A DNA stretch of 64,000 nt, taken from positions 2,323,978 through 2,387,977 of the forward strand of contig JBBPEB010000014.1 of assembly GCA_039096225.1 (NCBI GenBank). The letters are read 5' to 3'. The notes beneath the pieces were generated by a model that made no database searches, was not told where the DNA came from, and was given only the letters and a program-made list of their open reading frames with translations. Positions 1-64,000 of the stretch are shown here, piece after piece. Position 1 is the stretch's first letter. Every line of letters starts with the position of its first letter. The translations under genes were made by a program, and so were the position numbers. The DNA is from Blastocystis sp. Blastoise (lineage: Eukaryota; Protista; Bigyra: Opalinata).

Positions 1-542
1 TAATAGGACATGTTAATCTACAAATACCATCTGAACATAATTGATATGTAGATATAAAACAACTATATGTATTATTATTTGAATATAAAATAGGAATAAA
101 AATAGATAATGTTGTAGAATCATAATGAATATTAATTTGATTTGATTTTTCTTTAGAATAAATAGAATAATCATAATAATGATAAGGTGAATAAATAGAT
201 CTTCCTACTTGTTGTCCTGATGGTGATATAAATATAGAATTACAATCGATATTGATATCTACACAAATACCATTAGGACATCTTTTAGGAGATGTAGTAG
301 GACAAGGAGGAATAGGAGGACAAAGAGAAATATCACGAAAAGACCCATCAGGACATAATGTAATCGAAGAAAAAGGAGAAGGAGAAGGAGAAGGAAGAGA
401 TGAAAATAATGTTATATTTAATGTTTCACAATAAAGAGGAGAAGATACACATAAATCATTATAACAATGATAAGGAAGATTCTCAGGACAATTTGATAGT
501 AATGGACAATCACCTTCATTTAATACACATGTACCTATAAAA

Positions 543-574
<32 letters not shown>

Positions 575-3500
575 CCATCAGGACATTCTACAGGTAAATG
601 TGAAGGACAAAAAGGAAGTCTTTCTGGATCTTGCTAAATATAGATATTATTATTATATTAATAAAATAAAAATAAAAATAAAAATTAATAAAATAAAAAA
701 TAAATAAAAAAACAAATAAAAAAACAACATACATTACAATTTATACACGGTTTACATAAACTATAATGAGCTACACAACTCATATCATCACATAGAAACG
801 GAATATCTTTTGGACAAATAGGTCTTTTTGGACAACTTCTATATATAAAACTAATTTCTTGATCTGTTTCTTTTCCTTGTATTAATGTATAATTTTCTAT
901 AGAATTATAAGGATTATCAGATTGATCTTCATTTATAATATTTAAAGATAATAAAATAGGTGAATATCGCTGACCATGTAAAGGAATACAATCTCCAGAA
1001 GCACATGCTTGAGAATGATATATAGAACATCTATTTAATAATAAACATTGTGAAGGATGAGAAACACATTGACCATTTGGACATATATAAGATTGATTAA
1101 TAGGACAAGAATATGTATTAGAATTTAGAATAGAAGAACATTCATTTCTTGTAGAAACACAAGTACCATTAGAACATAATATAGGATGAAGAGGAGAACA
1201 ACCATTAATAAATGTACATTCATTAGCATTCCTTACACATTCTCCTCGAATACATTTATAAGGTCTTTCATGAGGACAAGAATGATAGGTATATTCAGTT
1301 GTACAATTATAAGAATATTTCACACAACGACCTGTTGGACATTTATAGGGAGATGATAATGGACAACCTATATATATTATTATTATTATTATTATTATTT
1401 ATTTATTTATTAATTAATATATATATGTAATAATAATAAACTTACCATTATCACTAAGACAATCTTCTTCTTTTTCAACACATAATCCATTATATAATCC
1501 TGTTTTACACATATAATTATAAGGAGATGTACATATAGTTCGATCAGTACATAAAGAAGAAGAAGCACGACAACTACCATCAGAACAACGAATATAATTT
1601 GTATTATAATTACTTGTATTACAAGGCATAATCAAAGGACAATCTGTATACGATTTCACACATATACCTATAGCACATCGAATTGGTTTATCTTCACTAC
1701 ATAATGAAGGAAGACTAGAAAAATAAGAATATAAATATTGACGATCTACAAAATAAACTAAAGGAGATTCAAAGAGTTCTGAAGAAAATAAGGATAGTTT
1801 ATTATTAGTATTATTATTTTTGTTAAATAATTTATGTTCATATTCATTTAATAAAGGAGATGATTTCTGAAGATTATTTTCTGTAAAGAAAGATTTATCC
1901 ATATATTTCATAAAAGAATCGATTATTGTATTATATAGAGTATTTATTATAGATTTTATATTATTCATTATTTTATTAAGATAACTATTATTATTTATAT
2001 CTGTATTCAATAATGAATTAACAAATAAAGAAGGAGAAGGAGATGTATCTTCAGGAATAAATGAATAAGAAGAATAAGGACAATAAAAAGTAGATATCAT
2101 ACATAAACCATTCTCACATTGTTTATATGGAGCAACACATAAAGCTAGATAATATTTATTTATTATTATAAATATAAATATTATTATTATTATAAATAAA
2201 ATAATAAAATAAAATATAATAAAATAAAATAAAATAAAATAAAAATAAACAAACATACGACTACATTCTTCATCTTCTTTAATACATTCACCATTATAAC
2301 ATGATTTAGGTTTAGAAGAAGAGCAACCATTCGAAAGAGGACAATCTTCTATAGATTGACGACATGTACCATCTAAACAACGTATATATCCATTAGTATT
2401 ACAAGTCCAATCACACGAAGAATGATAAATATCTATATTATTCTTTGAACTATCTTTTGTATAACATATTAATGTATTATGACACCATCCACTAAATTGA
2501 TCATTATTACAATTATCATTCGATATACATTCTTCTTTTGAAGATACACATAATCCTGAAATACATTTATAAGGTTTAAACATAGGACATAAAGGTTCAG
2601 AACATAAAGAAGAATCACGAACACATGTACCATCAGAACATAAATATTTATCATAACTACAAAAACCAGTCACATAATGATCACTTTCCATTGAATATTT
2701 ATCTAAAAAAAGATATTTATTATATTATAAAAAAATATATATTATTATAAAAAGATATATATATAAAATAAAATAAAATAATAAAATAAAATAAAACAAC
2801 AATAAACACCTACTATAATAACCTTCATATCCATTAATACAATCACTTCGATCTTTAACATACTCTCCATGAATACTACAGAAACTAGTAAATTTAGTAA
2901 CTTGTCTTGCTCCTGTAGTAATACATTTTCCATTAAGACAATTCGAAGGTACATAAGGAGGTATAGGTGGACAATCATCTTCAGAAACATGACATGATTG
3001 ATCCCAACATAATATAGGATTTGTAGTTGGACAATATAATAATGGACATTTCTTTGTTATAAATACACAACTACCATCATTACATAATTTATAATTAATA
3101 GGACAATGAATAGTATTAAGACATTGATTCTGATGATAATGACATAATCCATCACTACATAAAATAGGTTTATTTCTTGGACATATACGATAAGAAGGAC
3201 ATTGTTCACTTTGAGATATACAACTACCCTCTATACATCGTTTACTACCTTTAGGACAAAGAGGAGGAGGAATAGAATTCGATAAGATATTCGATTGAAA
3301 GGATGTATCTGTAGATAATGGATCCCAATAATATTTATTTATAGAAGTTAAAGATCCTTCTATAGAAGCAATAGGATCTCCTGTAGGTATAAAATAGGGA
3401 GATATACTATATATATAATAACTATCATCACTATAATGTATATTATATCTTCTACAAGGATAAAATTGATAATTACGTGAACATAAATGTTGATATCGAT

Positions 3501-6500
3501 CTTTTATTTTATTTATACAATTATTTATATCTTCTTTATTATTATATACATTACATACATCGATATACATTTCTAAATATTTACTAACACATTGTTCTAT
3601 TGTATGTTTTATATTTAAATCTGATTTATCATGATATTCTGTTATATCTAAATATTCTTCATTATATTCTTGTAAAGAATTATAGATATAAGGGAATATA
3701 TTGGTAACACCATAAGTACTATCTTCAATCATATAACAACCTCCATCTTCACATCTCATTTCATTATCTCTACATACAGATATAGTAGGACATAAATAAG
3801 AATGTTCTACACATATTTTTTGATAATCACACATATAGAATCCTAATGGACAATGATAATTAGATTCATCAGTACATAATGAATAAGAAGATACACAATA
3901 ACCAGTATCACATAATATAGGACTCGTAGTAGGACAAATAACAGGACTTGAACATAATAAACTATTTCGTACACATGTTTTACTAGAAGAACAATAATAT
4001 GGATAAGCAGAAGGACAATGAGATGTTAATAATATTGAAGGAGAAGGAATAGTTATATTTGTAGTTGTTTCTAAAGATTTATTTTATTATAGTTTTTATT
4101 ATAGTTTTTATTATATAATATATATATATACTTCCTTGTTGATTTCTTTCAATAAAATGAATTTGTGAATAACAATCTTGACTATTTTCAACACAAGTAC
4201 CATTATCACAAAGAATAGGTTTTTCAAAAGTACATAAGATACTAGGTCTACATTGTTGATAGAATAAAGCACATCCTCCATTAGGACAATTTATATAAGG
4301 AGATCGACAAAGAGGTGTTTGAGAACAATAAAAAGATGAAGGTTTACATGTATTATCAGGACATAATACAAGAGGAGAAGGACATGTAAATTTATTAAAG
4401 AAAATATATAAATATATAAATAAATATATAAATATAAATATATAATAATATTATAAAGGATATGTAACATGTGTTGGACATTCAAGCATAGAAACAACAC
4501 AAGTATTATCATTACATTTATAAAAGTTTTTTGGACAATTTGTATAGATATTAATGATTGTAGATTCATTTAAAGATTTTTCATAAATAATATTATTATA
4601 AGCATCTTTATGATAGAGAGGATAAGGAAATAAAGTAGTTTCTTCATTATTATTATTATTAATAGTTTTAATAGAAGAAATAGTTTGAATATTATTATTA
4701 AGAATAGAAGAAGATGAATATAAATTCATATTTTTTGATCTTGTATTCGGTGCACTTTCAGATAAATTTAAATATAAGAATTTATTATCATATTGATAAT
4801 TATAAGTTTCACCAAAAATAAATATAGAATCCGAAATACATTGATTTGAAGGAGATAAATGATAATATCTTGGACATGTAATTGAAGAAGGACATAAAGT
4901 AGCATTCTTAACACAATATCCTTGAGGACATCGATAAGGATAGGTTAATGGACATGTTGTATATATACATTCAGATATACTATAATTATAATATTTATAA
5001 TATTTATTATTATATATATACTTATGTGTACACATTCCATCAGGACATAAAATAAGTGGTTTAGGACAAAAACGAAGAGAAGGACATTCAATTGGATCAA
5101 TAACACAACTTTTCTATTTATATATTTATTATTAATATAATAAAAAAATTAAAATCATAAAATAAATACTTTATCCCAACATAAAATAGGAGCATAAGAA
5201 GGACATTGAATAGAGTTTTTATATTGATTACATTCTTCTACAGATACTGCACAAGTAACTAGATCTCCACAAGTAATTGTAGAAGGTGGACAATGAACTT
5301 GTTGAGGACACATTTGTTTATTTATAGCTATTGCTCCATCAACACATATTACTTTATTTGTATCATGTATAGGAAAAGAAGGACATCTAAAAATATATTA
5401 TATTATATTAATTATAAAAAATAAAATCAATATATATACTTCATATAATTATCAACACAAGCTCCATTTTCACATATATATCCATGACAAGTACAATTAT
5501 GAATATCTTGTTGACAACCTATATGAATATCTTCAGATTCACGATTCATACAAGCTTCCATTCCTAGAGGACAAGTAAGACTATTATGACAATCATTCCA
5601 ATCAGAAACACAATGAATATCTTGTCCATTATCAAAGAATTCTATAGGATTCTTTATGTAATTACCATTCATATTATTATAACATATATAAGGACTAAGA
5701 GAAGAATGCTGTTTACATAAAGAAGGAAGGAAAACAAGATTTGGTTGAGTACCTAATAATATCTTTGTATAGATTTCTGTATTTGTAAGATCATCCCAAG
5801 TAATATCTGTTAAATAAAAATCTATAGATCCATAACCATATAAAGGAGATAATATAGTTAAACTATGTATATAAGGAGTCTGAGATTTGAAAGGAATAGT
5901 CAATCGAAGCTATATAGAAATATTTATAAATAATAATTATTAAATATATATATAAAATCATACAGATCTTTGTTTTCCACTTGAATCAAGAGTAATAATA
6001 GCAAATAGAGTTTTATTGGATGTATTAATATCTAATAAATTCCCTAATGCATCACGAATCTTAATAATCATAGTCACATCTGTATATAGAGAAGTACTCT
6101 CTGAAATAAATGATATATATGTATTTGTATATTCAGGTTCTAAAGGAGAAAGAGAAGTAAGTTTATTAAGAAATATATAGATATATTTTTATAATTATAT
6201 TATATATAATATAAAGGATATAGATAATGATATTGAAGATATTGATGATTATTAATAATAGGATAATATATATAATCACCAGAATAGATTAATTTATATT
6301 CACAAGTATAGGAATCCTTTATAAATATACAAGGGAATAGTTCAGTATGAAGAATAGGATTTCCATCACCCTCTATATCCAGTGATACATCCATTTCAAT
6401 AGAAATAGAATAGGCATCGAATTCTATTGGACGTTCATATATATCATAAAGATATACATATATAAAACAAGTTGTATTCACACGTTCACATTCATCATTC

Positions 6501-8007
6501 TTAAGGACTATATTTATATTTATATTCATTTATTTATATAATAAGAATACTTGTAGATTGATATCTGATTTGTGCTGGATAGAGTTGAATCTTTAATAAT
6601 GGAAAAGGAGAAGTTGAATTATAATATAATTGAAGTGTATATTCAGTTAGTATATTTATTAAAGAAAATAATTTTTATTTTTTGAATAAATATTTACTTA
6701 TATATAAATAGGATATAATTTCCAGGATGAGTAGAAGTTAAATCATTATAAATTATCAAATATTGACCTATATATAAATATTATTTTATATTATATTATT
6801 ATATATATACCAAGTTCTTTATCATATAATTGAACATTCAAATGAGGTGGAATAAACATTGTATTCGACTATATAGAATACTAATAATACTATATATATT
6901 ATATAATAAATATACAGAAGATGTAATAGCCATAGAGAATAGATTTGTGTCAAAATAGGTATATACAGGATTCCCATATATATCTACAGTAGATAATAAG
7001 AATGATCCTTTTGTCTATTAATATATAATATAATATATAATGTAATATATAAATATATACATTTTCTCTTAATCCATGTATACTACATAATCCATCAGGT
7101 AACTTATCTTCATTCTCTAAGGGAGAACAGGAATATATATAGGAAGTAGCTTCTGATGGTTTTATAATAGCTTGTATTGGAGAATTCTATTTATATATAT
7201 ATAGAATATAATAATATAATAAATATACTAATAAAGCTACTCCTGATAGTTTTACATATATATCATAGTTTCCAATTGTATATAAATATAACGAAAATAC
7301 ATATACATTTCCATAAATTAATATTGCATAACTATATAATAATTATAATAATAATAAATATATATACCTATCTGTTTCTATACGAGTTTCATTCTTATAT
7401 ATTTCTATATATAATTCTTTTGATATATCTTCTTCTATTGTATTATTAAAGGAGTGATTATTAAGAAAATATTTATTTATATAATATATATAAATAATAA
7501 TAATATAAAAGATATATCAAAGAGATGAACATGAATGAAAATTTGAGTACCAGCTATATAAGCTATATATATAAATAATAATGATAATAAATATATATAT
7601 ATACTTTTATTGATTCCTTCATCATCTAATAATTCTATATATATAATAATAATAAAAATACATATAATAAATACCATTTTTTCCATAATCTTCATAATTA
7701 GGAACAGGAATAGGATTATTATTAGAAGGGAAATGAATAAATGATTGTTGAGGGTCCATAATTGATGGAGAAATAATCAATTGAAATTGTTGTTCATAAT
7801 GAACTTGCTCAAGAGAAAATGTTATAGTATATGTATCAGCATCAATATAATACATTCTATATAATAATAATAATAATATAATATATATAATATATACTTT
7901 GTATAAATAGTATTATGATCAAAAATAAAGATAGCTGGTTTATTCCCTGTGCAATAAGGTAAATCACATACATTGAGATTATTACCCTTAGAATCAATCA
8001 CTTTATA

Positions 8008-8039
<32 letters not shown>

Positions 8040-10877
8040 TATATACATGTTGATTTTAAGAATGGTTGAATATAAGTAGGATTAATATCATTACCATAAA
8101 TATCTCGTGGATGAAATGTACAATTAAATTCTATTCCTGTAGTTAATTCATCAGGACAAAGTAAATAAGAAGGAGATCCAAGAAGATCTATATAATTATA
8201 TTATTATTATATATTATATATTATATATATACTCATATTAGGATAAGCATAAGTAGTAGTAGTAAGTATTTCTATATAGGGTTGATCTTCAAAGGATGTA
8301 GAAATAGTAATAGTATATAGATCTCGATAAGAAGAAAGATGAAGAGGAGAATCTATTAGAAACTATATAAATATTAATTATATATATATTATTATATATA
8401 CATGAATATGATTATTGTTGAGAGTATAAGAATAGAGAAGAGGAGGAGAAGAAGTTAAATTGAATTGTTGATTTATAGGAATAGGACTATATAATAATAA
8501 TATTAATAAAAAAAATAAATATACATTTCATTATTATGAATATCTTTAACAATAACATCTAATTCTCTTCTTATTTCAGGTACAAATCCCATACTGAATG
8601 TTCCTGAATAGGTTGATGATAAAGAATACTTTAAACATGTGAATGTAGTAATTGTCACTGATGTATCCAATATAGGCATATTATTATATAATAATATAAA
8701 CGTATAATTACGAGCAGTAGGAAGATGAGGTATAGTTGTATATAGATTAAAGAAAATAATAGTATTTAATTAGTATTATTAATATATATATATAAAAGGA
8801 TATTTATAAGTACCAAGTGATATAGTTTCAACTATATACATAATTCCATCATAATAATCTTCATCTATATTTATCCTATATATATATTTATATTTATATA
8901 ATAATAGAATACCATTTAAGATTAGATTGTTGACCCGTAATAATATGTTGATTTTCATCAAATATTTGAAATGAAAAGAATGGATCAGTTTCTAAATTGA
9001 CATTTAATATCGATGATACATGAAATTTAAGAGGAGATGTTAATCTATAAATATATTGAAAATAATTAAAAAAATATATATACATGAATAAAGAATAAGG
9101 AAGAGAAGATAGAGTAACAGGAATATCTTTAGAGAATAGATTATCTTGTTTATTTTGAAAGAATAGACGTATATATAAATAAGGATATTCTGATTCAGTA
9201 AGACCAATAATAGAAGACATTTCAACAATATAATGAATATGAATACTATAAATAAATATAAATAATAAATAATAAATAATATTAACATACGTATTATTGA
9301 GTATATGTTTATCTACAGTAAAAGGAGTATCTTCTAAAGTATCAGCTCGTCGAATATCTATATCAATATATTCTCCTTCATGATTATATATAGAAAAAGA
9401 AGGATCTTCTTTTGAATATCCACCTTCTTCAATATAATATGTAGCATTCAATGAATTAAAATATTCATCCTATTATAAATATATAACAATAATAATAATA
9501 ATAAATAAATACTTTTAAATTCATATAGATATCTCCACAAATAGAAATATTAGTAGAATCACAATAAGAAACAAATTCAATTCCAGTCCCATGAATATCA
9601 GTATGAGCAATATAAAGAGTACCAGGAACAACAGCTATTATATATATTATATTATAAATATAAATATATATACTTAGATAAGAATCATAGATATTTCCAG
9701 AAACTAATGTAATCAATGAAATCTTATGGAATCCTGATACTTTAGCAGGTATAGAACATGTACTAAGAAGACTTATTGAATCTGGATTCATAACATCATA
9801 ATAAGTATTTCGATCTATATAAAATTATATTCAAATTATATATATTTATATATACCTTCTACATAACTATAATCACATATTTTATATACACTTTGTAAAT
9901 TAATTACTGAATTATTATATCTATAAATAATATATATATAAATAAAGAATAATAAAATAATTACATATCAAAGAATTTGATGTTTATAGGAATAATATCA
10001 CCAGCAGTATAAAGAGAATCATGAGTTACTTTTATTGTAGATGTACTATATATATATAAGAGAATAATAATAATTAATATACATTTCAGTAGAAGGTATA
10101 GTAGTGATATTCAATTCTAAAGAGGACCAAATATTATCTTCAGATAAACAATCTATTTTCACAGTTATATTTCTAACTTTTGAAGGTAAATGAATAAATG
10201 TATAAAGAGGACAAATAGAAGTATATTGATATTCTTGTGTATATATATCAAGAGAAGGAGATGTTGAAAATGAATAAAAAGATTTCTGAGTATACTATAT
10301 AATAATAATATATTATAATATAAATATATAAATATACTTCTCCATCACCTTTAATATACACTTTATATTTATCTCTTCGATTATCTAAACAATATCCATC
10401 ATCATATATATCTCTTGTATATATATACATATACGTTAATGTACCTGCAAAACTAATAGGACTGTAAAAAGTAGAATTAAGAAATATATATAATAGTATT
10501 AAGAGAATATAATATAAAATAAAATAAAATATAAAAAGGATATATAGATTTCAGTTTTCGAGCAATCATTAGGACTAATTCTACTTTGAATAGTACAATA
10601 TATATAAGAATTAATTGTATCAATATCTTCTTCTTCTTCTTGATTTAGAAGACGTACATATAAATGACCATTAGAAATCTCACGAAAGAAGCGAATGGAT
10701 AATGTATATTGTGAAGTAGAATCCATAGTGATTCTATAACTAAAGAATTGATCGGATTCACCTGGAAATAAAGGAATATCAAATCCTTCTGAAGATGTTA
10801 CATATAATTTTATTATAAAATTATTCTGATTCACTAAATTATAATAACGATCTCTTACTATTAATGTAAACTATATA

Positions 10878-10914
<37 letters not shown>

Positions 10915-13900
10915 CAACACTTCTATATAAAGGAATAATTGAATAGATAGTAGAGATAGAAGAGTAGAGATAAGAAGGAACATCACTATATACTGATAAT
11001 TGGAATGGAGTATTAATCACACATAAACCATTCACACTATAGAAAATATTATTATAGATTTATATATATTTACATCCATCTAAAATAAACAGATTCTGAA
11101 GTATAAGAAACAAATTGATATATTAATTTTTCATGTAATGGATCTATATATATATAATAATCATAATAATAAATATATAAAATACCTTCTTTTGAAGTAA
11201 AGAAATAAGATTGATCTGTATTTAATAGAATTGTTCCTGTAAATAATGTTGTAGGAACTGTATTATTATATTCATCACGAAAATATATTTCAAAATTATC
11301 TATATATATATGTTATTATTATATAAATATAAAATAAATATAAATATATACGAATAACACCAACACTAGTAGTTTTATTTGGTGGTATAAAAATAGTATT
11401 TGAAGGAAGAAGAGAACCATGAGTTACTGTCCATGCAGATAAAAATGGAGAATAATGAATAGGAATACCATCTACTGTTATATAAATATCATATATAGCT
11501 ACATAGAAAGCTTTTAAATATAAATAAAGAGAAGAAGAAGAAAGATAGGAGAAGGTATATGTAGGAAGAGATGGAACTATATATATATATATAGAATAAT
11601 AAATAAATAAAATATAAATATACCCTTTCGATCACTAATAAAAGTGACTTTAATTCGTTGTTCGAGATCGATATCTATAGGTATTTGTCCACATCGACTA
11701 TTAAGGAATAATTGAAGTGGATATATAGATCCTGCAGTACTCGTGAAGAAGAGAGGATATTCAGAAGGAGTAATAGTAGTAGAAGTCAAAGGAATCGTTG
11801 ATACTGTAGGAGATATCAATTGGATACCCTATTCAATATAATTATATTATTATTATTAATATATACATGTTCTGGTGAAATAATTTCTAAATAATATCCT
11901 GATGATAAATGAGAGACAGAATCCTATATATATAATAATAATAATGATTATATATAGAATAATACAAGATTGATATTGAGAGTATGTTTATTAGAGAGAT
12001 AGAGATGAAGTTGATTATATCTAGAGATCAACTGTAGAGTTAATTGTCCATTATTATAGAAGGAATAGGATACTGAAGTAATTATAGAAGGAGATTTTAT
12101 TGTAGGAGGAGTATCACCAGGTAAATATACTTGAAGAACTATATATTTATTATTTAATATTATTATATTTATATACTATTTTCATTAAAGAAGAATATAT
12201 AAGAATTAGATTGAGAGAAACATCGAGATTGAAGTATATTATTATAGGGAATATCAGGGTTTATTACAGGAGTAGAAGAAGAATATTGTATATAAGGATG
12301 AAGAAGAATACAAAAAGGAGATATGGATTCTATATATATATAATATAATATATAGTATATATATACCTAAATAGATATTTGATTTAAATTGAAGTATTTC
12401 ATACATATAAATATGATATCCAAATATTGATGTTTTATTAAGAGATACAGTCTAAATATATATATTAATAATAAATATATATATATACTTGTTGTTGAAT
12501 ATGAATATTTTTGAAATCTCTTGTACAATAATAAGGATTTTCTCCTTCACTGTTTAAAGTACTACTATAACTATTTCCAGAGAGATTAATACTACTATTC
12601 ATATTCGGTATAGTTGTAGTATCTTCTTTATCAATAATCATAAAAACTACTTTAGAGAGAAGAGGAGCATCACAGAGAAATGTCAAATTCGTTTGAGTTA
12701 TAAAACGAGATATAGAATCTATAGAATAATATTATTTTATTATTATTATTATGTATACTTGATTGAGTTCCACATGTTCTAGAAGCAAAGAATATAGATA
12801 TAGAATAGGTGATTCCAGGAATAAGACCTAATTTATCTGCATAATTCGTTATATTAATATGAGAACCAACTGGAGTGTTATAACTATATATATAATAATA
12901 TATAATATAATATATAATATAAATACCCTCCATAATCTAAGAATAAATGTTTATTAATAAAAACCCATAATCCATTATTGGTTTCAAAATCTATAAATTG
13001 ATCTGTTCTATTCTCATATCTATATATATAATAATAATATTTTATAAATATAAAACAATAATAATATACAAGAAAAATAAATTTGTTTTCATAGTAAACC
13101 AGCATTTCTTACCAATATATTCTTCTATTGGACTTAATGCATATCCTCCTTTTACATCTGTTAAAGGAAAATAAGTAGGACTAGAAGATATAAAATATTA
13201 TAGATATATATATACTAATTAAGTGTAAGAAGGTTTTTGGTACCCATAATACCAATAAGAGGAAAAGAGAAAGAATATGAATTATTACTTTCTGTAAACC
13301 ATGTATTGAAGGTAGAATATGTAGAATTCATAGATGCACTATAAAAAAGAAGAATAAAAATAGTATTATAAAAATATATATATACACAGGAAGATCATAA
13401 TCATTGAGTTCTGATTCAACGAATCCAGTTTCTTTAGAACTTCCCCATTTCTGAAAGTCAGTATTTCCTTGGGGATCTAAGCAACATAATCGAGAAATCA
13501 CTTCATTATTATGGAAATCATCAGTAATATCCTCTACGAAACAACATCCATCTCCTGCAGCAGTATAATCATAATAGGTACTCATTGTATATATTATAGC
13601 TATAAAAAATTATATTCATTAATTATATATAAATATACGAGAAGTAGCAACAAAAATTCGAATATTATTATCAGCATAATCATTCACTTTATCACATACT
13701 GTTTCTACTCTATCTTCTTTTGAATATAAATTTGAATATATATATCTATATATAATATAATAATACAAAAATAAATAAATATATACTTTGGATAATTTGA
13801 AGGTTGTTTTGTAATAAAATTATCTGTATAATGAATAATACAATCACGAATACCAAATCCTTTCTCATCAACATATAATGCATATACTCTATATATATTA

Positions 13901-14683
13901 ATAATAATTAATAATATATATATATACTTATAAGTGACTGATTTTGTTTGTATTTCAATATATTCACCTCCAGGAAGTGATTGACAAGATTCATAAGGCC
14001 ATTGATTTGTTATGAATTCATTAAATGTAGAATACTTTTGAAAAGTCATTATGAAATATTCATCATCAGACCAACCATTTATATTCAATATTAACAACTT
14101 TAACGAGGTTCCTGGCAATAACGAAATAGGAAGGGAACCTATAAATATATTTCAATTTATATTTATTTTAATAGATAAATGTGATGATAAGAATCATAAA
14201 TTTCATATTTTTAGAAATAAATAAATTATAAAAATCATACCAATTACGTCGTAATCTCTGAATGAATTATTCTCTATGTTCTTAAAGCCTGTAGGATTCG
14301 ATATATGTTCTATATAACTTCGTTTATCTGTTATAAAGTCATTATTGGAATTCGAATAAAACATTTCCCACATTTGACCTTGAAAATGATAACAATAAGT
14401 CTAAATAAATTTATAAATGATTCTAGAATTCTATTTATGTATCATTACATACAAGATAAACTTCATTACGATCTTTTCCTATCCAAACATACTCAGAATC
14501 AAAATAATAATCACCTCCTTGTTTTATCATACAATCTTGTACAGGCAATTCTCTTGATTTACCTATTCAATTATGTGGAATATTATGGAATTAAGAGAAT
14601 AGAAAAAACAAACCTAATTTCTTTCCAGAATTAACTGCTAAACATGTAGTATAGATGAATAAGAGTAGATATAATATTCTCAT
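1..14683 (-). CDS. Giant multi-exon secreted/surface protein: signal peptide, PA14/fibro-slime-like domain, filamin/Ig-like repeats, then many Cys-rich (CPxxxPxxCxDGxC) repeats; 3' end runs off the window
   Basis: ATG at 14683 gives MRILYLLLFIYTTCLA (signal peptide-like). Exons join in frame wherever checked. Motifs YFPLTD, FETNNGLWVFINKHLFLDYG and SIFFASRTCGTQS (12.7-13.2 kb) resemble fibro-slime/PA14. D-x-[FY]-[GN]-N repeats at 6-11.8 kb resemble filamin/Ig-like folds. Cys repeats occupy <5.9 kb. About 53 GT-AG and 6 AT-AC introns by manual count. Confidence 0.85.
4386..4463 (-). other. U12-type (minor) AT-AC intron, 78 nt, phase 2
   Basis: 5' ATATCCTTT ... TTTTCTTTAAT AAATTTAC 3'. Removal joins CAT GTT AC|A TGT CCT TCT CCT (HVTCPSP), restoring a Cys repeat. 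Confidence 0.92.
6157..6221 (-). other. U12-type AT-AC intron, 65 nt, phase 2
   Basis: ATATCCTTT ... TTTCTTAAT AAACTTAC. Joins TAT CT|T TCT CTT TCT CCT TTA GAA CCT (YLSLSPLEP) in an open frame; the nearer AC gives a stop. Confidence 0.9.
6650..6716 (-). other. U12-type AT-AC intron, 67 nt, phase 1
   Basis: ATATCCTAT ... TTTTCTTTAAT AAATATAC. Joins CCT GGA AAT T|TA ACT GAA TAT (PGNLTEY). Confidence 0.9.
7454..7515 (-). other. U12-type AT-AC intron with variant donor, 62 nt, phase 0
   Basis: ATATCTTTT ... TTTTCTTAAT AATCAC. Joins CTC TTT GAT|TCC TTT AAT AAT (LFDSFNN), completing a filamin-like D-x-F-x-N motif. Confidence 0.85.
8738..8803 (-). other. U12-type AT-AC intron, 66 nt, phase 2
   Basis: ATATCCTTT ... 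TTTTCTTTAAT CTATATAC. Joins GGT ACT TAT AA|A ACT ATA CCT CAT (GTYKTIPH). Confidence 0.92.
10464..10543 (-). other. U12-type AT-AC intron, 80 nt, phase 0
   Basis: ATATCCTTT ... TTTCTTAAT TCTACTTTTTAC. Joins GAA ATC TAT|AGT CCT ATT AGT TTT GCA GGT (EIYSPISFAG), in frame with ORF 10248-10430; the nearer AC gives a stop. Confidence 0.88.
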
Positions 14684-15449
14684 TTAATTAAATAAGAATT
14701 ATAGGATGAATTATCAGAAAGAAACAAAAGTGTTTTGAAAACAAGAAGATTCTCTTAATTATTTGTTAGAATCTGAGTGAAAAATGGTTTGTGTTGTTTA
14801 AAATGAGTTTGGCTGAATTTTCTTTGATTTCTTTGTTGTTGTAGAGGTTGTGTGTTATTTATAGTGTTAGAAGATTTTATATTTGAATGATTATGTTGAT
14901 TGTTGCTTATTATTTTAAAATAATTAATTTAATTTGGAAATAATTCATTTAATATTTTAGTTAGATGAGTATTGTGATGAGTATATAAAAGTCTATGTGA
15001 TGAGTTAAATAGTATTATAGTAATTAAATAAGAGAAAAGTCTTTTAATTCAATTTTACTTTTTAATTGTTTGTTTTATTGAATTATTTTTTGATATATTG
15101 TATTATTTAAAAAATTTTACATATTATTTGAAATCAATTAATTTATTTTAATGATAATTATTGTTAAGAAAACTGAATGATTATCATAAATCTGAATCAT
15201 ATGAATAATATAGCATCTATACATTTTACAGTTCACTTTAAAGCCATTCAATACTTTATAATTTTTCTTATTGAATAAAAAAATGAAGAAAACAATAGAA
15301 TCGTTTTTTCCCATATTTGTACTACTCTTCTCCATGATTTGCAACACAATATTTTTTGGGTATTTCTACCAATTTTTCTTCTTTTTTCCTTATCGTTTCT
15401 TTCCATCAATTCACATAATGATATGAGCAATTAGCAGATATCATAAAAC

Positions 15450-15900
15450 TGATAACTAAAGTCGGGAAAGAAACACAATTATTAGAATGTCTATATAGAA
15501 TATCAATGAATAGAAACTCTCGTATTTTACCACTATTTCTCTTGTATTATACATAAATTGACTGATTGTAAAAAAGTTGCTAATTCAACTGTTTTGAAAA
15601 AAGTATAAAAATCGTTATAGCTATAGTTTCGGTATTTCCCAAGAAATCAGTAAAAGTGATCTTACTAGTCAAGAGAGAATTCTATAGTGTCTACAGTCAA
15701 GTCTAAAAACAATGAAAACCTATTGGAGTCAATAAACAAAGAATTCTTATAAGAGTCTCTCGCTATTAACCTAGTTTTTAAATAAGATATTCTTTATAAG
15801 CTATGTTATCAAAACGAGTCATAAAAAATAGAAAAATTTGCTTTATTTTCTATATAAAAAGATTGCTATCTTATGTCAATACGACTTTTCCCATAAATCA
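15450..15900. promoter_or_regulatory. GAC/GTC-rich island in the divergent intergenic region (putative promoter element cluster)
   Basis: Dense AGTC/GACT motifs (aagtcgg, ttgactg, tagtcaa, cagtcaagtc, ggagtca, gagtctc, cgagtca, acgactt), between the 5' ends of two divergent genes. Confidence 0.3.
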
Positions 15901-17640
15901 GCAAACAGTATTCAGAAACTCTTCATTCATTTGTATTCGTTGCTTTTTGCAAAATACTTTGGCTATCAATTTTTATTTTTCATTTTATTCTATGAATATG
16001 GAATATAATTATATAATTTATTATTTTCTAATGAATATTTTATGTGTATTCTTCACTAGTAGATTTTAAAAAACATAATAAAGACAATTATAGTGATTCC
16101 ATTTCAATAATGTTGTCAATTTTGAGTATAAATTGTTATATAATGTTTATCAATATTAGAGATATACATAAATGAATTTTATAGGATTAAAAGAGGAAAT
16201 GTTAAAAAAATAGTTTATAAAATTGTATTAAAAGCGTTATATAAATATTTTGTGAAACTCTTCTTCTTAAAATTTATTTTTTTAATTTTTGAATGATAAA
16301 ACGTATTAAATCATTTATAAATGTATTATTCTATTCTATCTACTTGCTAACTTGTTTAATTGATTAAAATGAATACAAAAAAATCACCGATTCTCAAAGA
16401 TGAGTATATTTTTCTTATTAATAAGTTAAAAATAAATGTTATTCACAATGTATTGAATATGTATAATAAGAAATAATAAAGAATAACGATGAAAAAACAT
16501 CAAAATTGATTATTTATAAAAATATATTTGAAAAGTCTTTACATATCAATATCAGTGTCATAAAGAAATATAAACTCATAGATTTAAATTTATAAATGAT
16601 TTATTATATGAAGAGGATCTTTATGTATTTAATAATGTGAACTATTTCAAAATACTTTATACAATAAAGAGTAACAATGAAATGTTTTTAGAGAATTTAG
16701 TAGATGAATCAACTTCATACTCTTCAACTGTTTTCAATCTATATATATAAATAGATTCTTCATAAATATTAATTTATATATAATATAATAACTACATAAA
16801 TACCATGAATATCAGGAAATAAAGATGAATTGCTTGTTTCAATTGGTATACATAAGGTATATTCATGTTATAATATACAGAAATGTGATAGAATAGTTTT
16901 TTATAACTTTATAGAATATAATATTGCTATTATTTCAAAAACAAGAAGAGAATCACTGTTAATTATTTCTATCTTGTTGAAATTCCAGTAAAAAATAAAT
17001 AATTGACACATCATGACATCATAAATCATTCTAGACTTCTTAAATAGCTGCTCATGAAGATCAATATAGGATTTTGAAAATAATTTGTTGAAGAATTGTG
17101 AATATTTGACTTTTATTTGAAATATACTTTGCTAACATGTGATTAAAGCAGCCAATAATACGTTCATTTATGTTTATTTAGTAATTTTGATTCTTATATT
17201 TCTTTTTTTGATTATAATAATGAATTCTTTGAGTATATCCATGTTCTTTATGTATTTTAATAAACATATTCAACTATATCGAATTGAATAAGTTATTTTA
17301 ACGATATAAAATGATTAAAAAAGATTTAAAAGAAATAATATTTTTCACTTTTTATTTTCCGCTTTAAAAAAAAATATAATCGTGATTCTTTTTTGATACT
17401 TGTTCATTCACTTTGAAATGCGATATAATTACCCTTAATATCAATGAGTAACTAAGAGTAATTCCATATATATCTTTTCTAAAAATTTGCAAGTTTTAAT
17501 TTTTCTTGCTTTCACTGATTCATTATTTTTATTCTAGGATACAACTATTTTCAAAGTATTTATTGAATATACTATATAGAAATTTGTTTACAAAGCAAGA
17601 CACTCTATGATTATGTTATTTTTATAGTTGAATTCAAGTG

Positions 17641-20600
17641 ATGTCAGAAAATAAGTCAATATTAACAGAAGATAAATGTATGTGAGTATGATTACAATCA
17701 ATTTATATGTTTTTAGATTTATTTACGTTTCAGGATGAAACGCAATTATGGATTTCAAGAGAACTTTTGGAGAAATATCCTCAATTCCCCTTTCATGATA
17801 TTATTCAACACTCAGATAAATATGAAGATGGTAGCTATTATATAGATATACCTTCAATGAGCATGGATAAAGTTATTTCTTTATTTAATGATAAAAATAT
17901 AGATATTTCTTCTTTAAATCTACGAGATAGTTATGATATATATAGAACACTTTTTGAATATTCAGTTACACTTGATAAAGAAATTCAAAGTGATTTATTA
18001 TTTCATGTTGAAGAATTATTTATTGACTATTTGAAAGCGAATCATTATGCTATATATGGCAATAAAAAAAAGAAGCATCAATTAACTATTCCTATGGAAG
18101 TATTTAATTCAGAAACTAAAATTCTTTTTATTAATGGTAATTATATTACTATTTAAAGAAAAACTAAATATATATAGGATTAATTACTTCTTTACAAATG
18201 GAATTATTATTCTATTATTCGCTTCTTATTAAAATGATGAATATTAAACAAGTAGATATAAATTGTATTTATATATTTATTTATTATAATACTAATGATA
18301 TTTATAAAATATAGATGAATATGCCTCGAATATTCCATTAGAATATATATGTCCATCATGTATTAAAGATATATATCCTTCATTAAGAAAATTAACAATT
18401 TCTGGTATATAAATATATAAATATATAAATATATAAATATATAAATATATAAATATATCAATATATAAATACATAATATATAAAAATATATAGAAACTAT
18501 ACATTATAATAAAAGTGATGAATTATTGAATCCAAATACCGAGGAGTATTTGAAAGAATACACTGTGTTTTGTAATAAATATGGATATGAAATGAAAAAT
18601 AATGAGACTTATGAATATTACATGAAATCTGAAATGAAACGATATAATGAAGTTTCTCCTTTTAATAAGACTGTTGCTGAATCACAAAATTATGAATTAG
18701 ATTCTTATTTTGAAAGAGTAAAAATGAATGCTTTGCCTAAATTATATAAATGTAATATTGATGAAACTTTATATGTAAATGACTTTTCACAAATAGAAAG
18801 ATCTCAAAATAATGATAGTTATATACTTATGAATAAAATTGGTATCGAATATGATAGTATGTATTTTTGTAATAGTTTATTAATATTTCTTTTTATAGTT
18901 AAAACAGGAAGTGAAACATTATAGTATGTATATCATTTAATTATTAATAATTTGTTATGAGTAGTATTTATGAACTGAATTCTGAGTATGGTATAACTCA
19001 ACTATTAAGTGTTCCTTTATATTCTTCTATTTCAGAAATAAATATATCTGGTTGTATTTGAATTTATATATTTTTAATTAGAATAACTATTATGTAGATA
19101 AGTCTATTCAAAAACGGTTTACTATTCCTATTGTGAATGCATTTGAAAATGGTGTTTTTGATTCTATCAAAACTATAAATGCTCTATGGTGTATTTTTAT
19201 TTATATTCATTAATAAATAATTATATATATTAAAGTTTTAGAAATGCTAGAGGATAATAAATGGATACAAAAACATATTTTTCCTAATGTCACTAAATTT
19301 ATATATGATGATCGTGATAGTATATATATATATATATAATGTATATATAATATATAGAATTTATGTCAATGTCGTTAGTCAATAAAGAAAGATTTCCTGG
19401 ACTTCATATAATTCATTATGGTGTAAATTTTGGTATAATTATATAATAATTATTATTTCAAATATAGAACTAATATATTCTAGATGAATCTGATTTACAG
19501 AATTTGTTTCCTGGGAGATTCATATCTATGATTGATACTATTATATTGAATGATTATGATGAACGTTTAGAGAGTGTAACTCCATTTTTAGATGATTTAG
19601 CTTTTAATCATTCTATTCATATTGATGGACTCTGTATATTAAGTTTTACAAAATATACTATTTATGTTTTTTTTTAATGTTAATAATTCTTTAATCTCGA
19701 TATATGATGTTATATATATAATTATATAGATGATAACATAAATGATTTATCTCATCGTGAAGAACTATTAGAAAAGAACATAATTTCTTTGCCTGATGAT
19801 CTTGAAGGTATATTCTATTTTTAATATATATATTATTTTTAAAGTATATCTATATATTATTTTTAAAGTAAATGCTTGTGAGGAATATTATTATGATAGT
19901 TTGTTAAAGTATTATAAATATGCAGAGAATCAAAAGTTAAAGACATTTAATATTATTTTTTTATGTATATATATATGTATATACTTCTTTTTTATATTAT
20001 ATATAGATATATGGAGAAGAGATGATGATTATGATATTGAATATAGAGAAAGAAATGGACTTGATAAATTTGAAGAAATAACTAGTGACAATGAAGAAAT
20101 AACTAGTGACTATGAAGAATATGAAGAAGTTCACGATACACCTATTGGTGATGACATGGAAGATGATTTAGAATTACTGTTTGAAAGTAGCTCATTAGAT
20201 CATTTAGATAGTTTTTCTTTTGAACGTATGCTATTTTTAGTATTATTATTAGAATTAGAATAATTCTTACTTTGATATAGTAGAGCAAATATGTACGAGA
20301 AAACTAAGATGGATAAGTAATCTTTTTAATCATAATACAATAGGATGTAACGAATTGAATGTTAATTGTATATAAATTGATAATATTTTCTATATATATA
20401 TATAGTAAAACAAATAGGTTCAGAGTCATCATCCGAATATTTCTCAATGATTCAAGATATCCTTAAAAAAATCATTCCTAAATCCTCTGATGTGTCTCTA
20501 AACGGTATTTAAATTTAAATCATATTGTAATTACTTTATATATAAAGGGATACCCCATTATAATATTATTGAAGGTTTAATAGAGAATGGCTATTTTCAT

Positions 20601-21328
20601 AATACGGCACAATTAAAACTAGGTATAATAAATATATATGATTATTATTATTATAAAGATTTCTATTGTTATTATTGATAAATATAATGAAATTCATTAT
20701 AGAATTACGTAATTTTTCAATTAGTTCCTTTTTTGAACTATATACAAAGAATAATTTTCCACAATTAAAGAATATTGATATCTGTATATATCTATAAGAA
20801 TTTTGTGTTTGATAGATTAAAATATATATTATTTACTTAAGTATTAACAATAATATATATATAGCATGTAGTAAAATATCATTTGAACCTTTTATGGAAA
20901 CTTTATGCTTATGTTTAAGAAAAGACAGCTTTTTATCTTCAACTACAGTTTCATTAAATGATAATATATGTTATAATCCAAGTTATTCCATTCTTCAATG
21001 CAAATATTCTTTGATGACACCAATGGAATCTATTATTATTGACAATAATGAAGATGTATCTAAGTATCAGATAGCTATATTATTAGATTGTATTAAAGAA
21101 AATAAAGTTCAAGATTTGAAATCTTTGAAGATATACTTTTATGAAACTGAATTACTTACAAAAATCATTGATATTGTTACTACTCAAAAGATTCCAAAAT
21201 TGAAAGAGTTTCTTTTTATTTGTAATTTCAATATTTCTGAACAATTAATTAATACATGCAAGCAACAATTAAAAGACTCGCCATTTATACAAAACAATCA
21301 TTTACGTTATAAGCTTTTAAAACTCTAA
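17641..21328 (+). CDS. Family A paralog 1: N-terminal BTB/POZ-like domain followed by degenerate LRR-like (FPxL/V) repeats, multi-exon
   Basis: ATG at 17641. LFTFQDETQLWISRELLEKYPQ...DGSYYIDIP...MDKVI resembles a T1-type BTB. Recurrent YPSL, FPNV, FPGL, FPQL and IPKL motifs. GT-AG introns. TAA at 21326-21328. Collinear with 46562-50349 and 59252-63022. Confidence 0.75.
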
Positions 21329-22641
21329 TTTTTTTCATTAATTACGTTTTTTATTTATATTTATTATATATATATATATTAATTATTATGAACTTTTTTA
21401 AACATTATATTTAAATGGTATATTTTTATATTATTGATGAAATACTATTAATATGGTCTTGCTTATATTATATAATACTTATATATACTCACAATTCCAA
21501 AGAGATCTTTTTATAAGTGTAAATTATCAAATCAATTATTTTTCTATTCATTATCCATTGTTTTATGTAAAAGTATAAATTAAATATTTTATTAATATTA
21601 TCATAAACACTTAATAATGAAATATAAACACATAGATAGGCGTGAAACTTTAAAAATATATATATAATATCATAATTGTTTTTTTATTTTATATATTTAG
21701 TTGAATGTATAAGTTTCTAAACATCATATAGTAGGCTTTTAAATATAGATAATAAATGTGAACAAAATGGTTATTATTAGTATGTATTTAGAGTCAAAAT
21801 TATGGTTTTATATATATTTTTTAATTCTTGATTGTATTGAAACATTAGAAATAATATATACAAAAGTAATTTGTAATAATCAAATTATTCTATTGCTTTT
21901 AAGACAGCTGTCTTGACAATAACTGAATGATACTTTCACATAAACTATACTTGACTTTATATAAACCAAAATACAAAATTAAGATTTCAAAAATACACAT
22001 TTGATCACCAATCTCAGTGAAAATTGTCACACAGCAATTCCATCAACTGATTTAAGAAGTAACTGGAAATAATTGGAATGATTATAAAAGGAAGTAAGGC
22101 AATCATAATATAGATAGGTGATTCACACGAATAATAATTGTTTAAAGAATAATAAATATCAATTGAAGCTCAAATAGATCATATGAAGAAGACTTGACAC
22201 AAAATGCTAATAAAAAAAGATATTTAAAAAGGATTCATGAAGATTATTAATATTCAGAATACTTAAATTAATCATAAATATAGAACAGACTTACTACTAT
22301 AGCTAACGAAAAAAAGAATGACAATGAGTTGTTTATTGTAATCTGTTTTAATGCTATTTTTGTAAATCACACAATTTATAAATATTATGATTTAATAATC
22401 TTATTAAAAATATAAATTAAATGAATAATAAAGATATTTAATGAATGAATTAAAAAGTTGATTAAAATCATGATTTATTTTAAAATGAAAGCTATAAAAT
22501 GAAAATAATTATATAATGTTAAAATAAAAGTGTTTAAAAATATTTACGATTATTATTAAATTTTGAGTTATAAAAGAAAATAGTTTCATAATTTAATTAA
22601 AAGAAGCTTTCATATTTATTTTATTTCTTTTATTGTTTAGA

Positions 22642-24179
22642 ATGGTGAAAGAGAATGTAGGATTTGATGCTGATAAGATTGGTGATATTCAGAAGGATGT
22701 AATTCATTTTGAAAGACTGATTGGTGATTTGATTGGTATTTTAAGTAAGTCAATAAGTTTTTGTGTTCATTCAGGTGAGTCAGTGAATGAATTAGTGAAT
22801 CGATTAACAAGAAATTGTGATGGAATGAATGATAAGAATGGTGTTGATCCACATATAATTATCCAAGAATCTTCATATGTTCATGAAAGTGATTTAAATA
22901 TGAATAAAAATGATAATGGAATTGATTTTATTCGATTTACGAATGCAGGTCCAGTTTATTCTCTTCCTAAAAGAATAACAAATAGTTTAGTAGGTAGTTT
23001 TATTTATGAAGCTTCTCAAGAAGATCAAAGAGCTAATGATGGTACTATATTTATTGATTATCATGGTGATGAAACAGTTGCTCCTTTATTAATTGATTCT
23101 TTAATGAATAAGAAAGTGAATATTGATAAATTAAGTTTTGATGATCAAATTGATTTATTAAGAATGTTTGATTACTGTAGTTTACCAATTCCTAAAGAAT
23201 TTGTAAAATATTCATATAGATTTAGAAAGAATCATATTATGAAACACTATGAAGAAGGTGATGATGTTATTCTTTATATAAATGATAAGAAAGATGATAT
23301 ACTAAGAGATTATTTAAAGAAGAATGGATTATGGAATAATATAGTAAATGAATATAGTGATGGATATGTAGATTATGATGAAAAGAATAATGAAATGTAT
23401 ATGAATATGAATTATACATATATTGATCATATTGATGAATATATTCAATATAATTATATTTATATATCTGAAGAAGAAACAAAAAATATAAATAGAGAAT
23501 TATTAGAGAATGAAATGTATAGTTTATTTGGTGATACAGGAAAAGAAAAGGTAAAAGAAGGAATGATGATTCCTCAATATTTTGTTGGCACAAAAATAAT
23601 AATGAATTATTCAGTGGAAATACATTTAGTGAATTGGCTTGGTAAAGAAAAGAAATGGAAATTATTATTTAGAGCAAGTGAACATGATTACTTAGCAAGT
23701 GAATTTCATAGATATTGTGATAATAAAAGAGAAACAGTAACTATAATCAAACATACAGGTCATAATAATAACATTAATATATTTGGAGGATATACAGATC
23801 AAAATTGGGATAGTTCAAGTTGTATATTTATTTTATTTAATCATTCAATATGATTTATATAGGTTGGAAACCTTATTCTAAAGAATTTCTATTTATATTT
23901 AGCAATGAACATAATATTCCTCCTACTAAATATGAATATATAAATAATGATAAAAAATATGGTATATACTGTTATTCTTCTAATGGTCCATCATTTGGAA
24001 ATGGCCATGATATCTATATATCTGATCAATGTCATAGTAATACCGATTCTTATTGTTCTGCATCTTCTTATTCTGAAGTGAATACTCCTCAAAAATCATC
24101 ATTATTTGTAAATACTAATAGTGATAATTTTACGAATAAATTTACAGTAGAAGATTATGAAGTCTGGGGAAGAGCATAA
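22642..24179 (+). CDS. Family B paralog 1: BTB-like plus C-terminal TLDc domain protein (one intron, 23822-23862)
   Basis: TLDc motifs WKLLFRASEH, FHRYCDNK.ETVTII, IFGGYT, FLF, GPSFG.G.DIYI and VEDYEVW. A 41-nt GT-AG intron joins ORFs 22633-23853 and 23850-24179 (SSS C|WKPY). Confidence 0.9.
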
Positions 24180-24774
24180 AATGGGATAATACATTATGAT
24201 TTCTTTTTGTTTTATTTTTTAATATATATTTTTTTTCTTTTCTTTCTTTAGAAAGGTTTTTTCAATATATATTATCTTTTTTTAATGAATCAAATACATA
24301 AAATAGTTGTGTTAATTGCTTCTTAAATATGATTATAATAATAAAAGATAATCAATATAATTAATACATAATTTTTTCAATCATAACAAATAGATAAAAA
24401 TTTCCAAACATTTTGTGGCACTTGTTGTGATTGTCATAAAAAAACTACTGTATATTAATTTATATAGAAAATGTAAAAATTTTTCATCATCAAAAAGTTA
24501 CGAAAGTGTCACATTTTGTATGATAATTGTACCGCCGAAAATAATATTATTTTGAAAGACACTGTATTAAAAAACATTTTTATTAAAAAATATTTTAAAA
24601 TAATATTTAAATAATATGAATAATTATTTGAAAAAGTAACTAAACAATTTTCTCAATGTTTAATATGACTATTATAAAACAAAACCAATAAAATATTATT
24701 ATTATATTAATCATGAATAATTATTAAAAAATAATAATATATATATATATGAAATTATATATAAAGAAAAAAGA

Positions 24775-27700
24775 TTATAATGTAACATTTTTTTCAACTT
24801 TAACAGTTTCAACTTCTATTTTTTTGTGAGGTTTTAATTTCTTTTCTTTCTTTTCTTTCTTTATATTTTTTAGAACAAATATTAATATCAAAAGTATAAC
24901 AAGAATGACAATAACAACAATAAGAATAATTGTTGTAATTGAAAGAGAATTACCTGTTGATACTATTTTTCCATTAATTGAAGTATTAGTAATATTTTGA
25001 AGATTAGAATCATTACTTGTTTTACATGCTTTAAGAAGAATAGAATCAATACCAGTAAATAGTGTATTTATATCATTCTTTATATTATCTTCATCAGCTT
25101 GATTAGCAGTTATTCTTACATTAACTGAAACACCATCAGTATAAGTAGATATACTAGAAACACTAATAATCTTTACAGCAGATGAAGGAATAGAATAACT
25201 AGTAAGTGATTGAACAATAAGTGTTCTAAATGTTTCAGTAGTAGAAGGAGTATTAAAAGCAGCTTCAGTTAATCCTTCAAGTTTTATAGGAATAGCAATA
25301 AATACTTTATTATCACCTGGATTTTCGCTGGCAGCAAATACATAACATTCAGAACTATCAGCAATTTGCCAAGAAGCAGTACCAACACCTGTATTTTGAC
25401 AAACACGACTTTGAATACCTAATTGACCAGAAGGACATTCAATATAAGCAGTTATATCTCTTTCTGTAATAGGCCAATTATCATCAGAAGGACAATAAAT
25501 AATACTTATCGTAATAGTAATAGTAGCAGTAGATTCTCCTCTAGCATTAGAAGCAGTAATAGTATAACTATTAGAAGAAGCTGAAGTAGGAATACCATAT
25601 ATAAAGCCATTTTGAGTATTAAATATTAATCCATCAGGAAGAGAAGGAGATATAGTTAAAGGATTAAGATTACCACCTGTAATAGAAGCCATAATTGGAG
25701 TAATAATATCATTCTTATAGCCAGTAATAGTATTTGTATTATAAGAAATGGTAGGATTCTTTAATTCACAATTATTAATAATAGTATCCCAAACAGCAGG
25801 ATATTCAAGTTTACATAATCTAGTTCTAAATCCTTCATAATTAATAGGATCTTCACAAGGTAATGTAATTTGGTTACCAATTTCAGTCATAGACCAACCA
25901 TTTTCAGCAACACAAGAAATAATACTTATCGTAATAGTAATACTAGCAGTAGATTCTCCTCTTGAATTAGAAATAGTAATAGTATAACTATTAGAAGAAT
26001 CAGAAGTAGGAATACCATAAATTAATCCAGTAGTAGGATTAAATGATAATCCATCAGGAAGAGAAGGATTAATAGTTAAAGGATTCAAATTACCTCCTGT
26101 AATAGAAGCTATAATAGGAGTAATACCAATATTTTTATATCCAGTAATAGTAGTAGTTATATAAGAAATTGTAGGATTCTTTAGTTGACAATTATTAACA
26201 GCATCTTCCCAAACAGCAGGATTTCCTAATAAACATAATCTTGTTCTAAATCCTTCATAATTAATAGGATCTTCACATGGTAAAGTAACTTGCTCTCCAG
26301 CTTCTGTAACAGGCCATATATCATCCATTATACAATTATAAATATTAATAATAATATTAATAACAGCATTATCTTCTCCTCTTGGATTTGATACAGTAAT
26401 AACATAAGAACCAGAAGAAGAAGAAGTAGGTGTACCATATATTTGACCATTTTCAGTATTAAATACTAATCCATCAGGAAGAGAAGGATTAATAGTAATA
26501 GAATTCAAATTACCACCAGTAATAGTAGCATTAACAGAATTAATAGCAATATTTTTATAACCAGTAATAGTTGTTATATCATATATAATTGAAGGCATTT
26601 TTAGTTGACAATTATTAATAATATCTCCCCAAACAGCAGGATATTCAAGTTTACATAATCTTGTTCTAAATCCTTCATAATTCATAGTATCTTCACAAGG
26701 TAAAGTAATTTGTTGACCAGCTTCTATAGATGGCCATATATCTTCCAAAGGACAATTAGTTGTGTTTATAGTAATAATAATACTTGTAGTAGTTTCTCCT
26801 TTTTGATTAGAAATAGTTACGGTATAAGAACCAGAAGAAGAAGCAGTAGGTGTACCATATATTAATCCAGTAATAGAATTAAATGATAAACCATCAGGAA
26901 GAGAAGGAGATATAGTTAAAGGATTCAAATTACTTCCAGTTATAAGAGCAGTAATAGGAGTAATAGGAATATTTTTATATCCAATAGTTGTAGGTACTGT
27001 ATATATTATACTTGGCATTCTTAATTGACAATTATTAACAACAGAATCCCAAACAGCAGGATAACCAAGTTGACAAGATCTTGTTCTTGATCCTTCATAA
27101 TTAATAGGATCTTCACAAGGTAATGAAGCTTCTTGACCAATTTCAGTAAGAGGCCAATTATCTTCAGAAGTACATAAAACTAATTCTATAAAAATCATGA
27201 TAGTAGTAGAAACAGAACCAGCAGTATTCATAGCAGTGATAGTATATGTAGTAATATCAGAATTTGTAGTAGGTGTACCAGAAATAACACCATTAATTTG
27301 ATTAATAGTAAGACCATTAGGAAGAGCTGGATCAATAGTATATGTCAATTCAGCACCAACTATATCAGGAGAAAGTGATACAGGTATATTTTTATGATAA
27401 ATAAAAGGAGAACCAGTATAAGAAAGATCAGTAGGAGCGACTACAGTACAAAACTGTTGAATTTCACCAAATATACCACCAGTACATAGTCTTCTTTGAA
27501 TACCAGTATATTCGATAGAACATTTTTGAAATGAATAACTTCCTTCAATAGCAGGCCCCCAAATACCATCAGCTACACAAGAAACAACCTTATTATTAAT
27601 GTATAAACCAAATTCAGATAATTGAAAATAGGTATCACCACACAGAAGAGTATCAAGATCAGAATTATCACATTCAGTAGTGATAAATCGATAAGAATTA

Positions 27701-30700
27701 TAAGGTTGAAAAGAATAGAAATCATAAGAGAATGTTTTTCTGTGTAAATTAAAAAATTGTTGGTGTTGAAAGTCTAATAATATCCAAGTAGCACCATTAT
27801 CATTAGAACCTTCAATTCTCCAACTAGAAGGAGATCTCCGATTACAATATTCACCATTAGTAACCTTATAATGATTGATAAATTCTTTACGACCATTATT
27901 GAAAGTATATTGATAAATAGCACCAACGCATCGTGGACCACTAACAACTGAAGTATCTATTTTATTATCAAATAACATATCAGTACCTTCATCGCCAGTC
28001 TTTTCAATATCAGACCAAGCAACACCATCAGATACTCTGTATTCACCAGAAGCAATAAAAGAAACAACACTTGTGAAATTATTGGTAGTAGAAAGAGTAT
28101 CTTTCTTATGAATCTCAATAGCTATAACATTAGTACCAACAACAAGAATAGGATTAATAAGTGTAGAAACAGAACTAATAAATACAGTACTAGAAGTATA
28201 TTCAGCAGTAGCAGTAGTATTATAATTAACAAAACCAGTAGGCATATTAATTCTTCTGATTTCATTACCATTAAGATAAACAATCATACCAGCATAAGTA
28301 CTAGCACTAATATCAATTCCAGCAAAATCAGGATTAATAGTAGAAAGAGTGAAAGTAGTTCTATAATATTGAGTATTACCAGTAGGAACAGGTAAAGATC
28401 CAGAAATACCAGAAGTCCAAGCAACATCAGAGAAAGAATCAAGATTCCAACCAGAAGGAACCTCACTATCAGAATCCAAGTATTTCCAAGTATTAGAACT
28501 AGAAATAATTCTACCGATGCTTAGAATAACTGTCTTAGGAGATACACGTTTAGTAACAGTACCAGAAACGAGAGGAGTTGTATCATCTTCAATATAAACA
28601 GAATAAGCACTAGCACCAAAATTGTCATTCTTTATATCAGACATAACTAAAGAATAAACACCAGTAACTTTACAATAGACGAAATCTTGTGTAGAATAAT
28701 CAACACTAGTAGATCTTGAATCAACAACTACACCAGTAGAGTCTTTAAGAATCCAAGAAACTTTATTAGCATTAGTTTTATAATCGAAAGATAATTTGAA
28801 TAGGTTATTAGGGAAATTACAAGTAAGTACAGAGATAGTAATTGTAGCAGTTACAGGAGTACCTTGAATACTCTTAGCAGTAATAGTATATACAATAGGA
28901 GATTGGAGTTGAGTAGGAATACCGTTTAAGTAGCCATTGGAAGAATCCATAGTAATACCAGTAGGAGGAAGAGGAGTAATACTAAAATCATAATAATATT
29001 CAGAAGAAACTAAAAGATCAGGAATTATAGCATCCTTATAAGCAACAAGATTAGAAGGAGTGAAACTAAAATCAGGAATAACAAGAGAATTAATATCTTC
29101 AATTAAAAATTCCCATTCAGAGAAAGCATATTTATTATTCTCTTCAATAACAACAGCTTTAGTAACAGCAATCTTATAATTAGTATAAGCTTTAGTAGAA
29201 CCAAGAGCATAGAAACATTTTTTTTGTTGTCTTTCTTTCCAAGAATTATTAGTTTGAGAAGTAATAGAAGTCCAAGTAATACCATCCATAGAACCATAAA
29301 TAGTCCAATCTGCAGGATCATGACTAGGAGCATCTCTGTTGGAATAAATACAATATTTATTCATATAAATAGCTCTCTTATTATTAAATTGAACGGAAAC
29401 CCATTTTTCACTTACAGAATCATGAATAGGAGTAATCCAACGAGTATAAGGATTAGAATCAAAAAGATTAGCAGGATCACCATCTGTAAACACACCACTA
29501 GAAGCATAATAGCCATCAGAAGCATTTTGAATGACATTAGAATCGCCAAGAAGATGGAATATACCATCGAAATCAAGTTTATAAGAACCAGTACCAGAAT
29601 TAACAAGAGCAATAGCTATAGTAACACTATTGTCATTAGAAAGAGTAGTCATAGGACCCGATACTGATCTCCATAAGAAAGAAGAATCACCATCAGTAGC
29701 AACAGTAGTTGTAGTAATTTCACCAGCAGCAATATTATATCTATAGACTTCATTACCATTTACATAAATAACACAGCCAGCTTTAGATTTAAAGAATAAT
29801 TCCCAACCAACCATATTCGTCTTAGAAATAATAGTAAAAGTACTTCTAAGAAGAATAATACTTTGAGTAACAGAAACAAGAGGATTATAGTAAAGTTGAG
29901 ACCAAGATACATCAGAGAAAAGAGCAGTCTTCCAATTAGCATCAGTAGGAGCACCTTGTTGATATCTCCAAGCAGATTGAGGAGCAAGATCAAGACGAGT
30001 ATTAACATAATAAGTAGTAGTAGTACCAGTTAATAAATACAAGCGAGCAATTCTATGTTCAGTAGTAAGATCATATTTTATAGAAACATCAAGATAAGCA
30101 CCTTTTTCCCAGCCATCATTATTATCATCGAAAAGAACAAATTTCCAACGACCAGCAGGTTGACATTCATTTAATAATTGATTAGCACCATTATTAACAC
30201 CAGTAACAGTAATAATTTGAGTATTATCTTCAGTATAAATAACAACACGTTCATCTTTAGAAGTCGATTTATTCACTTTAGTAATAACTACTTGAGCCAT
30301 AGAAGGTTGTTGACAAACAATAACACTAATAGTCATAGTAAAAGAAGTAGCAGCATTAGTAGCACCATCAATAGCACTAATGGTATAAGTTTTAGTGGGT
30401 GAAGTTGTAGTTACAGAACCATATATAATACCATTATTAGAATTAAAATTTAATTCAGTAGGTAAAGCAGGAGTAATAGTATATGTATGAATACCACTCG
30501 AAATAGGAGCAATAGATATAGATGGATCATTAGTATGAATATTAAGAGTATGAGAAGGATATTGAAGACCAGGAGTAACAAGAGGTTGATTTGTAACAAA
30601 AGTACGAATTTCAGATAATTGAGTAATACTTTCACCATTATTAGATAATATATCCAATTTAATTCTATTATAAGATTTTCTATTAGAAGGAATATTAAAT

Positions 30701-32351
30701 ATATAATTAGTACTTCTAGCAGCAAATTTGTTATTAATAACATGGTCTAAGAATATCCAGGTAATACCATCATCTTCAGAACCATAAAATTTCCATTCTT
30801 TTGGATCTCGTCCAATATAATCATTACCAGAAGTAATTTGATAAGCATTAAACCAAGTTTTAGATCCATTAGGAAGAGCAATAATAATAGTACTTGAAGT
30901 ACCTTTAAATAAGTATTTAGTAGAATCAGAATTATCAGCAACATTACCACAAATTTCACTTGTATTATGGTTTTCAGCAGAACAAGTAGCAGTACCACCA
31001 GAAGTAACAACTTCACCAGCTAAAATAAGGAAATTAGAAACTTATTATGATGTTTTTTAAATATATTAAAATATTCGTTTAATAAAAATAGATTTATATA
31101 AAAAAGGTAATACACTACTAATAATATACTATTAGAAGAAATAGGAATAGCGAAAACATCAAATACATCAGCAGTATTTAATTGAGAAGAGTGAGAGTGA
31201 ATTTCAACAGCAACTGTAAAAGCAGTACCTGATGTGACATAATGAGAGGGAGGAATAAAAATTCTGTTTTTATAAATGATTATAAATATGAATTATTTCT
31301 AATAATATAGAAAAATATATACATTTTCCAGGTAGGTTCTGTTTCAGAAGTTAATGAAGTTGTATTAGAATTCGATACACTATAAATAATATATAATAAT
31401 AAATCATTATTATCTTATATATTTATTGATACAGATAAAAAATAATAATATAAATATGTTGTATTTAAATAAGCAAAAATATATATACATAGGTAAGCCA
31501 ACACGAGACGCTTCAATACCATTTATATAAACGACAAAACCAGAATTGGTTTTAATACCAAAATGAATTGCATAAGTATTCATATCAACGATAGTAGTAG
31601 TAAATCTATAATAACGAGTAATAGTAGAAATAGGATGGAAAGAACCAGGAGCAAGAGAAGTCCAAGTAGAATCATCAAATGATATTTGTGTCCAAGAAGT
31701 ATCAGCTTGAGCAGTAGTTGAAGTCTTCCAAGTAGCAATAGGACTAACAACCATTTTTACTATATAGAATAGCATACGATAGTAATTGTTTAGAAATGAA
31801 TAAAAATGTATTATTATTATATATAAATAATTCTTATATTTGTAATAATAATGTATACAAGTGAATTGTTGTAATTTAGTGACACCTGAAGAAATTTCAC
31901 CATTACTGAGTGTCGTGTTAAAGAAGGTAATGCCGTTATAATTAATTTGAAGATAAGAACCAGCAGACCAACCATCACCGTAACTAAAATTAATATATAA
32001 TTATCATTAATTTGTTTTTTATTATATAAAAACAAAACACAATATTATTTTTTAAACTTCAAAAATACTAATGATTGCATACCTATCGTACATAGAAAGA
32101 GTGTAGACAGTATTCAATTGAAGACAAACATCGTATTCTTTGGAAGAAATATAATTAGTCTCAGTAACTTTTCCTTCATACAAATAAGTACCAGTTGTAT
32201 CAGTACCTTGAAATATTTTCCAGGATTCTTCATAACGAAATAGGCCAAACTTTCTTTTAAGAATAAAACACTGGTAGGCATTTTCACGGATATCAAAAAA
32301 ACGACAAATGAGAAAAAGTAAACAAAAAATTTTAAGACACTTTTCAGTCAT
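24775..32351 (-). CDS. Large type-I membrane surface/adhesin-like protein (galactose-binding-like/F5-8 type C domains, putative-Ig He_PIG repeats alternating with Cys/Trp HRM-like modules, C-terminal TM and basic tail)
   Basis: Five short 5' exons (EESWKIF...DSYGDGW...WKTS...YYRFT...VAVEIH) join in frame to one exon at 31019-24775. Repeats of PSLPDGLxFNxxxGxIYGxPT and CxxxDxWPxTExGxxxxLPC..R.C...W. Hydrophobic IILIVVIVILVILLILIFVL followed by KNIKKEKK. The start codon is tentative. Confidence 0.85.
25500..27180 (-). repeat. Four tandem 420-bp (140-aa) coding repeats
   Basis: The anchor ccatcaggaagagaagga recurs at 25631, 26051, 26471 and 26891, an exact 420-nt period. Confidence 0.95.
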
Positions 32352-32569
32352 AGCGAAAAGAGTAGCCAAAAAATAGGTTATTTTTGTCGGATATGGTCTT
32401 TCTTTTCATTCGTTCAGAATTCTTTTAGAAACGTCATTTTTTATTTATTTATCGTTGTGTGAATGATAATAAAAATATATATAACAAAAGACAATAGATA
32501 ATAATAAAAAAATAATAACAATAATAAAGATAATAAAATAATAATTATTTATAATATTTTTGAGTAATT

Positions 32570-33110
32570 TGATATCATTTTGGATCACTATATATACATA
32601 AATGATAGAAATGATAATAATATAGATAACATATAAATATATACCTTTATGTATCACTTGTAGAATACCCCTTGAAGAAAAACCACAACTATAAAAATAT
32701 AATTTATAAAAATAAATATATTATAATAATATACCTTCAACCACCAAACAGACTAGACCAAGAGAAACCTCATGAAGGACCTAGAACCTATATAAAAATA
32801 AAAGTAGTTAATTTTAAAAAAATAAAATATAATAAAATACCTTCAAAACCAGGGAGTTGTTAACCAAGGAGACCGACAACAACACCTGAACCTATAGAAG
32901 ATGATAATAATAATAACAAAGAGAATGCTAAAAATATATACCTTTAATAGCACAAGATTTCTAGTTACATAGACCCCACAACTCATTGTTTAACTTTAAA
33001 GAAGAAGACCAATTAGGACCTATTTGAATCTATTTGGATAGATCATGAAGACTATAAAGTTTAAAGCAAATAAAAAATATTATATACATCTTATAATATA
33101 TAAAAAATAT
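32570..33110 (-). other. Apparently spliced multi-exon segment without a continuous ORF (long 5' UTR, lncRNA or decayed gene)
   Basis: GC-richer blocks bounded by AAG|GTAT donors and TATAG acceptors. Blocks at ~32735-32787 and ~32942-33051 have stops in all three frames. Confidence 0.45.
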
Positions 33111-33895
33111 CTGAAAAATAAATAAAAATAAAAATAAATATGTGAAAATATTAAATCTTAAAAATAAAGAGAAATTCCCCCTTATAAAATCTTTTTTTCT
33201 ATAATAAAAGTTTGTGTAAATTCGTTGTTTCCAGGGGTTAAAACATTTTAAAATTTTCCCTTTTTCTCTATATAAAAGTCTATTTGAATTTTTAATTGAT
33301 ATATAAATGTTATATGTGTCTATTAAGCTTAATTATTTAATTATAACAGATTTCCGGACTTAATTAAACAAGAAAATTGTTATTTTAATAAACTATAATT
33401 ACAATTAAATATATTTGTTAGTTATTTTTATATAATACTATTCTATTTATAATAAGAATGCAATAGAGAATCAAAATATATATTTAGTATAGCTATTGAT
33501 GAAGATATAATTCGCAATTGACAACTTTTGTTTTATAGTATGTTTTAGTTCAATGCATCATATATTATTATTAGTGAATAAATAAACTGAGAATGTCTGA
33601 GAGGTTTGTAAGTTGTTTTAGGCATTATAAAGAAATCATAAAATATAAATAGAAACTGTATTTATGTTAAACTCCTTTTTATGTTATTCCAAAAGAATTC
33701 TTTTAAAATATTTTTATTCTCAAATACTACAAAACAAAATGTATATAAAAAATAAATATAACACAATAAAAAATAGATAAAATAGATATTAGATAATATA
33801 TATAAATATAAGTAACATATCATTATAATACATATAATATGTATATGTAAGGAACTTCTTTCTATCCTATATATATATATGACTATAAAACTATG

Positions 33896-33934
<39 letters not shown>

Positions 33935-36327
33935 ATAAAGAGTAGATTAGTTGCGGCTGTGGGTATACCTGTTCTTTAAGGAGTATGAGAGAGTAATATA
34001 TAGGGAGAAAGGAAAGGAGGATACTAGGGATATAACGAGAAGAGTTAAGGAATAGAAAGGAAGGGAGAGACACTATGAAGGGATAGAATAAGATAAATAA
34101 TATAATACAAACTAATAAGTATAATAACTATTATATACAGGATACATAATAACCATGCTTCTGATAATCATGGTTATCAAGGAGAGAAATAAAACGCTGG
34201 TATTATAGGAGGTATATAGTAAGTATATATATATTGATGTATTTGTGGTTTATAAATATATAATGTCATATCTATCATATGTATAGCATTTTGATATCTA
34301 TATATACATTAATTATAAATATAAAATAGTTAATACTATGTATAATATTTTATATCAAAAGTTTTATAGTGTATAATTAAATATACAATTGAGAAATACT
34401 GGAGAAGTAATATTCCCCGCGATTAATGATTCATAAAGAAAACACCCACAATAATACTGGAAGATGAAGAAGGAGAAATATGGAGAACTGTACATAACCA
34501 CGGGGATAATAAGTATATCCTATAAAATATTTAATAAGAAGATCATGTGATGTAAGTAGCTGACAGAGGGATTCACACATCCATAGAATACATAGATTCT
34601 ATATAATAATAATAGTAATATATAATAATATATAGATTCTATATAAAATAATAATAATAAATATAATAATAATAATAATAAATATCTATATATATATATA
34701 GCATACATAAGGGAAGTACATGACTATAGAGCTATATATTCCTTTATATTTATAAATTATTCCTAATGCTTGTTATGTATATTTATGTTTATGTATATAT
34801 ATATTAAGGAATGAATAAGAAGGAAGAATAAGAGGGATACGAGGTAATAAATAAGGATGAGAAGGAGTTAAGAGCGTATAATTTAAATCTTTATTTTTTA
34901 ACTGGACAAATACATATCAATTTATATATATATATATAATTCTGCACAATAACTACATTCAGATGCTAATATAATTATTTATATTTGTGATATAGGGTAT
35001 CATAAACTATATATTTATAAATATAAATAATAATTATAATTATAATAAATATAATAATAATAGATATAATAATAATAATAAATATAATAATACTAATAAA
35101 TATAATAGTAATAAATATAATAGTAATAAATATAATAAATATAAATATAATAATAATAAATATAATAAACATAACAATATATACCTTTTTTATTAGGTTC
35201 AAAATTAAATCCAAAATTTCTACTGGCAACTCTCATTCTCCCTCCAGATCGAAAAGCGGGAAGTGGGGTAATGCTGACGAAGATACACTCAGTTTATTAT
35301 TATTAGTATTATTAATATTATTATTATTATTCTTTCCTAAAGTAATAATATTATTATGATGAGAAATAGCTATTCTATCTATATTTGTAGGAGTGAATAA
35401 TATATTACTAGCACAATTATTATGTATATCATATGTATAATCAATACAAGTATTAAGATCTGAAGATTGTAACTTTAAGTTGATTTGATTGGTTATCGTT
35501 GAAGATAAATGTGCGGATAACGTTCTGTTAACATTCTGAGGAATAATATTTTTTATCATTATTATCATTAGTATTATTACTAGTATTATTATTATCATTT
35601 TCAAATAATTCACCATTACTAATACTATTGATTCTCTTTAGAGGAATAGGAGAAGTACTTTTCAACAAAGGTGATATTTCTATATCATTATCTGCTTCTT
35701 TATATATAGTATCCATACTTAAGGGACAGACTTCAGAGAATGAAGATGAATTTCCTTGTGTAGTAGTAGTATATATTTCATTTCGATCACCATCAAATAC
35801 TATTTCATTAGTATTATTTACTTCATAAGGAGAAATTGATGTAGATGAAGGCATAAGAGTAATAGAAGCTTTTGGAAAAGGTATTTCAGAATCATATTCT
35901 AAGGGCTCTAAAGAATTTCTATTCGAACCAGAAGGATTATGAGAGAAAGAATGTATATTATTATTAGTAGTAGTATCAACATATAATTCATTATTATTTA
36001 TTATAATACTATTTGATGTAGAAGAAGGAGAAGCCGAATTCGATATAGAACTATCTACAATAGGAGACGAGACACAATCATTATTTTCATGATAACTACT
36101 ATTTGAGTTTTGTTTCATCAGATGGTGTTGACTATTATATTGTAAATTTGAGAGAGAAAGAGGAATAGAAGAAGGTGGAGTTGCTGATAAAGATGGAGGT
36201 ATATATATAGATGTACCTATATGAGTAGAAGGAGTAGATATACGTATTGATGAAGGATAAGAATGGCCTAATAATTTATTAGCTATTATATTATTATTAT
36301 TATTATTTATAGAAGATATAAAAGGCA

Positions 36328-36328
<1 letters not shown>

Positions 36329-36424
<96 letters not shown>
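36329..36424 (-). repeat. (AAT)n microsatellite encoding a poly-Asn run
   Basis: About 32 consecutive AAT codons in ORF 35528-36802. Confidence 0.95.
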
Positions 36425-36425
<1 letters not shown>

Positions 36426-36825
36426 GCATTAGTATTAATACTATTCATACTAATACCATTAATATTAATTTTCTTTTCTAAGAATAGTTTATGTATTACT
36501 TCTGGTTTATAGAAAGGAGTTAATATATAGAAAGCATCAAGTAATGTAGAGGTAAATAATTGCTGTATAATATAAAGATTTGAAAAAGATGGAGTTAATA
36601 AAGAAAAATAAATTTCTATTATCATTTGTATAGATGCAGAATCTATATAATAATAATAATAATTAGATATTATATATATTAAAAAGAATGAAATTATATA
36701 TATACCATTATGACATATATTGTCTAATATATATATATATATATATATCTCTTTTCCACCTTTGTAACATCTTAATATATATTTCATCCGATATATGGTC
36801 ATCCACCAAATTATCTAAATCCTTA

Positions 36826-36827
<2 letters not shown>

Positions 36828-36895
<68 letters not shown>

Positions 36896-37010
36896 TAAGT
36901 ATAATAATAATATATAAGTAAAATAATAAGTATAATAATATGTAATAATAAGTATAATAATATGTATAATAATATGTATAATAATATGTATAATAATATA
37001 TATATATATA
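36828..37010. repeat. Intronic (TA)n run followed by ATAATAATATGT-type minisatellite
   Basis: Directly visible in the sequence. Confidence 0.85.
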
Positions 37011-37134
37011 TATATATAATAAATATATATACTTCTTTTAATATCTAAAGATAATGTTGTTAAATAACCAGTTAATTTATCTTGATCATCTATATATATA
37101 TATATATTATATATATAATTATATATATAGTATT

Positions 37135-37166
<32 letters not shown>

Positions 37167-37551
37167 TATATATATTAATATATATATATATATACAATTT
37201 AGTTAAAGCAGCAAGATAAAGTAATAGAATATCTTTAAATAAATAAATATTATCATCATTTTCATATCTTAAACATTTATATATATAATCACATATTTTT
37301 GTATCCATATAATTAGTGATATGTATAATATCATATATAAAGTTGATAATAGAACGATATTGCTTTGTTATTGTAGTATCTTCAGAATTATTTCGATATA
37401 TATATATATATCATATAAATGTGTTCCTTGTAGTAGCATATATATATTATGGAAACATCCTATATATTATTATTATTATTTTTAATATAATAATCTTTAT
37501 TAAATAATAATAAATTAAAATTGGAAACTAAAAATTAAAAAGAAAATCAAA

Positions 37552-37617
<66 letters not shown>

Positions 37618-38169
37618 GACATACCATTTTAATTTGAAAGAATATTACCAACAATCGGATTTGTAAATGGGAAAGAAAAATTCATATTCTATATATAATA
37701 TAATAAAATTAGCATAAAATAATATAAAATTAAGATAAATAAAAATTAAATAAATATTTTATATAGGAAAATAAAAAAAAAGAAAAATGTTAATGCAAAC
37801 GAAAAAAAATATATACGATATTTATATACTGTTGATAACATGTTTGGTTGTGGTTTGACATTGATTTGAGTAAGAACCCAAAAAGAACCTAAAAATAAAT
37901 AAAAAAGAAATGGAAAAAAATACCTTAATAGATAGAGCGAAGCATCAACCCGTTTTTGGTAAACACTTCTAATAATGACTGAGGAGACTGTTTGAATGCA
38001 GACTGGAAGCCAGAATGAAGGACCTAAAAGAATTATATAAAAAAATAGGAAATATTCAATAAATAAATTATGATATAATATATACCTGTATAGAAAACAC
38101 CTAAGATATGCATAGCAGTCACTAGATCTGCTTGTATGCAACAAATTAAAAATAAAGATAAATTCATAT

Positions 38170-39400
38170 TTAAAGTCAATTTTTTAGTCAAATACTAAAA
38201 ATTCTCATAAAAATTCATTTTTAAATTTGTTTTTTAATTTTTATGACTCAGTACTAAAGTAACAAGTTTTAACAATTATATATTACACTATTGACACAAC
38301 ATTATTGTATCCCACTACTTTCAGGTTTTAAAAAATTACTCATTTTTGTCGACTCTCTGATCTGTTGACTAACTCGTCTAAAAACTATTGATTATAACTT
38401 AAAACATTTTTATAATACATAATTAACTCTGAAAATCACTTTTTAAAAGATTTTTATTTGATTCTGAGGAAAAGTAGTTTTTTTAGAAGTTTTGACATAC
38501 TCTTTGTATGCGGAACTTTAAGTCATGATAGAATAAAATGAAAAAAGTCTTTTAAAACTCTTATGTCGTCTGATATATAATAAAATAAAAATAGACTCAG
38601 TTTTGAACAATAAAATTATTCCCGTAAATATTTTAAAAAATCAAAACTCTGGTCTGACTGCCCATGGAATAAATAGGCTCGGTTCAATTTTTCAGTGTAA
38701 AAAAAATATAATTTTTTGACTTTTTGGCTGAATTTTGGTTCTGAGCCATAGAGGTCAGCTGATTGACTTTTAATTACATTTATGACTCTGAGAGGGTCTT
38801 CACTTCAAACACAACTATAAAATATTTTAAAATATTGACCCCATTATTTGTCGGAATTGCGACTTTAAAATAAAGAAAAACGTTTTGGATATTGTGTGAC
38901 CCTCAATAAACAAAAAATAATGTCAATTCTTTATTAAAATATGTCTAATAGGGTTTTTAAAGTCTAATAGAACGTCGTCTTAAAAATTTTGTGAAAATTT
39001 TCATTTTTTTGCCTAAGTCTTTTTTTTATTCAAATTTTATTGGCTGAATAAGTTCTGAACGAAAATTAGCCAATCAAAAACCTTCAAAAACTCAAAAGTG
39101 CCTACCAGTGAAATGTAAATTAGGAACTGTACACTCTGATTTAACTAAGTTTATTATGAGTTAAGATCAATCATATAACAAAATATACCTAAAGATATCA
39201 ATCCTAAAATACAAAAAAGAGCAACAAACTGTTTCATTTCCTGTTAACAAAAAAAATACTTAAAAAAAGTAATTTTTGTTAGTTTTTAGGCTTGACATTA
39301 TTTAACTAAAAAAAATGGTCTTAGTTGTTTTGCTTTTTAATCGAATGATATCCACAATACGACTGGCTCAAATATGTCAATGACATAGAGTTTCACATAA
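38170..39400. promoter_or_regulatory. GAC/GTC-rich island upstream of the 33.9-38.1 kb gene
   Basis: Dozens of TGAC/GACT/AGTC/GTC motifs (for example ATGACTCA at ~38243), interspersed with A/T homopolymers. Lacks the (TA)n runs typical of introns. Confidence 0.35.
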
Positions 39401-40549
39401 AAAAACATATATGTTTCTTAGGTAAATTTTTAGTACTTTCTTTTAGTAATGTAAGTTTTTTTAAAAGAGATTTCTTCAATTCTATTAAATTAGTATAACA
39501 GACTATTAATCCATTAATATATGTGATTCAATATTTCTCTATTAAAAAGATAATTTGTTAAAACCATCAAAATGATGTTTATAATAACGAATGATCCTGA
39601 AGAATAACTATGACAGTTGGGTTTTTTGTAAAGTTTAATTCACTTAAAAAAGATATATATAGCATATTATATTTTGAACATTAAATTTCTTATGCAAAAA
39701 TGTTAAAAAGGATTCCATAAAAAGAAACTTTTTTAGTGAAAACTTTTTTTAGTTTTTCTTTATTCTTTTGTATAGAGTAAATATTAATATTTTTTACAAT
39801 ATGTTTAGTTAATGAAGGCCTCAAATGATAGAGTAGAGTTGATTGTAGTTGTTCTTGTTAAACATTTAAGTAGATAGGAAATGTTGACTTTCGGTTTATT
39901 AAAGGGTTGTAAATTGTATTTAAAATAATGTATAGAGATAAAATATAAAGAAAATAGTTTTATTATAATGATAATTATAAAAGAATATTAAAAAATAGAA
40001 CACAGATTGTTGTTAAAAATTGATTTACGGTAAAAGTTAACTGAATCAGAATAATTTTGTTGAATTTCTTGATTAAAACTTTTGTTTTTTAAACTTTCTC
40101 TTTTAATTATTATTTTTTGCTGTAATGATTTAATTAGATTTAATAGATTGAATTACATTAAAGCAAGATATCCCTCTTCAATGTCTAATGTTTATTTTAG
40201 ACTTTATTTGAGTTAATTGCATTGGTGTTTAGAAGTCAAATTTATTTGAGATTGGATCTTTTGTTATGTTCTGAAATTCTTCAGTATAACATTTCAAATG
40301 AGATATTAAATCAAAAAATACTTTTAGTATATATTAGTTTTCTTAATTAGTTATATTTATTTAATATGCGTTTATTTTATAGTATTTAAATGAATACAGA
40401 TCATTTGATGTATTTATTATGATTATTAATTGATATTAGTATTGATTCTTTATGAATTAGCTATAAATTTTTTTTATATTTTATAAATTTTTATTTCATT
40501 GATTTTATTATTAATCTTTTGTAATTTTATAATAATAATATTATATATA

Positions 40550-42000
40550 TGTAGATTTATGATTTAAAAACAAATAGAAAAATATAAAAGTATATATATT
40601 ATTATACTCATTAAATATATATATGTATTTCATGATAATATTTGATTCTATATAAAGAAAGATATAAGGTTTAATTCCGAATACGTGTTATATATGGAGT
40701 TAAAAGATAAAGTAGTGTCGGTTTTCTATATATTTATAACTAGTCATGTATTATTAAATGTAGAAATAGTAGAAATTACAAAATGTCTTTCTTAAATGTT
40801 TTTTTTAAATAAAGTATATATATATACTATTTATTAGTATTATTGATATAGAACTTTAATGAAAAAATTAAGCCCTGTTAAAAAATTTTAAATCTAAACT
40901 TTATAATAATAAGTATATATATTGGAAATATAATAAAAATATATATTATATATATTATATATACATATTATATTTATTGATAAATTTACAAAAATAATAA
41001 ATCTTATAGTATATATATGCAGGTTTGTTTCAAATCATTTGGGTTATAATATGTTGAAGATGGATATTGATTTATATGAAGAAGAAGAAGAATAAGAAGA
41101 AGATCGAAATAAGAGAATAGAAATTTGTATGAAAAGAAGAGTAATATGAGTAGATGAAAGATCATAGATGGAAATAAGAATGAAATGAGAATGGAACAGA
41201 GATAAGAATAAGAAATATATATGTAATAGAAGAAGAAGGAAAAAATGAGAATAACCAATTTTAAATGAGAAAGATAAGGAATGGGCAAGGATAAGAATAA
41301 AGATAATTTCATAGAAAAGGAAAGGAGATGAAGAAAGAGAAGTAAAAGTAGAAAGTGTATAGAAAGAACATGTAGATGAAGAAATAAAAGGAATGGAATG
41401 AAAATATATATAATTGGAAGGAGATGAGAAAGGAAGTAATGATATAAAAAGGAAATGAAAAAGAAGAAGAATAAAGTGATGAAAATGAAGAAGAGTAGGT
41501 AATGATAAGAGAAGAAGAACCAGTAATAATTAATAGAAAGGAAAGAAGAAAGAGAATGAAAAAACTGGAATATACTATAAAGGAACATGAAATAAAACAG
41601 AGTATTAAGAATAACTATAACTGTTTTATGTAACATAAGAATATAAAATAAGTAGAATTAGGAGAGAAGAGTGAATAGAAGAGTGAAAGTGAGAAAAAGA
41701 CAAATATAGGACAAGAGGAGAAAATAAGAATGAAGAAAAATATATATAAAAATTTTGGATATATATATATAAATAAAAATGAGAATAATTAAAAATAAAT
41801 TTGCTCAATAAATATATTGAATGACACTAATCACAAAGATAAATAAAAATGATTCTCAATAATAAAGAAAATACTACGACGTAAACAAAGTATAATAAGG
41901 TAATGTTATATATATATACCATATAAAAGAGAAACCAAGAATATAGTGATCCGAAAAGCAAGAATTAGACTCTATAGCATTACAATAAATTATATAAAGT
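40550..42000 (+). pseudogene. Decayed gene with an E/K/R-rich purine exon
   Basis: An acceptor at ~41021 is followed by SNHLGYNMLKMDIDLYEEEEE*EEDRNKRIE... with many stops. Flanking TA-rich GT-AG-like introns. Confidence 0.4.
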
Positions 42001-43442
42001 ATTATATAATAATGGTTATAAAAAATATATAGAAATAAAAATATATATATTTACAATCTGAATATAAATCAAGCCAATCTATATCAATAATGAATATTTG
42101 AACTTTTTAGATAGTTTATTTGGCAAAGAAATTTACTTTATTATATTATTTAAGACAAATCTATCGATACAATTAAGTTCTTTTTTCCTAAAAGATTTAA
42201 AAGTCATTCAGTTAGCATGATGAGTCAATTATGACTATCTTAGGAAGCCTAAAGAAATGGTTTTGTGTAGTGACGTCACATCATCCCATTTATAACAACA
42301 AAACAATAGCTGATCATCTAGTTCAACCAAACTGCATCACCTAGATAAGCTCATATTAGAAGATGGAGACAGACCAATGCAGATTAATTCAACAATGGAG
42401 ACTGCAAGACACTCTAATATACTTCTAGGGCCTATATAAAGATAAATATATGCTTAAAGCATACAAAAACGAGATTAATCATATTTTTATGGGATTATTG
42501 AAACTTCACAATAAATTAATTTATTAAATTCTATTGGGATCTTAATAATTCTTCTTTTTATTGATTATTATTTTATTTAAATACTTTAAGCTGTTTTTCT
42601 TTCTCTTGATGTCTTGTTGTTATTGTTGGAATATATATTTAAGTAAATAAGATTAGTTAATTGGTTAATTATTTATAGAGTATTGAATACAATAAAACTG
42701 ATAATTTCAGTCATAAGGAAATCGTTATACTTGATGAAATTAACAAGAATGAGTTGCATATACGATAGTCATTTGATTGAGTAAATTAGTGGAATTATGA
42801 GAAAAACTAGGTTTATGTGTGTTTAAATTTAAATTCTATATTGTTTTGAATAGGTCTTTTAGTAAACAAATCATTTATGATAGAGTTACAAGCAAAATTG
42901 ATTTTTCTTATTGATATGTTGAGTTAGAATATCGTTATTTTATTTTTCTATAAATAATTTGAATTTTCTTCTGACATATTTATCCAGATGCTAATTAGAA
43001 TAGTTTTCTAGGTAATATAAATCTGTTTAAGTTCTTCAAAAGTATTAAAAAGTAGTTTATAAATGTTAGAAATGATTATTAATGTCAATCATGTTAATAC
43101 TAACAATTAAAATCACTTCTAAGAGTATAAACAAAGAATGCATTGTTCGTTTATAGTCTTCAAGCTATTATTGATGAATATTTATATTTTATTTGTGTCT
43201 AGAATGGATCAATAAGATGATAAACAGAATGAATTAATGAAGAGAAGATTCTAAGTGAATGTAATTGTGAATGTGTTGTGTGTTAAGTAAACGTATCTAA
43301 AAACATTATATACAAATGACAAACGATTCATAGAGTTTATTTAATTACTTGAAACTCAACATAACGAATTAATTTGATACATATGAATGAAACTATCTAT
43401 AGAGAAAAAATATTTATAATTTTCCAAAAAACATAATAAATG

Positions 43443-43511
43443 ACCTTAGATCAGGAATTGAACCTGATAACAATCTATGAATGATTGTTACTGACCATAT
43501 TCAGTCTAAGG
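43443..43511 (-). ncRNA. Non-canonical tRNA-like RNA with UCA at the anticodon position
   Basis: CCTTAGA-CTGA ATATGG TCAG-TAACAATC ATTCATA GATTGTTA-TCAGG TTCAATT CCTGA-TCTAAGG-T. Perfect 7/4/8/5-bp stems, B-box GGTTCAATTCC, D-loop GG, and T6 12 nt downstream (43426-43431). Confidence 0.7.
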
Positions 43512-44149
43512 AATATTAATTATATGAATATAACTCTATGTACATTTAACAGAAAAGAAACTATAAAAAAAATTATATATATTGTATATAAACGATTACT
43601 AAAGAACCTATATAATGAAAGACTGTAGAATAAAAAGATTTAGTAGAATATATAAGGAATATAAGTATAATAAAGAATATAATAAAAAAAAGCGATTAAC
43701 ATAAAATCAATATTGTATAATATATACATATATATATATAGACAGGAAAAATGTAAGAGATATCTTCTATAATAGACAGTAAGAGAATGAAAAGAATAAA
43801 AAAAATATATATATGTCTGAATCGGCTATAATTAAGTTTAGAATATATATATTATTATAAGAGAAATAAAAAATATAAAGTAATATTTATATATAGAATA
43901 CTTAATCAACAATATAATAATAGTTTTTATAAATAGTCTAGATTTTATTGGTATAATTAATAATATATATAAAGAAAAAAAATCTTATTGTAAAATAATA
44001 ACTAGAGAATATATAACAAGGATTAAATATATATTAAAAAAGGTTGAATTCTATATACAAAAGAGTATTTGTTTTAGATCAATCCTATATATATATAAAT
44101 GTGTATGCAGAAATAATAGTATTAAAAAAGAAACCTATATATATATATA

Positions 44150-45950
44150 TAATTCTAATCTTATCTGAAATCAAATGAAAGCCACTGTTAAAGACTATAT
44201 ATATGAAATCTAGATAAAAAATATTAACAATTCAAAATTAATTAAAAAATTTTTATATACGAATTATGTTACGATTATATAAACATAAGAATATATATAT
44301 ATACAATAATAATAAACAAAAGAGTTCAATATATAGCATACCTTAGAAACACGAAAGGATAACTTCTCTATAAATGTCATTATATACACATTATATCATC
44401 ATTAACTATAAATAATTATATAAGATTATTATCTCTAATATCTATATATAATAGTCAAATAATAAGTGTATATGAAATATAATAGTCATATAAATATTAA
44501 ACTATATAAACTATTTGAATAATATAAAAAAAGAATCCTCTAAACATTTATAATAATAATAATAATAATATATATACTAATAACAATATCACACTATATA
44601 TATATAACTATATACCTTCTATACATTGAAATTAATAAGTATAAATTTCATAATATAAGAATAAAATATCATTCTATATATAAATAAAATTAATATATAA
44701 ACATATATATATTATAAAATAATAAACACCACAATATATTTGATAAAAAATAATATATTAGAAATATATGAATGTAATATATATATACCTAATCACGTAG
44801 TATTATTGATGTAGAGTCACTGATTAAATATCTATAATAATAGTATATATACATATATATAGAGTAAAAATAATATATAAATTAATATAAAATATTTAAA
44901 AAATTGATGAGTCATAATATATGTTTATATATAATAAAAAATTTATTTTATATTTATATTGAATTGTTTTGTGTCTATACATTAATAACCAATATATATA
45001 TATAAGAGAAAGAGTGTAATATATATATACCTTTTGTAAAGTAACTAAATAATCTAATTTAATCATTATTATGTCTATATAGTAATTATAAAATATATAA
45101 ATATAATATATATATATAATAGAACCTCAGTCATAAGGAAATAAAAACTATAATAAAAATTTAATTTAATAAATATATATATAAATTTAATAAAAATAAA
45201 TAAATAGATACTCTTCAAGTATGTATATATATTAAGATTTTTTCTATATATAATCATTATTAATTCACATATTAAATATAAAGAATAATTCTTAATATAT
45301 ATATATATACACTCAAGGAGTCGATGATGGTGATAAAACCAAATAGTTTCAAGAATTCTAAACCAATAATCAGTCACCATTTTTCTAATAAAATATAAAA
45401 CCACTTGAATATCTAGAAGGACATAGACATCATTTTCTTAGTAATGGAGACCAATTGTTTTTTTATTTTTAATAATTTCCTAAAAATAATTGAATATTAA
45501 AATAAGATATCACGTAACATATCACTAGAGCATTCACCAAAGAATGTTCTCAACGATGAAATGTCCATCATTACGTTTTCTTCCAATATCGAGTAACCAA
45601 TGCTATCAGTCTATTTACACCAGTTTTTTAAACCTATATAAATAATATTAAATCAAATAAACACATACTTTAAAGAATGAATCACCAATTGGTTTATTAT
45701 TTAAATTCATTTCAATTCTAATCTATCATAATATACCGAATAAAACATACTATAAATATAAATAATAAAATAACACTCTATAAAATTAAATAATCCACAT
45801 AATAATATTTAGATAATATTTTTTCTTAGGAATTCATTTAAGCTGATGCTGAAAATTGCTTTCACGGATTGAAAGCAATCTAAAAGACTCCAAGAATAAG
45901 GACCATATCAAAGAAGACTTTTTTTCCCATACTTTGAACGTGGAATTTAA
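44150..45950 (-). pseudogene. Decayed multi-exon gene remnant
   Basis: Coding-like blocks such as HWLLDIGRKRNDGHFIVENILW* bounded by GTAT/TATAG introns. No continuous frame. Confidence 0.35.
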
Positions 45951-46561
45951 AAAAAACCCATTTTTTAAATTTGCTTATATCTCTATCCATATTGTGTATT
46001 CATACTTATTAAATATGTATATTTATATTTAATTATAATAGCAATACAAAACAACTTTAGAACAGAGAAAGAATTTCTTTTATTAACATTATTAACAAAA
46101 TACTATCGAATTTATTATTTATTGAATTTCAGTAATGTTTATTATAATAGATATATAAATAAAAAGATAGCACAGTCGAATTAGTGCTTATTGATGTATT
46201 GATTTTAGTGTAATTCCTCATTAAATCTGATATATTTTTTCTCAAAGAAGGATGATATATTCATATACGTTTTTAAAACAATAAATCTCTATTCAAATAA
46301 AAAAATAGAAGAAATATCTCTGAAAATGTCTGAATAATTATAATCATGAAAATTCTTTAATATCTTACTAACAAATACAATAAATTCACGAATTTATTAT
46401 ATAAAAAAAATACAATTTTTTTTCTTTGTTATCTCAATGATTTATTATATTTTTATTATATTATAGTCATTAAAAAGGTGTTTATACGTTATTTATATAG
46501 ATTATCGTATTTTGAGTATAATACTATATGATCATTTTCTGCTTATAGTTGTATTTGAGTG

Positions 46562-49500
46562 ATGTCAGACACTAAATCTTGGTTAAATGAAGAGAAATGT
46601 ATCTGAATATGAATATAAAAAAATTATCAGTTCTAGATTTGTTTACATTTCAAGATGAGACGCAATTATGGATTTCAAGAGAATTTATAGAGAAATATCC
46701 TGAATTACACTTTCATGATATTATACAGCACCCTTATAAATATGAAGATTGCAGTTATTAATAGATATACCTTCACTGAGCATGGATAAAGTGATTTCTT
46801 TTTTGATGGACGATAACAAGGATATTTATTCTTTAAATCTACGAGATAGTTATGATATATATAAAACAATTTTAGAATATCCTGATTTTACTGATATCAC
46901 AATACGAAATGATTTATTATTTCATATAAAAGAATTATTTCCTATATATTTAAAAGAAAATGATTATACACTATATAATTACATGCATCAGATGAAAAGT
47001 GTGGATAATTTAAAGTTCCCTAAGGAATTATTTAATTTAAATAAGAAAGAAATTGACATAGATGGTATTTATGTTATTCTTTACTAATAATGTATTATAC
47101 AAGGATTATTTACTCCTCAACGAAAAGATGAATTATTATATTATTCTCTTCTTTTTAAAATTATGAATATTACTAAAGTTGATATTAAATGTATATATTT
47201 AATATATTAGTTTATGATAATAACATATATAGATAATTATGCATCCGATATTCCATTAGAATATATATGTCCATCATGTATTCAAGATATATTCCCTTCT
47301 TTAGAAGAATTAAAAGTAATTAGTATATATATAATTTTATAATAATAAATATACCTATAGTAACAACACATTATAAGAAAACTAATCAATTATTGAATCC
47401 AAATAGTGATGAATATATAATGGAATATTCTCGCCTATACTATAGTGATGAAGATAAAATAAAGAATTCTGATGATTATGAATATTATACTGAATCAGAA
47501 ATGAATGAATATAATAACATGTCTTCTTTAGATACCAATAAACTAGATTATACATCTGTTTTGATTGATTCGTATAATGAAAGAAGAGAAGAGAATATGT
47601 TACCTAAATTATATAAATATGTTGTTGATGAAGCTATATATAAAAATGATTATTCAGAAGTAAAGAAATGCTACGTTAATAACACAGAAGATAGAATCAT
47701 AATTAAATATGATGGCATATATATATATATATTCTATCGCTTCCTTTATTTTATTATCATTTTATAGATAAGAAAAACAGCAAAACATTTGGGTATATAA
47801 TGATATTCTTCTATATTAAGAATGATTATTAAATTATTCTAATATATATATATATAATATAGAATTGACAAAGTATCTTCTAAATGGGGTATTTCTCAAT
47901 TATTACATCTCTTTTCATATTATTCAATTTCACAAATCGAGATTATTACATGTGTATTTATATATATATAATAAACTATTAATATAGATGATTATTCACA
48001 ATATAATGCATCAATAATGGCAAAAGCATTGGAAGAAGGTGTTCTTGATTCTTCAACTACATTAAGTGTTTTCTGCAGTATTCTTTTCTATTTATTATTA
48101 TCAATATTATTATTTAATATAGTTATATATCTTACTAACAAAATTGATGAGAATTTATTTAACAGAATAATGACAACTCATGTATTTCCAAATGTTACTG
48201 AACTCATCTATGATGATGATGATCGTATATATATAATAAATTAGTTATTCTATATATATAGTATTGTTCCAATTATCTTCAATAAAAAACGAATGTTTTC
48301 CCAAATTACATATTATTAATTACGATATACATATAGGTATATTAATGTACCTATAGTTTATCTATTGTTATATAATAGATGTTAATAATTTTGAGTCACT
48401 ATTTCCTAAGAATTTAATGTCTATGATTGATACTAGTCATATAGATAGAATTGATTCTGATCAAAAGAATGAAATAACCTGTCTTTTAAATAAACTAGTG
48501 TATACTCATTCAATTCATATTGATGGAATTGGTATATAGCGAATTTATTATATATATATATTTAAGAATGTAATACTATTTACATAAATAATTCTATTTA
48601 TTTTCTTCGTGTATAGATAATTTTGAGAATTGTTTTCCGAATTTAAAAGAATTATTAGAAAAAAATCTTATTTCCTTTAAAGAACTTTCTAGTATAAAAC
48701 ATTTCTTTATTTTTTCTAATATATTATATGTTTATTATATATATTTATATTCTATAAAGTTGATTTTACTGATTCTGAAAATATCTTAAAGCTAGATTAT
48801 TTTGAGAAATACAACCAAAATATTGATTGCATAGATATTACATTTGAAGGTATCTATTTATATTTAATAAATATATAATATATGACAATAATATATATTC
48901 ATTTGTAGAAGAAGAAGAAGAAGAAAATAATAATAATAATAATGAAGAACATAGTGATGATAAGCAACCTAGTAAAAATGATATAAGAAACTCTTTATCA
49001 AAATTCTTAAAGAGTAGTGTATTACAACATTTGAATAAGTTAACTGTTTCATGTATATTCATTCTTTATATTAAATTATTATCTATTTCGTATAATATCT
49101 ATAGTTGAAGAAGATAGTAGTATAAATTATTTAAAATGGGTATCAAGTCTCTTTGATAACAATATGTTTAATACTATTCATGAATTAACTCTTAATTGTA
49201 TATTATAGTATAAAAATTATATATATATATATATGTAGTATTTTCTATTGATGAAGACACATCCTCTAAATATTTAAATGAATATAAAAATATAATCAAG
49301 AAATTAATTCCTAAGGCTTCTAATGTTATAATACATTGTATATATATACATATATATTATGACAAATTAATAATTATTTAATTACATTATTATATTAAAG
49401 GTAATATGACTTTTATAAACCAATTAATTCAAAAAGAATATTTCCATAATACAAATAAATTAACTATAAGTATATATATATATATAATATTTTAATTATA

Positions 49501-50349
49501 GTATATAATATTATCTCATCCTAATTATAATACATTTCATTCTAGATACCAACGATATACCCAATGATTTTTTTTTCAAACTATATACTACGGATAATTT
49601 CCCTCAATTAAAATCTATACAGTTTTGTATATATATGTATATTAAGAATAATAATAATTATTTTAATAATATATATCAATAGGCTGCCATTTTTTTACAG
49701 ATTTTTCTTCTGTTTTTATTCAAGAATTATGTAAATATATACATAATAATAACTTTCTATCATCAACTACTATTCAATTATATGGTATGTAATCATATAT
49801 CATTATAGTAATATTCATTAATATTTTTATTGATATAGAAAACTTCTCTAATGATAAATATATTTATAATCCTGAAGTTTCAATTTTTAGACTTAAATAC
49901 GACACTAATATATTTATGGATACAATTATTGGTACAAATGGTATATATATAAATATATATAACATAGTATATATAAATATAGATAAAGTGATGAATAAAT
50001 ATGAGATAGAAACATTATTTGATTGTATAAATGGAATTCAAACTAAACATTTAAAATACATAAAAATATGTATATATTAGTCTTCAATCTATTGTATAAT
50101 ATTTCATTATAATAGATATATATGATGAAGAACAATTATCAAAACTTATCAATTTTATTACTTTAGGAAAGATTTCTCAATTGAAAGAAATTATTATTTA
50201 CATTAGTATATATATAATTATTTATATTTATATTCTATTATTTAGGTGATAAGATCTCTTCTGAACATATTGATATATATAAAAATAAACTGAATTATTC
50301 GTCATTTATTCAAGAAAATCATGTAAATTATGAATTCAACTTATTTTAA
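46562..50349 (+). pseudogene. Family A paralog 2 (BTB-like/LRR-like) with an early 1-nt deletion creating TAA
   Basis: TAT GAA GAT TGC AGT TAT TAA at ~46741-46761 versus GGT AGC TAT TAT ATA GAT in paralog 1. The rest of the exon chain is well preserved, so a consensus error is possible. Confidence 0.65.
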
Positions 50350-52129
50350 TTTTACTTTTTTTGCTGTTTTTTAATATTTATATTGTTCTAATTAATTCTC
50401 TATTTCTTTTCATATTTCTCAGAAAGTATTCATAACGTTTCTACTCATTATATTGTATATATTTTTGTTTCATTTTAAAGTTGTAATGATTAAATACATT
50501 TGAAATATAGAAGCAAATGATTAAAACGATTTAGGTTTGAATATGATTTTTATACTTATTAGGAATCTATTGTTATATTCTAAATACTCCTCTTTATTAG
50601 TATTATTTCTATCAATATAGATCTATTTCAATGATATATAAAGTATAAGTAGATATCATTTTTTTATTAAAGTAGACTGTATTATATTTTTCAAATGATA
50701 GAGAATACAGAAAAGATTTTTACTTTATTAGTCCTATTTTTATTAATATACTAAAAAAATAATAAGATTCTTTTTTAAATAATTTATAACTTGATTAAAA
50801 TAGTGTTATATAAGATGCTTGTTTAATTATTTAATAAGAATTTTCAAAAAATAATTATATGTAATATATAATACATTGCTTATTGAATTATATATTTATG
50901 CTATGATAAATAAGGTTTATAAATTATTGAATTATATGTATATAAACAGAAATATCAATGAATATATGTTTTATTTAATAATTATATGCGTTGACAACAA
51001 CTATTTATGAATCAAATGAAGTTTTATATGGGTAGTGATTTTATCTTAAATACATCATAATTTATTAAATAACTTTAAATATATGTAGATTATTAGTTGA
51101 AAACTGTAAAATAAATATAATCGATATTATTCTTATTAATTGATATATTACATTTATTAACATATCAAAAATATTGAAAACTATATATACATTTATATTA
51201 GCATTAATATCTTTTTGAATTTGCTATCAAAAATAGTTGTTACTCATCATATTTATAGATAATATATTATGAATAATAATAATAAATTACATGGGATATC
51301 ATGATAAATTATTGTATAAAAATTAGAGGACAATATGGTGTGAAATAGAAGTGGTACTAATAATAATAAATAGTAGAGAGAAATGATGGAAAGAGGAGAT
51401 ATAACTGCGTCAGAAGACAATAGAAAATATTTTTGATTAATCTATATATATATGTTGCAAATATATTTTATTAAATAAAAGAAACTTGTTAATTATAATT
51501 AGAAAAAGAGAACGATTATAAGAAAAACATAACAATAACATTTTAGAATAGTCATAATTATCAAAGCCAAGTATATATATTATACATAAATATAAGTAAA
51601 ACATATTTTCAGATAAAATAAGAGGATTACAGAAGAAATTGCAAATCAAACAAGTTATCAAAAATGAATAAGAATACTGTAATATTATACTAGTGTTGCA
51701 TATGTTTTATCAGTATTCAATTCATTGTTTAAATACTAAATGATGTGAAGATTTAGTAATGAACAGTCCATTCTAACAAATTTATAGCATTCTTATATGA
51801 AATATAATAATTCACAATTATTTGAAATACTTCTTATACTTATAAATGCAAAATAAGTGACTAATAAGGAAAGAAAATTAATTGAAAAATAAACACGGGA
51901 AATTATTTTCCAAAAAAAAATTAAACGAGACAACAAATACTTTGGGAGTGACTGAAAGAAATCCACGACAAAAAACCTACCCTACAAAATTAATATTGTT
52001 CGCCTTGAAGAGGGAGAAACACATTTAAAAGTAGATACTTGTATTTCAAAAGAGTTTCTTTAAAAGAGACTAAGCTTTTGAATTAGGGATACTGCTTTGT
52101 TCTTCAAATATTCATATTTCATAAATCAA

Positions 52130-53620
52130 ATGGTGAAAGAGAGTGTAGAATTTGATACTGATAAGATAGGTGATATTCAGAAGGATGTAATTCATTTTGA
52201 AAGACTGATTGGTGATTTGATTGGTATTTTAAGTAAGTCAATAAGTTTCTGTATTCATTCAAGTGAATCTATAAATGAATTAGTAAAGCAATCCGTAAGA
52301 AATTGTGAAGGAATGAATGATAAGAATGGTGATGATCCAAGTATAATTATCCAAGAATCTTCATATATTCATGAATGTGATACTACTATGAATAATAATG
52401 ATAATGGAATTGATTATATTCGGTTTACAAGTAATGGTCCAGTTTATTCTCTTCCTAAAAGAATAACAAATAGTTTAGTAGGTAGTTTCATTTATGAAGC
52501 TTCTCAAGAAGATCAGAGAAGTATTGATGGTACTATATTTTTTGATTATCATGGTGATGAAACACTTTTTCCTTTATTAATTGATTCTTTAATGAATAAG
52601 AAAGTGAATATTGATAAATTGGAATTAGGTGATCAACTTGATTTATTAAGAATGTTTGATTATTGTAATTTACCTATGCCTGAAGAATTTGTAAAATATC
52701 CATATAGATTTAGAAATAATCATGTAGTGAAACAATATAAAGAAAGTGATGATATTATTCTATATATAAATGATAATAAAGATGATACATTAAGAGATTA
52801 TTGGAAGAATAATGGATTATGGAATAAGATTGCTAGTGAATATGATGATGGATATGTAGATTATGATGAGAAGAATAATGAAATGTTTATGAAGATAAAT
52901 TTTGAATATATTGATTATATTTATGAATATATAAAGACTTATCATATTTACATTTCTGAAGAAGAAACAAAGACTATAAATAAAGAATTATTAGAGAATG
53001 AAATGTATAATTTATTTGGTGATAAAGGAAAAGAAAAGGTAAAAGAAGGAATGGAACAAGGATGGTTTAAAGGAAGTAATATTATTTTTAATAAAGTATT
53101 AGACACTTCATTAGTGAATTGGCTTGGTAAAGAAAAGAAATGGAAATTATTATTTAGAGCAAGTGAACATGATTATTCTGCAAGTGAATTTCATAGATAT
53201 TGTGATAATAAAGGAGAAACAGTAACTATAATTGAACATATTGGCCATAATGATCATATTAATATATTTGGAGGATATACAAATCAAAGTTGGGCTGATT
53301 CAGGCTATAAATTCTATTCTAAAGGATTTCTCTTTACATTAACTAATGAACATGGTATTCCTCCTACTAAATATGATTATATAAATAGTGATAGAAGTAA
53401 AGCTATATATTGTTATTCTTCTTATGGTCCCATATTTGGAGGTGGTTATGACATCAAGATATCTGATCAATGTTATAGTAATACTGATTCTTATTGTAAT
53501 GCGCATTCTTATTCTGAAGTAAGTACTCCTCAAAAACATTCATTATTTGTGAATACTAATAATGCTAATTCTAATAATAGTTTTACAGTAGAAGATTATG
53601 AAGTCTGGGGAAGAGCATAA
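52130..53620 (+). CDS. Family B paralog 2: BTB-like plus TLDc protein, no coding intron
   Basis: Uninterrupted ORF with all TLDc motifs, ending VEDYEVWGRA*. Confidence 0.92.
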   Translation: MVKESVEFDTDKIGDIQKDVIHFERLIGDLIGILSKSISFCIHSSESINELVKQSVRNCEGMNDKNGDDPSIIIQESSYIHECDTTMNNNDNGIDYIRFTSNGPVYSLPKRITNSLVGSFIYEASQEDQRSIDGTIFFDYHGDETLFPLLIDSLMNKKVNIDKLELGDQLDLLRMFDYCNLPMPEEFVKYPYRFRNNHVVKQYKESDDIILYINDNKDDTLRDYWKNNGLWNKIASEYDDGYVDYDEKNNEMFMKINFEYIDYIYEYIKTYHIYISEEETKTINKELLENEMYNLFGDKGKEKVKEGMEQGWFKGSNIIFNKVLDTSLVNWLGKEKKWKLLFRASEHDYSASEFHRYCDNKGETVTIIEHIGHNDHINIFGGYTNQSWADSGYKFYSKGFLFTLTNEHGIPPTKYDYINSDRSKAIYCYSSYGPIFGGGYDIKISDQCYSNTDSYCNAHSYSEVSTPQKHSLFVNTNNANSNNSFTVEDYEVWGRA

Positions 53621-53992
53621 AATAGGATAATAAATTATTAATTTTTTATTTCTATCTTTATATATATTTTTTCTTTTTTTTTATTGAAAAAACTTTTTTC
53701 AATATATATATATTATTTTTCATAAATTAAATATATAAAAGTAGTTTTGTTAATTGTCTTATAACTGTAATTCAATTATTAAAAGTTTATTAATAGTAAT
53801 CAATATATAATTTTTTAGGAATAAAAAAATATCCTTTTATTAGAAATACTTTATATAAATATATCTATTTTATGGATATATTAAAAATAAGATATAAATT
53901 CTAAGAATAAATCAATAAAACATATGTAGGATAAGAATTACAAGAAAGAAATATCAATACATTCTAATCTATTTAAGTATGTTATATATATA

Positions 53993-56318
53993 GGTGATCA
54001 TACAGATCAATGTGATATCGAATTTCAAATTGAATTACTTCATTTCTTTACAAGAACTCATTTCCCAAAGTTATCTATATATGATCTTAGTAATTATTAT
54101 TGTTGTTGTCCGTACGATATTCGATCCAGATTCGCCAAATATTTAGTACGGTATTCACTTTTAGAATTAATAGATATAATATATATAAAGCATTCAAACT
54201 TATATAAGAATACATTTCCTATAAATGTAGAATCATTAGAAACCATTTTTCAAGTGAAGAAACATCATGATATTACTATTCAATGTATATATATATATAT
54301 AATTATAATTATAAATAATAATAATAATAATAATAATATTTAGCATATATATTAATTGATAAATTTGATGAATTAATGAAAAGAGTATTATATTCAGGAT
54401 TATTAATTGATTATGACGTTTATTTTGATTGTATATTGTTATTTATATAAAATTATTCTATATTATTTATTTATATAGTTGATGATATATCTAAAAGTCT
54501 CAGTGATTATTCACTTATTGATTTGAACTTATATCCTGCTAAATTCATTGATATCGGTATATATTTATTTTATATAAATTATTTATATTAAAATAATATA
54601 TTTTGTTTTATTGAAATACTATATTTATGATAGCATATTCAATATTTAAAACTATATTATTTAAATTAATATACATAGAAGCTAATGTTACAAATTATAC
54701 TATATTACACAGGATAGAATGTATATATGAACGAATCAATTGTGATCATTTAGAAGCAATATCTATTCACTGTAATCCTTTATTATTCTTTTCTTTATAT
54801 ATATATATATATATATATAGTAATTGATATTATAGATGAAACAATAAATGAGTATTATAATGAATATATATCATTCTTATCAACATGTAATTATACTACT
54901 GTGAATAAATTAACAATAGGTATATGTAGCTAAACTTATAAACAATGAATATTGATTATATATAGATAAACATCAATCTTATTTTTCATCATTTGAAACA
55001 CCTAATTTACAATATACAAAGGAAATTAATGATGTTTTTTATAAATTCTTTTCGTTATTTACAAATAATATTCAACATATATAGATTTCAGGTATAAATA
55101 CTATTTATATTCTTATTTTAATATTAATTATAATTTACATATATATAGATTTTATTCTAGCAAGATATTTATTATTTTCAAAGGATACTATACAACTTCC
55201 TTTATGGTCTAATTTACAAGAATTATATCTTTATTTTAGTATAAAATATATGTGAATATCTATTCTATAATTAATGTTTATATATATAGATGATACTATA
55301 GAGAGTTTAAGTCTTACTCAATTTAATGAACTTGATAAAAGACAATTAAATAACTTGAAAATAGTATCTATTCTATGTCCTTGTATATATATTATATTCT
55401 ATTTTATACTAGAGTATTTTAGTGTTCTTATAATATTATTAATTATTTTATAATCTATATTTATATTATTACTGTTTCTTAATTATATAAATCTAATAAT
55501 TTTATACTAGATTATATATATATTCAATTATTTCAATTAATGAACTATATATTTTATTATTATATATAATATTATTTAGGTTCTATCTCGTTTGATGTGA
55601 CTCATATATATACATTTATTGATTCATTCAAAAACGCTTCTTTTTCTTCTTTTCAGAATCTTAATACGTTCAAAATATCAATTAAACCAATGTGTAAATA
55701 TATATTAATTAAATTAATTATTCTATTTATATACATATTTAACATTTTTTTCACTTTATTATTATTTTATATATATTAATAAGTTATATATATATAATAA
55801 TAACTAGAAATAATCAGGATTTTCCTATTCTATAGTTGGTGATAACACTATTGATATTCATCTACTTGAATCATTTCCATCTTTTTCTTTCTATTTACAT
55901 AAACCAATTACTTCTATTATTATGTGTAAATATATTTACTGTTTTAGTAACTCTATTTATTCCTATGAAAACTATATATATACTCAATTAAGCTCAAAGT
56001 ATTCAAAGAATATTCAATACTTAGAAATATGTATTTTTATTATGATTTATATATATGTTTGTAATATATATTTATTTTTTTAGTTATCTCAAATCATTCA
56101 GTATTCACAAATATTGTACAGTTAGTAGTAAAAGATACATTTCCATTCTTGAAGAAAATCAAACTATATTTATGCTGTATTTTTTTAATATAGAATTTAT
56201 AATATATATAGCATCATTTGATTTCAATGAAGAAGTGACATTATTACAATCTTATAATGATACTCACATATTTTATTGTGAAATTATTCAATGTCGTTTA
56301 CAAGATGATGATTATTAA
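53993..56318 (+). pseudogene. Apparently 5'-truncated, distant LRR-like multi-exon gene (Family A-like)
   Basis: Exons such as IEFQIELLHFFTRTHFPKLSIYDLS, LPLWSNLQELYL and FQNLNTFKI with GT-AG introns. Begins ~370 nt after the TLDc stop with no recognisable N-terminus. Confidence 0.5.
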
Positions 56319-56677
56319 AGTTATTATATATATTTTTTTATATGTATGCTATTTATTTATAGCTTTATTATAATGTTAATGGATATTTTGTAGAAATTTA
56401 TTGTAGTTATATTTGTTGTTTATAAAAAATATTATGTACAATTATTTATAAAAGTTTTTTGTAGAAATGTTATTTTGTAGTTTTAAATTTTTTATTCATT
56501 CTAAACTATTCAATAAAATAAATTTAAAATATTCATTAATAGACTATATTATATAAAATATATTGACTACTAATTAGAAAAAAAATATATATAACAAATA
56601 TAATAATTGATATAAAACAAAGTATATATAAATGAATGTCTATAAAAAGTGTGTTGCGAATATAAATATGCAACTAT

Positions 56678-58174
56678 TTAAATATAAATTCTTCCCCAGA
56701 CTTCATAATCTTCTACTGTAAAGTAATTATCGGTATTAGCACTATTAGTATTTACAAATAATGAAGATTTTTGAGGAGTATTTAGTTCAGAATAACGAGA
56801 TGCTTTACAAAAAGAACTATTATTATTATGACATTGATCAGATATATAGATATCAAAACCACTTCCAAATGTTGGACCATAAGAAGATTTACAATATATC
56901 GCATAACGTCTATCACTATCAGTATAATCATATTGAGTAGGAGTAATACCATGCTCATTACTTAATGTAAATAGAAATTCTTTAGAATAAGATTTCCAAC
57001 GATCTGAACAATCCCAACTTTGATCTGTATATCCTCCAAATATATTAATATTATTATTATGACCTATATGTTTTATTATAGTCACTGTTTCTCCTTTATT
57101 ATCACAATATTTATGAAATTCACTTATAGAATACTTATGCTCACTTGCTCTAAATAATAATTTCCATTTCTTTTCTTTACCAAGCCAATTTATTAAAGGT
57201 ATTTCCATTGAATAATTCATTATTATTTTTGTGCCAACAAAATATTGAGGAATCATCATTCCTTCTTTTACCTTTTCTTTTCCTTTATCACCAAATAAAT
57301 TATACATTTCATTTTCTAATAATTCTCTATTTATATTCTTTGTTTCTTCGTCAGATATATAAATACAATTATATTGAATATAATCATGAATTTGATTAAT
57401 ATATGTATAATTAATCTTCATATACATTTCATTATTCTCTTCATCATAATCTACATATCCATAGCAATATTCATTAACAATCTTATTCCATAATCCATTC
57501 TCCTTCCAATAATCTCTTAATATATCATCTTTCTTATCATTTATATAAAGAATAACATTATCACCTTCTTTATATGGTTTCACACCAAGATCTCTTTTAT
57601 AATAAACCTTCATTAATTCTTCAGGAATAGGTAATTCACAATATTCAAATAAATCTAATAAATTCATTTGATCTCTTACTTTCAATTTATCAATATTTAT
57701 TTTCTTATTCATTAAAGAATCAATTAATAAAGGAGCTACTGTTTCATCACCATGATAATCTAAATAAATGTCATCATCATTAGTTCTTTGATTTTCTTGA
57801 GAATTTTCATAAAGAAGACTACCTACTAAACTATTTGTTATTCTTTTAGGAAGAGAATAAACTGGTCCTGCATTCGTAAATCGAATATAATCAATTCCAT
57901 CATCATTATTATTCATAGTAGCATCATATTCATTCAGAAAAGAAGATTCTTGGATAATTATTTGTGGATCATCACCATTTTTATCATTCATTGCTTCACA
58001 ATATCTTATGGATTGTTTTACTAATTCATTTATAGATTCACCTGAATGAATACAAAAACTTATTGACTTACTTAAAATACCAATCAAATCACTAATCAGT
58101 CTTTCAAAATGAATTACATCCTTCTGAATATCACCTATCTTATCAGCATCAAATCCTACATTCTCTTTCACCAT
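56678..58174 (-). CDS. Family B paralog 3: BTB-like plus TLDc protein, no coding intron
   Basis: Uninterrupted ORF, MVKENVGFDADKIGDIQKD... to VEDYEVWGRIYI*. Confidence 0.92.
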   Translation of the reverse strand: MVKENVGFDADKIGDIQKDVIHFERLISDLIGILSKSISFCIHSGESINELVKQSIRYCEAMNDKNGDDPQIIIQESSFLNEYDATMNNNDDGIDYIRFTNAGPVYSLPKRITNSLVGSLLYENSQENQRTNDDDIYLDYHGDETVAPLLIDSLMNKKINIDKLKVRDQMNLLDLFEYCELPIPEELMKVYYKRDLGVKPYKEGDNVILYINDKKDDILRDYWKENGLWNKIVNEYCYGYVDYDEENNEMYMKINYTYINQIHDYIQYNCIYISDEETKNINRELLENEMYNLFGDKGKEKVKEGMMIPQYFVGTKIIMNYSMEIPLINWLGKEKKWKLLFRASEHKYSISEFHKYCDNKGETVTIIKHIGHNNNINIFGGYTDQSWDCSDRWKSYSKEFLFTLSNEHGITPTQYDYTDSDRRYAIYCKSSYGPTFGSGFDIYISDQCHNNNSSFCKASRYSELNTPQKSSLFVNTNSANTDNYFTVEDYEVWGRIYI

Positions 58175-59251
58175 TCCTAACAATAAAAGGAATAAAAGAA
58201 AAATGAAAGCCTTTTTGAATTAAAATTATGAAACTTTATTCTTTTATAGCCAAAAATTTGATAATAATCGCAAACAATTATAAAAGAACATATCTTTCAT
58301 AAATTCACGATTATGTTTGATTTAATGACTTGAATTTAAAAACTAATCATGATTTTTATTTAATTAACATTCATTCTTTTCATTTCCTTATTATTCAATG
58401 AATTTGAATTTATAGTAAGAATTACTTTATTTTATTACTTATAAATTGTTATGATTTACAAGAATAGCATTAAAATAAATCAAAATAAACACTTATTATC
58501 ATTCTTCATTCCATTAGTTGTGGTAATAAGTCTATTCTATATTGATTACTAATCACGATACTATGAGTGTTATTGATTCATATAGATGACTTCTGAATTC
58601 CTTTCTTTTATTTACATTTTGGTTTTTCATCTTCTTTATAAAATCTGTTTGATCATCAATTTATATTCAGTATTACTCAAATAATTTTAATTCACATGAA
58701 TCACTTATCTAGGTTATGATAATGATGCTTTTTGATAATTATTCCAATTGATTCCTATATTTGTGTTTTTATATATTTAATATATATAAATTATGTTTAT
58801 AATGAATTTCTCTATTCATTAAATATGACTTTATTTCCTGCAATGTTAATGTCCTTCACATTATTCGAAAATTCATTATCTTCTCTTTTCTTTTTTTAAA
58901 AGTAATGAATCATGATATATGGTATACTGTTAGAATTATTATATGAATAAGTATATTATCTCTTTCAAAACAGTTACTATAATCTATTTTTTAGTGTACC
59001 ATTCAAAAGTACATAATAAACAAAATAAAACCATGAATTCATAACAAATAATAATAAGACATTATATTAAAAATAAAAAAATATTAAAAAAACTAACATA
59101 TATAATTAATAATGGCTACTATTCCATTATTGTCAAATCAAATAATACATTTAGATATATATAATTAATTGAAATTTAAATTGATATTTTTTAAAAATAA
59201 TAAAATAAATATATACTACAAATAGCAACATAAAAAAACATATAAAAAAAT

Positions 59252-62200
59252 TTAATATATTTTTTTGAGTTTATACTTTACTTGATTTTCCTGAATAAAT
59301 GAAGAATTTTTTAATTGTTGCTCATATATATTTATTAATTCATCTGAAATATCATTACCTATATAAAACATTATCAATATGTATATATAGATATAATTGT
59401 ATTCTATATACGGTTATAAATGATAAACTCCCTCAATTTTGGGATTTTTCCAGTAGTTATAAAGTCGATCAATTTTGATAGGTTTTCCTTATAATGAATA
59501 TCTAGAAGAAAAAATAGTGAAGATTTCTAATATATAAATACTTATTTTAAAACTTTTTAAATATTTAGTTTTATTTTCATTTATGCAATCAAATAATGTT
59601 TCTATCTCATATTTATTCATCCCTTTATCTATATATATATAAATATAAATATGCTACTACAATAGTTATACTTTGAGAACCAACTAATGTATCTATAAAT
59701 GAATTCTTATCATATTTACATCGAAGAATAGAAGTATTAGAATCATAAATATATTTAGTATAATTAATATCTATAGAATCATAAAATTAATGAATATGAT
59801 AATATTATTTATATTAACTTACCCATTAATTGAATACTAGTTGATAATGGAAAGTTATTATGATTAATATACGTACATATCGTTTGAAAAAAATCTTTCA
59901 GCCAATCTTTATTCAATTTACCTATGAATATATATATATATTTAATAAAAATAATTATTATATAACAAAGAAATCAAACATAAAGATTTATGATGTATAA
60001 TATATTATTATTACTATTAATATATACAAATATCGATAGATTTCAATTTAGGGAAATTATCTATGGTATATAGTTCACAAAAGTTTTCATCTGGTATGTC
60101 ATTAATGTCTAGAATAATATTTATAAAGAAAGAAATTGATATAGTATATTGTATAATTAAAACATATACATACTTAAATATAGTTCAGTTGCATTATGAA
60201 AACAACCTTTGAGAATTAATCGATTTATAGCAGTCATATAGAAACCTAATAAAAATAATAAATTCAATTAATTAATTATTAGTATAAAAATTATATATAT
60301 ATATATATTACCTTTTATTCTAACAATAGAAGCCTTTGAAATTATTTTGTCCAATATATTCTCGAATACAGGTAAATATTCAGAGGTTAAGAATACGCTA
60401 ATAGAATTTACTATATATATATATTATAATATATATTAAAACATACAATCAATCGTTAATTCATGAAGAGAATTAATTTTATTATCATTAAATATATTTG
60501 ATATCCATTCTAAAGATTCTAAATTCATAATTCCATTAACTATATATATTATATAAAGTATAGTAATAATAATATATAAATAAAGAGTATACATGTAACA
60601 CTTAAATAGTTCAAATGTTGTAATATATTACTCTTTAAAAAGTTTTCTAAAGATTTTTTTGTATCTTCATTTATATAGTCTATAAATAAGTATATATATA
60701 TATATATATATATATTAAATGAATACATCCGAATGTAATACGTAAACGATCAATATTTTGATAATCATTCTCAAAATTATCTAATTTTTTGGTATTTATA
60801 AAATCAGAACTATCAACTTTATAGTATATGAATATATTTAATATATAACATATAAAAAAATATATTAAATATAAATAATAAACATTTATACTATCAAGTT
60901 TAGAAATAGAAATAAGATTCTTCTTAAGTAATGTCTTTAAATGTGGTAAAGAATAGATAAACGTATCTATATAAAAAAAGAAGAATTATATAGAGAATGT
61001 GATATTATTAACTACATATATACTATATAACTGTGTAGAAACTTCATCAATACGAATTGATTGAGTATAAACTAGATTATCCAAGAGATTAACTATTTCC
61101 TCCTTATCGTTGATACCAGGTCTATTTAATTTAATAGTATCAATTATAGACATTAAATCCATAGGAAACAAAAGCATAAAATTGTCAGTAGTTATTTCAC
61201 AATCGTAATTGATAATATGTAATTTTGGGAAACATTCTTTCTTTAACTTAGATAATAAAAATGATCCTATAATTATATTTACAATTATATTATATTACAT
61301 TATATTATTCATATATTTACGATTATCATAGATGAGTTCAGTAACATTTGGAAATACATGAGTTGCCATTATTTTATTAAATCGATTATAATCAATTTTA
61401 TCAGCTAATATTCTAACTATATTAAATAATAATATAGAGTAATAGTATTGTAATAATAACTAGACACAAATACTCCACGTTAAACTTAATGTAGTTAAAG
61501 AATCAAAATTACCCACTTCTAATGATTTTATAATAATCATAGCGTCATTTTCAGAATATGAATAAACTAATGTTTAATATTATATTTATAATGTATTTAT
61601 TTACATCCATTAAACTCGATTTCTGAAAGAGATAAATAAGAACAAAGTTGTAATAATTGAGACATACCCAATTTTGAAGATATTTCATCAATACTAATTA
61701 GTATATATATATAGAAGAATAAATTAATGATATCAAAAAATATATTTATGAACATACTACATTTTTTTATGCTTTTTATGATCTATATATATAAGAATTA
61801 TTAATGAAAATATTTTATTCTATATATATATGTACTATCAAATGTAATTCTAGCCATATCTTTAAATTTATTATAACAAGCCATGTCACTATTTTTAACT
61901 TTTGAATAATCATTTGTGTATATAGCTTCAGTAATAGTATTTCTATCCAATTTGGGTAATTGACTATTTTTTTTTCTTTTACTACCAGAAACAATCAAAT
62001 CATTAGAATAATATATAGGATTGGTATCTAAAGAAGAAATATTATTATATTTATTCATTTCAGATTCTGTGTAATAATCATATTCTTCAGGTTTATTTGT
62101 TTTAGAATCATCACTATAGGATTGACGAGCAGATTTTATTTTATATTCATCACTTCTTTGATTCAATAATAATCCATTTTTTGTTTGTTTTGTTGTTACT

Positions 62201-62365
62201 ATTATTATTAATAATAGTCATTATATGATATATATATATATATATATATATATACCATATATTATTAATTCTTCTAATGAAGGGAATATATCTTGAATAC
62301 ATGATGGACATATATATTCTAATGGAATATTTGATGCATAATCATCTATATTATTATTATTTATA

Positions 62366-62396
<31 letters not shown>

Positions 62397-63022
62397 CATT
62401 CAATTCTAATATTAGTAATATTTATCATCTTAAAAAGAAGAGAATAATAAAATAATTTATCTTTTCGTTGAGGTGTCAATAATCCTATATATATATTATT
62501 TGTAAAGAATAATATAAAACTACCTTTCATGATTATTTTTTTCTTAATTGTGTTAAATAGATCTATAGGAGTATCATATAACAGTCTTTTAGTTGTATCT
62601 CCTTCAAATATCTCATAATTATTTTCTTTAAAATATTCAATAAATAATTCTTTAATATGGAAGACTAAATCACTTTGAATTTCATCATCAAGTCTAGCTG
62701 AATATTCATAAAGTGTTTTATATATATCATAACTTTCTTGTAGATTTAAAGAAGAAATATCTTTATTTTCATCATTAAAAAAGGAAACCACTTTTTCCAT
62801 ATGAAAAGGAAGCATATCTATATAATAGCTGCCATCATCATATTTTTCAGAGTGTTGAATAATATCATGAAATAATGATTGAGTATTCTTCTTAATAAAT
62901 TCTCCAGGAATCCACAACTGCGTCTCATCTTGAAATGTAAATAAATCTATACATAAATTAATTTTTTTCATTCATATTCAAATACATTTTTCTTCAGTTA
63001 ATTCGGCTACACTTTCTGACAT
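59252..63022 (-). CDS. Family A paralog 3: BTB-like/LRR-like multi-exon protein
   Basis: ATG at 63022 (MSESVAE). LFTFQDETQLWI...DGSYYIDM, NIPLEYICPSCIQDIFPSL and THVFPNVTELIYD. TAA at 59252-59254. Confidence 0.8.
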
Positions 63023-64000
63023 GGCTTTTTAAACTAAATAAATATGAGGATCACAAAATGATATAGAAAAATAACAATATTTTATATATATAATATGTAG
63101 ATTCATGGAATTTACGGTGTTAAATAAGAAAATAATATTTATTTCAATTATTTAAGAATAATAAATAAAAAATTAATGTAGAATAAGTTTTTTCTCTCTT
63201 TTATCTCACTATTAGCTTTCTTCTAGTATTTCTTTTTTTTATAGTCACAAAAATAAATCATGATTATTCTAAAATATATGCTTTATAATTATAGATTTCC
63301 CATGATTTAAAACAAAAATAATCATGATTTTTAATTTTTATTTATTATTTAGTTTAGATGTTAATTCAGTTGTTAAAATAAAAAATAGTTTTCATTAATT
63401 GAATTTATTAGGTTATATTGATTTCTCCTGATTTATTTAGAATATAATGAGGCCATAACAAGGTAATTATTGAGAATCAGCTTCAATTATATTTATTTCC
63501 AGTTAATTTATTATTTACATTATGTTACTATAACTATAATAAATAATATCGCATTATTTTAAAATCAAATTATTCTTCTTTATTTCCATTTGGAAGAATT
63601 AACTTATAATAAACCAAGATTTTAAGCATCTAAATTGTTTAGAGAACTTAATAAAGTAGAATCAATATTTCTTTTTATTATTCTAATATAGAAGAAGTCA
63701 AAATTATCAAAATGATATCTTCAAAATATAATTATAATAGAATCTGATTGTAATTATAATGATATAATAATTGTCATTTAGTCTAATACTGTTATTTTTA
63801 AATAAAAGAGTTTTTTGTCTTTAAAACTATAAAAACAAGGAATAGTATGAACAATGTTTTTTTATTTATTAATATATATAGATTTGAGAAAAACTTAATT
63901 AATATTTATATCATAAAAAAACAATTCTTAAGCAACTAAAAAAATAAAATATAATTATATAGATAAAAAAATTTACTTTACTCTTTGTTTTCATTTTCAT

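Follow-up and report, generated by a model that had tools for sequence, protein, structure and literature searches.

The host gene and its six AT-AC introns

The window, meaning the whole stretch of 64,000 nucleotides analysed here, opens on a very long gene of Blastocystis sp. 'Blastoise' (a tortoise gut isolate) that lies on the reverse strand (1..14683), starts with an ATG at position 14683 and extends beyond the window start, as delimited by a gene model together with NCBI fragments. Within the window, this gene model contains 59 introns (53 GT-AG and six AT-AC) and 3,898 codons without stop; the full gene codes for about 5,100 aa and has 63-64 introns, with no additional AT-AC intron outside the window. 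The product is predicted to be a type I membrane protein with a signal peptide, a single likely transmembrane helix around aa 4180, and a long low-complexity tail. Two fibro-slime-like exons (12760..13018, reverse strand) give consecutive weak matches to TIGR02148 (positions 18-43 and 46-77), under the curated cut-off. Five of the six AT-AC introns are found in a filamin/GEX2-like Ig region (approximately 5910..11830, same strand), whose fold was tested for ~8740-5950 and whose upstream part is deduced from a recurring motif, and the last one in a Cys-rich repeat region (1..5600, same strand). With residues 1-560 of the NCBI protein P0006 as input, the Ig-like array was recognized both from language-model features (Atlas, 0.94) and in the model structure, and Pfam gave no over-threshold match in the host protein. 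The Ig-like array, the weak fibro-slime matches and the single membrane anchor are shared with filamin/GEX2-type Ig-array and fibro-slime (TIGR02148) proteins, but the combination of domains and the length of the host protein fit no named family.

All on the reverse strand and within 6.2 kb, the AT-AC introns are numbers 22 (10543-10464; 80 nt, phase 0; branch motif 10483-10476), 32 (8803-8738; 66 nt, phase 2; branch motif 8754-8746), 40 (7515-7454; 62 nt, phase 0; 5' site ATATCTT, branch motif 7467-7460), 46 (6716-6650; 67 nt, phase 1; branch motif 6666-6658), 48 (6221-6157; 65 nt, phase 2; branch motif 6172-6165) and 53 (4463-4386; 78 nt, phase 2; branch motif 4402-4394, within the Cys-rich repeat). 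Intron 32 displays a second in-frame acceptor AC 3 nt downstream of the first. The U12-type 5' and branch sites claimed in the initial annotation were located at all six coordinates: the 5' site is ATATCCT in five introns and ATATCTT in one, all six carry a TTCTT(T)AAT branch motif ending 6-12 nt upstream of the 3' end, and all terminate in AC. This branch motif has drifted away from the canonical TTCCTTAAC. A strict version of the pattern finds five matches in the window, against 0.15 expected and a maximum of one in 100 order-4 Markov simulations; the sixth intron, which falls outside the strict pattern, begins with ATATCCTA. At 62-80 nt, the AT-AC introns exceed in length the major introns around them (median 42); a greater need of the minor machinery for room is the probable reason.

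Minor introns had been mentioned in the initial annotation as already reported in Blastocystis, and their AT-AC dominance is indeed published (PMC5608401, PMC10639083). Blastocystis ST1 has 346 minor introns in 319 genes (PMC5608401), with 77% AT-AC among the 253 minor introns recognized by intronIC, and minor introns represent about 1% of ST1 introns (PMC5608401; PMC10639083). What is new here is the presence of six of them in one gene. Their initially estimated share of about 10% stands for the window (6/59) and comes down to about 9.5% when the whole gene is taken into account. With an ST1 background of 0.98%, six AT-AC introns out of 63 correspond to p=3.7e-5, the AT-AC share of the host gene being about tenfold above background.

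Probable splicing of the AT-AC introns

Retention of any one of the six introns leads to a stop after 4-14 codons, and their excision restores the frame as initially proposed, the gene model being stop-free and its frame being under selection in the paralogs described below. The expectation that GT-AG prediction would fragment the gene is borne out by the NCBI gene models, which break or skip at the AT-AC introns, ending at or bridging them, with three introns crossed by GT/GC-AG bridges. The statement that no GT-AG alternative exists has to be withdrawn, since these formal in-frame GT/GC-AG bridges are available and delete at least 13-54 codons; the AT-AC reading is nevertheless preferred to them because a homolog from a pig-gut lineage keeps residues that the bridges delete.

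A search of the genome for the minor snRNAs, suggested in the initial annotation, yielded a U11 gene (62.9 bits) and a U6atac gene (63.8 bits), both above cut-off, a U12 gene at 46.8 bits (cut-off 53; E 2e-7) that is full length with an intact GUAAGGAAA, and a U4atac candidate of 29.7 bits, below the Rfam gathering threshold, whose pairing with U6atac (-35.9 kcal/mol) was matched by 0 of 500 shuffles. The 5'-splice-site box of U6atac is altered. Besides, three zf-U11-48K domain matches occur in the genome, this domain being also present in other proteins. Against the U12 of this genome, the branch motifs of the six introns give pairing energies of -4.6 to -6.9 kcal/mol, including wobbles. In the proposed mechanism, U11 would pair with the 5' site ATATCYTT and U12 with the AT-drifted branch site TTTCTT(T)AAT, G.U wobbles taking the place of the G-C pairs of TTCCTTAAC, and U6atac would take over after this recognition. 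Judging from these sequence features, actual splicing at the six AT-AC junctions is very probable. That the segments would not be spliced as AT-AC, but would reflect several shorter genes, GT-AG bridges or handling by the major spliceosome, agrees with the NCBI models and with the formal bridges but appears highly improbable, given the homolog residues removed by the bridges, the drop of the spliced alignment score from 4044 with AT-AC introns to 3809 without them, the conservation of both ends and of the branch site in every paralog as well as the second lineage, and the presence of the minor snRNAs.

Conservation of the introns among paralogs and in the pig lineage

The gene is duplicated to at least 15 loci in the same genome, its AT-AC introns being thereby multiplied to about 60. 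The AT-AC ends are kept in all 53 paralog intron copies (11/11 for intron 22, 13/13 for intron 32, 11/11 for intron 40, and 6/6 for each of introns 46, 48 and 53), with a 5' site conserved across the copies save one C-to-T at +6, and the length change of the intron interior is non-3n in 33 of the 53. The paralog exons show no frameshift in 472 comparisons, no stops and a pN/pS of 0.25. A single polyA RNA run contained 27% of the stretch's words.

Across the genome, searches with three branch-site patterns gave 87 matches vs 31 in the control, 109 vs 62, and 319 vs 321. The third pattern was rejected as a count, being swamped by a coding repeat family, and the two other variants give an excess over control of about 100, roughly half of which are copies of the host gene. 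These pattern counts suggest a few hundred such introns genome-wide at most. The U12-type GT-AG subtype is almost absent (7 vs 3 control). AT-AC introns are also found in other genes of the genome, including bacterial-type genes; UxaA-like, GH127-like and radical-SAM genes are among these hosts.

The pig-gut homolog, which comes from assemblies such as GCA_019973095.1 and whose source is probably another Blastocystis, shares 35% protein identity with the tortoise gene. The intron-position comparison called for in the initial annotation shows that this homolog has AT-AC introns at the identical codon and phase for five of the six (22, 32, 40, 46, 53), a coincidence with p about 6.5e-7 among 47 shared intron positions. 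At the site homologous to intron 48, no intron of any type is found in the pig-lineage homolog, which reflects either a gain in the tortoise lineage or a loss in the pig lineage. Since five positions are common to a homolog of such low identity, these introns are old within the genus and do not result from a recent burst, and a recent, lineage-specific expansion, towards which the initial annotation leaned, is not supported for them.

Orthologs were searched for with single exons or by NCBI protein id; the joined spliced model served only for pairwise alignment to loci. Beyond the two lineages they returned nothing, a blank result that does not equate to absence for so divergent a protein; this filamin/Ig-like, Cys-rich membrane protein thus appears, from sequence searches, to have no known ortholog outside the tortoise and pig lineages. 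Two candidates were rejected: a bacterial IPT/TIG protein (P0003), which is a weak and unrelated match, and a Cys-rich gene on a JGI contig (L035), whose score of 740 compares with 523-703 for block-permuted queries. Taken together, the six segments are likely to be genuine U12-type AT-AC introns, excised by the host's own minor spliceosome, at positions that are old in the genus and were duplicated with the gene.

Origin of the intron positions and comparison with known systems

In the scenario that we propose, at least five positions were fixed before the split of the tortoise and pig lineages, the sixth (intron 48) was gained or lost after it, and the later duplication of the gene produced the present set of AT-AC introns. 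That the positions arose de novo, in the stem of Blastocystis or in its near ancestors, is moderately favoured, because positions and phases are unrelated, the protein is repeat-built and no ortholog was found elsewhere. De novo gain, as proposed in the initial annotation, is in this sense still likely, and would date from the stem of Blastocystis or before. Neutral accumulation, in a gene that is very long and rich in introns, is taken as the default rather than a regulatory role. Duplication of one repeat unit as a source of the six introns was rejected in view of their three phases and unrelated contexts. An origin of intron 53 through tandem duplication is a weak candidate: the direct repeat spanning its junctions does not persist on the upstream side in the pig-lineage copy, and the other five introns lack it.

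It is rather unlikely that the introns came down from an old filamin/GEX2-like surface-protein gene of eukaryotes instead of being gained in Blastocystis. Most minor introns are old (PMC10639083, PMC2426677), filamin/GEX2-type Ig arrays are known in other protists and the positions are stable over a deep split; however, the ortholog hunts outside the two lineages were blank, six minor introns in one gene exceed the human/mouse maximum of three (PMC6717393), and AT-AC introns also occur here in bacterial-type genes, which may have been acquired by transfer. In the same line, Larue and Roy found few ST1 minor introns to be conserved, with a phase pattern resembling that of major introns. Less probable still is the conversion of older major GT-AG introns into U12 AT-AC introns in the Blastocystis stem, without new insertion. 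The host gene is very intron-dense, some introns have been inferred to have changed from the major to the minor type (PMC11347168) and the local major donor GTATAT is near to ATATCC, but a conversion requires a coordinated change at both ends plus the branch site, neither an intermediate nor a GT-AG version was seen at the six positions in any paralog or in the homolog, the near absence of the GT-AG U12 subtype genome-wide speaks against it, and the homolog is intronless at position 48.

Finally, a recent, Physarum-like burst of de novo AT-AC introns in the tortoise lineage would fit the grouping of six exclusively AT-AC introns within a short interval, the lack of intron 48 in the pig-lineage homolog and the AT-AC introns of other genes, but it is very improbable, and largely refuted for five introns, by the positions common to the homolog, by the modest pattern excess, about half of which comes from host-gene copies, and by the minor introns that ST1 already holds (PMC5608401). 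In addition, no terminal-repeat or target-site signature is common to the six introns; among the junctions of 11 introns read by eye, neither terminal inverted repeats nor a target-site duplication were shared.

A recent gain of minor introns in Blastocystis was previously suggested from their phase distribution (PMC5608401; PMC10639083), and a survey of >3,000 genomes, which found very little evidence for ongoing minor-intron creation outside Physarum, singled out Blastocystis as possibly an exception that calls for comparative work (PMC10639083). We tentatively put forward, with slightly less than even confidence, that Blastocystis is a second eukaryotic lineage, after Physarum, in which minor introns form de novo at a rate that can be measured, nearly only of the AT-AC type: five introns of the host gene would have arisen in the stem and intron 48 (6221-6157) once the tortoise and pig lineages had split, the introns of bacterial-type genes would date further gains, and the altered U6atac box may relax the 5'-site requirement. 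With six alignable positions, one of which differs between lineages, and ~15 paralogous copies, gain and loss could be polarised with existing genomes and RNA-seq. Besides, the splitting or truncation of a multicopy surface protein at AT-AC introns in the public annotation distorts gene counts and surface-protein catalogues.

As in Blastocystis ST1 and ST7, the minor introns are short, AT-AC-dominated and longer than the major ones, and minor snRNAs are present; the tortoise gene differs by having six in one gene, with an AT-drifted branch site and lengths of 62-80 nt, at positions that are conserved across a deep split, were duplicated with the gene and were missed by public annotation. With Physarum polycephalum, it shares minor introns in young genes, a drifted branch site and the discarding of non-GT-AG introns by annotation pipelines (10.1101/2020.10.12.336362). 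However, Physarum underwent a mass gain of mostly GT-AG introns, with a co-evolved branch-binding site in U12 and a proposed transposon signature (10.1101/2020.10.12.336362), whereas the tortoise Blastocystis seems to have hundreds at most, all AT-AC, with a canonical U12 branch-binding site and no shared transposon signature seen. Several minor introns clustered in a single gene are also known in human and mouse (PMC6717393), where no gene has more than three, a number reached by 3 genes, and GT-AG introns make up about 72% (PMC6717393); the tortoise gene has twice this maximum, all AT-AC, in a surface-protein gene.

The six AT-AC introns and their host gene

The six introns that the initial annotation had assigned to the U12 type were confirmed on the minus strand, each opening with a U12-type 5' splice site, closing with AC, and carrying a TTCTT(T)AAT branch motif that stops 6-12 nt short of the 3' end: introns 22 (10543-10464), 32 (8803-8738), 40 (7515-7454), 46 (6716-6650), 48 (6221-6157), and 53 (4463-4386). 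A strict AT-AC pattern matches five times in the window (G+C 22%), against 0.15 in simulated sequence. Parsed from the ATG at 14683, the host gene comprises 3,898 stop-free codons and 59 introns inside the window, six of them AT-AC; in its entirety it reaches ~5,100 aa and 63-64 introns, and no seventh AT-AC intron was found in the part lying outside the window. Retention of any one of the six leads to a stop within 4-14 codons, and at 62-80 nt all six surpass the major introns of the gene's central part, none of which is longer than 61 nt (p=4e-5). As for major intron 55 (2703-2813, minus strand), its donor is probably 2813 rather than 2807, since four of six paralogs have no GT at 2807.

The host gene is multicopy, exon 5442-5909 being present in seven copies. 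At least 15 loci of the assembly (33.34 Mb, 34 contigs) hold some part of it, with at least seven long copies (~94-96% identical) and at least eight partial ones distributed over contigs C13, C14, C16, C17, C20, C23, C26, C30, and C31. A number of the long copies are located close to the end of a contig. The four examined alignments of one group of partial copies have the limits 11831 and 6620 in common, and three others end near 8254. The six introns could be read 53 times in the fetched paralogs, always with AT-AC ends and branch motif kept and in 33 cases with a length change that is not a multiple of three, while none of the 472 exon comparisons reveals a frameshift or stop (pN/pS 0.25), as expected if splicing occurs at these boundaries. 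Judged from the sequence, all six segments are genuine introns of the U12 AT-AC type, which was known from the genus before.

Two independent insertions into intron 22 were observed. In one paralog (L012:2331-4300), ~1.9 kb lie between branch site and AC and carry a tyrosine-recombinase-like open frame (PF00589, E 3e-5, below cut-off), which may prevent splicing of that copy; in another (L024:6724-9595), the insert measures ~2.9 kb, has no long open frames, and precedes the branch site; a second copy of it occurs nearby.

The initial claim that no GT-AG alternative was found goes too far: in-frame bridges do exist, but they remove at least 13-54 codons, and the residues concerned are retained in a pig-lineage homolog. 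The predicted breakage of the gene by GT-AG annotation is indeed seen at NCBI, whose model of this copy begins after intron 32, bridges introns 40, 46, and 48 with the loss of 22, 50, and 25 residues, respectively, and finishes by read-through into intron 53; further fragments of the family begin or stop at intron 46.

A signal peptide, Cys-rich repeats, and a long low-complexity tail were recognized in the encoded protein, together with a hydrophobic segment around residue 4180; two of the exons give consecutive weak matches to the fibro-slime domain. No Pfam family passed the threshold; language-model features and a model structure suggest a filamin/GEX2-like Ig array, and a surface adhesin or receptor is the likeliest role. 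Elsewhere in the window, an intronless 1,960-aa open frame (24775-30657, minus strand) with He_PIG Ig repeats and an F5/8 type C domain is atypical for this intron-dense genome, and three open frames of 400-500 aa contain a TLDc domain (22633-23853 and 52097-53620, plus strand; 56678-58183, minus strand).

Age and origin of the intron positions

Searching the exons against 1.8 billion proteins yielded, besides a weak bacterial match, a single relative outside the genome's own family. Its sequence lies on contigs from gut metagenomes (one named as pig gut) with 37-39% G+C, major introns of 30-39 nt, and >99% identity between samples; the organism is most likely another Blastocystis, the usual subtype of pigs being ST5 (PMC7400023). 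The spliced alignment covers 2,704 residues at 35% identity, and the two genes have at least 42 of 47 major intron positions in common. Comparison of the minor positions shows that the homolog has AT-AC introns of 50-62 nt at exactly the codon and phase of introns 22, 32, 40, 46, and 53, in agreement with eight more contigs (chance of coincidence ~6.5e-7), and that the homologous exon is continuous at the position of intron 48. Five introns are thus older than a deep split, and one was gained or lost afterwards.

With regard to how the older introns arose, a de novo origin in the Blastocystis stem or just before is considered probable. Outside the tortoise and pig lineages, no ortholog of the host gene was found, which is weak evidence because the protein is highly divergent. 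Frame-restoring AT-AC introns also occur in a UxaA-like dehydratase gene (121 nt; L036:1674-1794, minus strand) and a GH127-like glycosidase gene (72 nt; L049:1472-1543, plus strand), both of bacterial-type families, and would support gain only on condition that these genes were laterally acquired. Other such introns lie in ordinary eukaryotic genes, e.g., Vps15-like and AAA ATPase. Ancient inheritance, which the sharing of five positions across the split would also accommodate, seems unlikely. Conversion from major introns appears more doubtful still. Copying of one repeat unit is ruled out, since the six introns occupy three phases and unrelated contexts; the Ig-like region holds five of them and a Cys repeat the sixth. 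In one other gene, a stretch of 0.9 kb contains two AT-AC introns, of 81 and 67 nt (L043:1505-2363, plus strand).

Minor-spliceosome components

The search for minor snRNAs recovered U11 (62.9 bits) and U6atac (63.8 bits), both exceeding the Rfam cut-off. U12 was found at full length and with a canonical branch-binding sequence; its score of 46.8 bits (E 2e-7) falls below the cut-off of 53. The U4atac candidate is a weak match (29.7 bits) whose pairing with the genome's U6atac (-35.9 kcal/mol) surpasses 500 of 500 shuffles; zf-U11-48K domains were also found. Intron branch sites pair with U12 via G.U wobbles, a pattern more in keeping with introns drifting towards A+T than with a co-evolving U12. 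The U6atac box bearing the consensus AAGGAGAGA pairs with the 5' splice site; here it reads GCCGAGAGA in an otherwise well-conserved RNA (L004:1501-1617, minus strand; G000:C21:544821-544937), and this change, seen in one gene copy, may account for C or T at +6. U11 starts with AUAAAGGG instead of AAAAAGGG (L006:1501-1629, minus strand), which lengthens pairing to 5' sites reading ATATCCTTTAT and may be due to chance in such an A+T-rich genome.

Density of minor introns and known systems

In Blastocystis ST1, 346 of 35,412 introns, spread over 319 genes, were reported as U12-type (PMC5608401), and an independent count gave 253 minor introns, 77% AT-AC and 49% phase 0, with recent gain offered as one explanation (PMC10639083). 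The initial remark on minor introns in the genus is therefore borne out, and minor introns, AT-AC dominance, and the idea of gain are not new to it. What is new is the presence of six AT-AC introns in one gene, five at positions conserved across a deep split and one lineage-variable, their amplification through gene duplication, and the mis-annotation that they cause.

Against a background of 0.98%, six AT-AC introns among 63 are unexpected (p=3.7e-5). Genome-wide, two branch-site patterns gave 87 versus 31 and 109 versus 62 control matches, a third was uninformative, and the GT-AG minor subtype gave 7 versus 3. A high-copy repeat starting ATATCCTCCAAAT resembles a minor 5' site and swells these counts (e.g., G000:C3:1025778-1025854); the opposite strand of this repeat appears to be coding. 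Pattern-match lists and paralog readings place ~60 AT-AC introns in copies of the host gene alone. These counts look like ST1-level density combined with gene duplication rather than the proposed minor-intron expansion on the scale of Physarum. At the level of the single gene, the six minor introns of the host gene exceed the maximum of three found in any human or mouse gene (PMC6717393).

Follow-up and report, generated by a model that had tools for sequence, protein, structure and literature searches.

Human mascRNA and menRNA are tRNA-like RNAs without the eight linker residues, in which a 7-bp acceptor and a 17-nt T stem-loop are combined with a longer anticodon-equivalent stem, and two G residues of the D loop dock on the T loop to give an L shape (PMC11693755). 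The only lncRNAs described as matured by the tRNA-processing machinery are MALAT1 and NEAT1 (PMC12941219). Two other tRNA types offer a comparison for an unusual cloverleaf. Eukaryotic tRNA-Sec has a 9/4 fold with a 13-bp stack of acceptor and T stems, a long variable arm, a 6-bp D stem, the discriminator G73 and a length of 90-101 nt (PMC5330540). The tRNA-Pyl has a 3-nt variable loop, the pair G1:C72, G73, U33/A37 and the triplet CUA, and is typically without GG and T-psi-C (PMC7609411).

We have analyzed a stretch of 64,000 nt from the genome of Blastocystis sp. Blastoise (contig JBBPEB010000014.1), called here the window, which has a GC content of about 21%. The genome comprises 33.3 Mb in 34 contigs; the published account of the Russian-tortoise strain Rus-B gives 33.3 Mb in 33 contigs with a large low-complexity fraction, and mentions neither tRNA nor Helitrons (PMC12129017). 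On the minus strand of the window, read from 43511 to 43444, lies a linker-less tRNA-like four-way junction of mascRNA-type build, delineated by its fold, by a structural scan and by covariation. It is 68 nt long, its helices have 7, 4, 8 and 5 bp, all 24 pairs are Watson-Crick, and there are zero unpaired bases at the junction and zero connector or variable-loop bases. The acceptor-like stem of 7 bp, defined by covariation, starts with C1 (5′ strand at 43505-43511, partner at 43444-43450). In the alignment of copies it is followed on the same strand by a D-like arm (43491-43504) of 4 bp with the 6-nt loop AUAUGG ending in GG (43495-43496), and by the middle or "anticodon" arm (43468-43490) of 8 bp with the 7-nt loop AU-UCA-UA, of which the UCA (43478-43480) is not conserved. 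The T arm (43451-43467), placed by the same alignment and by genome matches, has 5 bp and the loop UUCAAUU, and matches the B-box consensus. The minus-strand discriminator position (43443) is U and CCA is not encoded. Further downstream on this strand is a T6 run (43426-43431), which could be a Pol III terminator or part of the pyrimidine tract of an intron, and the 5′ side is formed by an AT-rich flank (43512-43539, minus strand), conserved in the subfamily alignment and without an A-rich tract.

A preliminary description, made from the letters of the window, had reported a linker-less cloverleaf of 24 Watson-Crick pairs with these loops, and refolding, scanning and shuffling all bear it out. 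A generic scan for perfect linker-less cloverleaves gave 43444-43511 as the sole match in the 64-kb window, and the same scan gave no match in six locally shuffled windows. The folding energy is -22.4 kcal/mol (z = -4.1). The register of the junction slips by one pair, so that RNAfold and RNAalifold give 6/5/7/6 or similar, the tRNA-like register being 7/4/8/5; leader-trailer pairing around the cloverleaf receives no support from RNAalifold. The downstream T6 and the B-box match of the T arm were also correctly described, the A box being poor: in the window copy it agrees at five of seven fixed positions and is misplaced, and across copies it agrees at 4-5 of 7 and is shifted (expected at +8 to +19). 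When the recommended tRNA searches were run, the cloverleaf was not called a tRNA: ARAGORN found 0 tRNA genes in the window, by default and with -ps80, and Rfam gave no tRNA-family match for the window copy up to E = 10.

The cloverleaf belongs to a family of small tRNA look-alikes that has roughly 130-210 members. BLAST on the genome gave 209 candidates, 40 of which were scored as cloverleaf copies. A 21-mer spanning the T arm and the acceptor occurs at 130 places in the genome with at most two mismatches and the 17-nt T arm has 213 exact matches, compared with 0 for the reversed control, the numbers 130 and 213 counting matches to a pattern and not folds. The full reading covers 31 distinct copies, a set that leaves out a large divergent subfamily (about 100 of the two-mismatch matches). 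Young subfamilies with identical copies are present. On contigs C1, C3, C5, C6, C10 and C11 many of the exact T-arm matches come as same-strand pairs spaced by 4.2-4.3 kb, which suggests an element with two cloverleaves. The triplet in the middle loop is UAA in 21 of the 31 copies and UCA in four, and the remaining six have other loops. The discriminator is U in 31/31, the GG of the D loop is retained in 30/31 (lost in copy L004), and the T arm is invariant across the copies read, which were partly chosen on it. The first run of five or more T residues (T5-T8) begins 13-14 nt past the acceptor stem in all 31 copies, which belong to three flank lineages; the local background of such runs is 0.02-0.24 per 25 nt. 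Searching metagenomes with the full pattern gave 0 matches. The T arm had 54 matches in metagenome and viral contigs, the best reaching 31.6 bits as against 134 for the window copy, and as candidate relatives they were rejected as ordinary tRNAs or chance. In the literature, of which our coverage was incomplete, we found no published account of an element of this kind, either for Blastocystis or for transposons.

The search for further copies and for covariation had been proposed beforehand, and besides the multicopy family it yielded six pairs with two-sided changes. Over 12 distinct versions 97.6% of the cells are paired, a value reached in 0 of 500 shuffles and compared with 23-43% in slid controls; these statistics are inflated by the kinship of the copies, and two divergent lineages supply most of the two-sided changes. 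One such change lies in the acceptor stem, one in the D-like arm and four among the eight pairs of the middle stem. Those in the acceptor (G-C to A-U) and in the D-like arm (G-C to U-A) were both found in copy L076, and acceptor G-U changes were found in four sequences. Between subfamilies the cloverleaf is 94-97% identical (2-4 of 68 nt differ) versus 76-78% for the downstream flanks (P from 1e-4 to 8e-6). Conservation extends into the 5′ flank for 19-28 nt and reaches 90-100% identity in the near subfamilies over its last 19 nt. The features retained are the pairing, the T arm and the D-loop GG; the middle loop varies. Covariation and conservation above the flanks establish that the fold is held by selection. 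Perfect pairing amid decayed DNA had been taken as a sign of selection; the selection stands, but the DNA in question is a dispersed non-coding repeat and not decayed genes. The same two lines of evidence support the suggestion, made at the same time, of a non-translational tRNA mimic. It had also been allowed that the structure might turn out to be a high-copy SINE or MITE fragment: the copy number is indeed high, but the copies keep the fold, so a high copy number does not make the cloverleaf debris.

The cloverleaf is internal to a dispersed non-coding repeat of more than 4.6 kb. By composition and boundary matches, its minus-strand segment 43540-45938 is a U-rich, GC-poor low-complexity tract, which has short exon-like blocks at its far end and ends at the cloverleaf. 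The alignment of the downstream segment (42500-43400) shows non-coding DNA with few indels, about 78% identical between subfamilies and without codon periodicity. It adjoins a minus-strand region of spliced transcript (41574-42500; GT-AG introns at 41970-42054 and 41575-41919), defined by one contig, and the composition of 41004-41700 marks a second pyrimidine-rich (U/C) tract of the repeat on this strand. Position 45938 is a sharp boundary: 20 other copies match the window exactly up to there, and the same 20 match it over more than 2 kb downstream of the cloverleaf. The distance from cloverleaf to boundary is 3.3-3.6 kb in those copies versus 2.4 kb in the window, and the boundary may be the true end of the element or the truncation point of the lineage of the window. 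In the window copy no TIR/TSD pair, Helitron 3′ end or hairpin, terminal repeats, transposase or coding remnant was found. The repeat unit is probably transposon cargo. Upstream of the cloverleaf its strand is U-rich, with 15-18% GC and a T-A skew of +0.16 to +0.23 in 8/8 copies tested; downstream the skew is -0.08 to +0.02 and the GC content 23-26%, again in 8/8 copies, divergent ones included.

Two copies of the repeat contain nested insertions starting with CACTA, namely L008 (at about +256 from the cloverleaf, about 6.7 kb) and L060 (at about +381, about 4.4 kb; sizes by coordinates), hence the repeat is older than these insertions. The window itself contains, at 32269-39110, a 6.8-kb element bounded by perfect 12-bp terminal inverted repeats of the CACTG type, with an AAA target duplication and a cargo of gene pieces. 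The 1.1 kb at its right end match at least 39 other places in the genome, and the element adjoins the cloverleaf region and does not contain the cloverleaf. A separate repeat at 39826-40628 has a sharp left edge and nine copies of 72-74%, most of them within tens of kb of contig ends. Elsewhere in the window a block of two genes, an unknown gene and a TLDc gene, is present in three copies, one of them inverted (17602-24377, 46523-53816 and 56690-63044), and stops and frameshifts interrupt the copy at 46583. Database matches to the TLDc family number 275, the best 120 of which are all from Blastocystis sp. Blastoise. The minus-strand open frame of 1960 codons at 24775-30657 has He_PIG Ig-like repeats and F5/8-type domains and, judged by these, likely encodes a surface protein.

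One public run, of low depth and with an RNA status that is a guess, contains a minus-strand contig which begins about 940 nt downstream of the cloverleaf and skips the two GT-AG introns. If the guess is right, the family of repeats yields spliced transcripts from the strand that carries the cloverleaf. The contig has 14 of 16 variants in common with L004, a sister copy and its closest one. No contig in this run, with its low depth and guessed RNA status, covers the cloverleaf or the upstream junction, and such data are not expected to show the cloverleaf. Splice acceptors upstream showed a seemingly significant strand asymmetry of 25 versus 6, which we discard since its control failed (77 versus 87 over a minus-strand gene region). 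Within the spliced contig, a palindromic TGACGTCA (CRE/bZIP-type) site at 42271-42278 is conserved together with its flanking bases in subfamilies that are otherwise about 77% identical. On the minus strand at about 43395-43444, the last acceptor G together with the discriminator U reads GT, with a conserved CTATAG some 48 nt further on in 8/8 near-family copies aligned; GT...CTATAG could be an intron over the T run that competes with RNase Z cleavage.

The triplet UCA had led to the proposal of an undescribed minimal Sec or suppressor tRNA, a reading that does not hold up. The four UCA copies form one derived branch among UAA copies, with support of 93/97 in a flank-only tree of 24 loci from which near-identical copies and L008 were excluded. 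Their flanks are 93-96% identical and long stretches of the surrounding DNA are common to them, as if a single segment had been duplicated. Among them only the window copy is a perfect fold: each of the other three has a destabilising change, which is a C-A mismatch in two of them and a lost D-loop G in the third. Of the features of tRNA-Sec, the cloverleaf has the UCA in the window copy and similar letters in the T loop. It departs from tRNA-Sec in its 7/5 fold (a 12-bp stack) and lack of a variable arm, confirming the earlier remark that the long variable arm and the 9/4 fold are absent, and also in its 4-bp D stem, U discriminator, length of 68 nt and UCA that is not conserved across the family. 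Features of a decoding tRNA are likewise absent, namely U8/A9, position 26, a variable loop, a 5-bp anticodon stem, a purine at 37 (here U37, with an 8-bp middle stem and no linkers) and a conserved anticodon. The recommended search for the Sec machinery was positive, the genome having a SepSecS gene on C13 and two canonical tRNA-Sec genes (C5:69863-69948 and C14:272975-273060; 86 nt and 72.3 bits each). The cloverleaf was not among the matches when the genome was searched with RF01852 (tRNA-Sec), and the Rfam tRNA model did not match it either. A hidden ORF or recoded gene adjoining the cloverleaf was also sought: there is no codon periodicity, the synonymous fraction is 0.13-0.27 over the six frames, and the DNA next to the cloverleaf contains stops of all three kinds. 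With no coding signal near the cloverleaf in any frame, there is nothing there for a suppressor to serve. Hence, even though UCA occupies the centre of a 7-nt loop and is preceded by U, and even with Sec machinery encoded in the genome, a minimal selenocysteine or UGA-suppressor tRNA is very improbable. We infer that the window copy acquired UCA through a neutral A-to-C change, its middle loop not being used for decoding; finding UCA in a loop of this kind does not testify to stop-codon recoding. The further possibility of an organellar insertion was not borne out either, as no similarity was found to the nuclear tRNA loci compared or to the six organellar-type tRNA-cluster loci on C9 and C12 that the organellar comparison covered. 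The organellar-type tRNA clusters of C9 recur on C12 in the opposite orientation, and the two contigs are probably an organellar genome present twice or a nuclear copy.

The explanation we favor, putting it barely short of an even chance, is that the cloverleaf mimics a tRNA in the manner of mascRNA/menRNA, without decoding, and serves as a processing signal for RNase P and RNase Z. The RNA would fold into an L shape through the elbow of GG and T loop, host RNase P would cut before nucleotide C1 and RNase Z after the U discriminator. These cuts would end the upstream U-rich transcript without polyadenylation and release an RNA of about 69 nt, which may receive CCA. In favor of such a signal are the fold itself and its multicopy spread, the selected pairing, the conserved GG and T loop with a free middle loop, the switch of composition at the cloverleaf in 8/8 copies and its position at the 3′ end of the U-rich tract, the build common to mascRNA, the transcription and splicing of the repeat on the same strand, and the poor A box. 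Against it count the lack of RNA over the cloverleaf or the upstream junction in the one low-depth run of guessed RNA status, the lack of an A-rich tract beside the cut site for a MALAT1-type triple helix, and the spliced contig lying downstream and not upstream of the cloverleaf. A stand-alone Pol III gene would explain the T run at its fixed distance and the conservation of the 5′ flank just as well; in such a gene the T arm would act as B box, transcription would start about 14 nt upstream and stop in the T run, and trimming would be as in a pre-tRNA. The product would be a decoy or regulator, as are Plasmodium RUF6 or viral Pol III RNAs. Such a gene accounts well for a T5-T8 run held 13-14 nt past the acceptor in 31/31 copies of three flank lineages, for a 5′ flank conserved over 19-28 nt, and for a B-box match accompanied by no triple-helix tract. 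It accounts poorly for an A box of 4-5/7 that is misplaced and for the constant place at the end of a long U-rich tract, needless for a free-standing gene, and RNase P, too, depends on a conserved T loop for recognition, as in mascRNA (PMC11693755). We regard a Pol III gene as a close rival, if the less likely of the two; the processing signal and the Pol III gene taken together make a functional non-decoding RNA quite probable.

Two readings dispense with such an RNA. The cloverleaf could act as DNA, through a TFIIIC-binding B box (an insulator) or a fold of single-stranded DNA that serves transposition, which would agree with the lack of RNA on it in the one low-depth run (RNA status guessed) and with its fixed place 3.3-3.6 kb from the common repeat boundary in 20 copies. 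We consider this unlikely: a B box does not need stems, changes of the G-U type are tolerated, and the D-loop GG has been retained along with the T loop, the hallmark of an RNA elbow. It is also quite unlikely that the cloverleaf heads a tRNA-derived SINE or that it is neutral debris of a tRNA, multiplied by duplication. The high copy number, the young identical subfamilies and the destabilising change in 3/4 UCA copies would be as expected. A SINE, however, would start at its head, and the cloverleaf is inside a unit of more than 4.6 kb with common sequence over 2.4-3.6 kb upstream and more than 2 kb downstream; moreover, it is far more conserved than its flanks and resembles none of the nuclear and organellar tRNA loci compared.

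On the processing-signal explanation, a wider scenario can be put forward, tentatively and at somewhat less than even weight: mobile repeats of a stramenopile would have arrived independently at the solution known from mascRNA, a linker-less mimic of the tRNA elbow, and carried it to more than 200 sites, with host RNase P and RNase Z cutting their long non-coding U-rich transcripts and releasing an abundant small tRNA-like RNA. If true, maturation of nuclear lncRNAs by the tRNA machinery would occur outside vertebrates and would be transposon-borne, and its convergent appearance in a gut protist, at high copy number, would show the linker-less fold to be a general solution. From the many natural variants one could map the requirements of the CCA-adding enzyme and of RNase P and RNase Z. 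Such a finding would further hint at an RNA function, so far undescribed, residing in the expanded non-genic DNA of tortoise Blastocystis.

Repeat RNAs made from tRNA-derived SINEs or by Pol III, e.g. Plasmodium RUF6, are multicopy, carry a B-box-like motif and a T run, and are found near expanded gene families. The cloverleaf resembles them in all these points and differs in being internal to a long unit, in a fold kept by compensatory change and in its weak A box. Like tRNA-Pyl, especially that of M. alvus, in which no base separates acceptor and D stem (PMC7609411), it has a compact core and an elongated anticodon stem; opposite to tRNA-Pyl, it keeps GG and UUC and leaves the triplet free. 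In contrast to mascRNA and menRNA, with their 57-58 nt and two vertebrate loci, the cloverleaf has 68 nt and hundreds of copies in stramenopile repeats, a T run fixed downstream and no upstream A-rich triple-helix tract (the longest A run is 2-3 in the 30 nt before it). Searched against Rfam, the window copy had no mascRNA match up to E = 10, nor had four other copies up to E = 1, so the cloverleaf is probably independent of mascRNA in origin. What it has in common with mascRNA and menRNA is the linker-less four-way junction, the 7-bp acceptor, the 17-nt T stem-loop, the two G residues in a short D loop, the longer middle stem with its non-decoding loop, a U before the CCA site with no encoded CCA, and a place at the end of a long non-coding stretch, and by this analogy the Blastocystis cloverleaf would work as mascRNA does.
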